Part shown: positions 1-64,000 of the stretch, one piece after another
How positions within the stretch are numbered: position 1 is the stretch's first letter
Layout: each line of letters begins with the position of its first letter
From: Clostridia bacterium
GTDB taxonomy: Bacteria; Bacillota; Clostridia; UMGS1883; UMGS1540
Reading direction: 5' to 3'
Assembly (NCBI GenBank): GCA_017620205.1
Contig: JAFZQX010000019.1
Coordinates: 18,887-82,886 of the forward strand
DNA: 64,000 bases
Position numbers and translations under genes: made by a program
Notes under the pieces: generated by a model
What the model saw: only the letters and a program-made list of their open reading frames with translations
Told to the model about the DNA's origin: nothing
Databases searched by the model: none

Positions 1-1
1 A

Positions 2-403
2 CTATTTTTGATTTACAATTTCTCTCCAATCAAGGTCGCCGCGTTCAATACCCATAATAAGTATTTCGGCAGAAGCTATATTTGTGGCAAGAGGAATATT
101 GTGAACATCGCAAAGCTTCATAATCGTAGTGATTTCCGGTTCGTGATCTTGCTTTGTTAGAGGGTCTCTGAAAAAGAGAACGGCGTCTATCTCATTATAA
201 GCGATTCGTGCGGCAATTTGCTGGTCACCGCCCTGAGGACCGGATAAAAACTTTTTAATGTCGAGTCCTGTGGCTTCAGATACAAGATTTCCTGTCCTTG
301 CCGTTGCACAGAGATTGTGCTTTAAAAGTATACCTCTGTATGCAATGCAAAACTGAACCATTAGTTCTTTTTTCTTATCGTGTGCTATAAGTGCTATATT
401 CAT
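2..403 (-). CDS. mgsA: methylglyoxal synthase
   Basis: 133-aa ORF with the typical MgsA N-terminus ([12 protein letters not shown]...). The TAG stop lies at the window edge. Confidence 0.9.
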
Positions 404-1272
404 GAGTTATTCCTCCTGTCGGTTAATCTTTCTTCAGATTGCGGTCTTCTTATTCCGCTGTTTTTATTTTTATTTTTCCTTTTGAAAAGTCTTTTTAATT
501 TATATTTAAAAGACCCGTCATTAGCTAAATCAAGTAGGGGAACTGTTTCGCCCGTTATACGTTTTGCAACGTTTTTGTACGCAAGTGCGGCCGGAGTTGA
601 TGAGTTTTTTGCAGTTAGTATTTCGCCTTTGTTTGCTGATATTAAGATGTTTATATCGTGTGGTATTACTCCTAAAAGGTCAGCCGCCAAAAGCTCAATT
701 ACTTCGTCTACTCCCGGCATGTCTCCGCTTTGAATCAAGCTTGTCCGTACATTGTTTAAAAGAATCTGAATTTTCGGTATATTTTTTTCTTCCAGTTTCC
801 CGAGTATTCTGTCGGCGTCTCTGATTGAAGAAAACTCAGGAGTGGTTACGACTATTGCACGGTTAGCACCTGCAACAGCATTGAAAAAGCCTTGTTCTAT
901 TCCTGCGGGACAGTCTATTAAAACATAATCATATTTTTCTGCAAGTTCATCACATAGCTTTTTCATCTGTTCTTCCGAAACATCTGTTTTATTTCTTGTT
1001 TGTGAAGCTGCGAGCATTGAAAGCTTTCCGTCAAAACGTTTGTCGGACACGATCGCCTGTCTTAGCCTGCATCTGCCTTCTATTACATCCAAAAAATCGT
1101 ATACGATCTTATTTTCAAGACCAATAACAACATCAAGATTTCTCAGTCCCACATCTGCGTCAAGCATTACAACCGATTTGCCGATTGAAGCAAGCGCTGC
1201 TGCAATGTTTACGGTTGATGTTGTTTTTCCGACACCTCCCTTGCCGGAGGTGACTACTATAACGTCTCCCAT
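400..1272 (-). CDS. minD: septum site-determining ATPase MinD (ParA/MinD family) with extended basic C-terminal tail
   Basis: Deviant Walker A motif (GKGGVGKT). Near-colinear similarity to MinD ([29 protein letters not shown]). A C-terminal amphipathic KRLFKRK membrane-targeting sequence is followed by about 25 extra residues. The gene overlaps mgsA by 4 bp. Confidence 0.8.
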
Positions 1273-1303
1273 TATTGAATACTCCCTTTGATGTTTAAAA
1301 ATT

Positions 1304-2335
1304 CTAATCTTTCTTCTTGGTAATTACAAAATAGGTAACTGTAATGCACACTATAATAAAAGCTACCAACACCATAGCGCGAAGAGCGTCGCCGCCGATG
1401 AGAACAATGGCGGAAAGACCGAGTAAACTACTGATAAGATAGAGTATACCGACAGTTTGTTTCTGTGTGAGGCCCATATCTAAAAGCTTATGGTGCAGGT
1501 GACCCCGGTCGGCGCCCATAATGGGTTTGTGGTCTTTCATGCGGCGCAGCATTACAAAGCCTGTATCAAACAGCGGCAGACCCAAAACTATAAGCGGAAC
1601 AAAAAAGCTTATTACCGCGTACGCCTTGAATACGCCCATGATAGAAACACAAGATAAAATAAAGCCTAAAAACATGGCGCCTGTATCACCCATGAATATT
1701 TTTGCTGGGTTAAAATTATAAGGTAAAAAACCAAAACATGCGCCGGTCAGCGCAGCTGTTATAAGCGCTATGTTTTCTTCACTGGCAATAAGTGCAATAC
1801 AGAGCAGCGTCATCGAAGCTATTGAACTTACTCCTGCTGCCAAGCCGTCGAGACCGTCAATTAAGTTTACTGCGTTAGTAACCGCAACAACCCATATAAT
1901 GGTAATCGGAATCGAAAACAAGCCGAGTTCTAATGAGCCCTCTGACATGATAAACGTGGGCATGCTTATACGTTCGATTATAACACCGTGTAAAACCAAA
2001 ACCACTGCCGCAAGTATCTGACCTACCAGCTTTGTTACCGGGTGCAGAGGACGGATATCGTCAAATATACCTGTGATTATGATAATTAAAGCGCCGAATA
2101 TCATACCGCGAACGCCTAAATCAATCCTGCAGAGGCATAATATACTTACTACGAATCCGTAAAATATAGCGAGACCGCCGAGTAGCGGAGTTGGTTTTTT
2201 GTGAACGCGGCGTGCTTCTCCGGGTTTATCAATAGCACCGATTCTGAAAGCCAACGCTTTAACAAACGGGGTTGTTGCATAAGCAACGGCAAACGATATT
2301 ACAAATGACAGTGCAAATCCGAGAGACATAAGCAC
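1304..2335 (-). CDS. glycosyltransferase family 4, undecaprenyl-phosphate HexNAc-1-phosphate transferase (MraY/WecA/TagO family)
   Basis: Polytopic membrane protein of 343 aa with DGLDGLAAG and NFNPAKIFMGDTG motifs characteristic of the MraY/WecA superfamily. Confidence 0.75.
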   Translation of the reverse strand: MLMSLGFALSFVISFAVAYATTPFVKALAFRIGAIDKPGEARRVHKKPTPLLGGLAIFYGFVVSILCLCRIDLGVRGMIFGALIIIITGIFDDIRPLHPVTKLVGQILAAVVLVLHGVIIERISMPTFIMSEGSLELGLFSIPITIIWVVAVTNAVNLIDGLDGLAAGVSSIASMTLLCIALIASEENIALITAALTGACFGFLPYNFNPAKIFMGDTGAMFLGFILSCVSIMGVFKAYAVISFFVPLIVLGLPLFDTGFVMLRRMKDHKPIMGADRGHLHHKLLDMGLTQKQTVGILYLISSLLGLSAIVLIGGDALRAMVLVAFIIVCITVTYFVITKKKD

Positions 2336-2364
2336 TTACCAAGCCTTTCTGCCGGTTTGAAGAA

Positions 2365-3357
2365 TTAAACTCTGTCAACAAAACCGACTTTTCTGTGTAC
2401 TTTCGAAAGAGTGCGCCGAGCAATAGAAGAAGCGCGTTCGGCACCTTCTTTATATATCTTTTCGATATAATCCTTGTTTTCAATAAGTTCGTTATACTTA
2501 TCTCGAATAGGTTTAAGCGTTTCAATAATTATTTCTGAAACTCCCGCTTTGAAGTCTCCGTAACCTTTGCCTTCAAACTCTTTTGCGGCATCTTCCGGGG
2601 TTATTCCCGTCATGGCTCCGTAAATGGAGAGCAGGTTATTTATCCCGTCTTTACCTTCTTTGTATTCAATAACACCGTCTGAATCTGTAACGGCTCTTTT
2701 GATTTTTCTTGTTATTGTGTCCGGGTCATCAAGAATCCATATATAACCGTTTGGGTTAGGATCACTCTTGCTCATTTTGGATGTAGGATCCTGCAAACTC
2801 ATAACACGTGCTCCTACAGGGGGGATATATGCTTCCGGAACGGTGAAAACGTCGCCATATACTTTGTTAAAGCGATCGGCTATATCTCTTGAAAGTTCCA
2901 AGTGTTGTTTCTGGTCTACACCGACGGGAACAAGGTCTGTTTTATAAAGCAAAATATCTGCGGCCATTAAAACCGGATAAGTAAACAGGCCGGCATTTAT
3001 GTTTTCAGCGTGTTTTTGGGATTTGTCTTTAAACTGAGTCATACGGGAAAGTTCACCCATATATGTATAACAGTTTAATATCCAAGAAAGCTCAGCGTGC
3101 TGCGGAACATGTGACTGAAAAAACATAATTGAGTTTTCAGGGTCAATTCCGCATGCAATATATTGGCACAAAAACTGCATACATCTTTTGCGGAGCTCTT
3201 TTGGATCCTGGCGAACGGTTATTGAATGCATGTCAACAACAGAGAATATGCAGTCATATTCCTTTTGAAGTTCAATCCAGTTTTTAACCGCGCCTATATA
3301 ATTACCAAGCGTTATACAGCCTGTCGGCTGGATACCGCTGAATACTCTTTTTCTCAT
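2365..3357 (-). CDS. trpS: tryptophan--tRNA ligase
   Basis: Class I aaRS motifs: HIGH-like TGCITLGNY at the N-terminus and KMSKS present. Length is 330 aa. Confidence 0.9.
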   Translation of the reverse strand: MRKRVFSGIQPTGCITLGNYIGAVKNWIELQKEYDCIFSVVDMHSITVRQDPKELRKRCMQFLCQYIACGIDPENSIMFFQSHVPQHAELSWILNCYTYMGELSRMTQFKDKSQKHAENINAGLFTYPVLMAADILLYKTDLVPVGVDQKQHLELSRDIADRFNKVYGDVFTVPEAYIPPVGARVMSLQDPTSKMSKSDPNPNGYIWILDDPDTITRKIKRAVTDSDGVIEYKEGKDGINNLLSIYGAMTGITPEDAAKEFEGKGYGDFKAGVSEIIIETLKPIRDKYNELIENKDYIEKIYKEGAERASSIARRTLSKVHRKVGFVDRV

Positions 3358-3373
3358 TAATCTTTAAACCTCA

Positions 3374-4561
3374 TCAATCTTTTTCGGGGTCATAATTCTT
3401 GATTACATCTGCTAAAATGCGGATTCCGGTTTCTATCTTGTCATCTGCGGGAAGTGAATAATTAAGACGGAAATCGGGGCATGGGGCATCCATATCAATG
3501 GCGCATGTAAAGCCGGGAACAAATGCAACCTTTTCTTTTATTGACTTTGCAAGCAGCTTTTTAGTATCAAAATACTCGGGTAATGCACACCAAAGGAAAA
3601 TGCCGCCCTCGGGTCTTGTGAAGTTCGCGTAATCGGGGAAGTATTTATCCATTGCAGAGAGCATCAGAGAACATTTTTTGCCATAGAAATTCCTTGCTTT
3701 TTCTATGTGCTCATCAAGAGAATATCTGTTAAAGAATTCAGCGGCAATCATCTGCGTTAATACAGTTGTATGAACGTCAGAAACCTGTTTGCAGATTACC
3801 ATTTTTTCACGAATGTCATTTCTTGCAACAGCCCAGCCGAGGCGCATGCCGGCAGAGAGTACCTTTGAAAACGAGCCTGCATATATTACTCTGCCCGTAT
3901 CGTCCATTGATTTAATTGAAGGCATCGTTTCGCCTTTAAATCTGAGCTCAAAATAAGGGTTATCTTCCAAAACATAAAAATCATACTTTTCGGCAAGTTC
4001 AAGGATTCTCTTCCTTGTTGCCATATCCATTGTAATGCCGGAAGGGTTTTGGAAAGTTGTGATTGTATATAAAAGTTTGATTTTAGTTCTTTTAAGGATA
4101 TCTTCGAGCATATCGGTGTCAAGACCGGTGTCTTTTACAGGCACACCGATAAGCTTTGCACCATATGAGCGCAGAGAATTGAGACCGCCTATAAAACTTG
4201 GTTGTTCAACCACAACAACGTCGCCTTCGTTTAAAAGTGATTTAAAGCAAAGATCGAGTGCTTGCTGGCCGCCGGATGTAACCAAAACATCGTTATCCGG
4301 TTTTAAATTGCCGAATTTTCTCATCCTTTCGCGGATTTGTTCAGCAAGCGGTGCATATCCTTCGGTAACGCCGTATTGAAGTGCGACCGCAGGATTATTC
4401 TTTATAATCTCTTCAGATATTTCAGCAAGCTCAACAGAAGGAAAAAGCTCGGGAGAGGGGGCGCCGCCGGCGAATGAAATCATTTCCGGATCACCTAAAA
4501 GCTTGAACATTTCTCTGATTGCCGAACCCTGAAGACTTGATACTCTTTTTGCAAATTCCAT
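3374..4561 (-). CDS. PLP-dependent aminotransferase (class I/II fold)
   Basis: 395 aa with the aminotransferase fold signature (SFSKVLSAGMRLGW, lysine-containing PLP motif). It lies immediately upstream of trpS in the same orientation. Confidence 0.8.
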   Translation of the reverse strand: MEFAKRVSSLQGSAIREMFKLLGDPEMISFAGGAPSPELFPSVELAEISEEIIKNNPAVALQYGVTEGYAPLAEQIRERMRKFGNLKPDNDVLVTSGGQQALDLCFKSLLNEGDVVVVEQPSFIGGLNSLRSYGAKLIGVPVKDTGLDTDMLEDILKRTKIKLLYTITTFQNPSGITMDMATRKRILELAEKYDFYVLEDNPYFELRFKGETMPSIKSMDDTGRVIYAGSFSKVLSAGMRLGWAVARNDIREKMVICKQVSDVHTTVLTQMIAAEFFNRYSLDEHIEKARNFYGKKCSLMLSAMDKYFPDYANFTRPEGGIFLWCALPEYFDTKKLLAKSIKEKVAFVPGFTCAIDMDAPCPDFRLNYSLPADDKIETGIRILADVIKNYDPEKD

Positions 4562-4762
4562 TTTTCCATAGCCTTTCTAAAAATGATATTTTAATATATA
4601 AAATATACAAAAAATCATTAATTTAGATAACTTTTTATATATTTTACCACAAAAATTAACTATTGTAAATACTTTTTTTAATATTTTTAACAAAAATATG
4701 CTTAATACTCAAATTAAAAACCCAAACAACTATAGTGGCTGCTCCTACCCGGAAACTCCAAT

Positions 4763-5890
4763 CTAAACTGAAGAGTGTTCGGTTTCTGCGTTACCGGTTA
4801 AAAGCCAGCTGTAAATAGTTTTAAAGAAGCCGCCGTCATATAGGTTTTTAATTATTACTGCAATAACAGGACCAAGTATCATGCCTAAAAAACCCGTTAT
4901 TTTAAGACCGGCGTACATTGTCATTAAAGTTACAAGAGGATGCAAACCTATTTGAACGCTTAATACTCTGGGCTCAAGCATCTGTCTTACAAACAGGCAG
5001 ATTAAATAGAGAGCAAGTAGGTACAAACCAAGGTTTGTATCGCCCGAAATTATGGCACCGACGCCCCAGGGTATTAATACGGTTCCGGTTCCGAGTATCG
5101 GTAATGCATCAATGATACTTATGACAAGCGCTAAAAGAAGCGCGTAGTTTGCTATATTTCCGCCGCGTATAAGAAATCCTATCAGCAGTTCCGTAAAAGT
5201 TACACACATAAGTATCAGCTGAGCTCTGATGTAAGCAAGCATCGCATGTGCCATGCCGTTTTTTACTGTTCTTATATGGGGATGCAGTCTTTTGGGAACG
5301 ATTTTTTTGATTGTTTCGTTAATAGGCTCTTTGTCGCTGCTGATAAAATATGTTCCGAGAAACAGCGCAACAATAAATATAATTATTCTCGGCAGGCTTT
5401 TTACAATACTTAAAAGTTTTTCAACTGTAGGCCAAATATAGCCGGTAAGGTAATCTGAAATCACGGTTGCTATGTTGTCCCAATCAAGAAGAGAATCTAT
5501 ATATTCACGGAAACCTTCGCCAGAGTGTGACAAAAGCACGTTACGCCAGCTCATAAAAGCATTGGCTATAAGTCCGGAAATATAGTCCGACTGACCGACA
5601 AGGTTGCCTATTTCAGTTACAATTCTTCCTACAATTTCGCTTACAAGCCAAACAAGAAGGGCTATAACTATAACAACTACTAGAGCACTGGAAATCTTTC
5701 TGGGAACTTTTACCTTTTCAGAAAGAAATTCAACAACCGGTTCAATGATTTTTGCTATAAAAAAGGCAACTATGAAAGGAAGCGTCCAGATAATCAGTCT
5801 GGGAACAACAAAACATACGAATAAAACGGCAGCAATCAAAGTTGCCGTAAATATTATTATTCTTTTTGTTCTTCCGTTTTCCGAATTCAA
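4763..5890 (-). CDS. AI-2E family transporter (PerM/YhhT-like)
   Basis: 375-aa multi-TM protein with the AI-2E/UPF0118 architecture. It overlaps the upstream apgM gene by 4 bp. Confidence 0.75.
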   Translation of the reverse strand: MNSENGRTKRIIIFTATLIAAVLFVCFVVPRLIIWTLPFIVAFFIAKIIEPVVEFLSEKVKVPRKISSALVVVIVIALLVWLVSEIVGRIVTEIGNLVGQSDYISGLIANAFMSWRNVLLSHSGEGFREYIDSLLDWDNIATVISDYLTGYIWPTVEKLLSIVKSLPRIIIFIVALFLGTYFISSDKEPINETIKKIVPKRLHPHIRTVKNGMAHAMLAYIRAQLILMCVTFTELLIGFLIRGGNIANYALLLALVISIIDALPILGTGTVLIPWGVGAIISGDTNLGLYLLALYLICLFVRQMLEPRVLSVQIGLHPLVTLMTMYAGLKITGFLGMILGPVIAVIIKNLYDGGFFKTIYSWLLTGNAETEHSSV

Positions 5891-7107
5891 TTAAATTCAG
5901 ACCTTTCAAGAAAATAATCAATTAATCTATAGCCGGGATCAAGCATTTTGCCTTCGGCGTTTTTCTCCGAGAAGACAATGCTCTTACTTTCTTTTTCAAA
6001 TCTGCTGTCATATATAAAGCAGGGAACGGGATCTCTTGCGTGTGTCTTAATTGACACGGGTGTAGGGTGATCGGGAAGTACCATAATCCGGTAATCTTCG
6101 CCCTTTTCGGAAAGCTCTGAGCAAATGTATCCAACTATTTTTTTGTCTATAAGCTCTATTGATTTTGCTTTAAGTTTTGCGTTTCCCTGATGGCCGCATT
6201 CGTCAGGGGCTTCAAGATGTATATAAACATAATCTTTACCGGACATAAGAGCGTCAACAGCGGCTTTTGCTTTCCCGTCGAAGTTTGTATCTATATTACC
6301 TGTAACATTTGGAACTTTTATTACTTCCATATCTGCCAGGTATCCAATTCCGCGAACTAAGTCAACTGCGGAAATTACAGCACCGGACAGGTCTGTCTTT
6401 TCTTTAAAAGAGGGGAGAGACGCACTTTTTCCGCGCCCCCATATCCAAAGTGAATCTGCTGTGTGTTTGCCTTCGGCGCGTCTTTTCTTATTCACCGGAT
6501 GATTTTTAAGAATTTCATAGCTTTTTTTCATAACAGAAAGAGTAAGTTCGTCTTTGGGAAGATACTCTTTTATCGGTTTGTCCGAAATGTCATGAGGAGG
6601 CGTCAGTTCACAGTCGGAATTTTTGCCGCTTTTTACCAAAAGGTGTCTGTAGCTTACGCCGCAGTACAGTTTTAAATCGTTTGTATTTATGGATTCTGCA
6701 AGAGTTTTTATAATTTCAGCGGATTCCGCCGTCGTAATCTCGCCCGAACTGTAATCAAGCATGGTTTTATCCTCGTAGTCGCATTCGCCCGAAAGAGAAA
6801 CAAGGTTTGCTCTGTATGACGTGTCATCCGGCGCAAGTGTAACTCCGATACTTGCTGCTTCTAAAGGGGAACGGCCTGTATAATATTTCATTGGGTCATA
6901 ACCCATTACAGCCAAGTTTGCCACATCGCTGCCGGGTGAAAGCTCGTCCGGCACAGTTTTAACCAAAAACATTTCACCTTTAGATGCAAGTGAGTCCATA
7001 TTAGGTTTATTTGCATATTCCATAGGCGTTTTACCGCCAAGCTCGGGAAGAGGATAGTCGCTCATTCCGTCTGAAAGAACTACTATATATTTCATTTTAA
7101 TCTCCAT
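5887..7107 (-). CDS. apgM: cofactor-independent phosphoglycerate mutase, ApgM type
   Basis: 406 aa with an N-terminal MKYIVVLSDGMSDYP metal-binding motif typical of ApgM-family iPGM. Confidence 0.85.
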   Translation of the reverse strand: MEIKMKYIVVLSDGMSDYPLPELGGKTPMEYANKPNMDSLASKGEMFLVKTVPDELSPGSDVANLAVMGYDPMKYYTGRSPLEAASIGVTLAPDDTSYRANLVSLSGECDYEDKTMLDYSSGEITTAESAEIIKTLAESINTNDLKLYCGVSYRHLLVKSGKNSDCELTPPHDISDKPIKEYLPKDELTLSVMKKSYEILKNHPVNKKRRAEGKHTADSLWIWGRGKSASLPSFKEKTDLSGAVISAVDLVRGIGYLADMEVIKVPNVTGNIDTNFDGKAKAAVDALMSGKDYVYIHLEAPDECGHQGNAKLKAKSIELIDKKIVGYICSELSEKGEDYRIMVLPDHPTPVSIKTHARDPVPCFIYDSRFEKESKSIVFSEKNAEGKMLDPGYRLIDYFLERSEFN

Positions 7108-7114
7108 TATTACT

Positions 7115-7855
7115 TTAATTTAAATTGTGCGCTTTGAAAACTTCGTAAAGCACAAGTGCGGCTGCAACAGAAGCGTTTAAAGACTCGGTTTCGCCTTTCA
7201 TGGGAATATTTACGAGAAAATCGCACTTTTCTTTTACGAGTCTGGAAAGACCGTTGCCTTCGCTGCCTATGCATATTGCAACAGCGCCGGAAAAATCTGA
7301 ATCGTAAATACTTTTTTCTGCGTCGGCACAAGTTCCTGTAACCCAAACACCTGCGTTTTTGAGATCGTCTATTGTTTTTGCGAGATTTGAAACTCTTGCA
7401 ACGGGAGTAAACTCGGCAGCGCCTGCCGAAACCTTTAAAACGGTTGAGTTTAAAGTTACACTCTCATGCTTCGGTATGATAACACCGTGTGCGCCTGCTG
7501 CGTTGGCAGTTCTAATAATAGAACCCAAATTATGCGGGTCGGTTATCTTATCGCAAATAACAACAAACGGTGCTTCGCCTTTGTATTTGGCAGATGACAA
7601 TATATCTTCTACAGATGCATATTCATGTACAGCGCATAGTGCTACAACGCCCTGGTGATTTCCGTCGTCTGCCAGCGTGTCAAGTTTTCTGCGGTCCGCG
7701 CGCTGAATGATGATACCGTTATCCTTTGCGGCACCTGCAATTTTTTTGAGAGAGCCGTCTATATCGCCGCTTTTCAAAAATATCTTATCAATGGTTCGCC
7801 CCGCGCGGATAGCTTCCAACACGGGGTTTCTTCCAATTATAATATCGTTTTTCAT
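7115..7855 (-). CDS. rlmB: 23S rRNA (guanosine-2'-O)-methyltransferase RlmB (SpoU/TrmH family)
   Basis: 246 aa with SpoU methylase motifs (NLGSIIRTA, IGSEGNG). Confidence 0.8.
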   Translation of the reverse strand: MKNDIIIGRNPVLEAIRAGRTIDKIFLKSGDIDGSLKKIAGAAKDNGIIIQRADRRKLDTLADDGNHQGVVALCAVHEYASVEDILSSAKYKGEAPFVVICDKITDPHNLGSIIRTANAAGAHGVIIPKHESVTLNSTVLKVSAGAAEFTPVARVSNLAKTIDDLKNAGVWVTGTCADAEKSIYDSDFSGAVAICIGSEGNGLSRLVKEKCDFLVNIPMKGETESLNASVAAALVLYEVFKAHNLN

Positions 7856-9066
7856 ATATCTGCGAGACCGAATTTGTCATGAATAGCGCGAACTGCAGCG
7901 TCTGCGTCTTCCTGTTTTACGAGAACGGATATCTTAATCTCGCTTGTGGAAATCATCTGAATATTGATGTCTGCATTGTAAAGTGCTTCGAACATATCAG
8001 CCGCAACACCGGGGTTTGAAGCCATGCCCGCGCCGACAGCCGAAACCTTTGAAACGTCTTTGTCGTAAACTATTTCTTCCGCACCTACAAGTTTTATCTC
8101 GTCATTTAATATTTGTACTGCGCTCTCAAGCATACTTTCGGGAACGGTAAAAGTAATGTCCTGCTTACCGTTTCTGCCGAGTGATTGAAGAATTATATCT
8201 ACATTTATATTTTTCTTTGAAAGAAGTGAGAATACAACAAAGGCTTTGCCCGGTGTATCATCAATATTTTTAAGTGTTATTCTTGCAACATCGTTATCTC
8301 TTGCAATACCTCTTACTAACATTTTTTCCACGGAATGATCCCCCTTAACAATTGTACCAGGTTTTTCCTCAAAGCTGGAAAGAACCTCAAGATTTATATT
8401 AAATTTCTTTGCAAGCTCAACCGAACGGTTGTGAAGTACCTGCGCGCCGAGCGATGCCAGTTCTATCATTTCATCAAATGTTATATCCGAAAGCTGAGTG
8501 GCATCCGGAACTATGCGCGGGTCACAAGTATATACGCCTGAAACATCTGTGTATATCTGACAAAGATCGGCATGAATAGCTGCTGCTATTGCAACGGCTG
8601 TTGTATCGGAACCGCCGCGTCCGAGCGTTGTAATATCGTCATAGCGGTTAACACCCTGAAATCCGGCTACTATTACTATTTTATTCTGGTCAAGCTCTCT
8701 TAAAATGCGTTCTGAGTCAACTCTTTTGATCCTTGCGTTGCCGTGCTGTGAGTTTGTACGTATACCAACCTGCCAGCCAGTAAGTGAAATAACGGGACAA
8801 TTAAGCTTTTCAAGCGCCATGGCAAGCAGTGACATTGAAATCTGCTCACCCGTATTTAAAAGAACGTCCATTTCTCTTTTTGAAGGAGATTCATTGATTT
8901 CTTTAGCTTTTTCTATAAGATCGTCTGTTGTGTCGCCCTGAGCCGAAACAACCACAACAACCTTATTTCCTTTTGTGTAATACTCTTTAACACGGCGTGC
9001 AACGTTAAAAAGTCTGTCTTTATCTGCAACAGACGTGCCGCCGTATTTCTGGACTATAATACTCAT
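7852..9066 (-). CDS. aspartate kinase
   Basis: 404 aa with N-terminal MSIIVQKYGGTSV and C-terminal tandem ACT domains. It overlaps the hom stop region and rlmB, so it sits in an operon. Confidence 0.9.
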   Translation of the reverse strand: MSIIVQKYGGTSVADKDRLFNVARRVKEYYTKGNKVVVVVSAQGDTTDDLIEKAKEINESPSKREMDVLLNTGEQISMSLLAMALEKLNCPVISLTGWQVGIRTNSQHGNARIKRVDSERILRELDQNKIVIVAGFQGVNRYDDITTLGRGGSDTTAVAIAAAIHADLCQIYTDVSGVYTCDPRIVPDATQLSDITFDEMIELASLGAQVLHNRSVELAKKFNINLEVLSSFEEKPGTIVKGDHSVEKMLVRGIARDNDVARITLKNIDDTPGKAFVVFSLLSKKNINVDIILQSLGRNGKQDITFTVPESMLESAVQILNDEIKLVGAEEIVYDKDVSKVSAVGAGMASNPGVAADMFEALYNADINIQMISTSEIKISVLVKQEDADAAVRAIHDKFGLADI

Positions 9067-9083
9067 TTTTTTCCTCCTGTAAA

Positions 9084-10289
9084 CTATCCTATACTTGGTT
9101 TAAAATTGTTTTCACAGCGAATCTTTTTGATACATGAAAGCTTTTTAAATTCGCTTTCCGTCATACTCGGTATAATATATGCTTTTTCTGAGGAAGTGTG
9201 AGCTTCGAGTGATATTGCAGACGGATATTTTTCAGAAAAAGATATGTCGCTGCTCTCGGCTATTCTTACGAAGGCACCTGTTTTAACATCTTCGTCAGAA
9301 AGATAAGAATCGGAATTCTCACTGTTCCAACTCATTGAAACGTTTTTATGCCTTGCTATATCAATTATATCTCCTAAAACTGCGCTTGCAGTAGGGAGCT
9401 TGCCTGCGCCCTGACCGTAAAAAAGTACGTTTCCGACGCTGTCGCCGTTTGCTAAAACGGCGTTATATACGCCCATGGCACAGGAAATGGGGCTGTGCTT
9501 CGAAATGAACATAGGGCTTACTCTTGCAAACACTTTGGAGTTTTCAAGCTCGCCGTAGCCTATAAGCTTTATATCGCATCCTGCGGCCTCGGCATACTTT
9601 ACATCTTCCATAGTTATGTTTGTTATGCCTTCTGTTTCTATGTGACGGCAATCAACACGGCTGCCGTACAACAAAGAGGTAAGAATTGATATTTTTCTTG
9701 CTGTATCTTTTCCTTCAATATCAGCAGAAGGATCTCTTTCCGCATATCCGTTTTCCTGAGCTGATTTTAAAGCAGAATCAAAATCTCTGCCTTTCGTAAT
9801 CATTTCGGTCAATATATAATTTGTAGTGCCGTTTAAAACGCCGATTATCTTTTTAATATTATTAGCTGCGAGACAGTTATATAAAGGTCTTATAAGCGGG
9901 ATACCGCCGCCGACTGCCGCTTCAAATAAATAAGCCTTGCCGTTTTCGTTTGCGATTTTGAAAAGTTCGTCTCCGTGTGTAGCAACAAGTTCTTTATTTG
10001 AAGTTACAACGTGCTTGCCTGCTGCGAGAGCTTCACGCGTAAATGTCATAGAAGGCTCAACGCCGCCGATTACTTCGGCAACAACATCAACGGAGCTGTC
10101 ATTTAAAATAACATTATAATCATTTGTAAACAGATGTGCATCCTCGTGTGATGAGAAGTCGCGTATATCGAGAATATACTTAACTGTTATCTCTTCACCA
10201 ACGCGTTTTGCAATCGCTTCTTTGTTGTTTTTCAGGATTTCATATATACCGGAACCTACTGTTCCGAAACCCAAGATAGCAATATTCAA
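9084..10289 (-). CDS. hom: homoserine dehydrogenase
   Basis: 401 aa with an N-terminal NAD-binding GFGTVGSG motif and a C-terminal ACT domain. Confidence 0.9.
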   Translation of the reverse strand: MNIAILGFGTVGSGIYEILKNNKEAIAKRVGEEITVKYILDIRDFSSHEDAHLFTNDYNVILNDSSVDVVAEVIGGVEPSMTFTREALAAGKHVVTSNKELVATHGDELFKIANENGKAYLFEAAVGGGIPLIRPLYNCLAANNIKKIIGVLNGTTNYILTEMITKGRDFDSALKSAQENGYAERDPSADIEGKDTARKISILTSLLYGSRVDCRHIETEGITNITMEDVKYAEAAGCDIKLIGYGELENSKVFARVSPMFISKHSPISCAMGVYNAVLANGDSVGNVLFYGQGAGKLPTASAVLGDIIDIARHKNVSMSWNSENSDSYLSDEDVKTGAFVRIAESSDISFSEKYPSAISLEAHTSSEKAYIIPSMTESEFKKLSCIKKIRCENNFKPSIG

Positions 10290-10319
10290 CTTAAATTCAT
10301 CCTTTCGCTTTGTTCTATA

Positions 10320-10757
10320 TCAATCTTTTGCAAGAATATGCATTCTTTTGATCCCTTCGATTTTTTCGAAACGCTTTAAAAAACGTTCAACTTCAAAATT
10401 ATCGCTTTCGTTCTGAATAGAAATTGTTATATTTGCAAGCCCGTTTATCGGGATATTCTGGTTAATTGTCAGAATATTGCAGTTTGCTTTGGCAAGAATA
10501 CGAAGTATTTCACTTAAAATTCCCGCAATGTCTTCAAGCTCAAAGGCTAAAGTAATAATTCCTTTCATATCCTTGAAAGGGAAAACAAAATCCTTGTATT
10601 TATAAAAGGCGCTTCTGCTGATGCCTGCCGCCGCCGTTGCTTCGGTAACCGTAATTTTGCTGTTCATGCTCATTGTTTTTTTAACATCAAGCACCTTTGA
10701 AAAAACACTCGGAAGAGCGCGGGAATCAACAAGAATCAGGTTTTTTTTGTTTTCCAA
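10320..10757 (-). CDS. UPF0735-type ACT domain protein (PheB-like)
   Basis: 145 aa with an N-terminal HTH-like ISRSAFYKYKD segment and a C-terminal ACT domain. It is the first gene of the ACT-hom-ask operon. Confidence 0.7.
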   Translation of the reverse strand: MENKKNLILVDSRALPSVFSKVLDVKKTMSMNSKITVTEATAAAGISRSAFYKYKDFVFPFKDMKGIITLAFELEDIAGILSEILRILAKANCNILTINQNIPINGLANITISIQNESDNFEVERFLKRFEKIEGIKRMHILAKD

Positions 10758-10850
10758 AGTGTCCGCCCTCCAAAAACAAATGTATTCAACTTAAAGAAAT
10801 ATATCATAAAAACGCTGATTTGTCAAGGGCTTTTGGGGCAAAAAATGAAT

Positions 10851-11675
10851 TTATTTCAGAAAAGTAGTAAGTGTTCCTATGTTCTCTATTTCTATATCAA
10901 CTCTGTCGCCGCTTTTAAGCCAAATCTGTTTATCTTCCGGGTAACCTGCTATTACGCCGGCCGGTGTGCCGGTAAGTATTACGTCTCCGGGCAGAAGAGT
11001 CATATACTGCGCTATATGAGAAACTATTTCAGCACAGGTAAATATCATGTTTTTAGTGTTTGAGTTCTGTCTTAATTCGCCGTTTACCCGGCTTTGGATT
11101 GTGAGGCTTGAAACATCTATACTGTCTTTAGTTACAATAGACGGTCCGAGAGGTGCAAATTTATCAAAGCTTTTTCCCAATATCCACTGTGTTGTTGCCT
11201 TTTGAACTTCACGCACGGACATATCGTTTCCTACCGTGTATCCGAATATGTATTCGTCTGCTGTGTCCTTTGTGATGTTATTGCACTCTTTTCCTATTAC
11301 AACTGTAAGCTCTGCTTCATAGTCATACTTTCCGCCTGCGTATGGAAGTTTAACTTCTTCTTCGTGCGCAGACAGGGCGTTGTTGAATTTTCCGAATACC
11401 GTAGGAACAGTAAGCTTTTGTTCGCGCAGCTCGTCTGCGTGATCTGAATAGTTAAGACCTATGCAAAGAATTTTCTGAGGAAACAGCACTGCGGGAGCGT
11501 ATTTTATTTCGCCAAGTATTTCTTCGCATTTGTCAGGATTTAATTCTTTTTTGATTTGTTCGTAATTTTTGATAACTTCATCTGTAGTAGTTTCAAAAGG
11601 GAGCTTGTGCTTTTTTTGATTTAATTCAAAACCGGCAACGGGTTTGCCTTCTCTGTAATAATTAAATATACGCAT
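10851..11675 (-). CDS. fumarylacetoacetate hydrolase (FAH) family protein
   Basis: 274 aa with FAH-fold motifs (GDVILTGTPAGV). Confidence 0.8.
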   Translation of the reverse strand: MRIFNYYREGKPVAGFELNQKKHKLPFETTTDEVIKNYEQIKKELNPDKCEEILGEIKYAPAVLFPQKILCIGLNYSDHADELREQKLTVPTVFGKFNNALSAHEEEVKLPYAGGKYDYEAELTVVIGKECNNITKDTADEYIFGYTVGNDMSVREVQKATTQWILGKSFDKFAPLGPSIVTKDSIDVSSLTIQSRVNGELRQNSNTKNMIFTCAEIVSHIAQYMTLLPGDVILTGTPAGVIAGYPEDKQIWLKSGDRVDIEIENIGTLTTFLK

Positions 11676-11798
11676 ATTTTGATCTCCGTTTATTATTCTT
11701 CTGAAATATTATATTATAATTTTAAATAAATGTAAAGTTAATAATGCAAAGTTTTGATTGTATAAATTTTTTAAAAACAGAAAAAAATATACACGGAA

Positions 11799-13346
11799 GT
11801 GATTTTGTTGCGTGATTATTTAATAAAGAAGCTAAACGGCGTTTTTTATAAGAGAGACGAGCCCCAAAGTCAATCGCCGCTTTCGGATGAAATAAAAATA
11901 TCCGGATATTTAAATACAAATCTCGAAATTGTTCGTAAGATTACAAAAAACTGTTCCGATGTTATCATACGTGAGTTTTTAATGGGCAATATTCGCGCGG
12001 CAGTAATATATATAGACGGACTTGTAAATACTCTTTCCGTAGATCAAACCGTTATTAAAACTCTTATGTACGGAACGGACGATAATTGTGAGCCATGCTG
12101 TATTGATGAAATAATAAACAAGCTTATTGTTTCGGGAGAAATAAAAAAAGTTAACACTGTAAACGATGGGTTTGAAGGCTTTTTGTCCGGCGACACGTTT
12201 CTGATGGCCGACGGAATAAAGGAAGGATTGATAATCAATACAAAGGGCTTTGAAAAAAGAAGTGTTGACGACCCTCAAACAGATTCTGTAATAAGAGGTT
12301 CAAGAGAAGGGTTCATTGAGAATATACGAACAAATACTGCACTTCTGCGGCGCAGAATAAAAAGCGTATCACTGTGTGTAGAAAATATAAAGATCGGAAG
12401 AGAAACAAAAACCGCTGTAGATATAATCTATCTTGAAAATGTTGCAAACAGTGAGCTGATTTCAGAAATTAAAAGAAGACTTATAAAAATAGACATTGAC
12501 GGTATACTTGACTCCGGATATCTTCAGTATTTTCTTGACGATAATCCAAAGTCTGTTTTTTCTCTTGTTGACAGTACGGAAAAACCGGACATTGCCGCCG
12601 CTAAAATATTGGAGGGAAGGGCGGCGGTTGTTGTTGACGGGTCGCCTTTTGTTTTGACAGCGCCTATGTATTTCGGCGAAAGCTTTCAGTCTCCAGAGGA
12701 TTATTATATTCACTCCGTTGCCGCAACAATGCTCAGAGTAATAAGATACCTATCGTTTTTTGTAAGTATTCTGGCACTTCCTGCATATGTTGCGCTTACA
12801 ACCTTTCATCAGGAGCTTATACCGACGCAGCTTTTATATACAATGGCTGCAGCAGAGTCAGGAACACCGTTTGCAAGCTTTATTGAAGCTTTAATGATGA
12901 CTGTTGTTTTTGAGATACTTAAGGAAGCGGGCGTAAGACTTCCAAAACCGGTAGGGCAGGCCGTAAGCATTGTAGGGGCTCTTGTGATAGGAGAAACCGC
13001 TGTTTCTGCAGGTCTTATTGGTGCACCGATGGTAATAGCTGTATCTATTACTGCCGTGACTGCTTTTGTAACACCGGCGCAGGCAAATACCATTGTGCTG
13101 CTGAGGTATATTCTTTTGGTGCTTTCTGCCGTTCTTGGCGGGTTTGGAATAACTGTAGGCCTTCTTGGAATACTGATCCATCTGATGTCATTAAAATCTT
13201 TCGGAACGCCATACCTTGCACCTCTGGCGCCTTTGCGCATATCAGACCTTAAAGATACGGTATTCTTAGCGCCTGTGCGTGCAAGACTTACACGCCCGCA
13301 CGGGTTGTCACGCAAGAATCCGATTAGACAAAAGCTTTCTGATTAA
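11799..13346 (+). CDS. spore germination protein, GerA family A subunit
   Basis: 515 aa with a soluble N-terminal domain and a C-terminal 5-6 TM domain typical of GerAA/GerKA. Start is GTG/TTG. It is the first gene of an A-C-B operon. Confidence 0.85.
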   Translation: MILLRDYLIKKLNGVFYKRDEPQSQSPLSDEIKISGYLNTNLEIVRKITKNCSDVIIREFLMGNIRAAVIYIDGLVNTLSVDQTVIKTLMYGTDDNCEPCCIDEIINKLIVSGEIKKVNTVNDGFEGFLSGDTFLMADGIKEGLIINTKGFEKRSVDDPQTDSVIRGSREGFIENIRTNTALLRRRIKSVSLCVENIKIGRETKTAVDIIYLENVANSELISEIKRRLIKIDIDGILDSGYLQYFLDDNPKSVFSLVDSTEKPDIAAAKILEGRAAVVVDGSPFVLTAPMYFGESFQSPEDYYIHSVAATMLRVIRYLSFFVSILALPAYVALTTFHQELIPTQLLYTMAAAESGTPFASFIEALMMTVVFEILKEAGVRLPKPVGQAVSIVGALVIGETAVSAGLIGAPMVIAVSITAVTAFVTPAQANTIVLLRYILLVLSAVLGGFGITVGLLGILIHLMSLKSFGTPYLAPLAPLRISDLKDTVFLAPVRARLTRPHGLSRKNPIRQKLSD

Positions 13347-13366
13347 ACTGAAAAGGGATTGTTTGT

Positions 13367-14488
13367 TTGAAATATTTCAGAATTACTGTCAGCCTTATGA
13401 TGATAATGGTGCTCTCCGGATGCTGGAGCAGCAGAGAGCTTGATGAGTTGGCCGTTGTAATGGGAATCGGCATAGATAAAAGCGGAGATCACCTGGAGTG
13501 CTGTACGCAGGTCATTGTGCCGCAAAACGTCGGATCCGGTGAAGAAGGAGGCGCACACGGTGAAAAACCTTATACAAATTTTATTACCGAAGGTAAAGAA
13601 TTATCAACGTGTATAAGTAAAGTGTCCGACACTACCGGAAAGTATGTGTTTATGTCTCATAATCTTATTGCAGTGTTAGATGAAGACGCGGCAAGTGACG
13701 GTATATATAAATATCTTGACTATTTAATGAGAGACAACCAATTAAGGCTCAGCGTATGTCTGTTTGTAACCGATAAAAGCCCGGAAGAAGTGTTTAATGC
13801 CGAAGCTCCGCTTTTTGAAATTCCGTCAATAAATCTTTCAAAAATATCTGAAGGATTTCCGGAAAGCTTATCAGGACAAAATGTTACGGTTTTGGATTTC
13901 ATTAACAACATGATGTGCAAAAAGAAAGGAAGTTTAGTACCTTTTATAACTCTTGTTGACGGTAAAATAAAAGTTTGCGGATCGGCTGTGTTTAACGGTG
14001 ATAAAATGACCGGAAGGCTGGATGAGGAAGATTTAAAAGGCGTTTTGTGGATTATAGGCGATCTGAAAGGCGGAGATATAGTATTAGACATAAACAATAA
14101 TACTTTAAGCTTGCGTATAGGTAGAATCAAGTCAAAAACATTTCCCGTACTTGACAAAAACGGAGAAATTTATATTAAAGCTGAAATCCGCGGTGATTTA
14201 TATTTGGTGAGTGATGACGCAAATATGATAAATACAATAGGAATGGACGCCGTGGTTGAAAAGTTAAACCAATCTGTAGAAAAAGAGATTTTGACATCTT
14301 TGAGTAAAACGAAAAAAATGGGTGTTGATATATATGGGTTCGGAGATATGATTTACAGAAAGAATCCTGCCGTTTGGCGCGCCATAGAAAATACTTGGGA
14401 GAACAGATTTAAAGAAATACGGGTTGATATTTCGGCGGATTTTAGTATCATAGAGACGGGAAGTATTATAGGCAGTGTAAAAAAGTAG
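13367..14488 (+). CDS. germinant receptor C subunit lipoprotein (Ger(x)C family)
   Basis: 373 aa with a signal peptide and lipobox (LSGCWSS). Family and operon position match. Confidence 0.8.
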   Translation: MKYFRITVSLMMIMVLSGCWSSRELDELAVVMGIGIDKSGDHLECCTQVIVPQNVGSGEEGGAHGEKPYTNFITEGKELSTCISKVSDTTGKYVFMSHNLIAVLDEDAASDGIYKYLDYLMRDNQLRLSVCLFVTDKSPEEVFNAEAPLFEIPSINLSKISEGFPESLSGQNVTVLDFINNMMCKKKGSLVPFITLVDGKIKVCGSAVFNGDKMTGRLDEEDLKGVLWIIGDLKGGDIVLDINNNTLSLRIGRIKSKTFPVLDKNGEIYIKAEIRGDLYLVSDDANMINTIGMDAVVEKLNQSVEKEILTSLSKTKKMGVDIYGFGDMIYRKNPAVWRAIENTWENRFKEIRVDISADFSIIETGSIIGSVKK

Positions 14489-14506
14489 CTTATACGGAGT
14501 AATTGT

Positions 14507-15583
14507 ATGGATATCAACAGAAGAAATATGGCATTTACCGTCGCACTGTTTTTAGGCGGTGCAATGCTTTTAACATCATATGTTACGGATATTACATCTT
14601 GGGAAGCGTGGGTACCGGCGCTTCTTGCTTTTTTTCTTTCGTTTGCGGTTGTAAGTATTTATTTAAAGCTAACAAAAAAATATCCGGAAAAACATTTGCC
14701 GGAAATATTTGTTTGTGTTTTTGGAAAATGTGCAGGTTACGCCGTGTCCTGGGCTTATGTTTTTTTCTTTTTGGTCATTGCTTGTTTTAACACGTATTCT
14801 GTCAGCTCTTTCTTTGTTGGTTATGTTATGCCGGAAACCCCGGATATCGTCTTTACGGTAATTTTTGTTTTTATTTGCTCGCGGGCAGTGCGTCTCGGTA
14901 TTGAAAACATAACCAAGATAAGCATTTTCATCTTCTTTTTAATTTCTCTTTTTATTATATTAAATTTTATTCTGCTGCTTTCTCAAATGAAAATCAGTAA
15001 TTTCCTGCCGCTTTTTGACCATAGCTTTTACGAATATTTACAAGCAGCGCATACGGAGCTTATGAATCCTTTTGGTGAAACGGTTGTTTTTTTGATGTTC
15101 GCGGACAAAATCAAGAATAACGATTTTAGAAGTGCACTGATTTGGGGCATTATTATAGGCGGCGTGATGCTTATGCTTGTTGTAATACGCTCTGTTGCAG
15201 TACTTGGCGTTACAATTTCAATTTCGGCAGTTCCGTCTTACGAGGTTTTAAGACTTATTAATATAAAAAATATGATAACGCGTATAGAAACATTGTATTC
15301 ATTTCTGCTTTTGATTCTTGGCTTTTTTAAGGTATCTATCATATACTGCGCAATATCCCGTTTAACAGCGTATCTGACGGGACTTAAAACCGAAAAAAGT
15401 ATTATTAATTCTGTCGGCGCATTTTTAGCTTGTATGACCGCCGTCTCTTTTACTTCCGGGTTTGACAGCGTCAATTGGGGAACAAAGTATGCGGCGTTTT
15501 TTGCCACGCCTTTTGTTTTTATTATTCCGTGCTTTTTGCTTTTGGTTATTACGGTTAAACGAAAAGGGGAGAAAGCTAAATGA
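14507..15583 (+). CDS. germinant receptor B subunit (APC-superfamily permease-like)
   Basis: 358 aa with about 10 TM helices. It is the third gene of the ger operon. Confidence 0.8.
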   Translation: MDINRRNMAFTVALFLGGAMLLTSYVTDITSWEAWVPALLAFFLSFAVVSIYLKLTKKYPEKHLPEIFVCVFGKCAGYAVSWAYVFFFLVIACFNTYSVSSFFVGYVMPETPDIVFTVIFVFICSRAVRLGIENITKISIFIFFLISLFIILNFILLLSQMKISNFLPLFDHSFYEYLQAAHTELMNPFGETVVFLMFADKIKNNDFRSALIWGIIIGGVMLMLVVIRSVAVLGVTISISAVPSYEVLRLINIKNMITRIETLYSFLLLILGFFKVSIIYCAISRLTAYLTGLKTEKSIINSVGAFLACMTAVSFTSGFDSVNWGTKYAAFFATPFVFIIPCFLLLVITVKRKGEKAK

Positions 15584-15783
15584 TTATTACTCTTGCCGCT
15601 TTTTTATATATTTGGCTGTCTGATTTTAAGAATACAAAAGGCAATATAAAAGAGAGAGCTGTGTTTCTGCTTCTTTTCACGCTCTCTCTTGCATTAGCAA
15701 TATTAATCTCTGCGGGAGTTAAAACTATATCTCCCATAAAGGCAATACAAACATTGTTTGATTTTTTGCATATCAGCTATTAA
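15580..15783 (+). CDS. small two-TM membrane protein, possible germinant-receptor D-type accessory subunit
   Basis: 67-aa ORF that overlaps the gerB-type stop by 4 bp and has two hydrophobic helices. Some ger operons in other species carry a small fourth gene. Confidence 0.4.
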   Translation: MIITLAAFLYIWLSDFKNTKGNIKERAVFLLLFTLSLALAILISAGVKTISPIKAIQTLFDFLHISY

Positions 15784-17158
15784 GGAAAATGTCACCTACT
15801 TTGTAGATATCTCCTGCGCCCATGGTTATAATTAAGTCTCCGCTTCCGGCGTTTTCTTTTAAGAATTCTGCGCAAGCTTCAAAAGAGGGAAAGTATTTGC
15901 AGCCGTCAATATCACCGGCAAGCTGTTTTGAGCTTACAATACCTGTGTCTTTTTCTCTTGCTGCGTATATATCAAGCATTAGAATATTTGCACGGGTCGA
16001 GCTGAATGCGTCAATAAACTCGTTGTAAAGACTTTTTGTTCTTGTATAAGTGTGGGGCTGAAAAGCCACCCAAATACTTTTGCAGTCAATCTTTTCTGCG
16101 GTTTTAAGAGTAGCCTTAATTTCGGTTGGATGATGTGCGTAATCGTCTATAACTGTGATGCCGTCTTTTCTACCTTTTGTTTCAAATCTGCGTTTTACGC
16201 CGGTGTACGAAAGCAGACCGTCCTTAATATCTTCAAATGAGATGGCTAAACGTCTTGCTGTTGCTATAGCGCATACGGCGTTTGAAACGTTGTGAATACC
16301 CGGGACAGAAAGACTTATATTTCCGAGTAATTTACCTTTTTCGTATAAATCAAAGGAACCAAATCCCAAATCGTTCAGTTCGATATTTTTAGCACAGTAA
16401 TCAGCGTCAGATTTAACGGAACAGGTAATAAGTTCGCAATTGATATTCCGAACAGCTTTAACCGTATTTTCATTATCAATGTTTGCAACTACCGCGCCGT
16501 CTGACGGAGGCAGAAGAGCCAGCTTGTGAAAAGCGGAGATAATATGGTCTATTCCGCTGAAATAATCAAGATGGTCTTCTTCAACATTTAATATTATGCT
16601 GATATAGGGAAAAAACTTTAAAAAGCTTTCGCAGTATTCACATGCTTCGCAGACAAAGTGATCACTTTGACCTACTCTTATATTGCCGTCTATAGCAGGG
16701 AGTTCACCGCCTATGGAAATAGTTGGGTCAAGCTTCGCTTGAAGCATAATGTGTGACATCATGGATGTAGTAGATGTTTTACCGTGTGTTCCGGAAACCG
16801 CTACTGCGTATTTATATGAGCGCATAACTGCGCCCAAAAGCGTTGCACGGTCGACCATCGGAGCGCCGCTTTTTTTTGCGGCAATAAACTCTTCGTTATC
16901 TTCTTTGATTGCAGCGGTATAAACGATCAAATCACATTCTTTAATGTTAGACGCTTTCTGCCCGATATAGATGGTAGCGCCGAGCGACTTCAGCTTGTCT
17001 GTGAGATTTGACTGCTGCATATCCGATCCGCTGACTTTATATCCGCGTCCCAAAAGTATTTCCGCAAGGCCACTCATGCTTATTCCGCCAATGCCTATGA
17101 AGTGAATATGACCGTTTTTGTTTATGTCATTTATGTTGAAATTGTTCAAAAAAAACAC
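15773..17158 (-). CDS. murC: UDP-N-acetylmuramate--L-alanine ligase
   Basis: 461 aa with HFIGIGGISMSGLA and Mur ligase motifs. Confidence 0.9.
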   Translation of the reverse strand: MFFLNNFNINDINKNGHIHFIGIGGISMSGLAEILLGRGYKVSGSDMQQSNLTDKLKSLGATIYIGQKASNIKECDLIVYTAAIKEDNEEFIAAKKSGAPMVDRATLLGAVMRSYKYAVAVSGTHGKTSTTSMMSHIMLQAKLDPTISIGGELPAIDGNIRVGQSDHFVCEACEYCESFLKFFPYISIILNVEEDHLDYFSGIDHIISAFHKLALLPPSDGAVVANIDNENTVKAVRNINCELITCSVKSDADYCAKNIELNDLGFGSFDLYEKGKLLGNISLSVPGIHNVSNAVCAIATARRLAISFEDIKDGLLSYTGVKRRFETKGRKDGITVIDDYAHHPTEIKATLKTAEKIDCKSIWVAFQPHTYTRTKSLYNEFIDAFSSTRANILMLDIYAAREKDTGIVSSKQLAGDIDGCKYFPSFEACAEFLKENAGSGDLIITMGAGDIYKVGDIFLNS

Positions 17159-17239
17159 CCTTTCCGGAGTAAAAACAATAGTTTACTTATACATTATACA
17201 CCAAAATCAGAATTTTTCCATACTTTATTGAAATTTTTC

Positions 17240-17268
17240 TTGAAAAATTTTTATTTGTTTGTTATAAT
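17240..17268 (+). promoter_or_regulatory. sigma-A-type promoter for spoVG (TTGAAA-17-TATAAT)
   Basis: Consensus hexamers with a 17-nt spacer sit about 60 nt upstream of the spoVG ATG. Confidence 0.5.
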
Positions 17269-17328
17269 ATATTTAGCAAATATTTTCCTGCCTGTAGTAA
17301 GGCAAATTTCTACTTAGGAGGCTTTATA

Positions 17329-17622
17329 ATGGAAATCACGGATATTCGAATCAGAAGAATGAACTCTGAAGGCAAGATGAAAGCTGTGGTATCGGTGACA
17401 TTTGACGAATCTCTTGTAATTCATGATATTAAAGTCATCGAAGGTCAAGACAAAGTATTTATTGCCATGCCCAGCAGGAAAACGCCAAACGGCGAGTTTA
17501 AAGACATCGCGCATCCGATAAATGTTCAGATGCGCGAGAAATTACAAAACTCTATTATAGCTGCTTACGAAGCAAGCTGTAATGAAGAAGCCGAAGCTCC
17601 GTCGGAGCCCGGTGAAGAGTAA
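17329..17622 (+). CDS. spoVG: septation protein SpoVG
   Basis: 97 aa, highly conserved sequence ([12 protein letters not shown]...AHPIN). An AGGAGG RBS precedes it. Confidence 0.95.
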
Positions 17623-17632
17623 TCTAAGTATA

Positions 17633-17661
17633 AAAAGGCAAGTTAACGCTTGCCTTTTTTA
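17633..17661 (+). terminator. rho-independent terminator after spoVG
   Basis: AAGGCAAG-ttaac-CTTGCCTT hairpin followed by a T6 run. Confidence 0.7.
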
Positions 17662-17796
17662 TAGCAAAGGATAATGCGCGCTTATGTGCGCATTTTGCTT
17701 GCTTCAAAAAAGCGCACCTTATTTTCTTCGACACGTTGGAGAAAATGTGTGATATATCAATACGCTTTTTTATCGTTAGTAGCTTTTGAAAGGGTG

Positions 17797-19167
17797 ATGT
17801 TTATGTCGAAAGTTACAGCAGTTATTATGGCGGCAGGGAAAGGCACAAGAATGAAATCAAGTCATTCAAAGCCTTTCTTTAAAGTTGCGGGCGTTCCGAT
17901 GATAAAACAGGTTTGTAATACTGCCCGCGCTGCAGGCGCTGATAATATAGTTGTTATTGTAGGACACAAAAAAGAAGAAATTATTGAAATTATGGGCGAT
18001 ACGGTTTCGTTTGCAGAGCAGACAAGAATGCTCGGTACGGGCGATGCGGTAATGAGCGCTGAAAAGCTTATACCCGACAGCGGAGAAGTTGTTATTCTAT
18101 CCGGTGACGCACCGCTTATCCGTGAAGAATCCGTAAGAGAAGCACTAAAAGCTCATCAAGACGGCGCAAACAGCGCTACGGTCTTTACCGCGGTACTGCC
18201 TGACGGCGGAAGATACGGCAGAATACTAAGAGATGAAAATGGCGGTGTTCTCGGCATTGTTGAATTTAAAGACGCAGACGAAAAACAGCGTGAAATCCGG
18301 GAAATAAACGGCGGAATGTATGTTTTCAACGCCAAAGACCTTAAAGAATCGCTTTCAAAAATCAATAATAACAATGCGCAGGGCGAGTATTATCTAACGG
18401 ATACACTCGGGATTTTAAACAGCGAAGGGAAAAAGATAGGCGCATATGTTTTAAAAGACGCAGACGAAATTCTCGGTGTAAACGATAAGTTTGAGCTTTC
18501 CAAGGTCGACAAAATTCTCAGGATGAGAATAAACGAAGCGCATGCACGCGCCGGCGTATATTTCCAGGATATTGAAAACGCTTTTATATCCCCGGAGGTA
18601 AGAATTGATCCTGACGCTGAGATATATACAGGTACAATACTTGAAGGAAATACTCATATAGCAACAGGCTGCAAAATAGGACCAAATTCACATATTACGA
18701 ACTCGATATTGCGCGAAAATGTAGTTGCAGACAATGCGGTAATAATTGATTCCGAAATAGGAAACGGTACAAAAGTAGGTCCGTTTACATATATACGCCC
18801 GGGCAGTAAGATTGGTTCAGACTGCAAGATCGGAGATTTTGTTGAAATTAAAAATTCAACGCTCGGCAACGGAACAAAGGTTTCTCACCTTACTTACATA
18901 GGCGACAGCGACGTCGGCGAGAAGGTTAACTTCGGCTGCGGCACGGTAACGTCAAATTATGACGGCAAAAAGAAGTACAGATCCACAATAGGTAACAGAG
19001 CATTTATCGGATGCAACACGAATCTTGTTTCACCGGTAACGGTAGGTGATGATGCGTATATTGCTGCGGGATCTACTATTACAGACGAAGTACCGGGCAA
19101 ATCACTTGCTATCGCACGTGCGAGACAGGTTGTTAAAAAAGATTGGAAAGATAAAAGAGATATGTAA
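17797..19167 (+). CDS. glmU: bifunctional UDP-GlcNAc pyrophosphorylase / GlcN-1-P N-acetyltransferase
   Basis: N-terminal nucleotidyltransferase motif (AAGKGTRMKS) and a C-terminal left-handed beta-helix with hexapeptide repeats. The ORF is open from 17674, but the likely start is ATG 17797 after a GGGTG RBS. Confidence 0.9.
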   Translation: MFMSKVTAVIMAAGKGTRMKSSHSKPFFKVAGVPMIKQVCNTARAAGADNIVVIVGHKKEEIIEIMGDTVSFAEQTRMLGTGDAVMSAEKLIPDSGEVVILSGDAPLIREESVREALKAHQDGANSATVFTAVLPDGGRYGRILRDENGGVLGIVEFKDADEKQREIREINGGMYVFNAKDLKESLSKINNNNAQGEYYLTDTLGILNSEGKKIGAYVLKDADEILGVNDKFELSKVDKILRMRINEAHARAGVYFQDIENAFISPEVRIDPDAEIYTGTILEGNTHIATGCKIGPNSHITNSILRENVVADNAVIIDSEIGNGTKVGPFTYIRPGSKIGSDCKIGDFVEIKNSTLGNGTKVSHLTYIGDSDVGEKVNFGCGTVTSNYDGKKKYRSTIGNRAFIGCNTNLVSPVTVGDDAYIAAGSTITDEVPGKSLAIARARQVVKKDWKDKRDM

Positions 19168-19394
19168 GGGCCGGCTCACTATGCGCAGACCGCAAATGGC
19201 ATGAATAAAGTTAGTTGAAACATATATCGGTTTGCTTTTATTAACAGATGTAAAAATTCGTATTGACAAATTTTTTGAAAATACTGCTTTTGCTGCGAAC
19301 AAACGTCACCTCTTAACGCACCTTTGTACGTCTTCGGATTCGTTTGTCTGTTCTGCACTATATTGAGATGCCCATCTTGAAAGGATGAAACACA

Positions 19395-20411
19395 ATGATA
19401 ACACATGGAAAAGACATTAAAATTTTTGCTGGAAACTCCAGCAAAAAACTTGCAAGCGAGATTGTTGAGGCGCTTAAACAAAAAGTTGCCGAATACAAAA
19501 TAACGGAGCTTGATTCCGGTGAAACAAGGGTGGCTGAGATTTCTCTCGGCAAATCCGAAGTGGGTCACTTCAGCGACGGTGAAATATATGTAAATACATA
19601 CGAAACCGTTCGCGGAAGCGATGTATTTATAGTTCAGTCTACATGTGACCCCGTAAATAATAACCTGATGGAACTGCTTATTATGATTGACGCGTTTAAA
19701 AGAGCGTCCGCAGGCAGAATTACTGCGGTTATTCCTTATTACGGCTACGCAAGACAGGACAGAAAAGCAAAAGCGAGAGATCCGATCTCGGCAAAACTCG
19801 TGGCTGACCTTATTGCTTGTGCCGGCGCAGACAGAGTGCTTACAATGGATTTGCACGCTGCGCAGATACAGGGCTTTTTCGATATCCCTGTTGACCACCT
19901 TTTAGGTGTTCCGCGTCTTTATCCTTATTATAAAGAAAAATTTGCAGATAATATGGACGATGTTGTTGTTGTATCTCCCGACTTCGGAAGCGTTACGAGA
20001 GCGAGAAACTTTGCAAGAGGCTTAAACGCGCCTATCGCAATTATTGATAAGCGCCGCCCGAAACCTAATGTTGCAGAGGTTATGAATATAATCGGCGATA
20101 TTAAAGACAAAACGGTTATTTTGGTTGACGATATGATAGACACTGCGGGTACAATAACACACGGCGCGCAGGCGCTTATTGACAGAGGCGCAAAAGAGAT
20201 TTACGCTTGCTGTACGCACCCCGTGCTTTCGGGACCTGCTATTGAAAGAATAGAGGCTTCTCCCATAAAAGAGCTTGTTGTGCTTGATACAATTGAGCTT
20301 CCGGAAGAGAAGAAAATCGACAAAATTAAGGTTTTGTCTGTTGCTGATCTTTTTGCAGAGGCAATCAAGAGAGTTTATGCAGATATTTCTGTAAGCCCAT
20401 TGTTCTTATAA
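19395..20411 (+). CDS. prs: ribose-phosphate pyrophosphokinase
   Basis: 338 aa with the PRPP synthetase signature ([26 protein letters not shown]). Gene order spoVG-glmU-prs is conserved. Confidence 0.9.
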
Positions 20412-20422
20412 TGCTTATTCGA

Positions 20423-20456
20423 GCCGTGAGATTAAGTCTCACGGCTTATTTTTGTG
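20423..20456 (+). terminator. rho-independent terminator after prs
   Basis: GCCGTGAGA-ttaa-TCTCACGGC perfect hairpin followed by a T-rich tract. Confidence 0.75.
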
Positions 20457-20464
20457 TTTTCTAT

Positions 20465-20492
20465 TGACTGCAAGTAAGATAGGATATATAAT
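20465..20492 (+). promoter_or_regulatory. sigma-A-type promoter for glnA (TTGACT-16/17-TATAAT)
   Basis: Consensus hexamers sit about 50 nt upstream of the glnA start. Confidence 0.45.
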
Positions 20493-20541
20493 AGAGCTAT
20501 ATTTTTTTTGAATAAACCCCGTTTGAAAGGAATGGTTATAT

Positions 20542-21753
20542 ATGAAGTATACTGCAGAGGACGTTATGATGTACGTAAACGAGGAAGACGTTAAATTTAT
20601 CCGTCTTGCTTTTTGCGATGTTTTCGGAAAACCGAAAAATATATCTATATTACCGGGCGAGCTTCCCGGCGCTTTTGAACACGGGATAGCTATAGACGCA
20701 ACAGCTATTGACGGCTTTGGCGACGAAACATATTCCGATATGTTTCTGCATCCCGATCCGTCAACGCTTTCAATTTTGCCCTGGCGCCCCGAGCACGGCA
20801 GAGTTGTACGTATGTACTGCAGTATTACAAGAGCTGACGGCGTGCCGGTTGAAAGCGACACGAGAAGTCTTCTTATTAAAGCCGTTGAAGAAGCAGAGAA
20901 AGAAGGTATTACATTTTCTCTCGGTTCCGAGATGGAGTTTTATCTCTTTAATTTAGATGATGACGGTAAACCTACAAAAGAGCCTTATGACTATGCCGGT
21001 TATCTTGATATAGCACCTGAGGACAGGGGAGAGAACGTAAGACGTGAAATATGCCTTATGCTTGAGCAGATGGGTATTATTCCCGAAAGCTCACACCACG
21101 AAGAGGGTCCGGGTCAAAACGAAATCGTGTTCAGGAATTCTGACCCGCTGTCTGCCGCAGACAACGCCGCTGCGTTTAAGACTGTTGTTAAAACTGTTGC
21201 CGGCAGAAACGGACTTTTTGCCGATTTTTCACCGAAGCCTTTAGAGGATAAGCCGGGAAACGGATATCACATAAATATTTCCGTTAAAAACGATGAAAAT
21301 AATAAAATTTTAACAAGCATCCTTGCAGGAATCATGTATCATATTAAAGATATAACTGCTTTTTTAAACCCTACGGTTGAGTCCTATTACAGGTTCGGCA
21401 CATATAAGGCACCTCAGTATATTTCCTGGTCTAAAGAAAACCGTTCACAGCTTATAAGAATACCTGCCGCAGCAGACGGGTCTGTAAGAGCAGAACTACG
21501 TTCTCCCGATGGCTTGACGAATCCGTATCTCGCATTTGCGCTTTTGATTTTTGCAGGTCTTGAAGGCGTTAAGAATAATTACAGCCTGCCGGAAAAATCA
21601 AATATGGATATGTATGAAGCCGGAGAAGATGCGGTTAAAAACTACGAAAAGCTTCCGCAAAGCTTTAAAGAAGCTAAAAAATTCGCGCTTGAGAGCGACT
21701 TTGCTTCAAAGTATGTACCGGGTTCTATTTTGAATATTTACTGTAAACAATAA
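20542..21753 (+). CDS. glnA: glutamine synthetase family protein (short GSI-like, 403 aa)
   Basis: GS beta-grasp and catalytic domain motifs (SDMFLHPDPSTLSILPW, KPLEDKPGNGYHINIS). It is about 40-60 aa shorter than canonical GSI. Confidence 0.8.
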   Translation: MKYTAEDVMMYVNEEDVKFIRLAFCDVFGKPKNISILPGELPGAFEHGIAIDATAIDGFGDETYSDMFLHPDPSTLSILPWRPEHGRVVRMYCSITRADGVPVESDTRSLLIKAVEEAEKEGITFSLGSEMEFYLFNLDDDGKPTKEPYDYAGYLDIAPEDRGENVRREICLMLEQMGIIPESSHHEEGPGQNEIVFRNSDPLSAADNAAAFKTVVKTVAGRNGLFADFSPKPLEDKPGNGYHINISVKNDENNKILTSILAGIMYHIKDITAFLNPTVESYYRFGTYKAPQYISWSKENRSQLIRIPAAADGSVRAELRSPDGLTNPYLAFALLIFAGLEGVKNNYSLPEKSNMDMYEAGEDAVKNYEKLPQSFKEAKKFALESDFASKYVPGSILNIYCKQ

Positions 21754-21774
21754 TATCGGTTAAAGGAGAAAAGG

Positions 21775-22359
21775 ATGGATTATAAGGAAAGGGTATATAG
21801 TGTGCTCGTTGTGTCTTCCTCGGAGAAATTCAACGCCACTTTAAAAGAATTGCTGTCCTCTGAGCGATATTCCCCTGTTAAATTCAAAACCGATATAAAC
21901 TCTGCCAACAGGGAACTGCTCGAAAGAAAGTATGATTTTGTAATTATAAATTCACCGATCCATAATGATGACGGAATAAGACTTGCAATTGAGGTAACAG
22001 CTACTAAAAGCACTGCTGTTCTTGTTATGGTTAAAGACGAGTTCTATTTAACTACTTATGAAAGAGTGTCGCCGTTTGGAATTTTCGCACTTCCGAAACC
22101 AACTACAAAGCAGATTCTAATGCTCTCGTTTGACTTTATGGCAAGTATGAACGAGAGGCTTTCTAAGCTTGAAAAAAAGACTACGTCTCTTGAAGACAGG
22201 ATGCATGAAATAAGGATTATAAACCGCGCCAAGTGGATTTTGATAGAAAAGTTTAAGATGAGCGAGGAAGAGGCACACAAGGTAATTGAAAAGCGCGCCA
22301 TGAACGCGAGCATCACAAAACGCGAAGTCGCGGAAGATATTATAAATACAAACAGTTAA
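21775..22359 (+). CDS. ANTAR-domain response regulator (AmiR/NasR-like RNA-binding antiterminator)
   Basis: 194 aa with an N-terminal receiver-like domain and a C-terminal ANTAR coiled-coil/RNA-binding region (EDRMHEIRIINRAKWILIEKFKMSEEEAHKVIEKRAMN). Confidence 0.8.
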   Translation: MDYKERVYSVLVVSSSEKFNATLKELLSSERYSPVKFKTDINSANRELLERKYDFVIINSPIHNDDGIRLAIEVTATKSTAVLVMVKDEFYLTTYERVSPFGIFALPKPTTKQILMLSFDFMASMNERLSKLEKKTTSLEDRMHEIRIINRAKWILIEKFKMSEEEAHKVIEKRAMNASITKREVAEDIINTNS

Positions 22360-22365
22360 AAAGGA

Positions 22366-22396
22366 CTGCGATTTAATAAATCACAGTCCTTTTTTA
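22366..22396 (+). terminator. rho-independent terminator after ANTAR gene
   Basis: GGACTG...CAGTCC hairpin followed by a T6 run. Confidence 0.65.
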
Positions 22397-22699
22397 TATT
22401 TCAATTTTGATGTAAACCCGTCAAAAAAACTCCGGAGAACTCGAAGCTTTCCGTAAGCTATTGAAACCACCACAGAAGAAACCGCAGAAACAGAAGAAAA
22501 GAAGGGCGAGGAAAATCCAGCCGAGTATGCGGAAGAAACGGACAGCGGGGGTAAAGAAACACCAAGCGTATCTTTTAAGAACGATGAAATATCGTCAATC
22601 TATGAGAACATAAAGAATGACATTGATGCGCTTGATACCAAGAGCCTTAAGAAAATAGACAACGAAATAAGCGAACTTAAGACACAGACTCACGAAGGC

Positions 22700-25099
22700 G
22701 TGGACACGCTCATCTCAGGCGCAATTGACCGAGCAAAGGGAATACAGAGGTCTTATGAATTCATGCGAGACAATGCGGAAGAAACGGATAGTGGGGGCAG
22801 GGCGCTTTTTGTTGGAATAAGGTCTAACACGGCAAGCGAAAGCCTTTATGCAGAAGCTTTGAAAATGGAAGCTGACGGCAAAAGCAAAGAAGATATACTT
22901 AAAGAGACAGGTTGGCTTAAAGGTGCTGACGGTAAGTGGCGTTTTGAGATAAACGATAAAGATTTGCAGTTTAATAGTCACGGCTTCTTTTCAAATCCCG
23001 ATGTACAAAGATACAAAGCACTTGAACTTAAATTTATCAATGGCGAGATAACAGAGAGCGAAGCAACAGAATTAAAACAACTACAAAAGAGCTTAGAGGG
23101 AGTTAAGAAAAACCCTAAAACGCTTGGCGACTATGTTAAACACGATGCCTTGTTTGAAGCGTATCCGTTTTTGCGCGATCTGGCTTTAAGTTTTTCTGAC
23201 AGCATGGCTTTTGGGAATCGCGGCTCTTTTAACGGGGAAGAAATAACCCTTAACAGTAAATTGCTAAAAGACGAGGCGAGGCTTAAAAGAACTCTCATTC
23301 ATGAAATACAGCACGCAATTCAAGATTATGAAGGCTTTGCGGGCGGCTCAAATCCTGATTACTTCACCAAAAATATAGCTTTAACTGAAAATGAAATCAG
23401 AAATGCAGAAGAAGCGGCGGGCAATTTGAAAAGCGCAGAGGACCGGCTGCTTGAGTATAAAGATGAAAACGGTGACGATGTTTATCTTGAACTTGCAGAA
23501 GAATATGAGAAGTTGTCAAATTTATTGTACGGAGACGAACAGATAGACGATGAAGCGATTGAAAGAAGGTTGGAAGAAATTGAACAAGCCTTTGCTGAAG
23601 TGGGCGCAGATGACTTACTGTTTGAATACCTTTCGTCTAAACAAACATTGGAAAGAATTAAGAATAGGCGCAAAAACAAATTCGGCTCATTTGAGATGTA
23701 TCACAATACCGCAGGCGAGGAAGAAGCACGCGACAGCGCAAACCGCATCGACATGACAGACGAAGAACGCCGCGAAACGTTCCCCGAAAGCGCAAAGGAA
23801 AATCCTGATAGGGTGTTTGCGGGTGCGGACGAAAACGTTTTAAGTTTGTCGGTTGACAATTCGATATTAGACGAATACAACATAAGCAAACTTAACGATT
23901 ATGTTCATGTGCAAAAGCAGGTTTTAGAAAAACTTAAAAGCAATGGCTTTTTCTCTGACAAGGGCGGGAAAAGTCTTACGGTTGTGAACGATGAAAGCGG
24001 TATGGTTGTGGAGATTGCCCCGAAAGGAATAAAAGAAACTTTTGGAAAGGGAAACCGGTTTGAAACGTTGCCGCGTGAAATTAAACTTGCAAAGTTATCG
24101 ACAATATACGACATACCAAACATAATAAAAGTCGGTAGACTCATTGAGGCTGATGTCAAAAACTATCATAACGAAAACAGCAGTTTGAGGTATGCGTATA
24201 TAGTAGGAGACGCTGAAATAAACGATGAATCAGCAATAATAAAAATAACAGTTAGGCAGTCACCGCAAAAAAATAAGTTTTGGATGCACCAAATTGACAT
24301 TGACACAAAAGAAAATATCGAAAGCAAGCCCACTGGCGCGAACTCTGAAAGAGCAAGCGCTAAAATGGGTTTAACTACTTTCGATATTGATGATAGTCTA
24401 TCACAATCAGAAGGCGATGTCAAGCCCAAGTTTTCTTTTGACTCCTCTGTTGAAGAAACAAAAGACCAAATCTACACCGACAACTTCAAAGAATGGTTTG
24501 GAGATTGGCAGAATGACCCCGAAAACGCAAGCAAGGTAGTTAATGAGGACGGTACGCCGAAGGTTGTGTATCACGGGACAGATAACAGCTTTACTGTATT
24601 TGATATTTCTTTAGCAGGACAAAACAGTTATAATTTTTACGGAGACGGATTTTATTTTTCTGACAAAAAGAAGGGTGCACGTAATTACGGGGATAATATC
24701 ATACCTGCATATTTAGACATTAAAAATCCGTATTATGCTACCGAAAAAGACGCGGGAAGAATAAACCCGAAAAAGCTAATTGAACAGAAATATGACGGTA
24801 TAATAATAAAAAGCCCTTCTGGGGAAAACTTCGTTGTATTCAATCCCACCCAAATCAAATCCGCAACAGACAACATAGGCACATTTGACAAATCAAATCC
24901 CGATATACGTTTCTCCTTCGATGACATGGACGATGACGAACTGTTTGAAATGTTTACTGACGATGTTCCCGTGCAAGACGAGGTTATAAAACGCGCAAAA
25001 GAGAACTTCAATATTGACAAGGCAAATAAGCTTGTGTCTAATATCATAATACACAAAAAACGGTTGCGGCAATTACCGCAACCGTTTTTAAATACTTGA
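22700..25099 (+). CDS. 5'-truncated fragment of a phage/conjugative-element 'polyvalent' protein; zincin-like HExxH metallopeptidase motif plus C-terminal H-Y-E-class ADP-ribosyltransferase-like domain
   Basis: The reading frame is open from 22457, directly after a TAA, with no ATG before the GTG at 22700. A zincin-like HExxH motif is present (HEIQHAIQ). The C-terminus carries VVYHGT, YNFYGDGFYF and GENFVVFN motifs resembling the diphtheria-toxin/PARP H-Y-E ADP-ribosyltransferase (ART) signature. The sequence is acidic and low-complexity, and a terminator hairpin is embedded in the last codons. Confidence 0.5.
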   Translation: MDTLISGAIDRAKGIQRSYEFMRDNAEETDSGGRALFVGIRSNTASESLYAEALKMEADGKSKEDILKETGWLKGADGKWRFEINDKDLQFNSHGFFSNPDVQRYKALELKFINGEITESEATELKQLQKSLEGVKKNPKTLGDYVKHDALFEAYPFLRDLALSFSDSMAFGNRGSFNGEEITLNSKLLKDEARLKRTLIHEIQHAIQDYEGFAGGSNPDYFTKNIALTENEIRNAEEAAGNLKSAEDRLLEYKDENGDDVYLELAEEYEKLSNLLYGDEQIDDEAIERRLEEIEQAFAEVGADDLLFEYLSSKQTLERIKNRRKNKFGSFEMYHNTAGEEEARDSANRIDMTDEERRETFPESAKENPDRVFAGADENVLSLSVDNSILDEYNISKLNDYVHVQKQVLEKLKSNGFFSDKGGKSLTVVNDESGMVVEIAPKGIKETFGKGNRFETLPREIKLAKLSTIYDIPNIIKVGRLIEADVKNYHNENSSLRYAYIVGDAEINDESAIIKITVRQSPQKNKFWMHQIDIDTKENIESKPTGANSERASAKMGLTTFDIDDSLSQSEGDVKPKFSFDSSVEETKDQIYTDNFKEWFGDWQNDPENASKVVNEDGTPKVVYHGTDNSFTVFDISLAGQNSYNFYGDGFYFSDKKKGARNYGDNIIPAYLDIKNPYYATEKDAGRINPKKLIEQKYDGIIIKSPSGENFVVFNPTQIKSATDNIGTFDKSNPDIRFSFDDMDDDELFEMFTDDVPVQDEVIKRAKENFNIDKANKLVSNIIIHKKRLRQLPQPFLNT

Positions 25100-26053
25100 T
25101 TAGTTACATTCTGCAACTAACGGACCTGCAAGTTCTTTAAGATAGAAGAGTTTGCCGGGAAGTGTGGGGATAAATGTTGATGTGATGTTCATATCGGGTC
25201 CGTAGTGGAGCGTAGTTAAGAAGCTCATGCCCTGCCAACCCATGCCGCGGCTGAGAGCGCCGTCTGCGCCGCCGATAGCGTAATCTGCCTGGAGGAAGAG
25301 GCCGGGGCCTATTGTGTTTGCTCTGCAGGGAACGAGAGTTGTGCGGCTCTTAAAGCTTGTTATAGCGTTCTGTTCGATTGTTAAGGGATGAAGCTTTGCG
25401 CCTATTCTGTAGCACTGCTGTTTCCATTCTTCAACGCTTGAGAATTCGTCAGCAAAGTGGGGTTCCCAGAAAGCGATGTGGCACATTCTGCCGATACCGT
25501 AAACGAGAACAAGCTTTGCGCCTTCTTCTTTGAGTTTCTTGATTTTGTCGGGATATGTCGGAAGATTGTCCTTTGCAGCGAAGTTTCTCTGGCTCTCGGG
25601 AACAGTCTTTTTGATTTTATTGAAGAAAGCTTCTTTCATGCTGTATTCAAACGAAGCTGTGTCTGTGTTGGGGAGAGTGTTTCCGTCGCCGTCAGCCCAT
25701 TCGTCCATATTGAACGTGTAAAGATGTGAGCAGTCAACATCCCATTCGTTTAAGAAGTAAGCTGCCCATTTGTACATACCCATAGGACCTACGGGCAAGA
25801 TCATAGCGAGCTTTTCGCCTCTGTCTCTTGCGAGCTTTATCTGGTTTGCGATTTCATGACCCATGTATGTATCGAACTCATAAATGTTTTCGCATTCGAT
25901 GGGGTTGAAGTCCTTGTTCCAGAAATCTTCTCTTGCTACGCCTTTTTCACAGCATTCGTCAATTTTTTTGAGATCCCAGCCCTTCGGATAAAAGTTTTCT
26001 AAAAGGCTGCCTTTCATTGTGCTTAAAAAATCCATAATTATATTCCTTTCCAC
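25100..26053 (-). CDS. NagB/glucosamine-6-phosphate deaminase family protein (long form)
   Basis: 317 aa with LYTFNMDEW and [13 protein letters not shown] motifs matching the NagB signature (TFNMDEY, G.G.DGHIAFNEP). Confidence 0.7.
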
Positions 26054-26081
26054 TCTTAATAGAGTTTAAATTATTTGTTCT

Positions 26082-26780
26082 CTAGGGTAATAATCTCTTT
26101 GTTATTGCTTTCGGCCATACAAGCTCCTGCGTAAATGCTTCGGCATAATCTACGCCGCACTGGAGACCGCGGAAACGTGAGCATGTGCGAACGAATTCCG
26201 CAAAATCAATATGGTCATGGTCACGCATCCATTTAAGTTGGCTTTCGTGGCACTCAAGCATTTCTATCTTGAGCTCGATTTCATCTGAAATATCAACAAA
26301 CTCGTTGGGAACAAAGTTAAGACCTGCGAGGTTGTCCATATAGTAAAGAGGTGTTATAGCAGCTTTTCCGCCTTTGCCGTACTGCGGAACGCTTGCTGCG
26401 AAGGAAGCGTCAAATACAAGTTTTGAAACCTCTCTGTGGTCGGGCATATAGTCTGTCGGGCCGTGTGTAATTATAAAATCGGGCTGAACTTTTCTTATAA
26501 GCTCAACAATCATATCTCTCTGCTTTATGTCGCAGCCGTTCGGGAGTAAGTCGCCGATATCAAGCGTTACAACCTCAATGCCTGCAAGAGAGCCTGCTTT
26601 TTTAGCCTCGGCAGCTCTCATCTTTCTGAGCTCACCGGGCTTTATGATTTCATGACCCATGTTACCGTTTGCAACATGGCATACTGTTACTTTGTCACCG
26701 CGTTTAACACATTTAGCAAGAGTTCCGCAACAGGAAATCTCAATGTCATCGGGATGACAGCCAATAGCTAATACATTCAT
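26082..26780 (-). CDS. PIG-L/LmbE family N-acetylglucosaminyl deacetylase
   Basis: 232 aa with an N-terminal AIGCHPDDIE zinc-binding motif of the LmbE family. Confidence 0.8.
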   Translation of the reverse strand: MNVLAIGCHPDDIEISCCGTLAKCVKRGDKVTVCHVANGNMGHEIIKPGELRKMRAAEAKKAGSLAGIEVVTLDIGDLLPNGCDIKQRDMIVELIRKVQPDFIITHGPTDYMPDHREVSKLVFDASFAASVPQYGKGGKAAITPLYYMDNLAGLNFVPNEFVDISDEIELKIEMLECHESQLKWMRDHDHIDFAEFVRTCSRFRGLQCGVDYAEAFTQELVWPKAITKRLLP

Positions 26781-26897
26781 CTTTTTTCCTCCTTTTAATG
26801 TTGACCGTATGTGTCTTATATGTTATAATAAATAACAAAAAATGTATTTATCAATTAATCCTAATAATTTATCATTTTTTCCAAAGGGTGTTTTTTA

Positions 26898-27785
26898 ATG
26901 AAAGAATTTGAAATGCTTCCGGTTGAGCAGGAAATCAAAATTGACGGATTTAACAGTATATATTATTTTGAGTTTGGAAAGGACTTTACTCATCCGCCCG
27001 AAGTTCATGATTTTTGGGAGTTTGCTTATGTTGACAGCGGTGAGATAATTGCCGTAACAGACGGACTGGGTCAAACGCTGAAGCAAGGTCAGATAATGTT
27101 TCACAGACCTATGGAAGTGCACGCGCATATTTCAAATAAAGTTACGCCCAACAACATGCTTGTTGTAACGTTTACGTGCAGCAGTCCTGCCATGAACTTT
27201 TTTGACAAACGCGTTTTTGAACTTGGCAAAAACTCCAAAATGCTTCTCACGCTGTTTGCTGAAGAAGCAAGGCACATATTTGGGAGCATTTCGGGCGATT
27301 ATAACAATAAAAACCCTCTCGGAACAAAACATGTATCTCCTGAATCGCTTCAGCTGCTCCAGTGTTATTTAACCGAATTTTTAATAAAGCTCAAAAGACA
27401 GGATGAAAACTCCGGCAGCAGAATAAAGAAAAACGAAATTTCAAGAGATATAGCGCATTCGTCCATAACGGAGCTGATTATTGCTTATCTCGAAGAAAAC
27501 GTATACCAAAACATTACTACGCAGGACTTGTGTAAAAAGTTTTATATGAGTAAATCACAGCTGTATCAGTTGTTTTCGGATTATTCGGGAGACAGTCCCA
27601 TACACTATCATCTGAAACTTAAAATGGCTGAGGCTAAAAAGCTTTTGCGCGATAATAAAATGACAGTAAGTGATGTGGCCGACATACTGGGGTATACATC
27701 AATACATAATTTTTCAAGAGCTTTTAAAAATGCCGCGGGACTGTCGCCGGCAAAATATAAAAATAAGATTTTAAGCGGGGAATAA
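26898..27785 (+). CDS. AraC family transcriptional regulator (cupin sensor + AraC HTH)
   Basis: 295 aa with a C-terminal AraC-type dual HTH (ILGYTSIHNFSRAFK). It is divergent from the deacetylase/deaminase pair. Confidence 0.85.
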   Translation: MKEFEMLPVEQEIKIDGFNSIYYFEFGKDFTHPPEVHDFWEFAYVDSGEIIAVTDGLGQTLKQGQIMFHRPMEVHAHISNKVTPNNMLVVTFTCSSPAMNFFDKRVFELGKNSKMLLTLFAEEARHIFGSISGDYNNKNPLGTKHVSPESLQLLQCYLTEFLIKLKRQDENSGSRIKKNEISRDIAHSSITELIIAYLEENVYQNITTQDLCKKFYMSKSQLYQLFSDYSGDSPIHYHLKLKMAEAKKLLRDNKMTVSDVADILGYTSIHNFSRAFKNAAGLSPAKYKNKILSGE

Positions 27786-27877
27786 TATGCCGCATAAAAA
27801 TATTATATATAATAAGAAGCAATAATATTTTTGTTGACATATATAGTGCCTTATGGTAAAATTATACGGTAAATATT

Positions 27878-28930
27878 GTGGATAACCATGTGATGTGTTT
27901 GAAACAATACACTCCCAGAAAAATAATTGAAGTGAGAAATATGCCTAAGTATAAGTTTTCAAACATAAGCGGTCCGGTTACGTTTCCGCTTTCAACCGCA
28001 TTTGTTGATAAGTATATGCCCGAAGCAAATGCTACATTTGTAAAAGTTTATCTCTACGGACTGCGCCTTTGCTATTTGCCGGGCATTGACGCCGATAACA
28101 AAAAAATAGCCGATGCGCTTGATATTCTTGAAACAGATGTTTTAAAAGCATTTGATTTTTGGGAATCAAAGGGTATCGTGAGACGGTCGTCTGACGGTAC
28201 TGTAGAGTTTATGGATTTATCATCGGATGTAGAAGCACAAAAACCTCAAAAACCTGCCTATAAAGCGTCTGATATTGAGAGTATGATGAAAAAGAGCGAT
28301 ATTAAACAGCTTGTGTCTCATGCGGAAGGAATTTTCGGAAAAACCCTCTCGCAATCTGAAATAGGCACGCTTTTTGGCTTTTATGACTGGCTTCATCTTC
28401 CCGTTGAAGTTATTCTTATGCTTCTTGAATACTGCGCTTCGCTGCAGAAAACAAGCATGCGTTATGCCGAAAAGGTTGCGCTTTCATGGGCGGAAGAGGG
28501 AATTGACTCTATTGAAAAAGCACATGAGTTTTTGTCTGCAACAGAAAACAGAGAAAAGAACACGCGCTATTATAAAAAGCTTCTCGGCCTTCGCGGCGGA
28601 AAGTTTACCGATGCCGAATATGCTCATATAGTACAGTGGACAGAAAAAATGGGCATGCCGCCCGAGCTTATAAAAAAAGCCGCGGAAAAAGCAAGTGATG
28701 TAACGGGCGGTGTTTCGTTTCCGTATATAAACGGCATTTTGCAGTCTTGGTATAAAAAAGATATTAAAACGGTTGAAGACCTTTCAAAAGACGAAATTCC
28801 TAAAAACACGGCAACTTCACGTCAAAAACAGACACAAGTTAGCAACAGATTTGTTGATTTCAGTCAGACTCATGACTATGATTTTGATGCAATAGAAGAA
28901 AAAATGCAAAAGAAACGTATGAGAAAGTAA
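27878..28930 (+). CDS. DnaD-domain replication initiation/membrane attachment protein
   Basis: The C-terminal DnaD/DDBH2 domain is present (YINGILQSWYKKDIKTVEDL). The ORF uses a GTG start, but the likely start is ATG at 27941 (MPKYKF). A TTGACA-17-TAAAAT promoter sits at about 27833. Confidence 0.7.
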   Translation: MDNHVMCLKQYTPRKIIEVRNMPKYKFSNISGPVTFPLSTAFVDKYMPEANATFVKVYLYGLRLCYLPGIDADNKKIADALDILETDVLKAFDFWESKGIVRRSSDGTVEFMDLSSDVEAQKPQKPAYKASDIESMMKKSDIKQLVSHAEGIFGKTLSQSEIGTLFGFYDWLHLPVEVILMLLEYCASLQKTSMRYAEKVALSWAEEGIDSIEKAHEFLSATENREKNTRYYKKLLGLRGGKFTDAEYAHIVQWTEKMGMPPELIKKAAEKASDVTGGVSFPYINGILQSWYKKDIKTVEDLSKDEIPKNTATSRQKQTQVSNRFVDFSQTHDYDFDAIEEKMQKKRMRK

Positions 28931-28962
28931 ATAGCCTCACCTGAAAGGGTTGTGTATGCTTT

Positions 28963-29931
28963 ATGAACAGCAGCATTTACGCAGAAGTAAACACTAAATT
29001 TAATAAACGCAAAGAGCAAATTAAGGATTTGCATGAGCAGAGAAAGCAGCAAATTTATGCTGATATTCCTGAAATCCGCGATATAGACGATAAGCTCTCA
29101 TCCCTTGCTTATAAAATGTTTTTGGATGTAACAGCCGGCACTGAGCCTTCCGTTGCTGCCGAAAACTTCAGAAACACTGCAGCTGAGCTTAACGATAAAA
29201 AGAAAAAGCTTTTGGCAAAAGCCGGATTTAAACCCGATTTCCTTGCGCGCACATATTATTGCTCCAAATGTGGTGACACCGGCCTTGTTGACGGTAAACG
29301 CTGCGAGTGTTACAATAAGCTGCTTATAAAAGAGCTTATGGCGCATTCAAACTTAAGCGCGTCAATGAAAAAGCAGACTTTTGATATGTTTTCGCTTGAT
29401 TATTACAGCAGTGAAAAATACGGCAGAGAAAAAATTACTCCTGCCGATAACATGAAGAGTATTTTGAGTGAGTGTATAAGATTTGCGGATGAATTTGGCT
29501 CTGAAAACAAGAACTTTTTGTTTTACGGAGCGCCCGGCCTCGGAAAAACGTTTTTGTCGTCTGCTATTGCAAATGCCGTAATGCAGAAGGGATTTACGGT
29601 ATTATATCAAAGCGCCGGCGCTATTTTTTCTGAGCTTGAAAACATTAAGTTTAAAAATGCAGACACCGATTTCACCGCTGAGATTTTAAATGTTGACTTG
29701 CTCATTATTGATGACTTGGGAACGGAGTTTATTAATTCATTTACCGAATCGGAGCTTTTCAGAATATTAAATTCACGAATAATTGATGAAAAGAGTATAA
29801 TAATAAATACAAACCTTTCACTCTCCGATGTTAAGAAGACATATTCGGACAGAGTTCTTTCAAGAATACTCGGTAATTTTGACGCATTCAAGTTTTACGG
29901 AGAAGATATAAGGCTTAAAAAGATTGATTAG
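28963..29931 (+). CDS. DnaC/DnaI-like helicase loader (IstB-like AAA+ ATPase)
   Basis: 322 aa with a Cys-rich N-terminal zinc module (CSKCGDTG...CEC), Walker A (GAPGLGKT) and Walker B (LLIIDDLG). Confidence 0.8.
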   Translation: MNSSIYAEVNTKFNKRKEQIKDLHEQRKQQIYADIPEIRDIDDKLSSLAYKMFLDVTAGTEPSVAAENFRNTAAELNDKKKKLLAKAGFKPDFLARTYYCSKCGDTGLVDGKRCECYNKLLIKELMAHSNLSASMKKQTFDMFSLDYYSSEKYGREKITPADNMKSILSECIRFADEFGSENKNFLFYGAPGLGKTFLSSAIANAVMQKGFTVLYQSAGAIFSELENIKFKNADTDFTAEILNVDLLIIDDLGTEFINSFTESELFRILNSRIIDEKSIIINTNLSLSDVKKTYSDRVLSRILGNFDAFKFYGEDIRLKKID

Positions 29932-29959
29932 TATAAAACGGCAGAATGGAGTTTTAACT

Positions 29960-31321
29960 ATGAACAACAAACTAAAAAGATTTAAAAAGAATATTTTAGG
30001 AAAAAGAGTTATACTGCTCGGAGTCGGCGTAAGCAATAAACCGCTTATAAAGCAGCTTATTTCATACGGTGCTGAGGTTATCTGCTGCGATAAAAACGCC
30101 GCTTTGGAGTCGGAATTTTTTGACGAAATGAAGCTTGGCGCAAAATTCCGCTTGGGAGATAATTATCTTGATGACCTTGACGCTGACATTATTTTTAAAA
30201 CGCCGGGTATCAGAGGAGATATACCCGAACTTGTTGCTGCCGAAGAGCGCGGTGTAACGATTACGAGTGAAATGGAGATGTTCTTCAAGCTTTGCCCGTG
30301 TAAAATTATAGGCGTTACAGGCAGTGACGGTAAAACAACAACAACTACGCTTATATACAACATTCTCACAGAGAATGAGAAGGTTTGTCATTTGGGCGGC
30401 AATATTGGAAAACCACTCCTTCCCGAAATTGAGAATATAGAAGAGGGCGAAGTGGCGATAGTTGAGCTTTCAAGTTTTCAGCTCATGTCTATGAACTGTT
30501 CTCCGGACGTAGCTGTTATTACAAATATTTCGCCCAATCATCTTGATGTACATAAGTCTATGGAGGAATATGTAAATGCCAAGAAAAACATTTTCCTTCA
30601 TCAAAACAAAAGCGGCGTTCTTGTTTTAAACGCAAAAAATGAAATCACAGCGTCTTTTGCAGATGAAGCCAAAGGCGAAGTTGTTTTCTTTAACGGTGAT
30701 GAAAACGGTGTATATCTTAAAGACGATAATATATATTTTGACGGAAAGAGTATTATTACAAAAGACGATATAGCGCTTCCCGGCGAGCATAATGTTGAAA
30801 ACTATATGGCGGCAATAGCGGCTGTCGGCAAAAAGACAAGCTCGGAAGCCATAAAACGTGTTGCAAACAATTTTACGGGCGTTGAACACAGAATTGAATT
30901 TGTGCGTGAAATTGACGGCGTACGTTTTTATAACGATTCTATAGCAAGCAGCCCGACTCGTGCGAAGGCAGGCCTTTATGCGTTTGATAAAAAGGTAATA
31001 CTCATTGCGGGCGGCTATGATAAAAAAATACCGTTTGACGATTTCGGCGTTGATATTAAAAACAGAGTTAAGAGGCTTTATCTTTTCGGCGCAACGGCTC
31101 CGAAGATAAAGGAAGCAGTTTTAAACGCTTACGGAGAAGGAAGAAGAACTCTTCCGATAATTACTCAGTATACAACGCTTGAAACAATAGTAAAAGAAGC
31201 ATACATGGCTGCGGAAGCAGGCGATATTGTTTTGCTGTCGCCGGCATGCGCAAGCTTTGATATGTTTAAAAACTTTGAAGAACGCGGCAAAAAATTCAAA
31301 GAGTGTGTCAGGAGACTGTAA
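29960..31321 (+). CDS. murD: UDP-N-acetylmuramoyl-L-alanine--D-glutamate ligase
   Basis: Mur ligase motifs (GVTGSDGKTTTT). The start is chosen at the ATG after a GGAG RBS; the ORF is open from 29924. Confidence 0.9.
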   Translation: MNNKLKRFKKNILGKRVILLGVGVSNKPLIKQLISYGAEVICCDKNAALESEFFDEMKLGAKFRLGDNYLDDLDADIIFKTPGIRGDIPELVAAEERGVTITSEMEMFFKLCPCKIIGVTGSDGKTTTTTLIYNILTENEKVCHLGGNIGKPLLPEIENIEEGEVAIVELSSFQLMSMNCSPDVAVITNISPNHLDVHKSMEEYVNAKKNIFLHQNKSGVLVLNAKNEITASFADEAKGEVVFFNGDENGVYLKDDNIYFDGKSIITKDDIALPGEHNVENYMAAIAAVGKKTSSEAIKRVANNFTGVEHRIEFVREIDGVRFYNDSIASSPTRAKAGLYAFDKKVILIAGGYDKKIPFDDFGVDIKNRVKRLYLFGATAPKIKEAVLNAYGEGRRTLPIITQYTTLETIVKEAYMAAEAGDIVLLSPACASFDMFKNFEERGKKFKECVRRL

Positions 31322-31329
31322 TTTCAGAT

Positions 31330-32322
31330 ATGAAAACAGAGGAGATATTAAAATCGCTTTGTCAAAGCGGCGGTATATCTGGTGACGAACGCAAGATACA
31401 GGATATATTTGTTGACTTGATTTCACCATACTGCGATGAATTTCAAAGCGATGTTATGGGTAATGTTTGGGCGAGAAAAAAGAATGCGCAGGGAAAGACA
31501 ATAATGCTTGAAGCCCATGCCGATAAGATCGGACTTATGATTTCGGGCATCACAGATGAAGGTTTTCTGCTTTTTGCGGAAATCGGAGGTTATGACAAAA
31601 AGATAATGCCTTCAACTCTTGTAACGGTTTTTGGAAAAGAAACCGTTCACGGCGTTATCGGAAGCGTACCTCCGCATCTTAAGAAAAAGCAAAAGTTTAC
31701 TTCCGATGACTTGTGTATTGATATCGGCATGTCAAAGTGTGAAGCTGAAAAAATAATAAGCGTCGGGGATTTGGCGGAGTTTGATACGGAATATACACCG
31801 CTTTTAGGCGAACGCGCAGCAGCCTCGGCTTTTGATGACAGAGCAGGCCTTGCTGCAATAGTAAAAGCTGTTGAACTTTTAAAAGACGACAGTGTAAATG
31901 TTGTTGCGGCGGCATCAACTCAGGAAGAGGTAGGGTGCAGAGGCGCCAAATGTGCGGCATATAATATAAACCCGGATGTTTATATTTGTATAGACGTTTG
32001 TCATGGAAAAACGCCGGATGCGGATAAAAACGTATTTGCTTTAGGCGGCGGACCTGTAATTACGGTAGGACCCAATGTTCAGCCGTATGTATCTAAAAAG
32101 TTGATTTCTACCGCCTCCGATTTTAAAATTGATTATCAAATTGATGTTGACAGCGGAAACACGGGCACAAACGCCTGGACGGTTCAGATAGCGCGTATGG
32201 GCATTCCCACAGGCCTTGTTTCGCTTCCGTTAAGATATATGCACACACGGTATGAAGTTTTGTCTTTAAAAGACATTGATCTGACGGCACAGCTTTTGGC
32301 GGAATTTGCAAGGAGATGTTAG
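31330..32322 (+). CDS. M42 family metallo-aminopeptidase (FrvX/TET-like), paralog 1
   Basis: Metal-ligand motifs are present (EAHADKIG, FDDRAG, QEEVGCRG, RYMHT). Confidence 0.8.
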   Translation: MKTEEILKSLCQSGGISGDERKIQDIFVDLISPYCDEFQSDVMGNVWARKKNAQGKTIMLEAHADKIGLMISGITDEGFLLFAEIGGYDKKIMPSTLVTVFGKETVHGVIGSVPPHLKKKQKFTSDDLCIDIGMSKCEAEKIISVGDLAEFDTEYTPLLGERAAASAFDDRAGLAAIVKAVELLKDDSVNVVAAASTQEEVGCRGAKCAAYNINPDVYICIDVCHGKTPDADKNVFALGGGPVITVGPNVQPYVSKKLISTASDFKIDYQIDVDSGNTGTNAWTVQIARMGIPTGLVSLPLRYMHTRYEVLSLKDIDLTAQLLAEFARRC

Positions 32323-32327
32323 TATAA

Positions 32328-33314
32328 ATGCTTGAAAGAATTTGCGGCGCTTCGGGTGTTTCCGGAAACGAGGACGAGGTACGCGATCTTTTAAAAGATA
32401 TGTGTAAAGATTATTCCACGGAAACTGACGTTATGGGAAACCTTCTGGTTGAAACCGGCGGTAATGGTAAGAAGATATTGCTTGCCGCGCATATGGATGA
32501 AGTTGGCTTTATTATTTCCGGCATAGAGGACAACGGTTTTTTGCGTTTTAAAACGGTAGGCGGTATCGATATTGGCGTTATAATAGGCAAAAGAGTGATT
32601 ATTGGCGACAAAAAAGTGCCCGGTATTATAGGCATAAAGGCCGTACATTTACAAAAGAAAGATGATTCTGCGCCTGCAGAGGATGAGCTTTATATTGATA
32701 TAGGTGCTGAGAATAAGGACGAAGCGTCTGCTGTTGTAAATTTAGGCGATTATGCTTCGTTTGAACCGTTGTTTGTTAAATTCGGGAATAACCTTTTGGC
32801 ATCCAAAGCGCTTGATGACAGAGCAGGCTGCGCTGTTTTAACAGAAGAATTAAAAAGAAACGCAGGAAAAAATCTTTGCCTGGCATTTACGGCGCAGGAA
32901 GAAGTTGGCTGCAGAGGTGCTGCAATTGCCGCGGAACGTTTTCAGCCGGATGTTGCGCTGGTTGTTGAAACCACCATTTGTCAGGACGTGTTTCCCACAA
33001 ATTTAAATAAAACACCTACAAAACTGGGCGAAGGACCCGTTCTTACTTTTCTTGACAGAACATCTGTTCCGGACAGGGAAGTTATAGAGTCTTTAACTGA
33101 AACCGCAAGGAAGCATAAAATCCCGTTTCAGTATAAAAAGACTAATATGGGTGGAACAGATGCCGGGAGTATTTCCCGTGCGGCAGAAGGTATTCCTACA
33201 GCAATTGTAGCACTGCCATGCAGAAACCTTCATTCGCCCGTCACGGTTATAAGCCTTGACGATTATAATAATCTTATTAAACTTATTGATTTATGGTTAA
33301 AGGATATAGGATAA
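32328..33314 (+). CDS. M42 family metallo-aminopeptidase (FrvX/TET-like), paralog 2
   Basis: Metal-ligand motifs are present (AAHMDEVG, LDDRAG, QEEVGCRG, RNLHS). Confidence 0.85.
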   Translation: MLERICGASGVSGNEDEVRDLLKDMCKDYSTETDVMGNLLVETGGNGKKILLAAHMDEVGFIISGIEDNGFLRFKTVGGIDIGVIIGKRVIIGDKKVPGIIGIKAVHLQKKDDSAPAEDELYIDIGAENKDEASAVVNLGDYASFEPLFVKFGNNLLASKALDDRAGCAVLTEELKRNAGKNLCLAFTAQEEVGCRGAAIAAERFQPDVALVVETTICQDVFPTNLNKTPTKLGEGPVLTFLDRTSVPDREVIESLTETARKHKIPFQYKKTNMGGTDAGSISRAAEGIPTAIVALPCRNLHSPVTVISLDDYNNLIKLIDLWLKDIG

Positions 33315-34234
33315 TGTATGATTTAATATTGGAGCTTGCATCAAAATGTGCCGCAAGCGGATGTGAGGATGATATAAGAAGATATTTGGAAGATAAGCTT
33401 TCCTCACTTGAAATTGAATATGACGCACACAAAACACTGATTGCCCATAAAAAAGGAAAATCCTCTCCTGTTGCAATAGTTTGCGGGATGGATGTTCCGT
33501 CACTTTTTATAACACACATCGAAGATAGCGGCTATACTAGGTTTGCTACGCTCGGTGTTGACCACAAAAAACTTTCCGGTCTGCCCGTCAGACTTCAAAA
33601 CGGCAGCAGAGGCTGTATATGGTGCGAAAAAGATAAAGATGAAATGACAGATATGTTTATAGATTTCGGCGAAAACACAGCAAAAGAAGCCGAACCGGCA
33701 TTGATAGACATGCCTCCTTATAAAAGAGGTAATCTGATTTCCGGATTTGCACTCGGCAATTACGCCGCGCAGGCGGCTGTTATTGAATCCGCGTTATTTG
33801 ATAGCGAAAGAGACGCTTATTTTGTGTTTTTAAGCCGTTCCCAGCTGGGTAAGTTTTCAACGGGATTTATGAAAATGCTTCCGGAAAACACAGAATATAT
33901 TTGTGTTGAAAAAAGCGATTCAAATGATTTTCCCGGTGAAAAAACCGTTATAACCGGAGTTGGCGGCGGCGTTTGTCTGCGTATGATGGATAAGTCGTTG
34001 ATGCCTTCGCGCTCTATGATTGAAAAAGCGTTAACTTTTTCGGAGTCTGTCAGAATAACAAAAGAAGTGTCAAAAAGAAACGGTATCGGCGGCAATCTGC
34101 AAATGGCATCCGGCGGCGCAAATGTTATTTCGCTCGGTGTTCCCGCACGTTATTGTGACGAGATTTGTGAAACGGTAAGCATTGATGATATAAAAGAAAC
34201 AGCTAAATTGCTGATTAAATTTTTAGAGGTGTAA
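33314..34234 (+). CDS. M42-like paralog 3, predicted catalytically inactive (metal ligands lost)
   Basis: Same length and fold-level similarity to the two upstream paralogs, but His, DDR, EE and C-terminal His are substituted (CGMDVP, SERD, no EEVG). ATG overlaps the preceding stop (taATG). Confidence 0.6.
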   Translation: MYDLILELASKCAASGCEDDIRRYLEDKLSSLEIEYDAHKTLIAHKKGKSSPVAIVCGMDVPSLFITHIEDSGYTRFATLGVDHKKLSGLPVRLQNGSRGCIWCEKDKDEMTDMFIDFGENTAKEAEPALIDMPPYKRGNLISGFALGNYAAQAAVIESALFDSERDAYFVFLSRSQLGKFSTGFMKMLPENTEYICVEKSDSNDFPGEKTVITGVGGGVCLRMMDKSLMPSRSMIEKALTFSESVRITKEVSKRNGIGGNLQMASGGANVISLGVPARYCDEICETVSIDDIKETAKLLIKFLEV

Positions 34235-34238
34235 TAAA

Positions 34239-35498
34239 GTGGAAAAACTAAAGATAGTAGGCGGAACAAAACTCAGAGGTAATGTGAGAATAAGCGGTGC
34301 CAAAAATGCCGCGGTAGCAATTATACCGGCAGTTCTTATGGTTGACGGCGTTTGTGTTATTGAGAACGTTCCTCATATTAAAGACGTTTTGGTTATAGCC
34401 GATATTTTATCCGATCTCGGTGCAAAAGTGAAATGGCTTCAGGATGATGTTCTGGAAATTGACGCAACAACGGTTAATAATTACATTGCTACAGATGATA
34501 AGGTTCGGTCTATGCGTGCTTCATATTATCTTCTCGGCGCACTGCTCGGAAGATTTCATATGGCTACAGTCCGTCTGCCCGGCGGATGTAACTTCGGCGA
34601 AAGACCGATAGATCAGCATATAAAGAGTTTTGAGGCACTTCGCGCGTCTGTAAATATAGATTATGATATAGTAATTGCCAAATCTGAAAAAAGATTGAAA
34701 GCTACGCATATTTATCTTGACGTTGTAAGCGTTGGGGCAACGATAAATGCTATGCTTGCCGCATGTATGGCAGAAGGCACAACGATTATTGAAAACGTCG
34801 CAAAGGAGCCGCACGTTGTTGATCTTGCAAACTTCTTAAATACAATGGGTGCCTCTGTAAGAGGCGCAGGTACAGACACAATAAGAATAAGAGGCGTTGA
34901 AAAGCTGCATGGCGGTACATACAGCATAATTCCCGACCAGATAGAAGCGGGAACATTTATGATTGCGGCTGCAGCTGCGGGCGGAGACGTTCTTGTGGAG
35001 AATATAATTCCGCAGCATATGGACTCGCTTTCCGCAAAGCTTTCCGAATCCGGCGCTATAGTTACGGAGTTTGAAGATTCAATCAGAGTTGAAAGTAACG
35101 GAATGCTTAAGGGTGTTAACGTTAAAACAAGACCTTATCCGGGATTTCCCACCGATTTGCAGCCTCAGATGGTTACGCTGCTCTCTGCAGCACGTGGAAA
35201 AAGCATGGTAACTGAGGGCGTTTGGGAATCAAGATTCCAATATATAGAAGAGCTTAAAAGAATGGGCGCCGATATAGTTATAGCTGATAACAGAGCAATT
35301 ATACACGGCGTTGACAGACTCCGCGGTGCAACAGTAAAAGCTACTGATTTAAGAGCAGGCGCTTGCCTCGCTATTGCAGGAATTATTGCGGAAGGCACAA
35401 CATATATACTTGATTTGAAACATATTGACAGAGGTTACCAGAATTTTGAGGAGAAGCTCACATCTCTCGGAGCCAATGTCGTAAGGATTGACGAATAA
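34239..35498 (+). CDS. murA: UDP-N-acetylglucosamine 1-carboxyvinyltransferase
   Basis: 419 aa with a conserved N-terminus (KLKIVGGTKLRGNVRISGAKNAA). The start is GTG. Confidence 0.9.
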   Translation: MEKLKIVGGTKLRGNVRISGAKNAAVAIIPAVLMVDGVCVIENVPHIKDVLVIADILSDLGAKVKWLQDDVLEIDATTVNNYIATDDKVRSMRASYYLLGALLGRFHMATVRLPGGCNFGERPIDQHIKSFEALRASVNIDYDIVIAKSEKRLKATHIYLDVVSVGATINAMLAACMAEGTTIIENVAKEPHVVDLANFLNTMGASVRGAGTDTIRIRGVEKLHGGTYSIIPDQIEAGTFMIAAAAAGGDVLVENIIPQHMDSLSAKLSESGAIVTEFEDSIRVESNGMLKGVNVKTRPYPGFPTDLQPQMVTLLSAARGKSMVTEGVWESRFQYIEELKRMGADIVIADNRAIIHGVDRLRGATVKATDLRAGACLAIAGIIAEGTTYILDLKHIDRGYQNFEEKLTSLGANVVRIDE

Positions 35499-36285
35499 TG
35501 ATAAATATTTGCCCGCTGTTCAGCGGCAGCAGCGGAAACAGTACATATATCGAAGTAAACGGAACGGGTATCCTGCTTGACGCAGGCGTTTCGATGAAAA
35601 GAATAATAACTGCACTCCAGCGTATAGGGAAGAGCGGAAGTGATTTATCCGCTCTTCTTATCACGCATGAGCATATAGACCATATACAAAGTCTCGGCGC
35701 TATCGCGCGAAAGTTTAAAATACCGGTTTATGCAACCGTAAATACATGGCGTACAATGTATAAATCGCTCGGTAAAATTGAAAAGTCTCAGATAAAGCCC
35801 GTGTATGAAGGTCAAACGGAAACAATCGGAGATCTTAGATTTGTTGCTTTTTCAATTCCGCACGATGCTGCAGAACCGGTAGGGTATACTTTTTCGGACG
35901 GTGAAAAAAAACTTACGGTTGCTACGGATATTGGTGAGATGAACGATAAAGTGTTTCTGTCTCTTTCGGGAAGTGACGGCATTTTGCTTGAAGCTAACCA
36001 TGATATTGACATGCTGCTCGGCGGAGCTTATCCGTATCCTCTTAAAAAGAGAATACGCGGAAAATACGGCCATCTTTCAAACGATGAAGCGGCGGCAACT
36101 TGTGCGCGTCTTGTGACACTCGGAACAAAAACGATTTTACTCGGACATTTGAGCGCTGAAAACAACAGCCCCGAAGCTGCGCTTAAAACTGTAAGCGGCA
36201 GTATATCGGATACAGGAGCTCAAATAGGAAAAGATGTGTATTTAGATGTAATTTTAAGAGAGCAGGAGAGAGAACTGCAGACGAT

Positions 36286-36289
<4 letters not shown>
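35498..36289 (+). CDS. MBL-fold metallo-hydrolase (YycJ/WalJ-like)
   Basis: 263 aa with a THEHIDH motif. Confidence 0.8.
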
Positions 36290-38747
<2,458 letters not shown>

Positions 38748-38749
38748 TT

Positions 38750-39331
38750 ATGAGTTTTAAAAGTGAGTTTATTGAAATATACAATGGGAACATCAACAGA
38801 GAAGGTGCAGATAGGTTTCTGGAGTATTTAGAATCGCCTGCAAGTGATTTTTTTACAGCTCCCGCAAGCACAAAATATCACGGTTCGTACGAGGGCGGTC
38901 TTGTTGAACACAGTTTAAATGTTTATCACTGTCTGAAAGATTATCTCGAAAGAGAGCGCGTTTCAGAGCTTTACGGTCTGGAATATTCCGATGAAACGAT
39001 AGCTCTGGTTTCGCTTTTACATGATGTCTGCAAGGTTAACTGCTATAAAAAGGGCACAAGAAACGTTAAAGAAAACGGAACTTGGATTCAGGTTCCTATA
39101 TTTGAATATGCAGACAGCCTGCCGTATGGTCACGGTGAAAAGTCAGTTTATATAATTAGCGCATATATGAAACTTGAAAGATATGAAGCCTTTGCTATAC
39201 GTTACCATATGGGCTTTTCGGGAAATGAGGAAAAAAGATTTGTGGGCGATGTATTTCAGCAGTTCCCTTTGGCGTTTGCATTATCGGTTGCCGATATGGA
39301 AGCCACATATTTACTGGAAGGCAAAAAGTAA
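38750..39331 (+). CDS. HD-domain phosphohydrolase (YhaM-like HD domain, stand-alone)
   Basis: HD motifs are present (KYHGSYEGGLVEHSLNV, LLHDVCK). The start is the ATG after the ligA stop; the track ORF starts at TTG 38744. Confidence 0.65.
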   Translation: MSFKSEFIEIYNGNINREGADRFLEYLESPASDFFTAPASTKYHGSYEGGLVEHSLNVYHCLKDYLERERVSELYGLEYSDETIALVSLLHDVCKVNCYKKGTRNVKENGTWIQVPIFEYADSLPYGHGEKSVYIISAYMKLERYEAFAIRYHMGFSGNEEKRFVGDVFQQFPLAFALSVADMEATYLLEGKK

Positions 39332-39468
39332 CCAAATGGTTGTAGTTTTGTTACATAATTTTAACACAAAACAGCTGCGTAAAGTGGTATAATATTTATG
39401 TTATTATTTTGTCAATCTGATGTGGTTGACGTTTTAATAAAGTTATTTTCGAAAGGATTTTGATAATT

Positions 39469-40548
39469 ATGGAAAGAGTTTATAATTTTTCTGCAGGCCC
39501 GTCCATGCTGCCTTTGGAAGTTCTCAAAAAAGCGCAGAGCGAGATGCTTAACTGGAATAACACAGGTATGAGTGTTATGGAGATGAGCCACCGTACAAAG
39601 AGCTTTGACTCTATAATTCAGAAAGCAGAGAGCTTACTCAGAAAGCTCATGGGTATTCCGGACAACTATAAAGTTTTGTTCCTTCAGGGCGGAGCTTCAA
39701 CACAGTTTGCCATGGTTCCGTTAAACCTTTTCAAAAAAAGCAAGAAGGCTGATTTTGTTATTACCGGTGCATGGTCTAAAAAAGCTGCTGCAGAAAGTGA
39801 AAAATACGGAACTGTTAACAGGGTTGCTTCAAGTGCAGATAAAACTTTTTCTTATATTCCGAAACTTGATCCTTCAACTTTTGATAAAGATGCGGATTTC
39901 TTCCATATTACATATAATAACACAATTTACGGCACGAGATATACGAGTCTCCCGGATACCGGAAACGTTCCGCTTGTAGCAGATATTTCTTCAAATATCT
40001 TGTCACAGGAAATGGATGTTTCGAAATTCGGTCTTCTCTATGCAGGCGCTCAGAAAAATTTGGCTCCTGCGGGCGTTACTATTGTTATTGTAAGAGATGA
40101 CCTTATTGGGGAAACACCTGATTTTTGTCCCACAATGCTTAAATATTCAACTCATGCCGAAGCAGGCTCGCTTTACAACACTCCTCCGGCATACTGCATA
40201 TATGTTTGTATGCTCGTTCTTGAATGGCTGGATGAAATGGGCGGCGTAGCAGTTATGCAGAAGAAAAACGAAAAGAAAGCAAAAGCCTTCTATGATTATC
40301 TTGATTCTTCAAAAATGTTTAAAGGAACTGTTGTTCCCGAAGACCGTTCGCTCATGAACATTCCGTTTGTAACAGGAAATGAAGAACTTGACAAAAAATT
40401 TATTGCCGAAGCAACGGAAGCAGGCTTTGTAAGTCTTAAAGGTCACAGATCCGTTGGCGGCATGAGAGCAAGTATTTATAATGCTATGCCTGAAGAAGGA
40501 GTTATGAAGCTTATCGACTTTATGACAAAGTTTGAAAAAGAAAACTAA
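39469..40548 (+). CDS. serC: phosphoserine aminotransferase
   Basis: Conserved N-terminus (YNFSAGPSMLP) and the class-V aminotransferase fold. The start is the ATG after an AAAGGA RBS. Confidence 0.9.
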   Translation: MERVYNFSAGPSMLPLEVLKKAQSEMLNWNNTGMSVMEMSHRTKSFDSIIQKAESLLRKLMGIPDNYKVLFLQGGASTQFAMVPLNLFKKSKKADFVITGAWSKKAAAESEKYGTVNRVASSADKTFSYIPKLDPSTFDKDADFFHITYNNTIYGTRYTSLPDTGNVPLVADISSNILSQEMDVSKFGLLYAGAQKNLAPAGVTIVIVRDDLIGETPDFCPTMLKYSTHAEAGSLYNTPPAYCIYVCMLVLEWLDEMGGVAVMQKKNEKKAKAFYDYLDSSKMFKGTVVPEDRSLMNIPFVTGNEELDKKFIAEATEAGFVSLKGHRSVGGMRASIYNAMPEEGVMKLIDFMTKFEKEN

Positions 40549-40579
40549 TAATAGTTTTAAGAAAGGACGCTTGACTTAA

Positions 40580-41740
40580 ATGTTCAATGTAAAAACGCTT
40601 AATAAGATTTCTCCGGTTGGTCTGAATCACTTCTGCGATAAAAAATATAATGTTGGTGATGACGTTGAGAATCCGGACGCAATCCTTCTCCGCAGCTTCA
40701 AAATGCATGATATGGAGCTTCCCGACAGCCTTCTTGCGATAGGCAGAGCAGGCGCGGGAACAAACAACATTCCTGTCGACAAGTGCGCTGAAAAGGGTAT
40801 AGTAGTATTTAACACTCCCGGCGCAAACGCAAACGCAGTTAAAGAACTTACAATACTCGGCCTTTTGATTTCCTCGCGTAAAGTAGTAAAAGGTTATGAC
40901 TGGGCACAGTCACTCAAGGGAACCGAAGATGTTGCCGGTCAGGTTGAGAAAGGTAAATCGGCTTTTGTCGGTCCTGAAATTTACGGTAAAAAACTTGCAA
41001 TTATCGGTCTTGGTGCTATTGGTGTTATGGTTGCAAACACAGCTTTTCATCTAGGTATGGACGTTGTTGGTTACGACCCGTATATATCCGTTAAAGCGGC
41101 TCTCGGTCTTTCAAGACACGTAGGCTTTACATCGGATCTGAAATCGCTTCTTGAAGACGCTGATTATGTCACAATCCATGTTCCTCTTACACCCGATACA
41201 AAACATATGATAAACGATGAAACAATCGGTTATATGAAGGACGGTGCAAGACTCTTAAACTTTGCAAGAGGCGACTTGGTTGATAACAACGCTGTTAAGA
41301 AAGCTCTTGAAAACGGTAAGCTTTCTACTTATGTTACAGACTTTCCGAGCGAAGATCTTCTCGGTATAGATAATATTGTTACCATACCGCACCTCGGTGC
41401 TTCAACTCCGGAATCTGAAGACAACTGCGCTGAAATGGCTGCAAAAGAGATAATTGATTATTTGGAAAACGGAAACATTGTAAACAGCGTAAACTTCCCG
41501 CACTGTGAGCTTCCGCGTGAAGGCGTTAGAATTACAATTACTCATAAAAACATTCCCAATATGCTTTCAAGTTTTTCAACTATACTTGCCGAAGCTAATG
41601 TGAATATCGAAAACATGGTTAATAAGGGTAAAAAAGATTATGCATATACCATTATTGACATTGTAGACGCACCAAAAGATGAAATTGTAGAAAAGATAAA
41701 GGGCGTTGACGGAGTAATATCTGTAAGAGTTATATTATAA
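40580..41740 (+). CDS. serA: D-3-phosphoglycerate dehydrogenase (with C-terminal ACT domain)
   Basis: 386 aa with an NAD-binding GLGAIG motif, the 2-hydroxyacid dehydrogenase catalytic region and a C-terminal ACT domain. Confidence 0.9.
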   Translation: MFNVKTLNKISPVGLNHFCDKKYNVGDDVENPDAILLRSFKMHDMELPDSLLAIGRAGAGTNNIPVDKCAEKGIVVFNTPGANANAVKELTILGLLISSRKVVKGYDWAQSLKGTEDVAGQVEKGKSAFVGPEIYGKKLAIIGLGAIGVMVANTAFHLGMDVVGYDPYISVKAALGLSRHVGFTSDLKSLLEDADYVTIHVPLTPDTKHMINDETIGYMKDGARLLNFARGDLVDNNAVKKALENGKLSTYVTDFPSEDLLGIDNIVTIPHLGASTPESEDNCAEMAAKEIIDYLENGNIVNSVNFPHCELPREGVRITITHKNIPNMLSSFSTILAEANVNIENMVNKGKKDYAYTIIDIVDAPKDEIVEKIKGVDGVISVRVIL

Positions 41741-41757
41741 TATAGAAGAAAAAATAA

Positions 41758-41789
41758 GGGCTCGGTGAATTATTTCACCGAGCCCTTTG
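41758..41789. terminator. bidirectional rho-independent terminator between serA and rodA
   Basis: GGGCTCGGTGAA-tta-TTCACCGAGCCC perfect 12-bp stem flanked by T/A runs. Confidence 0.8.
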
Positions 41790-41806
41790 AATATTCTTGT
41801 TTATAT

Positions 41807-42910
41807 TTAGTTTAACAGCCGCTGCCGTGCACGTACGTTTAAAACAAGCGCAATTGCAAGCATTGAGGCTAAAATGTTTGAACCTCCATAGCTTAAAAAA
41901 GGAAGGGGAATGCCCGTTACCGGAGTTAAACCTATACACATGCCTATGTTTTCAAAAGTATGGAATAAAAACATCGTTCCTACACCGATACATATGAGTT
42001 CGCCAAAGAAATCGTTTGTGTTCTGTGCAACATAAAAACACTTGAGTATTATGCAAAGCAAAAGAATCATTACAAGCAATGTTCCCCAAAGCCCCAGTTC
42101 CTCGCCGATTACAGCAAATATAAAGTCAGTATGCTTTTCGGGCAAATTGCCAAGCTGTGTCTGCGGGCCGTTGAAAAGACCTGCGCCGATGGCACCGCCG
42201 GAACCGATGGTAAGCTTTGACTGCGTAACATGGAATCCTGAACCTTGAATATTTGCTTCGGGGTTTAAAAACGAGAAAAGCCTGTCTTTCTGATAGTCTT
42301 TCAGCACGTAAAACCACATAACGGGTGATATAACTGCTAATGCTCCTACTACGCCCAAGATATACTTGATGCTAATTTTTGATACAAAAAGCATCACAAA
42401 CATTATAACCAAGAATACCGATGCCGTACCGTAATCGGGCTGTAAAAGGATTAGAAATACAATAACTGCGGCATGCAGCAATAAAAGACCGAGGGTTTTG
42501 GGGTTGTTAATATCATCTTTATTTAATGATATGTGTTTGGCAAACGTAACTATAAAACCTATCTTAACAATTTCCGAAGGCTGTATACCGATAAAACCAA
42601 ACCTGATCCAGCCTCTTGTTCCAACTTCGTCACCTTTACCTATAAACAGAACAAGTATGAGAAGAAGAACGTTTACAATATATATATAGGGTGAAAAATT
42701 ACCTATTTTTCTGTAATCCACACTTTGAAGCAAAATGAGGAGGACAAGACCGATAAAGACCGCTGCACCCTGAACAAGTAAATATCTTGATTTTTCAAAA
42801 CCGGTAGCACTTGCAATTGCAAGAAAACCGAGCGTTATAGTAAGTAAAACAACCGCACATAAGAACGGATCATACTTGCCCGATAAACTGTTTTTTCTGT
42901 TAGCTTTCAA
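41807..42910 (-). CDS. SEDS-family peptidoglycan glycosyltransferase (RodA/FtsW/SpoVE)
   Basis: 367 aa with 10 TM helices and FtsW/RodA conserved segments (DLGT..., PVTGIPLPFLSYGGS). Confidence 0.85.
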   Translation of the reverse strand: MKANRKNSLSGKYDPFLCAVVLLTITLGFLAIASATGFEKSRYLLVQGAAVFIGLVLLILLQSVDYRKIGNFSPYIYIVNVLLLILVLFIGKGDEVGTRGWIRFGFIGIQPSEIVKIGFIVTFAKHISLNKDDINNPKTLGLLLLHAAVIVFLILLQPDYGTASVFLVIMFVMLFVSKISIKYILGVVGALAVISPVMWFYVLKDYQKDRLFSFLNPEANIQGSGFHVTQSKLTIGSGGAIGAGLFNGPQTQLGNLPEKHTDFIFAVIGEELGLWGTLLVMILLLCIILKCFYVAQNTNDFFGELICIGVGTMFLFHTFENIGMCIGLTPVTGIPLPFLSYGGSNILASMLAIALVLNVRARQRLLN

Positions 42911-43325
42911 AAAATCACCTCATTATTGTAATTATAACACAATTTATACGATAACACAATATCTTATTTTAATAATTTCCGTATTTATGTTAACGCTAAT
43001 TTTGTAACTAAAATGTAATAATTGGAGTTGCTAAAAAACAAAGCCGGAGAAAATGGCGAAAACGCCGTTTTTATGCGAAAAATTGCAATATTTTGCCGGG
43101 CGCTAAAGGCAGAAAATGTAAATTGTTTCTTCGATTTTGAAAAAAATTAACGTAAAAAACGCAAAAAAATGAGAAAAAATAAAAATTTTTTTAACAACTT
43201 TTTAAAATTTGGCAATCAAATGAAAACCCTTTTGTAACAAGGGATTTCGGGTTATTCGGAGATGCTTGAAACGCCAAAAAACGGATAAAATCAAGGGTTT
43301 AAGAGGACAAAAAAAGAAAAAAAGT

Positions 43326-43354
43326 TTGACAAAATATATTTTTTAAGGTAAAAT
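43326..43354 (+). promoter_or_regulatory. sigma-A-type promoter (TTGACA-17-TAAAAT) for the 3D-domain gene
   Basis: Perfect -35 hexamer and a good -10 hexamer sit about 22 nt upstream of the AAGGAG RBS. Confidence 0.55.
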
Positions 43355-43376
43355 GTTACAGCAAAGGAGTGATTGG

Positions 43377-44669
43377 ATGTTTAAAGGCAATGAGTTTTCA
43401 GAACTGAAAAAAAGAAAATACTTTGTTTCTTCTTCTGTTCTGATGCTTCTTGTTTTCTTGTTCGTAATCCTCATGGCAGCATGGTCGAACAATATCGTTA
43501 ATATCAATGACGACGGAATAGTCATGAACGTAAAGACAAAGCAGCCGACAGTTGCGGAAGTTCTATCCGAATCATCAATTACTCTTGGCGATTTTGATAA
43601 GGTAGAACCCGCGCTCGATACGCCTATACACAACGAAATGGATATAACAATTACAAGAGCCGTAATGATAACTGTTGTAGATAACGGTGTTCCGGTTCAA
43701 TATTACAGCACTGCAAAAACAGTTGAAGATGTTCTTAATCAAACAGGATATACCGTAAACGATTATGACAGAATATCTCCTGCAAAGACATCAGAAGTTA
43801 AAAGCGGCACAAAAATCGTTATTGACAGAGCTAAGAAGATTTTTGTTATTGAAGGCGATAACAGTAAAGAAGTATATACAACAGCTGAAACGGTAGAAGA
43901 ATTCTTAAAAGAAATTGGTTTTGATTTAAACGCTGACGCTGACTTTAACCTTGAACCCGGTGATGCTCTCAAAAACGAAATGAAGATAAAAATTACGCCT
44001 GTTGTGTCATCTTATGAAGATGTTACGGAATCAATTGCGTATGAAACAGAAACCAGGGAAAATTCCTCGATGGCAAAAGGTACTTCTAAAGTAACCTGCG
44101 ATGGCGTTGAAGGAACACGTGTTGTAACATATTTGGTTAAAACTAAAGACGGCGTTGAAGTATCAAGAGAACAGGTTGATTCTAAGATTACAAAAGACCC
44201 TGTCAATAAAATTGTAGAAGTAGGTACTGCGGCTGAAACAAAGTCCGGTTCAAAAGCATCTGCATCAGCTGCTTCTTCATCCGGATCATCTGCGCAGAAA
44301 GCGTCAACAGCTTCTGCATCAACTAATTCAGGTAAGAACTTCAGCTATTCTAACGTATTGACTTGCAGCGCAACAGCATATGACTTATCTTATGAAAGCT
44401 GCGGTAAGCGTCCCGGCGATAAGAACTACGGTATCACAGCAAGCGGCATGCCGGCGCAATACGGCGTTGTAGCTGTTGATCCCTCTGTTATACCTCTCGG
44501 TACTAAACTTTATATTGAATCAACTGACGGTTCATGGACATATGGTTACTGCGTAGCAGGGGACACGGGCGGCGGAATCAACGGTAACCGTGTTGACCTT
44601 TTCTTTAACAGCCGTTCCGAGGCTCTGCAGTTTGGCAGACGTCAGGTAAGAGTTTATATACTCAGTTAA
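43377..44669 (+). CDS. secreted cell-wall protein with DUF348 repeats, G5 domain and C-terminal 3D (MltA-like) domain (YabE/YuiC-like)
   Basis: N-terminal TM/signal anchor, repeated V..V.DNG/ITIT segments, a Ser/Ala-rich linker, and a C-terminal 3D domain (YGYCVAGDTGGGI..NRVDLFF). Confidence 0.75.
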   Translation: MFKGNEFSELKKRKYFVSSSVLMLLVFLFVILMAAWSNNIVNINDDGIVMNVKTKQPTVAEVLSESSITLGDFDKVEPALDTPIHNEMDITITRAVMITVVDNGVPVQYYSTAKTVEDVLNQTGYTVNDYDRISPAKTSEVKSGTKIVIDRAKKIFVIEGDNSKEVYTTAETVEEFLKEIGFDLNADADFNLEPGDALKNEMKIKITPVVSSYEDVTESIAYETETRENSSMAKGTSKVTCDGVEGTRVVTYLVKTKDGVEVSREQVDSKITKDPVNKIVEVGTAAETKSGSKASASAASSSGSSAQKASTASASTNSGKNFSYSNVLTCSATAYDLSYESCGKRPGDKNYGITASGMPAQYGVVAVDPSVIPLGTKLYIESTDGSWTYGYCVAGDTGGGINGNRVDLFFNSRSEALQFGRRQVRVYILS

Positions 44670-44685
44670 TTTAATTATTAATCCG

Positions 44686-44716
44686 CGAAGCTGTGATTAG
44701 TTCACAGCTTCGTTTA
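44686..44716 (+). terminator. rho-independent terminator after 3D-domain gene
   Basis: CGAAGCTGTGA-ttagt-TCACAGCTTCG hairpin followed by TTTAT. Confidence 0.7.
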
Positions 44717-44785
44717 TGGATTTCATATTGTGCCTTACAGAATACACTCGCAAAGGAAATTTTTTTTAAAATCTAAAAAAACGTA

Positions 44786-44814
44786 TTGACAAACTGTTAT
44801 AATTTTGCTATAAT
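44786..44814 (+). promoter_or_regulatory. sigma-A promoter (TTGACA-17-TATAAT) of the tRNA operon
   Basis: Perfect consensus hexamers about 15 nt upstream of tRNA-Gly. Confidence 0.6.
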
Positions 44815-44829
44815 AGACAAGTCGACCAC

Positions 44830-44903
44830 GCGGGTGTAGTTCAGTGGTAGAACATCAGCCTTCCAAGCTGATTGTGTGGGTTCGATTCCCATCACCCGCT
44901 CCA
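44830..44903 (+). tRNA. tRNA-Gly (anticodon UCC)
   Basis: 74-nt cloverleaf with anticodon loop cUUCCAAg and encoded CCA. Confidence 0.9.
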
Positions 44904-44906
44904 TAT

Positions 44907-44983
44907 GCGCCTGTAGCTCAGCAGGATAGAGCAACTGCCTTCTAAGCAGTGGGCCAGGAGTTCGAGTCTCTTCAGGCGCGCCA
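44907..44983 (+). tRNA. tRNA-Arg (anticodon UCU)
   Basis: 77-nt cloverleaf with anticodon stem ACTGC/GCAGT, loop CTTCTAA and encoded CCA. Confidence 0.85.
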
Positions 44984-44987
44984 ACAT

Positions 44988-45065
44988 GGTGGGTATAGCT
45001 CAGTTGGTTAGAGCGCTGGTTTGTGGCACCAGAGGTCGTCGGTTCGACCCCGACTACCCACCCCA
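44988..45065 (+). tRNA. tRNA-His (anticodon GUG)
   Basis: 78 nt including the His-specific G-1. It is nearly colinear with E. coli tRNA-His (GGTGG.TATAGCTCAGTTGGT.AGAGC), ends in CCA and carries anticodon GTG. Confidence 0.9.
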
Positions 45066-45100
45066 ACTTCTATTTCTGGGGTGTGCCGTTTAAGTGACGA

Positions 45101-45175
45101 TGGGCTGTAGCCAAGCGGTAAGGCACCAGACTTTGACTCTGGCATTCGTAGGTTCGAATCCTGCCAGCCCAGCCA
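45101..45175 (+). tRNA. tRNA-Gln (anticodon UUG)
   Basis: 75 nt with a U1-A72 acceptor pair, anticodon loop cUUUGAc and encoded CCA. Confidence 0.85.
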
Positions 45176-45195
45176 GATTTTATTTAACTTAATAT

Positions 45196-45271
45196 GACTC
45201 ATTAGCTCAGTTGGCAGAGCACTTGACTTTTAATCAAGGTGTCCGGAGTTCGAATCTCCGATGGGTCACCA
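45196..45271 (+). tRNA. tRNA-Lys (anticodon UUU)
   Basis: 76 nt with anticodon loop cUUUUAAu, T-arm GGAGTTCGAATCTCC and encoded CCA. Confidence 0.9.
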
Positions 45272-45275
45272 AAAA

Positions 45276-45310
45276 AGAGCCGTTCGCTTTAGCGAACAGT
45301 TCTTTTTTAT
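45276..45310 (+). terminator. rho-independent terminator of tRNA operon
   Basis: GTTCGC-ttta-GCGAAC hairpin followed by a T6 run. Confidence 0.65.
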
Positions 45311-45461
45311 ATCTCTCAGAGGAGATTCGAACTCTGAGAGGGCTGCGAGCCGTTAAGAAAACAGTTCGGTGAACTGTTTTTAGCGAAGCAGGTGCGCAAG
45401 GCGGGTACTGCACGCTGTGCGTGCGGTCGCCGAGCAGGGCAGATTTGCCATGCAAATGTGC

Positions 45462-45479
45462 ATCTCCGATGGGTCACCA
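45462..45479 (+). repeat. 18-nt direct repeat of the tRNA-Lys 3' end (ATCTCCGATGGGTCACCA)
   Basis: Identical to 45254-45271, which comprises the T-arm 3' strand, acceptor 3' strand and CCA of tRNA-Lys. This fits an integrase att-core remnant or a decayed tRNA duplication. Confidence 0.7.
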
Positions 45480-45672
45480 AAGCAAAAATCCTGTCACGAA
45501 GTGATAGGATTATTTGCTTTGTATTATTCATTTTTAAGTATTAATTCTTAAGTATTCATTAAATATGACAGGATTTTCTAAATGAATAATGAATACTTAA
45601 AACTTAATAATGAATAATTGGAAAATCGCAAAGACGATTTTGTTTATAACTAAAATTTAGAGGAGAACTAAA

Positions 45673-45966
45673 ATGGTAAAACACATAATTTTATGGAAGC
45701 TCAAAGAAGAATATAACACGGATGAAGTTAAAAACGGCATTAAGGAAGGCCTTGAAGGGCTTATGGGAAACATCCCCGGTCTTTTGGAAATATCCGTTCA
45801 GACGGAAAAACTCGAAAGCTCTACAGCCGACGTTATGCTTTACTCTGTTTTTGAAGATGAAGCGGCGCTTCGCGGCTATGCTGTGCACCCAAGCCACGTT
45901 GAGGTTGCAAACAGCAAGGTAAGACCTTTTACAGAGTCAAGATACTGCATGGACTTTTCTGAATAA
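45673..45966 (+). CDS. Dabb (stress-responsive dimeric alpha+beta barrel) domain protein
   Basis: 97 aa with a pattern typical of the Dabb family (HIILWKLKEE...VHPSHVEV). An AGGAGAA RBS precedes it. Confidence 0.65.
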   Translation: MVKHIILWKLKEEYNTDEVKNGIKEGLEGLMGNIPGLLEISVQTEKLESSTADVMLYSVFEDEAALRGYAVHPSHVEVANSKVRPFTESRYCMDFSE

Positions 45967-45981
45967 AGGAGATATTGTTTT

Positions 45982-47208
45982 ATGAAAAAGATCGTTGCTT
46001 TTATTTTAGCACTTTTTGTTTTCCTTAATTGTTCTTGTGTTTCTGCTGTTTACAGCATAAATGATTTTGCCACAAGAGCAAACGCTCTGGGAATTTTGAT
46101 TGACACAGCAGACATCCAGGCGGATTTGAGCGTTTTGGACAAATTTTCTGACGCCGACAGGATATCGGATAAAGAAAAGAATATATTCGCTTATTGCGTG
46201 GGTCAGGGCCTTCTGAAAGGTTATCCCGACGGAACTTTGCAGCCTTACGGAGAGATAACAAGGGGAGAATATGCCGTTATTATTGAAAGACTTTTAAAAG
46301 ACACAATGACACCCAAAACGGTTTTTGATTTTGACATAAAATATGATGACGGCGAGCCGTGGTGCGAGAGCGCGCTGAATTTCTGCTCGGCAAACCTTTT
46401 AATGCTTGGCTATGGCAATGACTTCGGAATAAACGATAATCTTACAGACGGCCAACTTAATATAATAAAAAAACGTTTTGGTTTAAAACCGAGCTGCAAT
46501 GATATCTGCACAGCGCTCATATTAAACAACTTGGACGAACTTGACTATGATGCTGTTATGTGGTCGGGATACGATGAAATACTAAAATTTACCGATGCGG
46601 ATATTCCTAAGCAGAGCTATGAATCCAAAGTAGAGTGGGCGAATTTAGGGGAGAATTTCAACATGTATGATTATTTCTTTGAAAGCTTACCTGCCGATTT
46701 TAAATACTATTGTGCTTTAAATACGCAGTTTAATACTGCTTTTGATTTTGAAAAGTATACGGGAAATGATGCCGCCATACTTCGCCTTTCTTCAAGAAAG
46801 TCTTTTTTAGAATGTCACAGCACGGCTTTCGGAGTAAATACGCCTTTGTTTGATGAAGGTGGAGAATCGTTATCTGAAAAAGATAGATATGTTTCTGAAA
46901 TTACAGATAAAATCAGAAATGGAGTAAAAGTTAAAGCGTTTTTTGTACCGTCTACATATAATTATTTTCGTTATGACCAACATTTTCCCGGCATCGGAAC
47001 AAAAAATGTAAAGAACGCAAAAGGTTATGAATATTTTAAATATATCTCGGGCGCACCCGAGGGTATGGAAAACGGAAAATGGTACAGAAGGGTGGTAAAA
47101 ACTTCTTTATCAAACGGTGAAACGTATAATACCAGATACACCGCAAGTTTTGATGTGAAATACGAAGAGGAGGAACCCGTCCCCGAATGTTTATTGAAAA
47201 AAGAATAA
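45982..47208 (+). CDS. secreted protein with N-terminal SLH (S-layer homology) domain
   Basis: Signal peptide present. The SLH consensus is matched by GLLKGYPDGTLQPYGEITRGEYAVII. The C-terminal 300 aa have unknown function. Confidence 0.65.
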   Translation: MKKIVAFILALFVFLNCSCVSAVYSINDFATRANALGILIDTADIQADLSVLDKFSDADRISDKEKNIFAYCVGQGLLKGYPDGTLQPYGEITRGEYAVIIERLLKDTMTPKTVFDFDIKYDDGEPWCESALNFCSANLLMLGYGNDFGINDNLTDGQLNIIKKRFGLKPSCNDICTALILNNLDELDYDAVMWSGYDEILKFTDADIPKQSYESKVEWANLGENFNMYDYFFESLPADFKYYCALNTQFNTAFDFEKYTGNDAAILRLSSRKSFLECHSTAFGVNTPLFDEGGESLSEKDRYVSEITDKIRNGVKVKAFFVPSTYNYFRYDQHFPGIGTKNVKNAKGYEYFKYISGAPEGMENGKWYRRVVKTSLSNGETYNTRYTASFDVKYEEEEPVPECLLKKE

Positions 47209-47219
47209 ACACACACTTT

Positions 47220-47246
47220 CGGAGCAAGGAAACTTGCTCCTTTTTT
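47220..47246 (+). terminator. rho-independent terminator after SLH gene
   Basis: GGAGCAAG-gaaa-CTTGCTCC hairpin followed by a T6 run. Confidence 0.75.
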
Positions 47247-47249
47247 CTA

Positions 47250-47278
47250 TTGACAAATCTTAAAATAAGTATTATAAT
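47250..47278 (+). promoter_or_regulatory. sigma-A promoter (TTGACA-17-TATAAT) of lexA operon
   Basis: Perfect consensus hexamers. An imperfect Cheo-like dyad (GGGACAAATGTACC, 47286-47299) lies immediately downstream of the -10. Confidence 0.55.
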
Positions 47279-47325
47279 CATAAGTGGGACAAATGTACCA
47301 CTTAGGAATCGAAGGGTGTGTTTTT

Positions 47326-47922
47326 ATGCGAACTAAAAATCCGGAATACTTTGAAAAGATTTTAAACTGCATAGATAAATACAAAGAGGAGGCGGGCGCG
47401 TGTCCGACTGTGCGTGAGATAGCAGAAAAAACGGGTATTACAAAAACAACCGTTTCGCGTTATATTATGGATATGCGCGAGAGAAATATTATAGATTACA
47501 GCGGGCACAGGAATATAACAACCAAAAGAGACAGGGGCGAAACGGTAAAAGTGCCTCTGCTCGGTGCCGTATCGTGCGGCGTTCCGAAATACGCCGAGGA
47601 AAACATTGAGGAATATATAAAGCTTCCCGTGTCTCTTTTCGGCAAGGGAGAATATTTTCTTTTAAGGGCAAACGGGGATTCTATGATTGACGCCGGTATA
47701 GACGACGGTGATTTGGTTCTCCTGCGCGCGCAGAATACTGCGGAGACAGGGCAAATAGTTTCCGCGCTTATAGACGATGAAGCAACGCTTAAAAGGTTTT
47801 ATCCCGAACCGCAAAAGGGAAGAATAAAACTTCATCCCGAAAACAGCGCTCTTGAAGATATATATACGGACAAATGCGCAATACAGGGCGTTGCAGTTAA
47901 AGTTATAAAGGACTTGGTGTAA
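47326..47922 (+). CDS. lexA: LexA repressor (S24 peptidase)
   Basis: N-terminal winged HTH and C-terminal S24 domain with Ser (GDSM) and Lys (TLKRF). The sequence is close to Bacillus LexA across the cleavage and catalytic region. The start is chosen at the ATG after a GAAGGGTG RBS. Confidence 0.85.
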   Translation: MRTKNPEYFEKILNCIDKYKEEAGACPTVREIAEKTGITKTTVSRYIMDMRERNIIDYSGHRNITTKRDRGETVKVPLLGAVSCGVPKYAEENIEEYIKLPVSLFGKGEYFLLRANGDSMIDAGIDDGDLVLLRAQNTAETGQIVSALIDDEATLKRFYPEPQKGRIKLHPENSALEDIYTDKCAIQGVAVKVIKDLV

Positions 47923-47926
47923 AGAT

Positions 47927-48211
47927 ATGAAAAGCGAATATATAAGAGTGCCGCTTGAGGTCTATGTGCTTTGTGAGAGCGACGGCTCTTTCAGCCCCAA
48001 AAAACTTTTATATCACGATAAATCTTTCGAAATCACAAAAACGCTCTCTGTGCGCCCGAAATGCCCTAAAGAGGTCGGATGTATAGCGCCGCTTGAATAT
48101 ACCGTTTTAATAGACAATGAAGAGCGCAAAATCTACTACGAGCACGAAACGAATACATGGTTTTCCGTAAAGGAGATAAAAAATGAAGGAGCGAGCAATT
48201 CTGCACAGTGA
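47927..48211 (+). CDS. hypothetical small protein between lexA and Y-family polymerase (position analogous to YolD-like accessory proteins)
   Basis: 94-aa ORF, tightly packed and overlapping the polymerase start by 29 nt. No recognisable motif. Confidence 0.45.
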   Translation: MKSEYIRVPLEVYVLCESDGSFSPKKLLYHDKSFEITKTLSVRPKCPKEVGCIAPLEYTVLIDNEERKIYYEHETNTWFSVKEIKNEGASNSAQ

Positions 48212-49415
48212 CGCGAACAGCTTTTACGCGTCCGTTGAAACGGTTTTAAACCCCGCGCTTCGCGGGAAGGCTTTAGCTGTCTGCGGAAACAGGGAAGACA
48301 GGCACGGCATTGTGCTTGCAAAAAGCGAAAAAGCGAAAGCGGCGGGCGTTAAAACGGGAATGACCATATGGGAGGCGGAAAAGCTGTGCCCGGATCTTTT
48401 GGTGGCGCCGCCGCAGTATGAATATTATTTAAAGTTTTCAAAGCTTTTGTTCCAAATATACAGCCGCCATACAGACCTTATAGAGCCTTTTGGCATGGAC
48501 GAGTGCTGGCTTGACGTTACAAATTCGGCAAGGCCGCCTATGGAGACAGCGGAAGATATACGGTGTGCCGTTCGCGACGAACTCGGCATAACGGTAAGCA
48601 TAGGCGTATCGTTTAATAAAGTTTTTGCAAAGCTTGGCAGCGACATGAAAAAGCCCGATGCGATAACGGAAATAACAAGAGAAAATTTTAAAGAAAAGGT
48701 ATGGCCTCTGCCGTGCTCCGACCTTATCTATTGCGGCAGGGCTACTACGGCGCACCTAAAAAAACTTAATGTTAAAACAATAGGCGACATTGCCGCGTAT
48801 CCGCAGGAGTATTTAAAAAAGAAGCTTGGAAAAAGCGGAGCTATGCTTTGGGACTTTGCAAACGGACTTGATACATCAAGAGTTTCGCACATGGATTATA
48901 AAGTTCCGGCAAAATCTCTCGGTCACGGAATAACGTGCGTATCGGATATTGAAAATACGGAAGATGCGGAAAAGGTTATATACGCGCTTTCACAGGATAT
49001 AGGCTATAAACTGCGGCTTATGGAGCTTAAAGCTTGCGGTGTGCATCTTTTTGTCAGAGACAACAAGCTTTTGACGGTAGGCTGGCAGGCACCGCTTGAA
49101 GTACCGAGTTCGGATGAGAGTATCATAGCAGAAAAAGCGTTTGAAATTTTAAAGGAAAACTATACATGGGAAAAGCCCATACGCGCACTGACTGTTACAT
49201 CCATAGGGCTTGTAACCAAGAGCTTTCCGGAGCAGATAAATGTGTTTTTTGATAATGAAAAATCCGATAAAAGAGAACGTCTTTGCAAAAGCATAGACAG
49301 CATTAAAGAGAAATTTGGCAAAAAAACAATATTTCCGGCGGTAGTGCTGAATGAGAGTAAAATGCCGTCCCATGCGGGAAAAGAGATCATTATGCCAAAC
49401 CAAATGTACCGTTGA
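48183..49415 (+). CDS. Y-family translesion DNA polymerase (DinB/UmuC-like)
   Basis: N-terminal ILHSDANSFYASVE (matches the Y-family catalytic motif of DinB/UmuC polymerases), palm/finger motifs and a little-finger domain. An AAGGAG RBS precedes it. Confidence 0.85.
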   Translation: MKERAILHSDANSFYASVETVLNPALRGKALAVCGNREDRHGIVLAKSEKAKAAGVKTGMTIWEAEKLCPDLLVAPPQYEYYLKFSKLLFQIYSRHTDLIEPFGMDECWLDVTNSARPPMETAEDIRCAVRDELGITVSIGVSFNKVFAKLGSDMKKPDAITEITRENFKEKVWPLPCSDLIYCGRATTAHLKKLNVKTIGDIAAYPQEYLKKKLGKSGAMLWDFANGLDTSRVSHMDYKVPAKSLGHGITCVSDIENTEDAEKVIYALSQDIGYKLRLMELKACGVHLFVRDNKLLTVGWQAPLEVPSSDESIIAEKAFEILKENYTWEKPIRALTVTSIGLVTKSFPEQINVFFDNEKSDKRERLCKSIDSIKEKFGKKTIFPAVVLNESKMPSHAGKEIIMPNQMYR

Positions 49416-49456
49416 CAAGCTTAAAAACATATGTTATTCTTGAAATAAGAGGTGAT

Positions 49457-50494
49457 ATGATGCCGTTTAATATTATACGTGACGATATAACAAGACTTGA
49501 TATGGACGCCATAGTAAACGCCGCAAACAGCAGGCTGGCGTATGGCGGCGGCGTTTGCGGTGCGATATTTTCGGCTGCGGGCGCAGCTGAACTCCAGGCG
49601 GAGTGCGATAAAATAGGATATTGCGAAACGGGCGGTGCGGTTATTACAAATGGTTATAATCTTAAAGCAAAATATATAATACACACCGTAGGACCTATAT
49701 ACGGCGAAAACCCAAAAGAAGAGGAGAAACAGCTTTATTCATGCTACAAAAACTCGTTGGAGCTTGCAGCCGGGCATAAGCTTGAATCTATCGCTTTTCC
49801 GCTGATTTCGTCAGGCATATACGGTTATCCGAAAGCAGAAGCATTAAAAATAGCTACAAAAGCAATTAAAGATTTTCTTGCGGAAAATGATATGGACGTG
49901 TATCTTGTTGTTTATGACAAGGCCTCGTTTCATATAAGCGAAAAGCTTTTTGACAGCGTAAAAAGCTATATTGACGATAAATTGATAAAGCCGGACAGCA
50001 GGCGGTGCTTGTGCGATGAAGGGGTTTCTGTGCCGTTGCCGTGTTTGGCAGACAAAGAATATGATTACATACCCGAAGGCTCAACGTTACAAGGCGCACC
50101 TTCTGCTAAAATACAGTTTGAGAAAAAAGAATCACTTGACGCTCTTTTAAATAAAAAAACGGAAACGTTTTCGGAAATGCTTCTGCGTCTTATAGACGAG
50201 AGAGGAATGTCGGATGTTGAGGTTTACAAAAGAGCAAACATAGACAGAAAGCTTTTTTCGAAGATGAGAAAAAAAGACTATATGCCGAAAAAAACTACAG
50301 TTATGGCGCTTGTGATTTCGCTGAAGCTTGGCAAAAAAGAAGCTGAAATGCTTTTAAACCGTGCGGGTTTTGCCTTTTCCGAAAGCAGCAAGTTCGATAT
50401 TATAATAGAATATTTTATAGAAAACGGAATATATGATATATATGAAATAAACGAAGCGCTGTTTGCGTTTGAAGAAAAGCTTTTGGGCGCATAG
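49457..50494 (+). CDS. macro-domain protein (ADP-ribose/O-acetyl-ADP-ribose hydrolase-like) fused to C-terminal XRE-type HTH-like domain
   Basis: N-terminal macro motifs (DAIVNAANSRLAYGGGVCGAIF, HTVGP, AFPLISSGIYGYP). The C-terminal ~120 aa resemble an HTH_3 domain (FSEMLLRLIDERGMSDVEVYKRANIDRKLFSKM). Confidence 0.7.
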   Translation: MMPFNIIRDDITRLDMDAIVNAANSRLAYGGGVCGAIFSAAGAAELQAECDKIGYCETGGAVITNGYNLKAKYIIHTVGPIYGENPKEEEKQLYSCYKNSLELAAGHKLESIAFPLISSGIYGYPKAEALKIATKAIKDFLAENDMDVYLVVYDKASFHISEKLFDSVKSYIDDKLIKPDSRRCLCDEGVSVPLPCLADKEYDYIPEGSTLQGAPSAKIQFEKKESLDALLNKKTETFSEMLLRLIDERGMSDVEVYKRANIDRKLFSKMRKKDYMPKKTTVMALVISLKLGKKEAEMLLNRAGFAFSESSKFDIIIEYFIENGIYDIYEINEALFAFEEKLLGA

Positions 50495-50506
50495 GGGAGG
50501 GATAAT

Positions 50507-50935
50507 ATGATATATACGGATATGACTAAGAAGGCACTAAAACTGTCGTTTGAAGCACATAAGGATCAATTTGATAAAAGCGGGATGCCGTATGTTTATC
50601 ACCCTTTTCATCTCGCTGAGCAAATGAAAGATGAAAATACAACAATTGTTGCGCTCCTGCATGATGTTGCAGAGGATACCGGCATTACAATAGATAACAT
50701 CAGAGACATGGGGTTTTGCGAAGAAGTATGCGCCGCACTAAGTCTTATGACACATGACGATAATACTCCGTATATGGAATACGTAAGCAAATTAAAGAGC
50801 AATCCAATAGCAAAAGCCGTAAAGTTAGCTGATTTAAAGCACAACAGCGACTTGGCAAGACTGGACATAGTTGACGAAAAGGCCTTAAAAAGAGTAGAAA
50901 AATATAAAGCCGCTATGGAAGAACTTTTAAAATAA
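50507..50935 (+). CDS. small alarmone hydrolase (SAH; stand-alone SpoT/Mesh1-like HD domain)
   Basis: 142 aa with H..H...HD metal motif (YHPFHLAE, ALLHDVAEDT) as in RelA/SpoT hydrolase domains. It has no synthetase or TGS/ACT domains. Confidence 0.65.
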   Translation: MIYTDMTKKALKLSFEAHKDQFDKSGMPYVYHPFHLAEQMKDENTTIVALLHDVAEDTGITIDNIRDMGFCEEVCAALSLMTHDDNTPYMEYVSKLKSNPIAKAVKLADLKHNSDLARLDIVDEKALKRVEKYKAAMEELLK

Positions 50936-50958
50936 AATTTGTCGCTTTAAAAGCGACC

Positions 50959-51008
50959 ATACCTCCTTTAATTGATGATAGACTTAGGTCATCAAATGAA
51001 GGAGGTAT
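50959..51008 (+). promoter_or_regulatory. 20-bp hairpin sequestering the Shine-Dalgarno of the vWA gene
   Basis: ATACCTCCTT...TGATGA-loop-TCATCA...AAGGAGGTAT forms a near-perfect 20-bp stem with one mismatch. The 3' arm is the AAGGAGG RBS, 8 nt upstream of ATG 51014. Confidence 0.5.
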
Positions 51009-51013
51009 TTATT

Positions 51014-51661
51014 ATGAACAAAAACTTAACAGAGGTAGTATTTATTCTTGACAGAAGCGGATCAATGTCAAATCTTGAGGAGGATACAATTGGCGGCTAC
51101 AACAGCTTGCTCGAAAAGCAGCAAAAAGAAGAGGGTGAAGCGGTAATCACAACGGTGCTTTTTGATGACAAATACGATATGCTTCATGACCATGCAGATG
51201 TTAAAAAGGTAAAACAGATAACCTCAAAGGAGTACTTCGCAAGAGGGATGACGGCATTGCTTGACGCTGTGGGAAAAACAATAAACCATGTAGGAAAAAG
51301 ACACAAATACGCGCCGGACAACGAAATTCCCGCGAGAACGTTGGTGGTAATTATTACAGACGGGTTTGAAAATGCCAGCAGAGAGTTTTCTCAGCCGCAA
51401 ATCAAATCAATGATAGAGCATCAAAAAGAAAAATATGGATGGGAGTTTTTGTTTTTAGGCGCTAATATTGATGCTGTTGAAACGGCCAATACATACGGAA
51501 TCTGCGCAGACAGGGCTGTAACATATGAGGCGGACGAATTGGGAACAAGAATGAATTTTGATGTTGTAAGCAGAACGGTATCGGCGGTAAGAATGGCACA
51601 GCCGCTTGGCGCAGACTGGAAAGAGGATATAGAAAAACGTTTTAAAAAGAAGATAAGATAA
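51014..51661 (+). CDS. stand-alone cytoplasmic von Willebrand factor A (vWA) domain protein
   Basis: MIDAS motif DRSGSMS, T (GMTAL) and D (ITDGFEN) residues. No signal peptide. The start is chosen at ATG 51014; the ORF is open from 50972. Confidence 0.75.
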   Translation: MNKNLTEVVFILDRSGSMSNLEEDTIGGYNSLLEKQQKEEGEAVITTVLFDDKYDMLHDHADVKKVKQITSKEYFARGMTALLDAVGKTINHVGKRHKYAPDNEIPARTLVVIITDGFENASREFSQPQIKSMIEHQKEKYGWEFLFLGANIDAVETANTYGICADRAVTYEADELGTRMNFDVVSRTVSAVRMAQPLGADWKEDIEKRFKKKIR

Positions 51662-51666
51662 TAATA

Positions 51667-51697
51667 AAAAAGGCGCATCTTTTGATGCGCTTTTTTG
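51667..51697 (+). terminator. rho-independent terminator after vWA gene
   Basis: GGCGCATC-tttt-GATGCGCC hairpin followed by a T6 run. Confidence 0.8.
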
Positions 51698-51793
51698 TAT
51701 GTAAAATTACATGTTTTTATTACAATTTTACATGTACGAAAATCAGGAAATTTTGTATAATTAAACTATAGAAATAAATTGGGAGGAAAATGT

Positions 51794-53164
51794 ATGAGAA
51801 AGGTTATAAAGCTTTTGAACGTGATTTTATGCGCAAGTGTTTTTTGCACGCTCATTGCGGCAGTGCCCGTATTAGCACAGCCCGATGTAATTGTCAATGA
51901 TACGTTTGACAATTATGAAATTGACGATGTTCCCGATGGTTGGGAGTTTTCTCATGATTCGAAAGAAGAAGGAATGTGGGCGAGAGTTGTTGAGGATCCG
52001 GATAATCCGGAAAACAAGGTGCTGGGCATTGCAACAATAGGCCCACTTGTAAAAGGAATACGTCATTTTGATCCTATTGGCGGTGAAATCCATATAAAAT
52101 TTAAGCTGCGTTTAGCTTATCTTTATAATGACTGTCATTATATAGGAATGCTTGACGATCTTACAAGAATTCTTACATATCAGAACGGCTGGAATTTATG
52201 GGACGGCGAAGAACAGCACGTACTGCCCAATATATCCGTTGAATATGACAAGTGGCTTGACATGGAATACAACATCCGTTTCAGCGATAAAACGTTTGAT
52301 ATTATTTGCGACGGCGTGACATGGGTTGAAAACTACCGATTCAAAAACCCTGACCTTGAACATATAGACAACATGTACTTCAGAAACGGCGCTGAAATGA
52401 TGTACATTGATGATGTTATAATTACAAATGACGGCGATATCAAAACTATGTATACAAAGGTGACGTCATCTGCTTATAAGATAAACGCGATGTATCAGAC
52501 AATTAAAAATATACCGTTTGAAACTACGGTAGATGAGTTTTTAAGCAATTTAGACCTTGTTGACGGTGTTGTGGTTGAGATTCAAAATCCCGACGGCACG
52601 CCGTATGAGGGCAGATTTATAGTTAAAAACTTAAAGCTCGTATTAAAATCACCGGAGGGCGATCAGGAAAAGGTATACAGCATTCATTCAAGGCCTTGGA
52701 TGGCGTCGCTTTTGACCGTTGCATACTGTAAAGACGCGATTATATTCGGTCTCGACAGCAGAGATGCTGTAATTCGCGGAAACAAAGCATACTTCAGAGC
52801 TGATGACGAAAGCCTGACGGCATATAAAGAGGACGAAACTATATATGTTCCGCTGCGCGCCATTGGTGAATTTAAGGGTGTTCCTGTTGAATGGAACGGA
52901 GAAGAAGCATCCGTTACGCTCGATAACGTAAAGCTTTATCAAAACGATTCCGCTGTTACAAAAGATGGTGTATCGCAGAATCTCGCGGGACACTGTGTAA
53001 ATAAAAACGGCACAATATTTATCCCGACGTACTGGATTTCAGATATGTTCGGATTTAGCGTGCTTATAAACGGTAATACGGTTATAATTAAAGAAAACAC
53101 AGCGTTTACAGATTCGAGAATTGAGAAACTTGTGCTGCAGGAAATTGCAGAACGTTATAACTAA
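51794..53164 (+). CDS. secreted protein: ConA-like/LamG-like N-terminal domain + C-terminal copper-amine-oxidase-N-terminal-like (stalk) domain
   Basis: Signal peptide present. A DTFDNYEIDDVPDGW-type jelly-roll start is followed by a C-terminal Cu_amine_oxidN1-like region (YVPLRAIGEFKGV...FIPTYWISDMFGF). A GGGAGG RBS precedes it. Confidence 0.55.
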   Translation: MRKVIKLLNVILCASVFCTLIAAVPVLAQPDVIVNDTFDNYEIDDVPDGWEFSHDSKEEGMWARVVEDPDNPENKVLGIATIGPLVKGIRHFDPIGGEIHIKFKLRLAYLYNDCHYIGMLDDLTRILTYQNGWNLWDGEEQHVLPNISVEYDKWLDMEYNIRFSDKTFDIICDGVTWVENYRFKNPDLEHIDNMYFRNGAEMMYIDDVIITNDGDIKTMYTKVTSSAYKINAMYQTIKNIPFETTVDEFLSNLDLVDGVVVEIQNPDGTPYEGRFIVKNLKLVLKSPEGDQEKVYSIHSRPWMASLLTVAYCKDAIIFGLDSRDAVIRGNKAYFRADDESLTAYKEDETIYVPLRAIGEFKGVPVEWNGEEASVTLDNVKLYQNDSAVTKDGVSQNLAGHCVNKNGTIFIPTYWISDMFGFSVLINGNTVIIKENTAFTDSRIEKLVLQEIAERYN

Positions 53165-53177
53165 GGAGGGAGATAAA

Positions 53178-55226
53178 ATGAAAAAAATCGGTATATTACT
53201 CGCGATTATATTTGCAGTATCAGTTTTAACTCCCGCAGCAATTCTTGCGGAAGAAACAGGCAGCGTACAAAGATACTATGTATCAATCAACGGTAATGAT
53301 TCAAACCCCGGTACGGAATCTGCGCCCTTTGCAACAATTACCGCCGCGAGAGATTCGATTCGCAGCAATCCTTTAAGAGGACAAAGCAGAATAGAAGTTA
53401 TATTTGATTCCGGTCATTATTATATTAATGACGCAATATCTTTTGACGAAAGTGATTCCGGTGCCAAAGACGCTCCGGTAGTTTATAAAGCAAAAGACGG
53501 CGCTGAAGTTTATATTGACGGCGGTACTCCTATTGCAAAAAGTATATTAAAACCTGTTACAGACGAAGAGACTCTTGAAAGAATTCAGCCCCAGGTTCGT
53601 GACAAAGTTAAAGTAATTGACGTTAAAGATCTTGGACTTGATTCAATAGCTCCCCACGAAATGATGGACAACAGGTATACTCCGAAAAACGCACCGGTAA
53701 AGCTTTTTGAAGGAGACAAAGATTTAACGCTTGCACGTTTTCCGAATATAGGAGAGCCTTTACTCAGAACGGGTAAAGTTGTTGAAACGGGCTCAAACTA
53801 TGAACTTGGCGATTTAGATCAAAGACCCGGTGCGTTTATATATCTTGATGACAGAATTGAGAGCTGGAAAAACATCGAAGATGTTTGGATGTGGGGACAG
53901 TGGTACTGGGCATGGGCTCCGTCCACAACAAATATCGGAAGGCTTGATACAGAAAACGATGTGCTGTATACGGGACTCTGGTCATCATGGGGTTATCAGG
54001 GAAATAAGCCATACTACTATTATAATGTATTGGAAGAGCTTGATATACCGGGCGAATACTACATGGACAGAGAGAATAACAAAATATACGTATATCCCGA
54101 AACAGATACGGACGACTTTTATCTTACAAAGCATGAAGACACAATGGTTAAAACTGACGGCACAAGCCATATCCGTTTCGAAAACCTTACATTCCAAGGT
54201 ACAAGAGGCGCATGCTTTGATATTGTGGGCGGCGAAGATGTAAGAGTTGACGGCTGTACTATAAGATATATCGGCAAAAAAGGCATGTGGGTACGCTCGG
54301 GTAAAGATCATAAAATTATAAATAACGAAATGTATCTGCTCGGAAGCGGCGGTATTGATATAGGTGCCGAAGTCGGCGACAAAGCGACGCTTACATCGGG
54401 TAATACAGTTATAGAGAATAACCATATTCATGATTTTTCGACTTGGGTCACAAGCTATTCTGAAGCTATTTCACTTGATGGAGTAGGAAACTCGGCAAGA
54501 TATAACACAATTCATGGTGCTGACCATATGTCGGCAGAGATTAACGGTATTATGTCAATATTTGAATATAACGAGATTTATAACGTTGTAAGAGATACCG
54601 ACGATGCCGGCGCTGTATATATGTTCACAAGAGGCGACTCACGCGGATGTCATATAAGATATAATTATTTTCACGGCGTTTCAAAGAGATCTGAAAAAAC
54701 GTCAACAGGCACATGGACGGTATATTTTGACGGATTTAATTCCGCAAAAGAAACATACGGAAATATCTTTAAAGATGTAACGGGCGGAATTCATATAAAC
54801 GGCGGCAACCTTCACAATATTTATTCAAATCTCTTTATAGATGTTGATACGCCTATGTGGCTGCATTTTGTAAACTCTGTAGGAAACGAAGCATTTTGGA
54901 AACCGCTTGATGAACTTCCGTATAATGAGGGCATATGGGCAGAAACCTTCCCGACCGCATCAATAAGAGTTCAAGATGCCGAACGAACATATTTTGGCAA
55001 TAAAGAATATAACAACATAGCGTATGACTGCGGCAAGTCTTATCTTGAAGATCCGCACGGACTCAACGACCTTGAAGAGATTAAGTGTTTTGACGCTTCC
55101 GATGATATTTTTGTTGATATAGATCATAACGATTGGACATTTAAAACAGATCCGGGCGTTCCCGGTTTCTATGTGCCGTGTGTTGATGAAATAGGCTTAA
55201 GGCAGGAAAGAATTGTTTACGAATAG
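53178..55226 (+). CDS. secreted right-handed parallel beta-helix protein (pectate-lyase-fold polysaccharide lyase/hydrolase-like)
   Basis: Signal peptide present. Repeated beta-helix coil motifs follow (NLTFQGTRGACFDIVGGEDVRVDGC, IINNEMY, NHIHDFS...). An AAGGAGGG RBS precedes it. Confidence 0.7.
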   Translation: MKKIGILLAIIFAVSVLTPAAILAEETGSVQRYYVSINGNDSNPGTESAPFATITAARDSIRSNPLRGQSRIEVIFDSGHYYINDAISFDESDSGAKDAPVVYKAKDGAEVYIDGGTPIAKSILKPVTDEETLERIQPQVRDKVKVIDVKDLGLDSIAPHEMMDNRYTPKNAPVKLFEGDKDLTLARFPNIGEPLLRTGKVVETGSNYELGDLDQRPGAFIYLDDRIESWKNIEDVWMWGQWYWAWAPSTTNIGRLDTENDVLYTGLWSSWGYQGNKPYYYYNVLEELDIPGEYYMDRENNKIYVYPETDTDDFYLTKHEDTMVKTDGTSHIRFENLTFQGTRGACFDIVGGEDVRVDGCTIRYIGKKGMWVRSGKDHKIINNEMYLLGSGGIDIGAEVGDKATLTSGNTVIENNHIHDFSTWVTSYSEAISLDGVGNSARYNTIHGADHMSAEINGIMSIFEYNEIYNVVRDTDDAGAVYMFTRGDSRGCHIRYNYFHGVSKRSEKTSTGTWTVYFDGFNSAKETYGNIFKDVTGGIHINGGNLHNIYSNLFIDVDTPMWLHFVNSVGNEAFWKPLDELPYNEGIWAETFPTASIRVQDAERTYFGNKEYNNIAYDCGKSYLEDPHGLNDLEEIKCFDASDDIFVDIDHNDWTFKTDPGVPGFYVPCVDEIGLRQERIVYE

Positions 55227-55239
55227 AATAAGTTAAAAA

Positions 55240-55270
55240 GCGGCTCCTTTTGGGAGCCGCCTTTTGTCCT
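55240..55270 (+). terminator. rho-independent terminator
   Basis: GCGGCTCC-tttt-GGGAGCCGCC hairpin followed by TTTTG. Confidence 0.75.
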
Positions 55271-55370
55271 ATTGAAAAAAATATTTTAATATGGTAGAAT
55301 AATTATGGAACAAATTTGAAATCAATCCGTCAAACAGAGTATAAAACAATTTAAGAAAGAGGGAAAAATC

Positions 55371-57539
55371 ATGAAAAAAATAATCAGCATAATAATCTCG
55401 GCAGCTTTTTTATTAACGGCAATTGTAACAATTGCAGGAATCTGCGGAAAGACAAACTGCGGATATGTTGTTGAGACAATTCATGGCGGAAGAATCTATA
55501 CGGGCAACGCTCTTGAGGATCTCAAGGAACAGGGAGTTATTGAAGGTTATGATGACGGACAGCTGCACCCCGAGCTTATTCTTACAAGAGCGCAGTTCGC
55601 AAAAATCATGACAAAAGCGTTTCCCGACGGTATAAATGAAGGTCTCATGTTTCATTTTACCGATTTAAGCGAAGACCATTGGGCTTACGGATACATACAA
55701 AAAGCAGTTGACGCCGGCTGGATAAAAGGCTTTCCTGATAAAACCGTCCGTCCGGATGACGACATCACATTTGAGCAGGCAACAGCAGTTGTTTGCAGAG
55801 TTATTGGAATTGCAAGCGAATATGACGACTATCCCGAAGATTATATATCAGCTGCAATAGACTATTCGATAACAGACGGTGTAAACTCGGTAATAGGTGA
55901 GAGCATAAGCAGAGACGACGCAGCTAAGATAATAATAAATGCTCAAAATTATTTGTCGATCATGGAAAACGAAGAAACCTTAGAAAATGCCATGTATTCC
56001 GGCAGCAAAGGCTATGGCATGACTCCTGTACCGGCGCCTTCTGTAAACGGAGTGGCGTCAAAATCGAATAGTAATAATATGCCTTTAGAAGAAGGACTTG
56101 CGGCTGATACAGAATATTACTATGAAACAGTTGAACCTGTTTTCCCCGGATACTTTAATACCGAGGAATATAATGCTCAGACTGAAAATATCTTTAAAGA
56201 CGCGGCAACATCTCCGCTTTCAACTTTTTCTATTGACGCAGACACAGCTTCATACAGCAATATGCGCCGATTCATCTTAAACGGACAGAGAATACCCGAA
56301 GGCTCAATAAGAAGCGAAGAACTTATAAACTACTTTGATTATACAAAAGCGGAAACAGAAGACGGAAAGCCATTCGGTGTAAATTACACTGTTTCAAAAT
56401 GCCCTTGGAACGACAATAATATGCTCGCTATGATTACGGTTTCGGGCGAAGAACTTACAGTTCAGAAACCTTCAAATATTGTATTTCTCATTGATACATC
56501 CGGCTCAATGTACGATTTTAACAAGCTTCCTCTTGTTAAAATGTCACTTTCAATGCTTTTAGACAAGCTTGGAGATGAAGACACTGTTTCAATAGTAACA
56601 TACGCGTCCGGCACGGGCGTTGCTTTAGAGCCGACAAGGGTTTCGGAAAAAGAAAAAATACTTAACGTTATGAACGGTCTTTATGCTTCGGGCGGCACAT
56701 ACGGCGAAGGCGGTATTCAGCTCGCTTACCAGCAGGCGGAAAAGTTTAAAATTGACGGAAACAACAGAATCATTCTTTGCACAGACGGCGACTTTAACAT
56801 TGGTCAATCATCAGAGGCGGAGCTTGACAAGCTGATTTCCGAACATCGCGAAAAAGGTATTTTCTTAAGCGTTTTGGGCTTTGGAATGGGAAATTACAAA
56901 GACAACAAGATGGAAACGCTTGCAGACAAAGGAAACGGAAACTATGCTTACATAGATAATCTCCGCGAAGCTAAAAAAGTTCTTGTTGACGATATGTCAA
57001 AGACTATTTATACAATAGCAAAGGACGTTAAAATTCAGACTGAATTTAACCCTGCAACAGTTTCAAAATACCGCCTTATAGGTTACGAAAACAGACAATT
57101 AAACAACGAGGATTTTGACAATGATAAAAAAGACGCGGGAGAGCTTGGCGCCGGCGCAACCGTAACTGTTTTATATGAGCTCGTTCCCGCATCGGGAGAA
57201 ACTCAGCAGCAGCTCAAATATCAGACAACCGAGACAACAGGGAGCAGCGATCTTATGACGGTTAAAATCCGTTATAAAGAGCCCGAAGGCAGCGAAAGTA
57301 TACTTTCAGAATACCCGGTAAACGCCTTGGTTACAGAGCCTACAGGAGACTTTAAATTTGCTTCGGCTGTTGCAGAACTCGGCATGATACTTAATGATTC
57401 TGAGTTTAAAGGAAATGCAACACTTGATTCTGTTATAGAACTTGCCAGAGAAGGCGTGGGCGAGGACGCTTTCGGACTTCGCGCCGAGTTTATTCAGCTT
57501 GCCGATCTTTTAAGATACAGAGATACAATAAATCGCTAA
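55371..57539 (+). CDS. cell-surface protein: 2 N-terminal SLH domains + YfbK-like module (DUF3520-like + vWA domain)
   Basis: Signal peptide present. The SLH consensus is matched twice (GVIEGYDDGQLHPELILTRAQFAKI; GWIKGFPDKTVRPDDDITFEQATAV). A FSIDADTASYSNMRRF...EELINYFDY DUF3520-like region follows. The vWA MIDAS motif is DTSGSM. Confidence 0.75.
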   Translation: MKKIISIIISAAFLLTAIVTIAGICGKTNCGYVVETIHGGRIYTGNALEDLKEQGVIEGYDDGQLHPELILTRAQFAKIMTKAFPDGINEGLMFHFTDLSEDHWAYGYIQKAVDAGWIKGFPDKTVRPDDDITFEQATAVVCRVIGIASEYDDYPEDYISAAIDYSITDGVNSVIGESISRDDAAKIIINAQNYLSIMENEETLENAMYSGSKGYGMTPVPAPSVNGVASKSNSNNMPLEEGLAADTEYYYETVEPVFPGYFNTEEYNAQTENIFKDAATSPLSTFSIDADTASYSNMRRFILNGQRIPEGSIRSEELINYFDYTKAETEDGKPFGVNYTVSKCPWNDNNMLAMITVSGEELTVQKPSNIVFLIDTSGSMYDFNKLPLVKMSLSMLLDKLGDEDTVSIVTYASGTGVALEPTRVSEKEKILNVMNGLYASGGTYGEGGIQLAYQQAEKFKIDGNNRIILCTDGDFNIGQSSEAELDKLISEHREKGIFLSVLGFGMGNYKDNKMETLADKGNGNYAYIDNLREAKKVLVDDMSKTIYTIAKDVKIQTEFNPATVSKYRLIGYENRQLNNEDFDNDKKDAGELGAGATVTVLYELVPASGETQQQLKYQTTETTGSSDLMTVKIRYKEPEGSESILSEYPVNALVTEPTGDFKFASAVAELGMILNDSEFKGNATLDSVIELAREGVGEDAFGLRAEFIQLADLLRYRDTINR

Positions 57540-57555
57540 AAATTCTATGTTGTTA

Positions 57556-57584
57556 TTGACTTTGCGGCATAAAAATTATATAAT
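57556..57584 (+). promoter_or_regulatory. sigma-A promoter (TTGACT-17-TATAAT) of alaS
   Basis: Consensus hexamers sit about 75 nt upstream of the alaS ATG. The leader is too short for a T-box. Confidence 0.5.
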
Positions 57585-57661
57585 ATATAAATAGTGAAAT
57601 TTTAGCACCTATTGCTGATATTATATAATTGGAATTATGGTGCAGAAAGGCAAGATAGAAA

Positions 57662-60304
57662 ATGGAGAATTTAGGACTTAACGAGATACGAGAGAAATTT
57701 TTGAGTTTTTTTGAAAGTAAGGGGCATTTGAGACTTCCGAGCTTTCCACTCGTTCCGCAAAACGATGCGAGCTTACTTCTTATAAACGCCGGTATGGCGC
57801 CCTTAAAGCCGTACTTTACAGGCAAGGAAATTCCCCCGAAAAGCAGGGTTACAACTTGTCAGAAGTGTATAAGAACACCTGACATTGAAAGAGTTGGTAA
57901 AACTGCGAGACACGGAACGTTTTTTGAGATGCTCGGAAACTTCTCTTTCGGCGATTATTTTAAAACAGAAGCAACAGCTTGGGCATGGGAGTTTATTACA
58001 AAGGTTTTAGAGCTTCCCGTTGACCGTCTTTGGGTTACAATTTACGAAGATGATGACGAAGCGTTTAAGCTTTGGACAGAGAACGTAGGCGTAGATCCTT
58101 CCAGGATAGTAAGAATGGGAAAAGAAGATAACTTCTGGGAAATTGGTTTGGGTCCCTGCGGTCCTTGCTCGGAAATCCACTATGACAGAGGTCCCGAATA
58201 CGGATGCGGCAAACCTGACTGTGCCATAGGATGTGACTGTGACAGATACGTTGAGTTCTGGAATCTTGTATTTACTCAGTTTGATAAAGACGAAAACGGT
58301 AATTATAACAGACTTGCAAAGCCTAATATAGATACAGGTATGGGTCTTGAGCGTATTGCGGCTATTATGCAGGGCGTAAATAACCTTTTTGAGGTTGATA
58401 CGATAAGAAACATCATGCTTGCAATTTCAAAGGTTGCAGGCGTTAAATACGGAGACAGCGAAAAGACAGATGTTTCTCTGCGTGTAATCACAGACCATAT
58501 AAGAAGCACAACGTTTATGATTTCCGACAACATTTCTCCTTCAAACGAGGGCAGAGGTTACGTTCTTCGCAGACTGTTAAGACGTGCCGCACGTCACGGC
58601 AAGCTGCTCGGCATAAACGAGCCCTTCCTCTATAAGATTACAGATACTGTTATCGAAGAATCAAAGGGCGCTTATCCCGAGCTTGAAGCTAAAAAAGAAT
58701 ACATAAAGAAAATAATTAAAAAAGAAGAAGAAAGATTTGACGAAACAATAGACACCGGTCTTTCAATTTTAAACGATTATATAGCTGAACTTAAAAATTC
58801 AGGTAAAACCGTTTTAGACGGCGTGAGCGCATTTAAGCTTTACGATACATACGGATTCCCGATTGACTTAACGCTTGAAATCCTTGAAGAAAACGGAATG
58901 ACTGTTGATAAAGAAAGCTTTGATAAAGAGATGGAAGCACAGCGCGAGCGCGCAAGAAACGCGCGCGCCGTAGGCGATGATGCCGCATGGAGCGAAGATG
59001 TGTTGTCTACTCTTCCGAAAGAAGCTACAACAGAATTTGTTGGTTATGATGAACTTTCAACAACGGGTAAAGTTATCGCTATAGTAGCAGACGACGCTAT
59101 TGTGGATTCTGTAGACGACGGAAAGAACGCTGCTATAATTACTGACAGAACTTCATTCTACGCTGAAAGCGGCGGTGAAGTCGGCGATAAGGGCAAAATG
59201 TTTGCAGATGGCTTTATGGGTGAAGTATACGACTGTAAAAAGCTTCACGGCAATAAAACAATTCATTTCGTAAACATTTTGGAAGGCAGTATTTCTGTCG
59301 GAGACTCTGTAAATCTTGAAGTTTGCGAGAAAGAAAGGGCAGACGTTCAGAGAAACCACAGCGCTACGCACCTTTTGCAGAAAGCGCTCCGCGAAACACT
59401 GGGTGATCACGTGGCTCAGGCGGGATCTTTGGTAACTCCCGAAAAACTCCGTTTTGACTTTTCGCATTTTGAAGCTGTAACACCCGAGCAGCTGCGCGAA
59501 GTTGAAGAAAAAGTAAATAATGCAATTTTCTCTGCGCTTCCCGTAAGCAAAACATATATGAGCAAAGCAGACGCTGAAAAAACAGGCGCTATGGCGCTGT
59601 TTGGAGAAAAATACGGCGACACGGTGCGTGTTGTTAAAATGGGCGACTACAGCATAGAATTCTGCGGCGGCTGTCACGTAAACAACACAAGCGAAATCTC
59701 GATGTTTAAGATTTTGGGTGAAAGCAGCGTAGCAGCAGGCGTAAGAAGAATTGAAGCCGTTACGGGCAGAGGCGTTTTGAAGATGCTTGATGAAATATCT
59801 TCTGTTTTACAAAACACAGCAGATGTTTTTAAAGTTAAACCACTTGAGCTTGTACAGAAAGCGCACGCATTTACTGAAGAGCTGAAAGCTTCTCAGAAGG
59901 ATCTGGCTTCACTTAAGCAAAAACTTGCACAGGGCAAAATGACCGGTCTCATGACAAATATAAAATCTGTCGGCGACGTAAGTGTATTCTGCGCACAACT
60001 TGAAGATGTTGACGCAAACGAACTCTTCTCAATTAGTGACAAAATAAAAGCAGAACATCCTTTGAGCGTTGCGGTACTTGCAAGCGTTAAAGACGGAAAA
60101 ATAACGTTTATTGCTACTGCTACAAAAGACGCTGTTGCAAAAGGTATTCACGCAGGTAATATTATAAAAGAAGTTGCGGCAGTTGCGGGCGGTGGCGGCG
60201 GCGGTAAGCCTGATAGCGCCAGAGCCGGCGGCAAAGACATTGCAAAGGTTGATAACGCTTTGGCAATTGTTGATGAGCTTGTTGCAAAACAGCTTGGAAT
60301 ATAA
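57662..60304 (+). CDS. alaS: alanine--tRNA ligase
   Basis: 880 aa with a class II core, an editing domain with an HxxxH...CGGCH zinc motif, and a C-terminal DHHA1-like domain with a Gly-rich tail. Confidence 0.95.
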
Positions 60305-60317
60305 TAAAGGAGTATAA

Positions 60318-60441
60318 CGTGAAAGTTTCTTTCACGTTAAGCCTCCGGCAGAATTTAATGCGCGTGTGAAATTTTCGGCTTGTGCCGAAACACACATGCG
60401 CACATTAATCTCTTTCATTCCTTTGCTCCGCTTGAAAGAGA
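60318..60441 (+). other. three consecutive stable hairpins (structured intergenic RNA/DNA element) between alaS and the HIT gene
   Basis: Three hairpins: CGTGAAAG-ttt-CTTTCACG; TGCGCGTGTG...[TTTCGGC-ttgt-GCCGAAA]...CACACATGCGCA nested; TCTCTTTCA-15nt-TGAAAGAGA. None has a 3' T tract. Confidence 0.5.
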
Positions 60442-60492
60442 TGAATTTGATTACTGTTAATGCCGATGCGGAGAGGCAGAATGGAGATTAAT

Positions 60493-60837
60493 ATGGAAGA
60501 CTGTTTATTTTGTAAAATAATCAAAGGCGAAATTCCATCAAAAAAGGTCTATGAAGACGACTTTGTATATGCTTTTTATGATATAAGCCCGCAGGCGCCC
60601 ACTCATTTTCTTGTAATCCCTAAAGAGCATATTTGCTGTGCAAATATGATAACGGCCGAAAATTCGTCCGTTGTTTCAAAATGCTTTGAAGCAATTGCAA
60701 AAATTGCAAATGATCTCGGAATTGCAGATGACGGTTACAGGGTAATTAATAACTGCGGAGAACTCGGTCAGCAGACCGTAAAGCATCTTCATTTCCACGT
60801 TTTGGGAGGAAGGCAAATGCAGTGGCCTCCCGGTTGA
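60493..60837 (+). CDS. HIT family (Hint-like) nucleotide hydrolase
   Basis: Histidine triad HLHFHVLGG plus an N-terminal CLFCKI. The start is chosen at ATG 60493 after a GGAG RBS. Confidence 0.8.
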   Translation: MEDCLFCKIIKGEIPSKKVYEDDFVYAFYDISPQAPTHFLVIPKEHICCANMITAENSSVVSKCFEAIAKIANDLGIADDGYRVINNCGELGQQTVKHLHFHVLGGRQMQWPPG

Positions 60838-60930
60838 TAGATGGCTGTCTAACTATGCACAGACCGCAAAAAGCAAAGTTAATAAATAATTAAGTTTTGT
60901 TAAAAGATTCATATTAAAACCAATAAAGAA

Positions 60931-60961
60931 GGGGTATGCAAAATATTTGCATACCCCTTTT
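60931..60961. terminator. bidirectional rho-independent terminator
   Basis: GGGGTATGCAAA-ata-TTTGCATACCCC perfect 12-bp stem with a T4 run on the plus side and an A/T run on the minus side. Confidence 0.85.
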
Positions 60962-61019
60962 AATATTGCTTTCGGATTCCGTTTGGCCATTCTGCACTAC
61001 ATTGAAACAGCCATTTTGA

Positions 61020-62462
61020 TTAAGACAAATCTTCAACATAAAGTGTCCTTACGCCATTGCTGTCGGTTGACGGTGTACTGCTTGCTGTCTGTGCCTGGGC
61101 TTCAGCTTTAAGCGTGCCGTTTTTACGTTTCTCAAAGAATTTCTGAGCAACCTGGGGAAGGAGCGCATAGCTTAATACGTCTTCTTCTTTTTCATAGAAG
61201 CCCATTTCCTTAAGTTCTTTTGTATAGTTTTCAAGTTCGGGTTTCAAAAGATCTGCGGGACGGCATGTGATTACTTCGTCGTCACCGATAGCAAGTTTTC
61301 TTACTTCTTCGTTAACGGGTGCGGGAAGATTGCCGTACTCGCCGCGGAGAAGACCTTTTGATTCTTTAGAAATGTTTTTATATTTACCTAAAAGAACGTT
61401 TAAAACAGCCTGTGTTCCGACAATCTGGCTTGTTGGAGTTACAAGCGGGGGATAGCCGAAATCTTTACGCACTCTCGGAACTTCTGCGAGCACTTCATAA
61501 TATTTATCTTCGGCGTTTGCCTGCTGGAGCTGTGAGATAAGGTTTGAAAGCATACCGCCGGGAACCTGATAACGAAGAGTGTTCGTATCAACTTTAAGAA
61601 CCTTCGGATTCAAAGTGCCTTCTTCCTGCATTTTATCAGCTACAGTTCTGAAATGTTTAGCAATATCGGAAAGCTTGTTAAGGTCAAGACCCGTATCTCG
61701 TTCCGTTCCTTTGAGCGTTGCAACGAGAGATTCGGTTGCAGGCTGTGATGTACCGTTTGCAAGAGGCGAGAGGGCGCAGTCAACAATATCAACGCCTGCC
61801 TGAGCAGCCATAAGGTTTACCATGTCGCCCGTACCTGTCGTGTTATGTGTATGAAGATGTATGGGCACCTTAACGTCACGCTTGATCTGCGTGATAAGCT
61901 CATATGCGTCATAAGGCAGAAGTAAGTTTGCCATATCTTTAATACAAATTGAATTTGCGCCCATACCTTCAAGCTTTTTAGCAAGCTTTACAAAGTATTC
62001 AATGTCATGAACAGGGCTTATTGTATAGCTTATAGCCGGTTCGCACCAGCCCTTATATTTGTTTGTATATTTGATAGCAGCTTCAAGGTTTCTTTCATCG
62101 TTTAAAGCGTCAAATATACGTATAACGTCTATACCGTTTTCAATTGATTTTTTAACGAACTGTTCAACAACGTCGTCTGCATAGTGCTTATAACCTAAAA
62201 TGTTCTGACCGCGGAAAAGCATCTGCAGTTTTGTGTTGGGCATATGCTTTTTAAGAGTGCGAAGTCTTTCCCAAGGGTCTTCGTCAAGGAAACGCATGCA
62301 AACGTCAAATGTTGCACCGCCCCAGCACTCAAGAGACCAATATCCCATCTGGTCAAGTGCTTCAAGTGCGGGAATCATATCTTCAATGCGCATACGGGTT
62401 GCAGCCTGAGACTGGTGAGCGTCACGCAATATTGTATCTGTTATATATAATTTATTAGCCAT
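61020..62462 (-). CDS. Na+-transporting decarboxylase carboxyltransferase subunit (OadA/pyruvate carboxylase 5S-like, no biotin domain)
   Basis: 480 aa with an N-terminal TIM-barrel carboxyltransferase (ITDTILRDAHQS, HTHNTTG). It ends in an Ala/Ser/Thr-rich tail without a biotinyl domain. Confidence 0.8.
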   Translation of the reverse strand: MANKLYITDTILRDAHQSQAATRMRIEDMIPALEALDQMGYWSLECWGGATFDVCMRFLDEDPWERLRTLKKHMPNTKLQMLFRGQNILGYKHYADDVVEQFVKKSIENGIDVIRIFDALNDERNLEAAIKYTNKYKGWCEPAISYTISPVHDIEYFVKLAKKLEGMGANSICIKDMANLLLPYDAYELITQIKRDVKVPIHLHTHNTTGTGDMVNLMAAQAGVDIVDCALSPLANGTSQPATESLVATLKGTERDTGLDLNKLSDIAKHFRTVADKMQEEGTLNPKVLKVDTNTLRYQVPGGMLSNLISQLQQANAEDKYYEVLAEVPRVRKDFGYPPLVTPTSQIVGTQAVLNVLLGKYKNISKESKGLLRGEYGNLPAPVNEEVRKLAIGDDEVITCRPADLLKPELENYTKELKEMGFYEKEEDVLSYALLPQVAQKFFEKRKNGTLKAEAQAQTASSTPSTDSNGVRTLYVEDLS

Positions 62463-62482
62463 TTGCCAGCCTTCTTTCTATA

Positions 62483-63679
62483 CTATTTTAAGAACAGTGA
62501 TAAGAACGCGCCTGCTGCTATTGCAGAACCTATAACGCCTGCAACGTTCGGACCCATAGCGTGCATAAGCAGGAAATTTTTCGGATTTTCTTTCTGACCT
62601 ACTACCTGAGATACACGCGCAGCCATCGGAACTGCTGAAACGCCTGCGCTGCCGATAAGCGGGTTTATCTTGTTCTTTGTAAAGAGGTTCATTATTTTAG
62701 CAAGTAATACACCGCCTGCAGTACCGAAACCGAATGCGCATACGCCCATCAGCACGATGCCAAGTGTTCTTCCTGTTAAGAATACATCTGCAGTTGCTGT
62801 TGCACCTACAGATACACCGAGGAATACTGTTACAATATTCATAAGCTCGTTCTGTACTGTTTTGCTGAGTCTTTCACATACGCCGCACTCACGCAAAAGG
62901 TTACCGAGCATCAAGCAGCCGATAAGCGGAGCTGCAGAGGGAAGTAAAAGGGCAACAAAAGCTGTTACTATAATAGGAAATACGATTTTTTCGGTTTTAC
63001 TTACAGGTCTTAACTGCTTCATAACTATCTGGCGCTCTTTTTTCGTTGTTAAAAGCTTCATGATAGGAGGCTGAATAACCGGTACGAGAGCCATGTATGA
63101 ATAAGCAGCAACCGCAATAGGACCTAATAGGTCAGGCGCAAGTTTGCTTGTTACGTAAATAGCCGTAGGACCGTCAGCACCGCCTATGATACCTGTTGAA
63201 GCAGCTTCAAAGGGGTTAAAGCCGATTGCTCTTGCGCCAAAGAATGCGATAAAGATACCAAGCTGTGCAGCGGCGCCCAAAAGGAGACTTTTCGGGTTTG
63301 CAATAAGCGGACCGAAGTCTGTCATAGCGCCAACGCCAATAAATATAAGACAAGGATAAATACCGAGCTTAACGCCAAGATAAAGAATATCAATAAGTCC
63401 GACAGCTACAGTTTTACCTTCACCAACCGGAATTCCGTTTCCGAACATTTCCCAATGTACATGACCGCCTTCAAACAGCTGTGTATGATACATGTGCGCA
63501 CCCGGTAAATTTGTAAGAAGCATACCGAATGCAATAGGGAGAAGCAAGAGGGGCTCAAATTTTTTAACTATGGCGAGATAGAGAAGTACAAATGAAATAA
63601 TTATCATTATGAGTACTTTCGGGTCATTTGCAAGTAAAGCAAAACCCGTATCACTCGCGAATTTTGTTATTGTTTCCAT
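62483..63679 (-). CDS. Na+-transporting decarboxylase beta subunit (OadB/GcdB/MmdB family)
   Basis: 398-aa polytopic membrane protein with conserved OadB blocks. Confidence 0.85.
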
Positions 63680-63706
63680 CTGTTAATTACACTCCTTCAG
63701 TATAAA

Positions 63707-64000
63707 TTACGCAATTGTGCAAAGTACCGAACCGCTTTCAACGGTTGAGCCTTTTGTAACAGCAACGGAAGTTACTTTACCGTCGCAAGGAGCCATAATT
63801 TCGTTTTCCATTTTCATAGCTTCAAGTATCATTATTACCTGTCCGGATTTAACAGTATCGCCAACATTTACGTTAACTGCTAAAATGTTGCCGGGCATGG
63901 GGCTCTTAACTGTTTCGCCTGCGCCTGTAGCAGCAGGCGCAGGAGCAGCTGCTTTAGCGGGTGCCGAAGCGGGAGCGCCGTTCATTTCTTCAACTGAAAC
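63707..64000 (-). CDS. biotin carboxyl carrier subunit, 3' portion (gene continues beyond window)
   Basis: C-terminal biotinyl domain with an EAMKM biotinylation motif. The N-terminus lies beyond position 64000. Confidence 0.75.
   Translation of the reverse strand, partial: VSVEEMNGAPASAPAKAAAPAPAATGAGETVKSPMPGNILAVNVNVGDTVKSGQVIMILEAMKMENEIMAPCDGKVTSVAVTKGSTVESGSVLCTIA

Follow-up and report, generated by a model that had tools for sequence, protein, structure and literature searches.

Analysis of a 64-kb stretch of DNA (termed the window in the following) from the metagenomic data of an uncultured gut Clostridia bacterium revealed an open reading frame that belongs to a known protein class and is most likely a relic. 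The segment from approximately 22417 to approximately 25050 is probably a fragment of a giant phage-type polyvalent gene whose remainder and source element have been lost, and it is likely to be a recent pseudogene. The polyvalent proteins of phages and conjugative elements were described by Iyer, Burroughs, Anand, de Souza and Aravind (2017, J Bacteriol, PMC5512222) as multi-effector polyproteins that are packaged by phages and injected together with the DNA. The features of the locus, in window coordinates, are as follows.

22358-22394, plus strand: intrinsic terminator hairpin of the ANTAR regulator gene (21775-22359); inverted repeat I1 (arms of 18 nt) with a T-run behind it
22417-22456, plus strand: first 40 nt to the right of the polymorphic junction 22416/22417, ending with the TAA (22454-22456) that bounds the long frame
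22457-22699, plus strand: start-less, open, coding-like stretch of 81 codons (243 nt) with 0 in-frame stops (P ~0.01) and purine periodicity
22527-22551, plus strand: AEETDSGG direct repeat, copy 1, 25 nt, in-frame; linker motif of repeat family D1
22700-25099, plus strand: ORF as predicted by gene callers, GTG start, 799 aa; the identical database entry P0001 is also called as 799 aa
22773-22797, plus strand: AEETDSGG direct repeat, copy 2, immediately 5' of the LPD23 module
22808-22975, plus strand: LPD23 domain (PF18838), aa 118-173, 59.6 bits (cut-off 27), E 2.5e-16
23021-23734, plus strand: zincin-like metallopeptidase module with HEIQH (23300-23314), EGF (Glu292), a variable helical insert and NTAGEEEARD (23705-23734)
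23960-24277, plus strand: LPD3 domain (PF18798), aa 502-607, 35.2 bits (cut-off 27), E 1.5e-8
24542-24886, plus strand: ART-PolyVal (PF18760), aa 696-810, 82.6 bits (cut-off 31.2), E 5.9e-23, match over the whole 140-position profile
24896-25051, plus strand: linker (NPDIRFSF) and an acidic or helical tail of 45 aa; no significant match for the tail
25056-25089, no strand assigned: bidirectional intrinsic terminator hairpin within the plus-strand ORF; inverted repeat I3 with 17-nt arms and 94% complementarity

Domain architecture

The ORF spans 880 codons (22457-25099, plus strand), and the ORF analysis agreed with a sequence-only reading of this DNA that the frame is open directly after the TAA at 22454-22456; it ends with TGA at 25097-25099. 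LPD23, a zincin-like metallopeptidase with the HEIQH motif, LPD3 and an ART of the H-Y-D type follow one another in this frame. The occurrence of several unrelated effector domains in one polypeptide is a criterion for polyvalent proteins, and four such modules are present here. The prior proposal of a polyvalent-class protein with zincin-like and ART-like domains is supported by Pfam matches to LPD23 (core GWLKGADGKWRFEIND), LPD3 and ART-PolyVal above the curated cut-offs. Rescoring of the excised LPD3 segment yielded an E value of 7.8e-10 (39.4 bits). Matches to PHROGs covered internal parts of profiles that are 1,664-3,427 positions long, while a search of the protein against NCBIfam returned 0 matches.

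The motif HEIQHAIQ (aa 282-289, from nt 23300; HEIQH at aa 282-286) had been read as a zincin-like HExxH motif. Support for this assignment comes from 25 homologues of the module, which show no variation at either His, at the Glu between them, at the Glu ten positions downstream or in the GE.E of NTAGEEEARD. Of these 25 homologues, 19 matched DUF6782, a putative metallopeptidase family (best E 6.7e-8), eight matched SprT-like and two Peptidase_M78. The matches of the window protein itself were sub-threshold (SprT-like, 20.1 bits against 25.6; DUF6782, 17.2 against 27). LPD23 and the HExxH module form a single conserved unit of approximately 340 aa with a confident AF2 model. A profile search of the PDB with the HExxH module retrieved IrrE (E 0.004), spanning a strand and the HExxH motif; for the combined LPD23-HExxH module a structural relative was not found in the PDB.

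The ART domain carries the motifs VVYHGT (aa 703-708), YNFYGDGFYF (which includes aa 728-735) and GENFVVFN (aa 789-796). Polyvalent-protein ARTs have an H-Y-D active site with His on strand 1, Tyr on strand 2 and Asp on strand 5 (PMC5512222). The corresponding predicted active-site residues are H706 (24572-24574), Y733 (24653-24655) and D780 (24794-24796). H706 of VVYHGT is invariant, Y733 of GFYF lies in a Y/F/W column of the alignment, and D780 of KYDG is D in six of the nine aligned sequences (query counted) and E or N in others. The alignment and the strand order of the AF2 model point to D780 as the predicted strand-5 acid. An H-Y-E triad of the diphtheria-toxin/PARP class, with the catalytic Glu in GENFVVFN, had been suggested previously; that position, just before the last strand, is occupied by E, D, T, D, T, I, E, E and S in the homologue alignment and is unconserved, and the conserved acid is found in YDG, on the preceding strand. 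The confidence of the ART model is low because the alignment holds only nine sequences, and a PDB profile search with the same alignment found nothing. All catalytic motifs (HEIQH, EGF, NTAGEEEARD and H706/Y733/D780) are intact.

Relatives in phages and chromosomes

The ORF shares with the described polyvalent proteins (PMC5512222) the domain vocabulary of LPD23, LPD3, zincin-like MPTase and ART-PolyVal, the use of short ...D[IV][RK][YF]S... linkers to join unrelated effector modules, and the combination of an MPTase as hub domain with an ART of the H-Y-D type. It differs from them in its length (approximately 880 codons, compared to 1,700-4,300 in viral relatives), in the lack of a start within the first 81 codons and in its solitary position among chromosomal housekeeping genes without nearby packaging or transfer genes. 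As the context that characterizes polyvalent genes is present for the relatives but not in the window, the locus is a derivative of a phage or conjugative-element polyvalent gene and not a working member of this class in its context.

Matches were obtained in 72 of 50,697 phage records and, at a lower frequency, in 16 of 72,556 plasmid records. In 30 of 38 loci on viral contigs the module lies inside an open frame of more than 1,700 aa (longest, 4,295 aa), and as a rule it is preceded by over 1,000 aa of that frame. Bacillus phage vB_BspP_Dartukuta gp57 (QXN70910.1, 4,203 aa) and giant ORFs in IMG/VR (e.g. L093, 4,030 aa) maintain the order from LPD23-MPTase to ART in one frame over query aa 118-823. 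Unlike in the window, the module is internal in these proteins (1,100-2,150 aa from the N-terminus; approximately 2,150 aa into the 4,203-aa CDS of Dartukuta), with additional modules on either side of it. One homologue (P0004) adjoins phage scaffold and minor-capsid genes, and the closest homologue (P0002) has housekeeping genes as neighbours. The 799-aa entry P0001 is the only near-identical one in a database of 5.8 billion clusters, in which a longer protein of the same sequence is absent.

Pseudomonas phage F116 gp60 (YP_164324.1, 1,649 aa) is 31.8% identical and matches both the LPD23-MPTase and the ART regions. Its LPD23 domain begins approximately 40 aa from the N-terminus, as it would in a product initiated at GTG 22700. 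However, gp60 possesses a proper ATG with a GGAAGG RBS, is twice as long, has no open start-less leader and is located in a complete phage genome directly after the polyvalent gene gp59 (2,129 aa, annotated as 'methyltransferase'). Phage T4 Alt is a functional analogue, being a packaged and injected ADP-ribosyltransferase. This virion-delivered ART modifies host RNA polymerase and other proteins and serves as a model for polyvalent ARTs (PMC5512222). Alt itself is a member of the R-S-E clade instead of the H-Y-D type and is not a polyvalent protein, and a sequence relationship of the window protein to Alt was not detected. The pre-ejectosome tail protein of Cyanophage A4 (PDB 9k3a chain B) is also listed among the closest known systems.

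The start region

GTG 22700 (codon 82) is the earliest start-type codon of the frame, and no in-frame ATG, GTG or TTG is found upstream of it. The first in-frame ATG is located at 22763 (codon 103), in line with the earlier remark that ATG is absent for 80 codons and that GTG 22700 is the candidate start. A Shine-Dalgarno-like GAAGG precedes the GTG at a spacing of only 1 nt and an AGAGG lies 12 nt upstream of the ATG, so that the RBS spacing is poor at both positions.

The 81 codons in front of the first start look like real coding sequence. An open stretch of this length has a probability of ~0.007-0.013 in composition-preserving simulations, and the other two forward frames of the region contain 3 and 10 stops. 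Purines occupy 84% of the first codon positions, and this purine-first periodicity is the same as in the rest of the ORF. The two AEETDSGG copies lie 246 nt (82 codons) apart and differ by two mismatches within the 25 nt and a third in the next codon, all of which are third-position, synonymous changes. The stretch consists of an acidic linker and a short helical segment. It is probably a remnant of upstream polyprotein sequence. Relatives of it did not emerge when 1.84 billion representative proteins were searched exhaustively by HMMER with the first 117 aa. Only the protein itself and P0096 were retrieved; the latter, a weak match to a repeat protein, was dismissed as its domains are unrelated. 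A frameshift that joins an alternative frame (from 22419, RQKNSGELEAFRKLL) to the main frame was also considered and was dropped because 14 open codons are not evidence.

These data bear on the alternative that the host has domesticated the piece as a stand-alone gene, translated from GTG 22700 or ATG 22763 (799 or 778 aa) and kept, for example, as a toxin, anti-phage or competition effector. Such a gene is judged to be unlikely. The frame and its catalytic motifs are intact, all recognizable modules lie 3' of both candidate starts, and BLAST comparisons with 95 homologues and viral loci place the beginning of homology only at aa 104-113. Since F116 gp60 provides a precedent for an LPD23-first architecture, a 799-aa product from GTG 22700 would have a legitimate architecture, and the location of the closest homologue among housekeeping genes would also fit. 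Transcription might be provided by read-through from glnA-ANTAR or by a weak promoter that overlaps the ANTAR terminator, where a promoter-like site scoring 9/12 is found (22373-22400). Nevertheless, promoter-like sites are no more common at the locus than in shuffled sequence, a strong terminator separates the ORF from the ANTAR gene, and neither start has a well-placed RBS. An upstream region of 243 nt that is open, coding-like and start-less is expected of a cut ORF and not of a 5' UTR.

The gp60 start shows that a natural start approximately 40 aa before LPD23 is possible, and the truncation is therefore suggested instead of proven. For the same reason, it is the coding-like start-less 243 nt and the poor RBS that carry the argument, and not the architecture alone. 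The sequence-only reading had listed homologues that start near the equivalent of 22700 with a good RBS, together with a failure to find zincin or ART matches, as observations that would speak against a truncated gene; the first of these two halves is exemplified by F116 gp60.

The 3' end

The hairpin that had been noticed at the tail of the ORF was recovered by the inverted-repeat analysis at 25056-25089, with the sequence AAAAACGGTTGCGG...CCGCAACCGTTTTT. It encodes the last 15 residues of the ORF (HKKRLRQLPQPFLNT, nt 25052-25096), which also argues against a functional stand-alone product. The stop of the ORF abuts the stop codon (25100-25102) of a convergent minus-strand gene (25100-26035). 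As the hairpin begins 10 nt past the stop of that gene and is followed by a T-run on the minus strand, it is most simply explained as its terminator and probably belongs to the host. The 3' end of the ORF is therefore probably also abnormal, as it reads through this host terminator. The 81 codons without a start, the lack of a convincing RBS or promoter and the lack of a stop of its own before the hairpin together make a pseudogene the most likely interpretation.

The natural 3' end of the parent gene may be nearly preserved, because some of the relatives in phages have no further domain behind the ART and end with a tail of approximately 45-52 aa. The tails of crAss-like relatives with a terminal ART are of comparable length and dissimilar sequence. 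The tail was also considered as the beginning of a second LPD3 domain, but neither BLASTP (E 0.3-0.4) nor Pfam backed the resemblance seen by eye.

Genomic context and the left junction

The ORF is located between the gene of the glnA-associated ANTAR regulator, whose terminator hairpin marks the left-hand limit of host sequence, and a convergent gene of an amino-sugar cluster. Every other gene examined in the window is a housekeeping gene, and no phage or conjugation genes were found among the ORFs examined. As the flanking genes are all of the housekeeping type, the source element appears to be gone from the 64 kb. An antitoxin, immunity or macro-domain partner is absent from the positions adjacent to the ORF, which counts against a functional stand-alone gene. 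An Rfam scan of the window detected only tRNAs, far from the locus. The view that the ORF is the 5'-truncated remnant of a larger gene whose source element was lost gains support from the coding-like start-less 243 nt, the viral frames of 1,700-4,300 aa and the housekeeping flanks.

A scan of GTDB genomes with GlnA yielded 79 loci with a best identity of 66%. ANTAR is retained in 73 of these related Clostridia loci, and in none of the 73 does a polyvalent gene follow downstream of the GlnA-ANTAR pair. Synteny with the 79 loci is absent beyond GlnA-ANTAR and an empty-site genome was not found among them; at this level of identity and synteny no insert-less relative could be aligned. The lack of an empty-site genome weighs against the relic reading, in which an insertion would have been followed by decay, as does a GC content (0.38-0.43) that is continuous across the segment and the same as in the flanks. 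The intact 880-codon frame with all its catalytic motifs is equally compatible with a functional gene.

The same arrangement was detected in at least six metagenome samples with strains that are 99.9-100% identical. Even though this would be consistent with a functional gene, the conservation is uninformative because the strains are so closely related, and the single SNP within the ORF (24144 T>G, Ile>Ser) is non-synonymous.

It is very improbable that the window represents one arrangement of a larger or still mobile element, with other cells carrying extra DNA (the missing 5' part, an IS or another cassette) at 22416/22417. One contig (L004) follows the window exactly up to 22416 and continues with 33 unrelated nucleotides, another (L005) ends at 22417, and in two samples the assembly breaks between 22417 and 22439/22450. 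However, three independent metagenome assemblies (L002, L003 and L006) span the ANTAR/ORF junction at 100% identity to the window, and breaks also occur elsewhere in low-coverage samples (e.g. at ~24690 and 24179). The 33-nt tail had 0 matches in the window, JGI metagenome contigs (searched twice), GTDB genomes, IMG/VR and all fetched loci, and the sole near-identical database entry is the 799-aa P0001. The tail was ruled out as an empty site as it is dissimilar to the right flank.

That phage and host reads were wrongly joined into a chimera, or that the locus is another artefact of assembly or annotation, is hardly credible. The source is metagenomic and a close reference is lacking (best GlnA identity, 66%), but the junctions on the ANTAR side and on the side of the convergent gene both recur at 100% identity in independent assemblies from different assemblers and samples, including a 46-kb Logan contig, and the continuous GC content is also at odds with a chimera.

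Implications

A phage-type polyvalent gene, presumably of phage origin, would thus have been the source of the segment. Deletion of the remainder of this gene and of the whole source element would have left the fragment between the ANTAR regulator gene and the gene of the amino-sugar cluster. Judging from the literature on the family, the individual effectors would be released from the parent polyprotein by its peptidase, and host targets would be modified by the ART through ADP-ribosylation at an early stage of infection. The surviving fragment is most probably a pseudogene of recent origin that has yet to degrade; it would be non-working and is presumably not expressed.

The protein class has been known since its description in 2017, and both Pfam and NCBI naming ('LPD23 domain-containing protein') already cover it. 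The locus provides a clean example of how part of a giant phage effector gene can persist by itself in a chromosome without damage to its ORF or catalytic motifs, and it illustrates that automatic annotation calls such a stranded piece a normal 799-aa gene. The catalytic assignment for the polyvalent ART family is corrected to H-Y-D with D780 as the predicted acid, and the uncharacterized LPD23-HExxH module is flagged as a single conserved unit of ~340 aa. If expressed, the ORF would be a candidate case for the domestication of an injected phage effector. It is distinctly unlikely that the fragment has been retained by the host as a live gene whose compact product (LPD23-metallopeptidase-LPD3-ART, initiated at GTG 22700 or ATG 22763) acts as a chromosomally encoded weapon or regulator, with transcription perhaps reaching it by read-through from glnA-ANTAR, a nitrogen-regulated operon. 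If true, similar stranded polyvalent pieces in other gut Clostridia (P0002 and the P0004 series) would represent a recurrent route for the domestication of injected phage effectors.

The open reading frame and its left boundary

Starting at 22457, the plus-strand frame runs through 880 codons without a stop until the TGA at 25097-25099. On the left it is bounded by a TAA (22454-22456), located 60 nt past the following element:

22358-22394, terminator hairpin of the ANTAR regulator gene (21775-22359)

The first in-frame start-type codon (ATG, GTG or TTG) is GTG 22700, codon 82, and the earliest in-frame ATG is found at 22763 (codon 103), which verified the earlier description of a frame without an early start. 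The left junction between the ANTAR gene and the ORF was identical at 100% in three independent assemblies and the right junction was also recovered in several assemblies; the arrangement of the locus is therefore real. L004, a metagenome contig of the same locus from another sample, follows the window sequence up to 22416 and continues with 33 unrelated nt (ATAAGTTTTATGAAAAAATACCTTATAGATAAA, L004:10643-10675). A second such contig, L005, ends at 22417, and matching right-hand contigs begin at 22439 and 22450 (two samples with assembly breaks). As L004 diverges and L005 stops there, 22416/22417 marks a junction, 40 nt ahead of the first codon of the frame. Some populations appear to carry a second arrangement at this position, and the 33-mer of L004 had no match in any collection searched (window, JGI metagenome contigs, GTDB genomes, IMG/VR and fetched loci).

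Domain architecture and active sites

All protein motifs quoted in the sequence-only reading were found, and three Pfam domains scored above their curated thresholds (aa numbering from the codon at 22457):

aa 118-173, LPD23, E 2.5e-16
aa 502-607, LPD3, E 1.5e-8
aa 696-810, ART-PolyVal, E 5.9e-23, whole model length covered

PHROGs matches correspond to internal parts of profiles 1,664-3,427 positions long. The HEIQH-bearing module sits between LPD23 and LPD3, and an alignment of 25 homologues revealed invariant HExxH residues, an invariant Glu at +10 from the first His and an invariant G-E-x-E within NTAGEEEARD. The putative metallopeptidase family DUF6782 was matched by 19 of the 25 module homologues, SprT-like by eight and Peptidase_M78 by two. 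These invariant positions and DUF6782 matches support the proposed zincin-like domain; the SprT-like and DUF6782 scores of the window protein itself are under the Pfam threshold. The module profile also matched IrrE in the PDB (E 0.004) over the strand-HExxH region. Between LPD23 and the HExxH core, a helical hairpin (approximately 22990-23145, aa 75-126 of the LPD23-metallopeptidase module) locally matches B. subtilis YnzC/UPF0291 (PDB 3bhp; profile search E 0.008; Foldseek probability 0.97, 38% identity over 40 residues).

ADP-ribosyltransferases (ARTs) of polyvalent proteins belong to the Tox-ART-HYD2 clade and employ a His in strand 1, a Tyr in strand 2 and an Asp in strand 5 (Iyer et al. 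2017, PMC5512222). In the alignment of ART homologues, H706 (VVYHGT) is invariant, Y733 (GFYF) falls in a Y/F/W column and D780 of KYDG, at the onset of the predicted penultimate strand, supplies the conserved acid. The fold class (H-Y-[EDQ], diphtheria toxin/PARP-like) had probably been recognized correctly but the catalytic acid was placed one strand off, as the Glu of GENFVVFN shows no conservation across this alignment.

Evidence for and against a truncated 5' end

The proposal that the ORF is a 5'-truncated remnant of a larger gene is supported by an open, coding-like leader, an in-frame repeat and giant frames in viral relatives. Of the three forward frames, only that of the ORF is open over the 243 start-less nt (22457-22699); the remaining two hold 3 and 10 stops, and composition-preserving simulations gave a probability of approximately 0.007-0.013 for such an open stretch. 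Purines occupy 84% of the first codon positions of this stretch and the periodicity is the same as in the remaining ORF. The repeat is as follows:

22527-22551 and 22773-22797, 25-nt direct repeat, in frame and exactly 82 codons apart, encoding AEETDSGG twice

Its copies differ at gac/gat, agc/agt and, in the next codon, ggt/ggc. All differences are synonymous third-position changes, the signature of a translated linker and not of a 5' UTR. Ribosome-binding site (RBS) spacing is poor, with GAAGG just 1 nt from GTG 22700 and AGAGG 12 nt from ATG 22763, and promoter-like sites were not enriched (9 versus 5.5 +/- 1.9 in shuffles). The homologous module is embedded in an open frame of more than 1,700 aa (maximum 4,295 aa) in 30 of 38 IMG/VR loci, and in Bacillus phage Dartukuta approximately 2,150 aa of a 4,203-aa CDS precede it. 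In all 95 database homologues the LPD23 core lies at least 93 residues from the N-terminus (usually 200-1,100).

These observations have to be weighed against the onset of detectable homology only at aa 104-113 and against gp60 of Pseudomonas phage F116. The first 81 aa had no relative among 1.84 billion representatives. A homologue starting near the equivalent of 22700 with a good RBS had been named as part of the evidence that would speak against truncation, and gp60 does possess such a natural start approximately 40 aa ahead of its LPD23 module. Truncation is the best-supported reading and is judged probable, short of proof.

The 3' end of the ORF

The last 15 residues are encoded by a hairpin within the ORF, placed at 25056-25089, which agrees with the earlier observation that a hairpin encodes the tail. 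The ORF end directly abuts the stop codon (25100-25102) of the convergent gene on the minus strand; the hairpin begins 10 nt past this stop, and on the minus strand a T-run comes after it. This sequence layout is the one expected for the convergent host gene's own terminator, which corrects the status of the 3' end. Most simply, the foreign DNA therefore runs out at approximately 25050 and the plus-strand ORF meets its stop fortuitously in host sequence. Searches found no relatives of the 45 aa that follow the NPDIRFSF linker; crAss-like relatives have the ART as their last domain, ahead of a tail of approximately 45-52 aa. No Pfam hit is on record for the convergent 311-aa gene. It is grouped with a PIG-L/LmbE deacetylase (26082-26780) and, divergently oriented, an AraC regulator (26898-27785), probably an amino-sugar utilization cluster (25100-27785).

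Host context and origin

Every other gene examined in the 64-kb window is a housekeeping gene, including gerA operon genes, murC, spoVG, glmU, prs, glnA, the ANTAR regulator, the PIG-L deacetylase, the AraC regulator, dnaD- and dnaC-like genes, a Mur ligase, M42 peptidases, aroA, lexA, dinB and alaS. No integrase, portal, terminase or conjugation gene was found among them, consistent with the claim that the source element is gone. The GC content of the ORF segment does not differ from its flanks. The host belongs to an uncultured Clostridia lineage without a close reference (top GlnA identity 66%); the GlnA-ANTAR pair is kept in 73 of 79 loci fetched, and a polyvalent gene is absent from all 73. 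Elsewhere in the window, five tRNA genes cluster at 44830-45268 (plus strand). A co-directional plus-strand run (47284-50494), 24 kb from the ART remnant, encodes a lexA-like repressor (S24 and wHTH), a dinB-like Y-family polymerase and a 360-aa Macro-domain protein, the latter two genes overlapping at stop and start; it represents an SOS-type operon with an ADP-ribose-binding or -removing domain.

The source had been given as a phage or a conjugative element. A phage is the more likely of the two, because relatives are commoner in phage records (72/50,697) than in plasmid records (16/72,556, almost all non-mobilizable), the homologue P0004 is part of a decayed prophage, where it adjoins scaffold and minor-capsid genes, and a phage ejection protein is the top structural match. 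Upstream of the P0004 gene (L130:4150-9409), two large ORFs (1,159 and 598 aa) without Pfam hit lie beside an ISL3 transposase fragment and might form a defence-like pair.

Fate of the fragment

On the model described for the family (PMC5512222), the virion would have carried the parent protein and delivered it together with the DNA; the zincin-like peptidase of this protein would free separate effector modules and its H-Y-D ART may, by analogy with T4 Alt, modify host proteins early in infection. The fragment now has no start, no convincing RBS or promoter and probably no stop of its own. Its intact frame and motifs, together with the natural occurrence of an LPD23-first architecture, leave a domesticated, expressed 799-aa protein as the main rival, which we consider unlikely. 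The fragment is most likely a recent pseudogene whose intact frame merely reflects its young age; strains differ by 0-1 substitution in the ORF, the single one being non-synonymous. The initial observation was thus confirmed and its core reading supported, with the catalytic triad and the status of the 3' end revised.

Among the closest homologues from gut Clostridia MAGs, many likewise seem to be truncated: one and the same sequence recurs at various lengths (584-1,527 aa), and the N- or C-termini of these variants are abrupt and junk-like (L130/L131, L132 and the P0003-P0056 series). The closest homologue (P0002, 41% identity) also lies among housekeeping genes, and the N-terminus of P0004 falls in a linker (…GSGDVKYS…) located in the interior of the homologue P0042. 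The ORF is a degenerate member of a known protein class, the polyvalent proteins, of which this copy is new, and stranded or broken polyvalent ORFs seem to be common in gut Clostridia genomes.

What the first reader, a model, noticed from the sequence alone, without database searches (positions are those of the whole stretch)
45272..45480. att-site-like scar: 18-nt duplicate of the tRNA-Lys 3' end 190 bp downstream
ATCTCCGATGGGTCACCA (T-arm 3' strand + acceptor + CCA) recurs exactly at 45462-45479. Between the copies lie the tRNA terminator and a diverged second copy of it (GAGCCGTT...ACAGTTC...TTTAGCGAA seen twice). There is also a perfect 9-bp inverted repeat (CTCTCAGAG/CTCTGAGAG) and an unusually GC-rich stretch. 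A tRNA 3'-end direct repeat is the classic footprint of tyrosine-integrase-mediated integration. Here the bracketed segment is only about 190 bp, which suggests an excised or deleted island or a very small integrated element. Genes just downstream (Dabb, SLH protein, the lexA/Y-polymerase/macro/SAH/vWA run) could be the remainder of such an island.
Basis: seen in the sequence. Interest (0 to 1): 0.55.

Follow-up and report, generated by a model that had tools for sequence, protein, structure and literature searches.

The report
Structured RNA module docked on tRNA-Lys
The repeat of the tRNA-Lys 3' end is real. It is not a bare recombination scar: it closes a conserved, folded, roughly 160-nt RNA-like module that sits behind tRNA-Lys in several Clostridia, is missing from the closest relatives, and matches no described RNA family.

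Summary
ATCTCCGATGGGTCACCAAA (20 nt) occurs exactly twice, at 45254-45273 (end of tRNA-Lys-UUU) and at 45462-45481.

The 188 bp between the copies hold a bidirectional terminator and a GC-rich segment of about 140 nt. That segment is conserved. Five other Clostridia contigs carry a homologue directly behind their own tRNA-Lys(UUU), and each ends in a copy of that genome's own tRNA 3' end. A sixth contig (L390) carries a truncated copy.

Helices covary: 92.9% of cells are paired, and 16 pairs changed on both sides. G.U pairs and folding energies favour a plus-strand RNA. Its 5' GGAGAU pairs with the repeat's AUCUCC, like a T-stem, which leaves GAUGGGUCACCA as a 3' tail. Rfam 15, phage records, plasmid records and viral contigs give no match.

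Two of the closest relatives have an empty site at the same locus, and one has the truncated copy. Two further relatives have a tyrosine-integrase prophage at this tRNA-Lys.

The downstream genes (Dabb, LexA-like, Y-polymerase) lie outside the repeats. Their order is kept next to empty sites, so they are not an island remnant.

Best reading: an accessory module, gained and lost as a unit, that encodes an sRNA ending in a tRNA-Lys 3' mimic. Its function and its mode of spread are inferred, not shown.

The parts
44786..44814 (+). Promoter of the tRNA operon (TTGACA, 17-nt spacer, TATAAT, with TG)
   Evidence: 12 of 12 consensus matches. It lies upstream of tRNA-Gly at 44830.
44830..45271 (+). 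tRNA cluster Gly(UCC)-Arg(UCU)-His(GUG)-Gln(UUG)-Lys(UUU)
   Evidence: The same cluster occurs in relatives L008, L272, L274 and L389.
45196..45271 (+). tRNA-Lys(UUU), intact; its 3' end is repeat copy 1
   Evidence: 69.4 bits against Rfam tRNA.
45254..45273 (+). Direct repeat copy 1: ATCTCCGATGGGTCACCAAA (T-loop AU, T-stem 3' strand, acceptor 3' strand, A73, CCA, then AA)
   Evidence: D4.
45272..45308 (+). Terminator 1 (A-tract, hairpin, T-tract), terminator-like on both strands; it ends the tRNA operon
   Evidence: I7, 18-nt arms, 89% complementary; terminator-like on both strands. It is part of the 208-bp block that is absent from the empty sites L388 and L389.
45303..45320 (+). T-run and TTATAT box 8 nt upstream of GGAG: a possible -10 element for the module RNA (inferred)
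   Evidence: By eye: TTATAT, TATATT or TTATAC lies 5-8 nt before GGAG/GGGG in the window, L029, L028 and L031. The sigma-70 scan found no full promoter here.
45313..45340 (+). Perfect 9-bp inverted repeat; only its 3' arm (CUCUGAGAG) belongs to the conserved module, and the 5' arm is specific to this lineage
   Evidence: I24; alignment; L390 has one mismatch.
45316..45481 (+). Conserved structured RNA module (covariance-model match over the full model length)
   Evidence: 158.4 bits, E 8e-38. Homologues score 130-172 bits in L026, L028, L029 and L031, and 89 bits in the truncated copy in L390.
45321..45326 (+). P1 5' strand GGAGAU, followed by the T-loop-like UUCGAAC
   Evidence: 6 pairs with 45462-45467. 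L028 has GGGGAU/AUCCCC (a change on both sides). The model aligns a real tRNA T-arm onto P1 with a 130-nt deletion.
45355..45386 (+).
   Evidence: (I15), 37 and 41: 4 pairs changed on both sides; invariant G.U pairs at alignment columns 38-68 and 42-66.
45400..45431 (+). P4: GGCG..ACUG-hairpin-CGGU.CGCC
   Evidence: helices 6 and 7, 95-100% of cells paired, 5 pairs changed on both sides; U.G at columns 94-110 in 4 of 5 sequences and C-G in the fifth.
45439..45461 (+). P5 hairpin (GCAGAUUUGC / GCAAAUGUGC)
   Evidence: helix 8, 4 of 4 pairs changed on both sides. L390 is truncated inside this helix.
45462..45481 (+). Direct repeat copy 2: AUCUCC is the P1 3' strand; GAUGGGUCACCA is the predicted single-stranded tRNA-Lys-like 3' tail
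   Evidence: In every homologue the copy matches that genome's own tRNA-Lys (GGGTC or GGATC).
45478..45521 (+). Terminator 2, the start of the original tRNA-Lys trailer
   Evidence: 11-pair stem at 45487-45511; I25. The region 45480-45672 shows weak local similarity to the trailer of the empty-site relative L388 (score 26 against 18.7 +/- 2.9 for shuffles, 6 of 300 shuffles as high).
45485..45618 (.). AT-rich nested palindromes between the module and Dabb; host trailer, not part of the module
   Evidence: I1, I2, I9-I11. The same architecture is seen in L388 and L389.

Best explanation
The 208-bp block at 45274-45481 consists of terminator 1, a scaffold of about 140 nt and a second copy of the last 20 nt of tRNA-Lys. 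[quoted passage not shown] It is not leftover DNA from a deleted island.

The module encodes a plus-strand structured RNA of about 160 nt. The RNA's 5' end (GGAGAU, followed by a T-loop-like UUCGAAC) base-pairs with the AUCUCC of the duplicated tRNA segment. This forms a T-stem-like closing helix (P1) around a junction that carries four further helices (P2-P5). The duplicated acceptor strand, discriminator base and CCA (GAUGGGUCACCA) then hang off P1 as a 3' tail, followed by a terminator. In effect the RNA presents the 3' side of the 'top half' (T-arm and acceptor arm) of tRNA-Lys without the 5' acceptor strand.

Shown: the anatomy; the conservation; the covariation and strand preference; the exclusive association with tRNA-Lys(UUU); presence, absence and decay among close relatives.

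Inferred: (a) the RNA is transcribed, either from an AT-rich -10-like box just upstream or by read-through of terminator 1. (b) It acts through its tRNA-Lys-like 3' end. The most likely modes are offering a free acceptor strand plus NCCA that can pair with a GAYYCAU sequence (the geometry of an RNase P external guide or of a tRNA minihelix), or titrating or recruiting factors that read tRNA 3' ends. (c) The module is gained and lost as a unit by recombination at the tRNA 3' end. Loss would be by deletion between the direct repeats. Gain would be by site-specific or duplicative insertion. I cannot tell which gain mechanism operates.
For: Repeat and anatomy.

Homologues at the same position in other genomes. 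L008 was found through an upstream protein. L026, L028, L029 and L031 were found in the metagenome scan. L390 was found through Dabb. All sit directly after tRNA-Lys(UUU) plus a trailer. This holds whether the tRNA is last in a cluster, internal to a cluster (L026: Gly-Arg-His-Lys-[module]-Gln-Ala) or solitary.

Structure: RNAalifold predicts 52 pairs. 92.9% of cells are paired, against 39-51% when partners are slid. 16 pairs changed on both sides, and 0 of 500 shuffles reached any measure.

Strand: the plus-strand MFE is 9-14 kcal/mol better in all 5 sequences. There are 25 G.U cells against 5 A.C cells, and three conserved G.U pairs.

Scaffold identity is only 58-68% between lineages, yet the helices are kept.

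P1: GGAGAU/AUCUCC in three lineages, GGGGAU/AUCCCC in L028, and one A.C mismatch in its sister L031.

The tail follows lineage-specific tRNA variants (GGGUC against GGAUC).

No match to any described family or mobile DNA: Rfam 15; phage and plasmid blastn; viral-contig motif scans and the covariance model on 100 viral loci that carry a tRNA-Lys 3' end.

Indel at the orthologous locus: L388 and L389 are empty, L390 is truncated, and the window's trailer 2 shows weak local similarity to the empty-site trailer.

Flanks in all loci are housekeeping genes.
Against: There is no expression data, and no sigma-70-type promoter was found for the module.

Only 5 full sequences (about 4 independent lineages) support the structure.

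Four of them were retrieved with a pattern that required CCGATGNNTCACCA twice, 175-205 nt apart. Tail conservation and the 200-209-nt period are therefore partly by construction. The unbiased cases are the window, L008 (14-nt repeat, different closing helix) and L390 (tail deleted).

L390 shows the module can decay, and L388/L389 show it is dispensable.

In the window's own single-sequence MFE, the 9-bp inverted repeat competes with P1 and P2.

No complementary 5' acceptor strand, target or partner protein was identified, so the functional step is speculative.

Hairpin covariation alone would also fit DNA-level palindromes. Only the G.U asymmetry argues for RNA.
Confidence: 0.55

Rival explanations
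1. Plain recombination scar. A tyrosine-integrase island or prophage integrated into the 3' end of tRNA-Lys and was later almost completely deleted. [quoted passage not shown]
For: A direct repeat of a tRNA 3' end is the classic integrase footprint. The same tRNA-Lys holds integrase-bearing prophages in L272 and L274, and a prophage attR in L354. The block is an indel relative to L388 and L389. CIMEs are a documented outcome of element decay (PMC5704250).
Against: The same reduced architecture recurs in at least 5 other lineages at 58-68% identity with compensatory changes. Independent decay would not give this. The inter-repeat DNA shows no similarity to the phage-side arms of L272 and L274 (sequences, compared by eye), or to any phage or plasmid record or viral contig. 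Phage att identity blocks at this tRNA begin in the anticodon loop (52 cases), not in the T-loop. No integrase remnant or pseudogene fits in 188 bp.
Confidence: 0.1
2. Non-autonomous mobile element that targets the tRNA-Lys 3' end. The roughly 190-bp module itself moves. Either an integrase supplied in trans does this (by accretion or cis-mobilisation, as for CIMEs), or an RNA-mediated, duplicative insertion does. In the second case the RNA's 3' tail would anneal to the tRNA gene, which would give a fixed left edge and a target duplication of variable length.
For: The left edge of the repeat is the same T-loop position in 4 of 6 loci. The right edge varies: 14-20 nt in four loci, about 50 nt at about 85% identity in L026, and 60 nt at 95% identity including the whole species-specific terminator in L031. 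The trailers of the sister loci L028 and L031 are unrelated although their scaffolds are 90% identical. L031 keeps GGAG against its host's CCCC (a mismatch), while L028 has compensated, as expected if a scaffold arrived in a host with a different tRNA-Lys. Distribution among close relatives is patchy.
Against: No integrase, RT or transposase lies near any copy. There is one copy in 64 kb. There are no terminal inverted repeats. Scaffold divergence roughly tracks host divergence: about 92% for window against L390, where Dabb is 92% identical; barely alignable for window against L008, where the upstream protein is 44% identical. That pattern fits vertical descent with loss. Precise deletion between the repeats explains the empty sites equally well.
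Confidence: 0.22
3. Orphan guide RNA of an RNA-guided nuclease or recombinase (TnpB or Cas12-type omega-RNA: a 5' scaffold plus a 3' guide of about 20 nt identical to the tRNA-Lys gene end).
For: Structured scaffold followed by 18-20 nt that match a specific DNA target and change with that target between genomes.
Against: No TnpB, IscB, Cas or IS110-type gene was found among the window ORFs I checked or among the flanking ORFs checked in the other loci. No Rfam family of any kind matches the scaffold, so any curated transposon guide-RNA family is excluded too. The first 6 nt of the would-be guide are sequestered in P1, with covariation. The intact tRNA gene 200 bp upstream would be a permanent self-target.
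Confidence: 0.03
4. Minus-strand reading: an RNA beginning with 18 nt complementary to the tRNA-Lys 3' end (like a primer-binding site, or an antisense RNA), ending at the terminator 1 hairpin, which is also terminator-like on the minus strand.
For: The minus strand carries a perfect 18-20-nt complement of the tRNA-Lys 3' end, plus GAGTTCGAATCTCC, which is identical to the T-arm (I3). Terminator 1 is terminator-like on both strands. Weak promoter-like sites on the minus strand lie at 45551-45509.
Against: Minus-strand folds are 9-14 kcal/mol weaker in all five homologues. The conserved G.U pairs become A.C mismatches on the minus strand. No reverse transcriptase is nearby.
Confidence: 0.04

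Closest known systems
attL/attR direct repeats of tyrosine-integrase elements in tRNA genes, and CIMEs (cis-mobilizable elements: att-flanked elements that lost their integration and transfer genes; PMC5704250)
   Same: Direct repeat made of the 3' end of a tRNA gene. The intact tRNA is on the left and a partial copy on the right. No recombinase gene lies inside. Presence or absence varies at the orthologous site. The same tRNA-Lys is used by integrase-bearing prophages in relatives.
   Different: Only about 190 bp lie between the repeats. The content is a conserved folded RNA-like module rather than decayed element genes. There is no detectable parent element. The repeat starts in the T-loop (18-20 nt), whereas phage att sites at this tRNA start in the anticodon loop (about 45 nt). 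In two lineages the duplication runs on through the species-specific trailer, which a fixed crossover site does not explain.
tRNA-like or tRNA-mimic bacterial RNAs (tmRNA tRNA-like domain; YrlA Y-RNA-like; from my own knowledge)
   Same: A non-tRNA RNA that ends in a T-stem-like helix continuous with an acceptor 3' strand and CCA. A T-loop-like UUCGAA lies next to that helix.
   Different: There is no 5' acceptor strand, so no acceptor helix in cis. There is no local T hairpin (P1 is closed across about 135 nt). ARAGORN and the Rfam tRNA, tmRNA and YrlA models do not recognise it. It copies the sequence of one specific tRNA (Lys-UUU) of the same genome.
RNase P external guide sequences (engineered; PMC11143913)
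   Same: Short EGS designs of 15-20 nt correspond to the 3' acceptor strand plus the 3' T-stem strand with NCCA. That is exactly the content of the repeated 18-20 nt. [quoted passage not shown]
   Different: EGSs are an engineered concept, and I know of no natural bacterial example. No target carrying the complementary 5' strand was identified, and nothing was tested.
Functional RNAs from tRNA operon trailers (for example 3'ETS-leuZ in E. coli; from my own knowledge)
   Same: A non-tRNA RNA encoded immediately downstream of the last tRNA of an operon.
   Different: Here the RNA lies beyond a terminator, is much larger and more structured, and duplicates the tRNA's 3' end.
TnpB/Cas12-type guide RNAs (omega-RNA)
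   Same: A 5' scaffold with 3' target-matching nucleotides that change with the target.
   Different: There is no effector gene and no family match. Part of the 'guide' is base-paired in the scaffold. A self-target lies adjacent.

Membership tests
Integrase-borne island or prophage at a tRNA gene | Direct repeats consisting of the 3' part of the target tRNA gene | tested here: met
   20-nt exact repeat; 0.01 matches expected by chance.
Integrase-borne island or prophage at a tRNA gene | Tyrosine (or serine) recombinase gene inside the repeats, next to the tRNA | tested here: not met
   Only 188 bp lie between the repeats, and the ORFs there are spurious. There is no recombinase domain in any window ORF I checked. 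By contrast L272 and L274 do have one next to the same tRNA.
Integrase-borne island or prophage at a tRNA gene | Cargo with deviating composition or variable synteny between the repeats or adjacent to them | tested here: not met
   The region 45.7-51.7 kb has GC 0.411 against 0.408 for the window, and its tetranucleotide distance is not an outlier. The synteny Dabb, S24, Y-polymerase, Cu_amine_oxidN1 is kept beside the empty site in L388.
Integrase-borne island or prophage at a tRNA gene | Occupied and empty alleles at the orthologous site | tested here: met
   L388 and L389 are empty; the window and L001 are filled; L390 is filled but truncated.
CIME (PMC5704250) | Retains attL and attR but has lost integration and transfer genes | tested here: met
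   Repeats are present and no such genes are present.
CIME (PMC5704250) | Derived by decay of an ICE, IME or prophage (recognisable homology to a parent element) | tested here: not met
   No similarity to phage or plasmid records, to viral contigs or to the L272/L274 phage-side arms (sequences, compared by eye).
CIME (PMC5704250) | Excision or cis-mobilisation by an incoming element's integrase | not testable with these tools
   Needs excision PCR or read-level junction analysis.
Any Rfam 15 RNA family (including tRNA, tmRNA, YrlA, ribozymes, introns and transposon guide RNAs) | Covariance-model match at or near the gathering score | tested here: not met
   Only noise hits (at most 35 bits against gathering scores of 90-114) over 45272-45481, and no consistent family in four homologues.
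Conserved structured RNA (generic criteria) | Compensatory base-pair changes, better than shuffled and slid controls | tested here: met
   16 pairs changed on both sides; 0 of 500 shuffles reached this; 92.9% paired against 39-51% when slid. Caveat: only 5 sequences.
Conserved structured RNA (generic criteria) | Strand asymmetry (G.U tolerated, A.C not) | tested here: met
   25 G.U cells against 5 A.C cells; the plus-strand MFE is better in 5 of 5 sequences.
Conserved structured RNA (generic criteria) | Evidence of transcription | not testable with these tools
   No RNA data. There is only a -10-like box, and no sigma-70 promoter was called.
MITE | Terminal inverted repeats, a short target duplication of fixed length, and many copies | tested here: not met
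   There are no terminal inverted repeats at the block ends. The duplication is 14-60 nt and variable. There is a single copy in the window.
TnpB/IscB/Cas guide RNA | Adjacent RNA-guided effector gene | tested here: not met
RNase P external-guide-like RNA (functional analogy only) | Free 3' acceptor strand plus NCCA next to a T-stem/T-loop-like element | tested here: met
   By sequence and predicted structure only (PMC11143913).
RNase P external-guide-like RNA (functional analogy only) | A target RNA that pairs with the guide and is cleaved by RNase P | not tested
   No target was identified. This needs biochemistry.

The most novel reading that the evidence does not exclude
The module is a self-defining, RNA-specified insertion. 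Its transcript ends in the last 18-20 nt of tRNA-Lys. That tail anneals to the tRNA-Lys gene and directs or primes insertion of a new copy, as a bacterial SINE-like retroposition or as RNA-assisted site-specific integration. This would explain three observations: the fixed left edge in the T-loop, the variable right edge that can include the host's own terminator, and the match of every copy to its host's tRNA. A related non-excluded reading is that the RNA is a natural external guide that recruits RNase P, or other tRNA-end enzymes, to RNAs carrying the tRNA-Lys 5' acceptor sequence.
Probability: 0.08. Interest if true: 0.9.

Novelty: new variant of a known kind. Interest (0 to 1): 0.6.

Why it matters
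Repeats of a tRNA 3' end are routinely read as dead integration scars. Here the 'scar' closes a folded RNA that has been kept over deep divergence and is built to present the 3' end of one particular tRNA.

If the RNA is expressed, it would be a new class of tRNA-end mimic tied physically to its model tRNA. It could bear on tRNA-Lys maturation or surveillance, or on traffic at a phage integration hot spot. It would also show that a very small att-flanked insertion can carry a functional RNA gene.

The finding also corrects an annotation risk: the SOS-like, macro and vWA genes downstream should not be called an island on the strength of this repeat.

Tried and rejected
1. tmRNA, tRNA pseudogene or intron-containing tRNA: ARAGORN and Rfam see nothing at the second copy, and there is no 5' acceptor strand, D-arm or anticodon arm upstream of GGAG.

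2. Minus-strand RNA with a primer-binding-site-like complement of tRNA-Lys: rejected on fold energies and G.U/A.C asymmetry.

3. Phage or plasmid origin of the scaffold: blastn in 'distant' mode against 50,697 phage and 72,556 plasmid records found nothing. Seven viral-contig scans gave only chance matches or ordinary tRNA-Lys genes and att sites. The covariance model on 100 of those loci gave 0 hits.

4. Finding the far end of the L272/L274 prophage to see whether the scaffold is its P arm: the contigs were too short. More distant integrase homologues (L275, L384, L386) target other tRNAs. The route is exhausted (look-ups 12 of 12, protein searches 3 of 3).

5. Guide RNA of TnpB, IscB or IS110: no effector gene.

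6. Island remainder downstream: rejected on composition and on conserved synteny.

Copies with more than 205 nt or fewer than 175 nt between the repeats could therefore not be sought.

8. Coding potential: the ORFs of 50-73 aa across the region overlap on both strands. Homologues differ by indels that are not multiples of three, located in hairpin loops.

9. Literature searches found no description of such a module.
Full report
**1. The observation**

The window carries a tRNA operon. A perfect sigma-70 promoter lies at 44786-44814, followed by Gly-Arg-His-Gln-Lys at 44830-45271.

There is no third match with up to 3 mismatches, and 0.01 matches are expected by chance. The exact repeat is 20 nt, ATCTCCGATGGGTCACCAAA.

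Between the copies lie three features:
- a bidirectional intrinsic terminator (45272-45308);
- the perfect 9-bp inverted repeat (45313-45321 / 45332-45340);
- a GC-rich stretch (45384-45461, GC 0.64 against 0.408 for the window).

A second terminator follows copy 2 (45478-45521). An independent metagenome contig (L001) is identical through the whole region. One exception: the 'second copy of the terminator' shares three words with terminator 1, but in a different order, and it turns out to be a helix of a conserved structure.

**2. The bracketed DNA is conserved elsewhere, always behind tRNA-Lys(UUU)**

A distant relative, L008, was found through the upstream DUF348-G5-3D protein, which is 44% identical. 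It has the same tRNA cluster, followed by a terminator, a GC-rich segment of about 150 nt and then a copy of its own tRNA-Lys 3' end (CCGATGGATCACCA), followed by another terminator.

One metagenome scan asked for a tRNA-Lys 3' end followed 175-205 nt later by CCGATGNNTCACCA. It returned six loci. Two are tandem tRNA-Lys genes. Four (L026, L028, L029, L031) carry clear homologues of the window's segment.

In L026 the module sits inside a tRNA operon (Gly-Arg-His-Lys-[module]-Gln-Ala). In L028 and L031 it follows a solitary tRNA-Lys.

Flanking genes are housekeeping in every case: ClpC-like, SpoIIGA-SigE-DUF1294 and a trypsin-SLH protein. The ORFs I checked in the 64-kb window are core genes with no integrase, transposase, RT or RNA-guided effector.

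**3. It looks like a plus-strand structured RNA**

I aligned the five full copies (A3). RNAalifold predicts:
- a closing helix P1 (5' GGAGAU with 3' AUCUCC, the latter being the first six nucleotides of repeat copy 2);
- a small 5' hairpin next to a T-loop-like UUCGAAC;
- three hairpin arms, P3-P5.

92.9% of pair cells form standard pairs, against 39-51% when partners are slid by 1-3 columns. Sixteen pairs changed on both sides. No shuffle out of 500 reached any of the five measures.

The stems of P3, P4 and P5 have entirely different sequences in different lineages but stay paired. Overall scaffold identity is only 58-68% between lineages.

Strand evidence favours the plus strand. Every sequence folds 9-14 kcal/mol better on the plus strand. 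There are 25 G.U cells against 5 A.C cells. Three G.U pairs are conserved and would be mismatches on the minus strand.

A covariance model (R1) finds the five copies at 130-172 bits. Tellingly, it aligns each real tRNA-Lys T-arm onto P1 with a 130-nt deletion. In other words, the module is built like a T-stem whose loop has been expanded by about 135 nt, continuing into the acceptor 3' strand, A73 and CCA. No 5' acceptor strand is present, so GAUGGGUCACCA is predicted to be a free 3' tail.

P1 follows the host tRNA: GGAGAU/AUCUCC where the tRNA has CUCC, and GGGGAU/AUCCCC in L028. The sister copy in L031 has one A.C mismatch. The tail carries the lineage-specific acceptor variant (GGGUC or GGAUC) of the adjacent tRNA.

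**4. It is not a described RNA or a known mobile DNA**

- Rfam 15 with permissive thresholds gives only noise over the module in the window and in four homologues.
- blastn against 50,697 phage and 72,556 plasmid records finds nothing.
- Exact-motif scans of IMG/VR find nothing real.
- About 100 viral-contig stretches do carry the tRNA-Lys 3' end. They are either whole tRNA genes (41) or att-type partial copies whose identity to the tRNA reaches 28-35 nt further 5', that is, it starts in the anticodon loop (52 cases). None is preceded by the scaffold.

**5. Comparison with the closest relatives**

I retrieved contigs through proteins 92% identical to the window's Dabb.

- L388 and L389 have the same tRNA cluster. 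There tRNA-Lys runs straight into a terminator and an AT-rich palindromic trailer, then a 23S_rRNA_IVP-family gene, then Dabb. This is an empty site.
- The window's sequence after copy 2 shows a weak local similarity to that trailer (score 26 against 18.7 +/- 2.9 in shuffles, 6 of 300 as high). The sequence between the copies does not. The two trailers also share the same terminator-plus-palindrome layout. Taken together with the sequence at the junctions, this points to the 208-bp block as a clean indel bounded by the 20-bp repeat.
- L390 has terminator 1 and a scaffold about 92% identical to the window's. It is truncated inside P5 and fused to the interior of an IVP-like gene, and it has substitutions at otherwise conserved positions. 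This is a decaying copy.
- In two more distant relatives (upstream protein 67% and 54% identical) the same tRNA-Lys is followed by a prophage with a tyrosine integrase (L272 and L274).
- The viral contig L354 shows a prophage attR joined to an L388-type trailer.

So the site is a true integration hot spot. The prophages there leave anticodon-loop repeats and no scaffold.

**6. The downstream genes are not an island remnant**

Dabb, SLH, S24/LexA-like, the 94-aa ORF, the Y-polymerase, Cu_amine_oxidN1, the beta-helix protein and SLH-vWA lie outside the repeats. They have background GC and tetranucleotide usage. They keep their order next to the empty site in L388 and in L390. Only the macro-HD-vWA trio (49412-51661) is variable.

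**7. What it most likely is, and what remains open**

Shown: a discrete module of about 190-210 bp, attached to the 3' end of tRNA-Lys(UUU), bounded by a duplication of the tRNA's last 14-20 nt. It contains a terminator and a conserved, plus-strand, multi-helix RNA-like structure that uses the duplicated T-stem strand as one strand of its closing helix. It is present, absent or decayed among close relatives.

Inferred: it is transcribed. A T-run plus a TTATAT-like box lies 5-8 nt upstream of GGAG in four lineages, but no full promoter was called. It probably works through its tRNA-Lys-like end. The geometry is a T-stem/T-loop-like element continuous with an unpaired acceptor strand and NCCA. 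That is the geometry of the 3' side of a tRNA minihelix and of engineered RNase P external guide sequences (PMC11143913). My preferred, low-confidence functional guess is therefore pairing with a GAYYCAU 5' acceptor-type sequence, or titration or recruitment of enzymes that act on tRNA 3' ends.

How the module spreads is unresolved.
- For vertical descent with frequent loss: scaffold divergence tracks host divergence, and deletion between the repeats is easy.
- For insertion: the left edge is fixed in the T-loop and the right edge varies, reaching through the species-specific terminator in L031 (60 nt at 95%) and L026 (about 50 nt at about 85%). The trailers of the sister loci L028 and L031 are unrelated. 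L031 has a P1 mismatch that L028 has compensated.

**8. Caveats**

- Four homologues were found with a pattern that demanded the tail sequence and the spacing. The apparent invariance of the tail and the 200-209-nt period are therefore partly by construction. The unbiased cases are the window (20 of 20), L008 (14-nt repeat, different closing helix UGGUGA/UCACCA) and L390 (tail lost).
- The structure rests on five sequences, about four independent.
- No expression data exist.

**9. Verdict**

The closest known kinds are att-flanked CIME-like remnants and tRNA-mimic sRNAs. It meets the structural definition of a CIME but fails the 'decayed parent element' criterion, and it belongs to no Rfam family. 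I rate it a new variant of a known kind, with moderate-to-high interest because of the conserved tRNA-end-mimicking RNA.

Noticed in passing
window 45485-45618 (also L388:56-175, L389:871-990): Large AT-rich nested palindromes (12-nt perfect arms AAAATCCTGTCA/TGACAGGATTTT, 38-nt arms at 84% complementarity, repeated TATTCA/TGAATA words) lie between the tRNA trailer and Dabb. The same architecture, with diverged sequence, is present in relatives. Two metagenome contigs of the same species (L002, L003) break inside it. It may be an operator or regulatory region for Dabb, or a bidirectional terminator complex.
   Followed up: partly
window 49412-51661: The macro-domain, HD_4 and vWA-like genes are an indel relative to close relatives. 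They are absent in L388, where the Y-polymerase gene is followed directly by the Cu_amine_oxidN1 gene, and only a short macro gene is present in L390. This is a small variable cassette inside otherwise conserved synteny.
   Followed up: partly
L388:225-569, L389:1039-1383, L402:259-603; remnant at L390:~226-823; absent from the window: A 23S_rRNA_IVP-family (four-helix-bundle, Avd-like) gene sits between the tRNA-Lys trailer and Dabb in the closest relatives. It is truncated and fused to the decayed scaffold in L390, and missing from the window.
   Followed up: partly
L272:10025-11116 (-) and L274:10001-11092 (+): Prophages with 63%-identical tyrosine integrases are integrated at the 3' end of the same tRNA-Lys(UUU) in two relatives. 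The contig L273 ends exactly in the T-loop of tRNA-Lys.
   Followed up: partly
L402:1-87: In one Dabb-92% relative the same trailer follows a tRNA with a long variable arm (it looks like tRNA-Leu-UAA by eye; I did not run a tRNA scan on it) instead of tRNA-Lys. The junction right after a tRNA's CCA appears to be a general rearrangement point in this clade.
   Followed up: no
window 22700-25099: An 799-aa 'polyvalent' protein (ART-PolyVal, LPD23 and LPD3 domains), typical of conjugative or phage-derived DNA, is embedded among core genes. It may be a remnant of another mobile element.
   Followed up: no
window 47284-49415: An S24/LexA-like repressor, a 94-aa ORF with no family match and a Y-family polymerase form a conserved trio. 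It is also present in L388, L390 and L402. This is an SOS-mutagenesis-type cassette that belongs to the conserved synteny, not to an island.
   Followed up: partly
window 45278-45302 and 45347-45387: Terminator 1 and helix P3 share the words GAGCCGTT, ACAGTTC and TTTAGCGAA. The 3' arm of terminator 1 (AACAGTTC) is perfectly complementary to the 3' strand of P3 (GAACTGTT), so an alternative pairing is possible in a read-through transcript. This is seen only in the window/L390 lineage.
   Followed up: partly
L027:6576-6806 and L030:8096-8326: Tandem tRNA-Lys(UUU) genes lie 209 nt apart, each with its own promoter-like spacer, in an unrelated bioreactor organism. They were false positives of the two-copy pattern.
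   Followed up: yes

Follow-up and report, generated by a model that had tools for sequence, protein, structure and literature searches.

At positions 47326–51661 of the stretch of DNA analysed herein (64,000 nt from a Clostridia bacterium; hereafter the window), six genes follow one another on the + strand, beginning with a LexA-type repressor and a translesion polymerase and ending with a vWA protein, which raises the question of whether they form one operon or only look like one. The initial annotation described the run as an SOS-linked module of enzymes that erase nucleotide signals, and much of that description holds. All six open reading frames exist, the spacing between them (+4, −29, +41 to +44, +12 and +78 nt) falls within the range of −29 to +78 that it gave, and every domain identity stands. 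As it also stated, a strong terminator follows the vWA gene and none lies within the run, a hairpin covers the vWA ribosome site, and no cognate toxin is visible, with no DarT or other ART partner found. The theme of erasing nucleotide signals, drawn from the macro domain and the small alarmone hydrolase (SAH), is as a general idea borne out by the enzymes encoded at related loci. A conserved, SOS-linked six-gene module is not: a related genome (L088) carries the lexA cassette without the macro, SAH and vWA trio, and lexA adjoins the macro gene in 0 of 80 species. Likewise, the tRNA-Lys 'scar' said to lie upstream is simply the gene that ends an ordinary cluster of five tRNA genes, 2 kb upstream; no integrase was found near it, and L088 retains the Dabb and SLH genes that lie in between although it has no trio. 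On balance, the run is probably a lineage-specific juxtaposition of two independent units, of which the second would have a macro-HTH one-component regulator of the vWA gene. Unit 1 (47250–49415), together with the left boundary of the run, comprises the following features.

47221–47240, + strand: terminator-like hairpin of the upstream SLH gene (8 bp stem with 5 G–C pairs, then a T-run), the left boundary of the run
47250–47278, + strand: lexA cassette promoter, TTGACA-17-TATAAT, matching the consensus perfectly (12/12)
47285–47300, no strand: LexA-type operator candidate TGGGACAAATGTACCA, a 5-N4-5 palindrome with GGAC replacing GAAC
47326–47922, + strand: LexA-type autoproteolytic repressor of 198 aa (TIGR00498, PF00717)
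47927–48211, + strand: orf94, a small protein, with a 29 nt overlap with polY
48183–49415, + strand: polY, a Y-family (DinB/YqjH-like) translesion DNA polymerase of 410 aa (IMS, E = 3e-41; IMS_C; HhH)

The first product scores 143 bits against the TIGR00498 lexA model (cutoff 111), contains an S24 peptidase domain (PF00717, E = 2e-29) and aligns end to end with the LexA structures of T. maritima and E. coli; reading of the protein also reveals a Cys-Gly cleavage site, the GDSM serine and the LKRF lysine. No canonical GAAC-N4-GTTC was found at the lexA promoter. The variant box TGGGACAAATGTACCA occurs as a single copy in the window, at this promoter only, and is kept directly 3′ of the −10 box in four related loci, with the perfect TTGACA-17-TATAAT itself being retained in L088, L089 and L090. 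Searches of Pfam, NCBIfam, PHROG and PADLOC returned no match for orf94, which has seven close homologues and is situated between an S24-type repressor and a Y-family polymerase in all four of the related contigs examined; the repressor of one of these, L091, was inferred from a partial ORF. By analogy, orf94 would occupy the slot held in known cassettes by the ImuB-C or YolD small subunit. The polymerase finds its best NCBIfam models in DNA polymerase IV (PRK03103 and PRK01810). Unit 1 is probably a familiar type of SOS mutagenesis cassette under its own control, in which a LexA-type repressor, whose promoter bears a variant LexA-format box immediately 3′ of the −10, is joined by the small accessory orf94 and an active Y-family polymerase.

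Related genomes display this cassette in several settings. In L088, where orf94 is 84 % identical, the order is Dabb-SLH-lexA-orf94-polY-Cu_amine_oxidN1-beta-helix, with flanks as in the window and no macro, SAH or vWA gene. The three-gene lexA-orf94-polY cassette of L090 resides in a different context, and a related cassette in L091 has an extra ORF of 60 aa before the orf94 homologue. The second unit (49412–51690), seemingly an inserted copy of a module widespread in Bacillota, contains the following.

49412–49440, + strand: promoter-like site TTGACA-17-TGtTATTCT of macro–SAH (10/12 matches plus TG), overlapping the polY stop codon
49460–50494, + strand: macro-HTH protein (Macro, E = 2e-42; AlphaFold pLDDT 81)
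50507–50935, + strand: Aph1-family small alarmone hydrolase of 142 aa (HD_4/SpoT-like; match to PDB 7SMG)
50941–50957, no strand: 17 bp palindrome GTCGCTTTAAAAGCGAC, GTCGC-N7-GCGAC, the candidate macro-HTH operator
50959–51008, + strand: SD-sequestering hairpin (5′ anti-SD arm 50959–50970; GGAGG at 51001–51005 in the 3′ arm)
50976–50984, + strand: vWA promoter −10, extended (TGaTAGACT), with the spacing from the palindrome fixed at 18 nt
50990–50997, + strand: predicted transcription start region CATCAAAT, with A50991 taken as the putative +1
51014–51661, + strand: cytoplasmic stand-alone vWA protein of 215 aa (complete MIDAS motif; AlphaFold pLDDT 90)
51673–51690, no strand: strong bidirectional intrinsic terminator (GGCGCATC-TTTT-GATGCGCC, then a T-run), which closes the run

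The macro-HTH gene was found in at least 557 species, and its neighbourhood was examined in 80. Macro and vWA genes are adjacent in 55 of these and 0.4–6 kb apart in 17 more, with no vWA gene within 10 kb in seven; neither lexA nor orf94 of the window's kind stands beside the macro gene in any of the 80. Clustering of neighbours identifies macro and vWA as the only conserved genes, and the conserved unit is the macro-HTH and vWA pair, widespread but undescribed. Related loci add genes for ADP-ribosylglycohydrolase (ARH), a PARG–ARH fusion, TIR, SIR2 and LOG proteins, and in other lineages ArsC-like, ARH or PARG–ARH genes occur in or near the module. The SAH matches the (p)ppApp hydrolase PDB 7SMG over its full length (E = 1.4e-25), and in this alignment five of the six signature residues described for the Aph1 family of (p)ppApp hydrolases (PMC10083569) are identical, the other being an R to K exchange; a (p)ppApp hydrolase activity is predicted on this basis. 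Aph1-like hydrolases recur at related loci in four different arrangements, and the SAH, which occupies the slot ahead of the operator and behind the macro gene, is a passenger that recurs without being obligatory.

Translation of the macro gene most likely begins at 49457 or 49460 (MMPFNIIR) rather than at the TTG at 49412; homologues begin MPFNIIR. The protein consists of a MacroD-type macro domain (residues 1–175), a disordered linker (183–220) and a Cro/C1-type HTH with two further helices (226–336), the C-terminal domain being modelled by AlphaFold as 5+2 helices with a pLDDT of about 90. Pfam HTH_26 matches this domain in the window at E = 0.05 only, and exceeds the Pfam threshold in homologues P0328 and P0256. 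A predicted recognition helix, ANIDRKLFSK-RKK, is invariant among homologues, matching the invariance of the operator half-sites described below, and is counted in favour of the macro-HTH protein binding that palindrome. The macro domain, which is of the MacroD and not the DarG type, shares about 46 % identity with human MACROD2 and 44 % with E. coli YmdB. Its binding loop is intact, with NAAN…GGG and the G-I-Y-G motif kept, and the catalytic Asp and His of MacroD (GGGVDGAIH) are replaced by an invariant Cys and Phe (GGGVCGAIF). Judged from these residues, the domain may be an enzyme or a sensor only.

Of 72 related loci, 70 have the palindrome 5′ of vWA, as does the window, and it is always 17 nt long, with near-invariant half-sites (GTCG in 71/71 loci, GCGAC in about 71/71). 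It is present once per locus, only in loci with vWA, and stays with that gene even where vWA is kilobases from the macro gene; no such palindrome was found at the vWA homologues of actinophages, whose vicinity is free of macro-HTH genes. It is also encountered 5′ of the macro gene in L004, at the same spacing to a TATAGT, and 5′ of the ARH gene in L137. Downstream, the −10 box (TAnnnT) lies exactly 21 nt 3′ of the palindrome, with T39, A40 and T44 each found in 69/71 loci (ungapped register) and the TG in 45–48/71, and the intervening sequence is unconserved. A CA start motif follows 7 nt after the −10 box (C50 in 51/71 loci, A51 in 61/71), which places the centre of the palindrome at −42. These features point to a dedicated, extended −10 promoter for vWA that has no −35 box. 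Some other factor could bind the palindrome instead of the macro-HTH protein. On read-through transcripts the palindrome also forms an RNA hairpin, and because its rare variants, GTCGT and GTGAC, retain G–U pairing, a role at the RNA level is conceivable.

Between palindrome and vWA, the RNA from 50936 to 51022 folds at −35 kcal/mol (MFE; z = −8.4), with none of 200 shuffles folding as well, and the anti-SD arm at 50959–50970 is positioned upstream of the predicted start site. A transcript beginning at 50991 folds at −2.3 kcal/mol only. At least 80 % of SD bases pair upstream of the predicted start in 61/71 loci, against a high shuffle control (0.55 versus 0.89 observed). Loci of the TGTTATCCT group use the −10 box as anti-SD arm as well, and RNA pairing could account for some of the conservation of this box. 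The vWA protein itself matches Pfam weakly, its vWA/integrin I-domain fold being confirmed by the AlphaFold model (pLDDT 90). MIDAS residues D13, S15, S17, T80 and D116 are invariant, and the protein matches phrog_7371 at E = 5e-62. At a guess, it uses its MIDAS to bind a target, either a protein or a modified macromolecule.

The mechanism that we propose for unit 2 begins with its first gene, which would encode a one-component, ADP-ribose-linked regulator built from a MacroD-type macro domain and a Cro/C1-type HTH. A dimer of this protein would bind GTCGC-N7-GCGAC at −42 of the extended −10 promoter and control vWA transcription; lambda cI at PRM has the same geometry, by which activation is favoured and repression is possible. 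The macro domain would couple the switch to an ADP-ribose-containing ligand or substrate. As pairing of the vWA ribosome site involves an anti-SD segment 5′ of the predicted start, mRNA reading through from macro–SAH or from the SOS operon should be translationally silent, and the only translated vWA mRNA would be that started at the vWA promoter. There is no terminator between polY and the macro gene, so SOS-driven read-through into macro–SAH probably occurs in this organism.

That read-through from the strong lexA promoter, physically plausible as it is, and the co-directional, tightly spaced genes with no internal terminator-like site at 47326–51661, are what a single LexA-controlled six-gene operon would predict, coupling DNA damage to the removal of ADP-ribose and alarmones either as protection against effectors that ADP-ribosylate or make alarmones, or as damage signalling. 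On about 16 of 33 mobile-element-like contigs, as in the three genomes L018, L058 and L076, macro-HTH and vWA are also separated or flanked by a Y-family polymerase and a YolD-like gene, with at least three gene orders. These polymerases, however, belong to a clade that differs from the window's polY, and those of the mobile elements, being 66–100 % identical to one another, represent few independent events. Further points against such an operon are the L088 cassette, which has the same flanks without the trio, the restriction of the variant LexA box to the lexA promoter, and the count of 0/80 species with lexA or orf94 beside the macro gene. Across 78 species, the region 5′ of the macro gene shows no excess of LexA (Cheo) boxes (one weak match versus about three expected by chance). 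Moreover, the macro gene has its own promoter-like TTGACA-17-TGtTATTCT, and vWA has its own conserved promoter and a ribosome site that is masked on read-through RNA. We regard a six-gene operon as quite improbable, and a looser link of the pair to damage tolerance as conceivable because Y-pol and YolD genes recur beside it, notably on contigs that resemble conjugative elements. An RNA-level switch, which we judge improbable, would treat the palindrome (hairpin 1, GUCGC…GCGAC) and the SD hairpin (hairpin 2) as a leader whose ribosome site is freed once hairpin 1 is bound, either by a ligand or by an RNA-binding protein (possibly the C-terminal domain of the macro protein). Two adjacent hairpins are indeed conserved in 71 loci, compensatory changes in two different registers maintain hairpin 2, hairpin 1 variants hold G–U pairs on the + strand only, the window's leader folds strongly (z = −8.4), and no Rfam 15 family matches, such that this would be a new RNA motif. 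Against this, hairpin 1 shows no covariation, its core being invariant and its positions 6 and 12 being Watson–Crick in only 36/71 loci. The TAnnnT with TG keeps its rigid 18 nt offset although one group of loci has it in the hairpin 2 loop and the other has it in the stem, as expected of a promoter acting in DNA rather than of a motif acting in RNA. In addition, vWA genes that are kilobases away or on the other strand retain the whole cassette, and the same cassette precedes the macro gene and the ARH gene, where the leaders that follow it differ.

The two remaining alternatives concern what the module is for. It may be mobile counter-defence or establishment cargo, in which macro-HTH, vWA, Aph1, ARH and Y-pol/YolD neutralise NAD+/ADP-ribose and (p)ppApp immunity or toxins at entry, the window's chromosomal copy being an insertion since domesticated or left stranded. 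In one complete gut phage (PV036457), macro-HTH, orf151, the operator, vWA and an Aph1-like HD gene lie beside methyltransferase and helicase genes; the macro-HTH gene is present on 32 IMG/VR contigs, in many of which the module lies just upstream of MobC and the MobA relaxase on an element encoding ImmA/IrrE-type and XRE regulators as well; and vWA homologues occur in 217 phage records. The trio in the window is an indel relative to the sister genome L088, and the L004 macro-HTH locus resides among TIR, SIR2 and MmeI restriction-modification genes. Yet most of the 80 loci have ordinary, variable chromosomal neighbours without integrases, PADLOC returns no match, the window's insertion is bordered by neither an integrase nor a repeat, and tight repression and insulation of vWA is unusual for a factor needed at once on entry, leaving this a tentative and rather unlikely reading. 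As a statement on what the module does, it can hold alongside the mechanism of regulation proposed above. That vWA is instead a harmful effector restrained by macro-HTH as repressor or antidote, in the manner of DarG/DarT, would account for its two layers of control (operator and ribosome-site masking) and for a two-gene unit of patchy, mobile distribution. It is nonetheless highly improbable: type II systems do not typically have such sizes or a gene order in which the regulator comes first and an intergenic promoter follows, the 215 aa vWA/MIDAS protein has no recognisable toxic domain and its homologues stand alone in many lytic phages, and the macro domain is not of the DarG/TARG1 type and is accompanied by no DarT or ART.

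For the preferred reading, of two independent units with macro-HTH as regulator of vWA, several known systems offer comparison. Lambda cI at OR2/PRM employs a Cro/C1-type HTH and a 17 bp operator near −42 at a promoter with a weak or no −35; the palindrome here has the same length and is likewise centred near −42, an analogy of mechanism with no homology claimed. In the fold-back inhibition of IS10, transposase mRNA initiated externally has its ribosome site masked, and at vWA the ribosome site would similarly pair with upstream sequence only in externally started transcripts, again as an analogy of mechanism only.

Unit 1 resembles the lexA-imuB-C-polY operons and related cassettes described previously (PMC6511836), which comprise that of Geobacter sulfurreducens, YqjH-like subgroups of Clostridia, and yqjX-yqjW and yolD-uvrX of B. 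subtilis. In common are a LexA-type repressor in first position, an accessory protein of ~90 aa translationally coupled to an active Y-family polymerase, and a palindrome overlapping its own promoter. Unlike those cassettes, orf94 matches no ImuB-C or YolD model, the operator is GGAC-N4-GTCC-like rather than GAAC-N4-GTTC, and the LexA-type cleavage site is Cys-Gly, as in UmuD. With Aph1 (PDB 7SMG; PMC10083569) the SAH shares its length, HD motif and five of six specificity residues, and differs in having Lys for R96 and in not adjoining a MuF/Apk toxin.

The macro domain has the fold of MacroD-type hydrolases (human MACROD1/2, E. coli YmdB, Oceanobacillus MacroD) at about 44–46 % identity, but the protein adds a linker and an HTH, and exchanges the catalytic-loop Asp/His for Cys/Phe. 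As in DarTG, a macro-domain protein is found in a small, mobile two-gene unit, although here the domain is MacroD-type rather than TARG1/DarG-type, and the partner is a vWA protein rather than DarT or another ART. Parallels in design would be NrtR (Nudix-HTH) and the WYL-HTH proteins, one-component regulators that sense ADP-ribose (PMC9503650): here too, a putative nucleotide- or ADP-ribose-binding domain is fused to an HTH and encoded beside the genes that it would control, and the apparent regulon of macro gene, ARH and vWA is ADP-ribose-related. The differences are that the putative sensor is a MacroD-type macro domain rather than a Nudix or WYL domain, that the HTH is of Cro/C1 type and C-terminal, and that the main target would be the vWA gene instead of NAD metabolism.

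The run of six genes that the initial annotation had singled out as an SOS-linked module for erasing nucleotide signals is present as described. All six ORFs are found on the forward strand, the gene identities hold, with agreement between Pfam and NCBIfam, and the strong terminator said to close the run after the vWA gene is in place. The relevant features are as follows.

47221-47240, terminator upstream of the run
47250-47278, promoter following this terminator, perfect TTGACA-17-TATAAT
47326-47922, + strand, LexA-like S24 protein (Pfam and NCBIfam)
47927-48211, + strand, orf94 (ORF)
48183-49415, + strand, Y-family polymerase, polY (Pfam and NCBIfam)
49457/49460-50494, + strand, macro protein, here macro-HTH (Pfam and NCBIfam)
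50507-50935, + strand, HD/SpoT-like protein, here SAH for small alarmone hydrolase (Pfam and NCBIfam)
51014-51661, + strand, vWA protein (Pfam and NCBIfam)
51673-51690, strong terminator 3′ of the vWA gene

A search for terminator-like sites on the forward strand inside the run revealed none. The TTG at 49412 can be ruled out as the start of the macro protein, whose homologues begin with MPFNIIR. The neighbourhood is chromosomal and of housekeeping type, with a tRNA cluster, RodA/FtsW, AlaRS and oxaloacetate decarboxylase, and no integrase is present among the genes around the run; with this absence, and with synteny kept in a sister genome (L088), the suggestion of an integration scar at tRNA-Lys was abandoned. 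Searches with the PADLOC 2.0 models gave no match for macro-HTH, SAH, vWA, orf94 or polY. Between the closing terminator and the Cu_amine_oxidN1 gene, an AT-rich stretch (51697-51745) holds two imperfect copies, AAAATTACATGT and AATTTTACATGT. Rfam matches in it are only weak (ctRNA_pND324 at 28 bits, where the gathering score is 45). Outside the module, 3.7 kb downstream, lies a second vWA protein (55371-57539; 722 aa, SLH + vWF_A + VWA + YfbK_C) of the cell-surface type, which is unrelated to the vWA protein of the run and of which the sister genome also has a copy.

The decisive case for the run being two units rather than one is L088. Here the order is Dabb-SLH-lexA-orf94-polY-Cu_amine_oxidN1-beta-helix-SLH/vWA, with flanks exactly those of the window and an orf94 product 84 % identical to its counterpart, and 55 bp stand in place of the 2.36 kb that carry macro-HTH, SAH and vWA. 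The distribution of the macro protein leads to the same division. A scan using one genome per species returned at least 557 species with a relative; 80 loci were kept, and their neighbourhoods were checked by tblastn with all six window proteins. The vWA gene is directly 3′ of the macro gene in 55 of these and 0.4-6 kb away in 17 more, with no match in range in seven and one contig ending too early to judge. SAH was located near the macro gene in two to three species, and neither lexA nor orf94 was found near it at any of the 80 loci. Clustering of neighbouring ORFs likewise indicates that macro and vWA alone are conserved, the next cluster (12 loci) being an unrelated ABC ATPase. With the lexA cassette existing apart from the macro-SAH-vWA trio, and lexA and orf94 missing from all 80 macro loci, the proposal of a conserved SOS-linked six-gene module does not stand. 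A more general link to the SOS regulon was also rejected, given that the GAAC-N4-GTTC box is absent at the lexA promoter and unenriched 5′ of the macro gene in 78 species. What is retained of the original interpretation is the gene identities and the theme of eraser enzymes.

The first unit, lexA-orf94-polY, is an SOS cassette of an already known kind. Its LexA-like protein passes the TIGR00498 equivalog cutoff (143.1 bits against 110.95), aligns end to end with the LexA structures 3K2Z and 1JHH, and contains an S24 peptidase domain (PF00717, E 2e-29). Reading of the sequence identifies the Ser/Lys dyad (GDSM, LKRF) and a UmuD-like Cys-Gly cleavage site, rather than the expected Ala-Gly. No canonical Gram-positive LexA box was found at 47200-47330; 3′ of the lexA promoter, at 47285-47300, is a palindrome of the TGGGAC-N4-GTCCCA type, which is the only one in the window, has the geometry of a LexA box with a sequence other than GAAC-N4-GTTC, and is kept in L088 and two further loci, L089 and L090. 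This may be the LexA box of the lineage, or that of a cassette-specific LexA paralogue. The polymerase harbours IMS and IMS_C domains with, on reading, its catalytic D..DE motifs (SDANSFYASVE, GMDECWLDVT), and synteny of lexA and the Y-family polymerase in the same operon is maintained in L088, L089 and L090. In each of these orf94 sits between the S24 repressor and the polymerase, and in L091 a truncated LexA-like ORF and a 60-aa ORF lie 5′ of the orf94 homologue. The orf94 product has no Pfam or NCBIfam match, even at E 10; its position and size suit the small-subunit slot of ImuB-C/YolD, with homology to either not seen in Pfam or NCBIfam. Operons of the lexA-imuB-C-polY type have been described, and so has ImuB-C coupled to YqjH-like polymerases 'mostly from Clostridia' (PMC6511836). 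All that this unit contributes is a variant LexA box in an uncultured Clostridia lineage.

A word-based search with orf94 returned seven close homologues only, too few to place it in a family. Weak homologues (25-30 % identity over 80 aa) adjoin genes for ImmA/IrrE-type M78 peptidases in the regulatory region of conjugative-element-like contigs (L119:2053-2430, - strand; L076:6017-6277, - strand; L096; L107), and from this adjacency orf94 may be one member of a wider group of small proteins that accompany regulators of the damage response.

The conserved part of the second unit is the pair of macro-HTH and vWA. In the AlphaFold model of macro-HTH (pLDDT 81), a disordered linker (183-220) joins the macro domain (residues 1-175) to a C-terminal domain of seven helices (226-336). 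The macro domain is of the MacroD type, with MACROD1/2 and YmdB as best structural and sequence matches (~44-46 % identity), and keeps the ADP-ribose-binding loops NAAN, GGG and G-[IV]-[YF]-G, the columns of which are invariant among homologues. The catalytic Asp and His of MacroD are missing, as GGGVDGAIH is replaced by GGGVCGAIF, with C33 and F37 invariant in 40 sequences. Assignment as a DarG antitoxin was dismissed because the best matches are MacroD1/2 and YmdB, and not TARG1-like proteins; no ART or DarT genes were found in the run, nor did PADLOC report any. When the C-terminal domain was searched for exhaustively with HMMER, 6540 cluster representatives were obtained; in the best 150 of these, with one exception, it lies at, or a few residues from, the end of the protein. 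Of 20 proteins sampled, 14 have a macro domain at the N-terminus and most of the others are fragments. HTH_26 (Cro/C1) matches the window protein at E 0.05, under the Pfam threshold, and the homologues P0328 and P0256 at 23.3 bits against a threshold of 22. The C-terminal domain is modelled with a five-helix core, and its predicted recognition helix corresponds to ANIDRKLFSK-RKK, the stretch in which the whole protein is most conserved. A PDB sequence search with this domain produced nothing useful, as did one with the vWA profile.

The vWA model (pLDDT 90) is a generic vWA/I-domain with a complete MIDAS and two extra C-terminal helices, for which Foldseek returns TRAP and integrin I domains (E ~1e-8). 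The MIDAS residues (DxSxS...T...D: D13, S15, S17, T80, D116) are invariant. The protein matches phrog_7371, and homologues of 36-47 % identity occur in 217 phage records, among them phages of Streptomyces, Microbacterium and Pseudomonas as well as XacN1 and Mx1. Our guess is that it is a MIDAS-dependent binder of a protein or modified macromolecule. Stand-alone homologues are common in lytic actinophages, such as Streptomyces phage NootNoot (L092, 70726-71337) and Microbacterium phage Merry (L093), where they are annotated as hypothetical and located near terminase/HNH and a tRNA region or ssb.

A palindrome, GTCGC-N7-GCGAC, precedes vWA in the window (50941-50957) and in 70 of 72 related loci. 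Its length is 17 nt throughout, and its distance to the ATG is mostly 72-80 nt. In an ungapped alignment T0, GTCG, GCGAC and C18 are near-invariant, followed by 18 unconserved nt and then by a set of promoter columns: T36 and G37 (45-48 of 71 loci), T39, A40 and T44 (69 each), C50 (51) and A51 (61). On these columns the vWA promoter is predicted to be an extended -10 element with a CA start 7 nt downstream and no -35 hexamer, the palindrome being centred at -42. GCGACC does contain the GAC of TTGACA, yet as a -35 hexamer it would leave a spacer of 20 nt, and it was rejected. An RNA role for these elements was also weighed. The -10 consensus falls within a hairpin loop in one group of loci and within a stem in another, which argues for a signal at the DNA level; pairing between positions 6 and 12 of the palindrome occurs in just 36 of 71 loci, which gives no sign of selection for a longer RNA helix, and an extended helix for the first hairpin was discarded. 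The vWA leader (50936-51013) matched none of the Rfam covariance models, even at E 10. Readings as a MerR-like promoter or an ssDNA (Frpo-like) promoter were dropped, as the palindrome lies outside the spacer and the placement of the -10 in loop or stem varies by locus group.

The palindrome occurs once per ~20-kb locus, exactly where vWA is present, and moves with vWA when this gene sits kilobases from the macro gene. At one locus (L004) it is 5′ of the macro gene itself, with the same spacing to TATAGT, and at another (L137) it precedes an ADP-ribosylglycohydrolase (ARH) gene in the order macro / operator-ARH / operator-vWA. Actinophage vWA homologues, where a macro-HTH gene is absent, have no palindrome. 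From this distribution we infer that the palindrome is the putative operator of macro-HTH. Elsewhere (L140, - strand, operator 3107 reverse-complement), a full operator and TGTTATAAT promoter lie 5′ of a gene not for vWA, but for a 142-aa protein that has no Pfam match and could be a further member of the regulon. A scan of viral contigs for the operator pattern mostly gives chance matches; the full architecture is seen in 19 of the 120 hits listed, 15 of which precede vWA.

The hairpin noted over the vWA ribosome site was reproduced (-35 kcal/mol, z = -8.4). Pairing of the Shine-Dalgarno site with sequence 5′ of the predicted transcription start takes in 80 % or more of its bases at 61 of 71 loci, in one of two registers, at positions 22-27 or at 41-46, the latter overlapping the -10 box. 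The folding energy is -17 to -38 kcal/mol for full leaders and ~0 to -4 kcal/mol for transcripts from the predicted start. Masking would thus be limited to read-through RNA, such that an SOS-induced transcript running from lexA to the terminator at 51690 would still leave vWA untranslated unless its own promoter fires. The logic is similar to that of fold-back inhibition in IS10.

SAH is outside the conserved core, yet it is recurrent. This 142-aa HD protein is a full-length match to the (p)ppApp hydrolase Aph1 (PDB 7SMG, E 1.4e-25), with residues 6-138 aligning without gaps to 7-139, an HD fold and a length in keeping with ~145 aa. Five of the six specificity residues of Aph1 (D24, R96, D116, R119, K133 and Y134; PMC10083569) are identical; the corresponding residues in SAH are D23, K95 (R to K), D115, R118, K132 and Y133. 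Four arrangements were seen.

Arrangements of SAH at macro-HTH/vWA loci
Window: macro-SAH-operator-vWA
L008: macro-SAH-PARG/ARH fusion-HTH/AAA_28-membrane protein-operator-vWA
L004: SAH 2 kb upstream, among TIR, SIR2, GNAT and LOG genes
Complete gut phage: macro-HTH/orf151/operator/vWA/Aph1-like HD, the HD protein being 37 % identical to the window SAH

In L008 (1878-4981) the genes that separate macro-SAH from operator plus vWA include one for a 698-aa fusion of microbial-type PARG catalytic and ADP-ribosylglycohydrolase domains and, after it, one for an HTH_3+AAA_28 (NadR-like) protein. The L004 region (650-17077), where macro-HTH and vWA are located, also encodes a C11 peptidase, two TIR_2 proteins, SIR2, GNAT, an Aph1-like HD protein, LOG/LDcluster4, DUF4234-SHOCT, a Lactamase_B/anti-Pycsar-like+Ada protein and an MmeI-type restriction-modification enzyme, and resembles a defence island with many NAD+/ADP-ribose genes. 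At other loci the slot between macro and operator is taken by an ArsC-like protein (nine loci) or a 100-aa protein (four loci). The former, of ArsC/Spx-like glutaredoxin fold, is found in Oscillospirales/Acutalibacteraceae (L066:11037-11393 and eight further loci), in the slot held by SAH in the window. ARH is 3′ of vWA in 12 of 33 loci from the viral collection and in two of 80 genomes. Comparative support for the eraser theme is hence real, and the theme centres on ADP-ribose, not on SOS.

The macro-HTH gene also occurs in 32 IMG/VR contigs. One backbone among these carries ImmA/IrrE-type peptidases, an XRE repressor, macro-HTH, variable cargo, a 502-aa Y-family polymerase, a YolD-like protein, operator plus vWA, MobC/NikA and a MobA relaxase; this backbone is that of an integrative element, conjugative or mobilisable, rather than of a phage. 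The same polymerase clade flanks macro-HTH/vWA in three genomes (L018, L058, L076), in differing orders. These polymerases are 23-25 % identical to that of the window and 66-100 % identical to each other, so that independent events are few, and a polymerase beside the pair in three of 80 genome loci is marginally above a rough chance expectation of ~1. We take this as a hint, weak yet genuine, of co-selection of translesion polymerases with macro-HTH/vWA on mobile DNA, and it does not demonstrate a LexA-controlled six-gene operon.

The macro-HTH/vWA pair is found in hundreds of gut and environmental Bacillota species, one phage and conjugative elements, with Planococcus glaciei, Faecalibacterium sp. 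An122 and Acetobacterium among its cultured carriers, and is labelled in databases only as 'macro domain-containing protein' and 'VWA domain-containing protein'; a full-text literature search returned no description of it. We tentatively propose, giving the reading as a whole rather less than even weight, that macro-HTH is the first bacterial transcription factor to sense via a macro domain and that the module is an NAD+/ADP-ribose conflict switch in Bacillota. The protein would read a signal derived from ADP-ribose (candidates being free or O-acetyl ADP-ribose, ADPr-1′′-phosphate, a TIR or SIR2 product, or an ADP-ribosylated macromolecule) and then fire the dedicated, read-through-proof promoter of a MIDAS-type vWA effector. 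Its role would span immunity, toxin exposure and, possibly, DNA-damage tolerance, the module being shared among chromosomes, gut phage and conjugative elements, to which individual lineages would add the erasers Aph1, ARH and PARG. The regulatory model it brings combines an invariant 17-bp operator, a promoter of fixed geometry and, on read-through mRNA, a fold-back that would block translation. Should the macro domain be the sensor, stand-alone vWA proteins, a large family both cytoplasmic and phage-encoded, would gain a first function as well. The nearest concept is that of the Nudix-HTH and WYL-HTH regulators, which sense ADP-ribose (PMC9503650). The macro-HTH/operator/vWA module varies the theme of one-component regulators in a new way and, if the macro domain is the sensor, would represent a bacterial ADP-ribose-responsive transcription switch besides NrtR.
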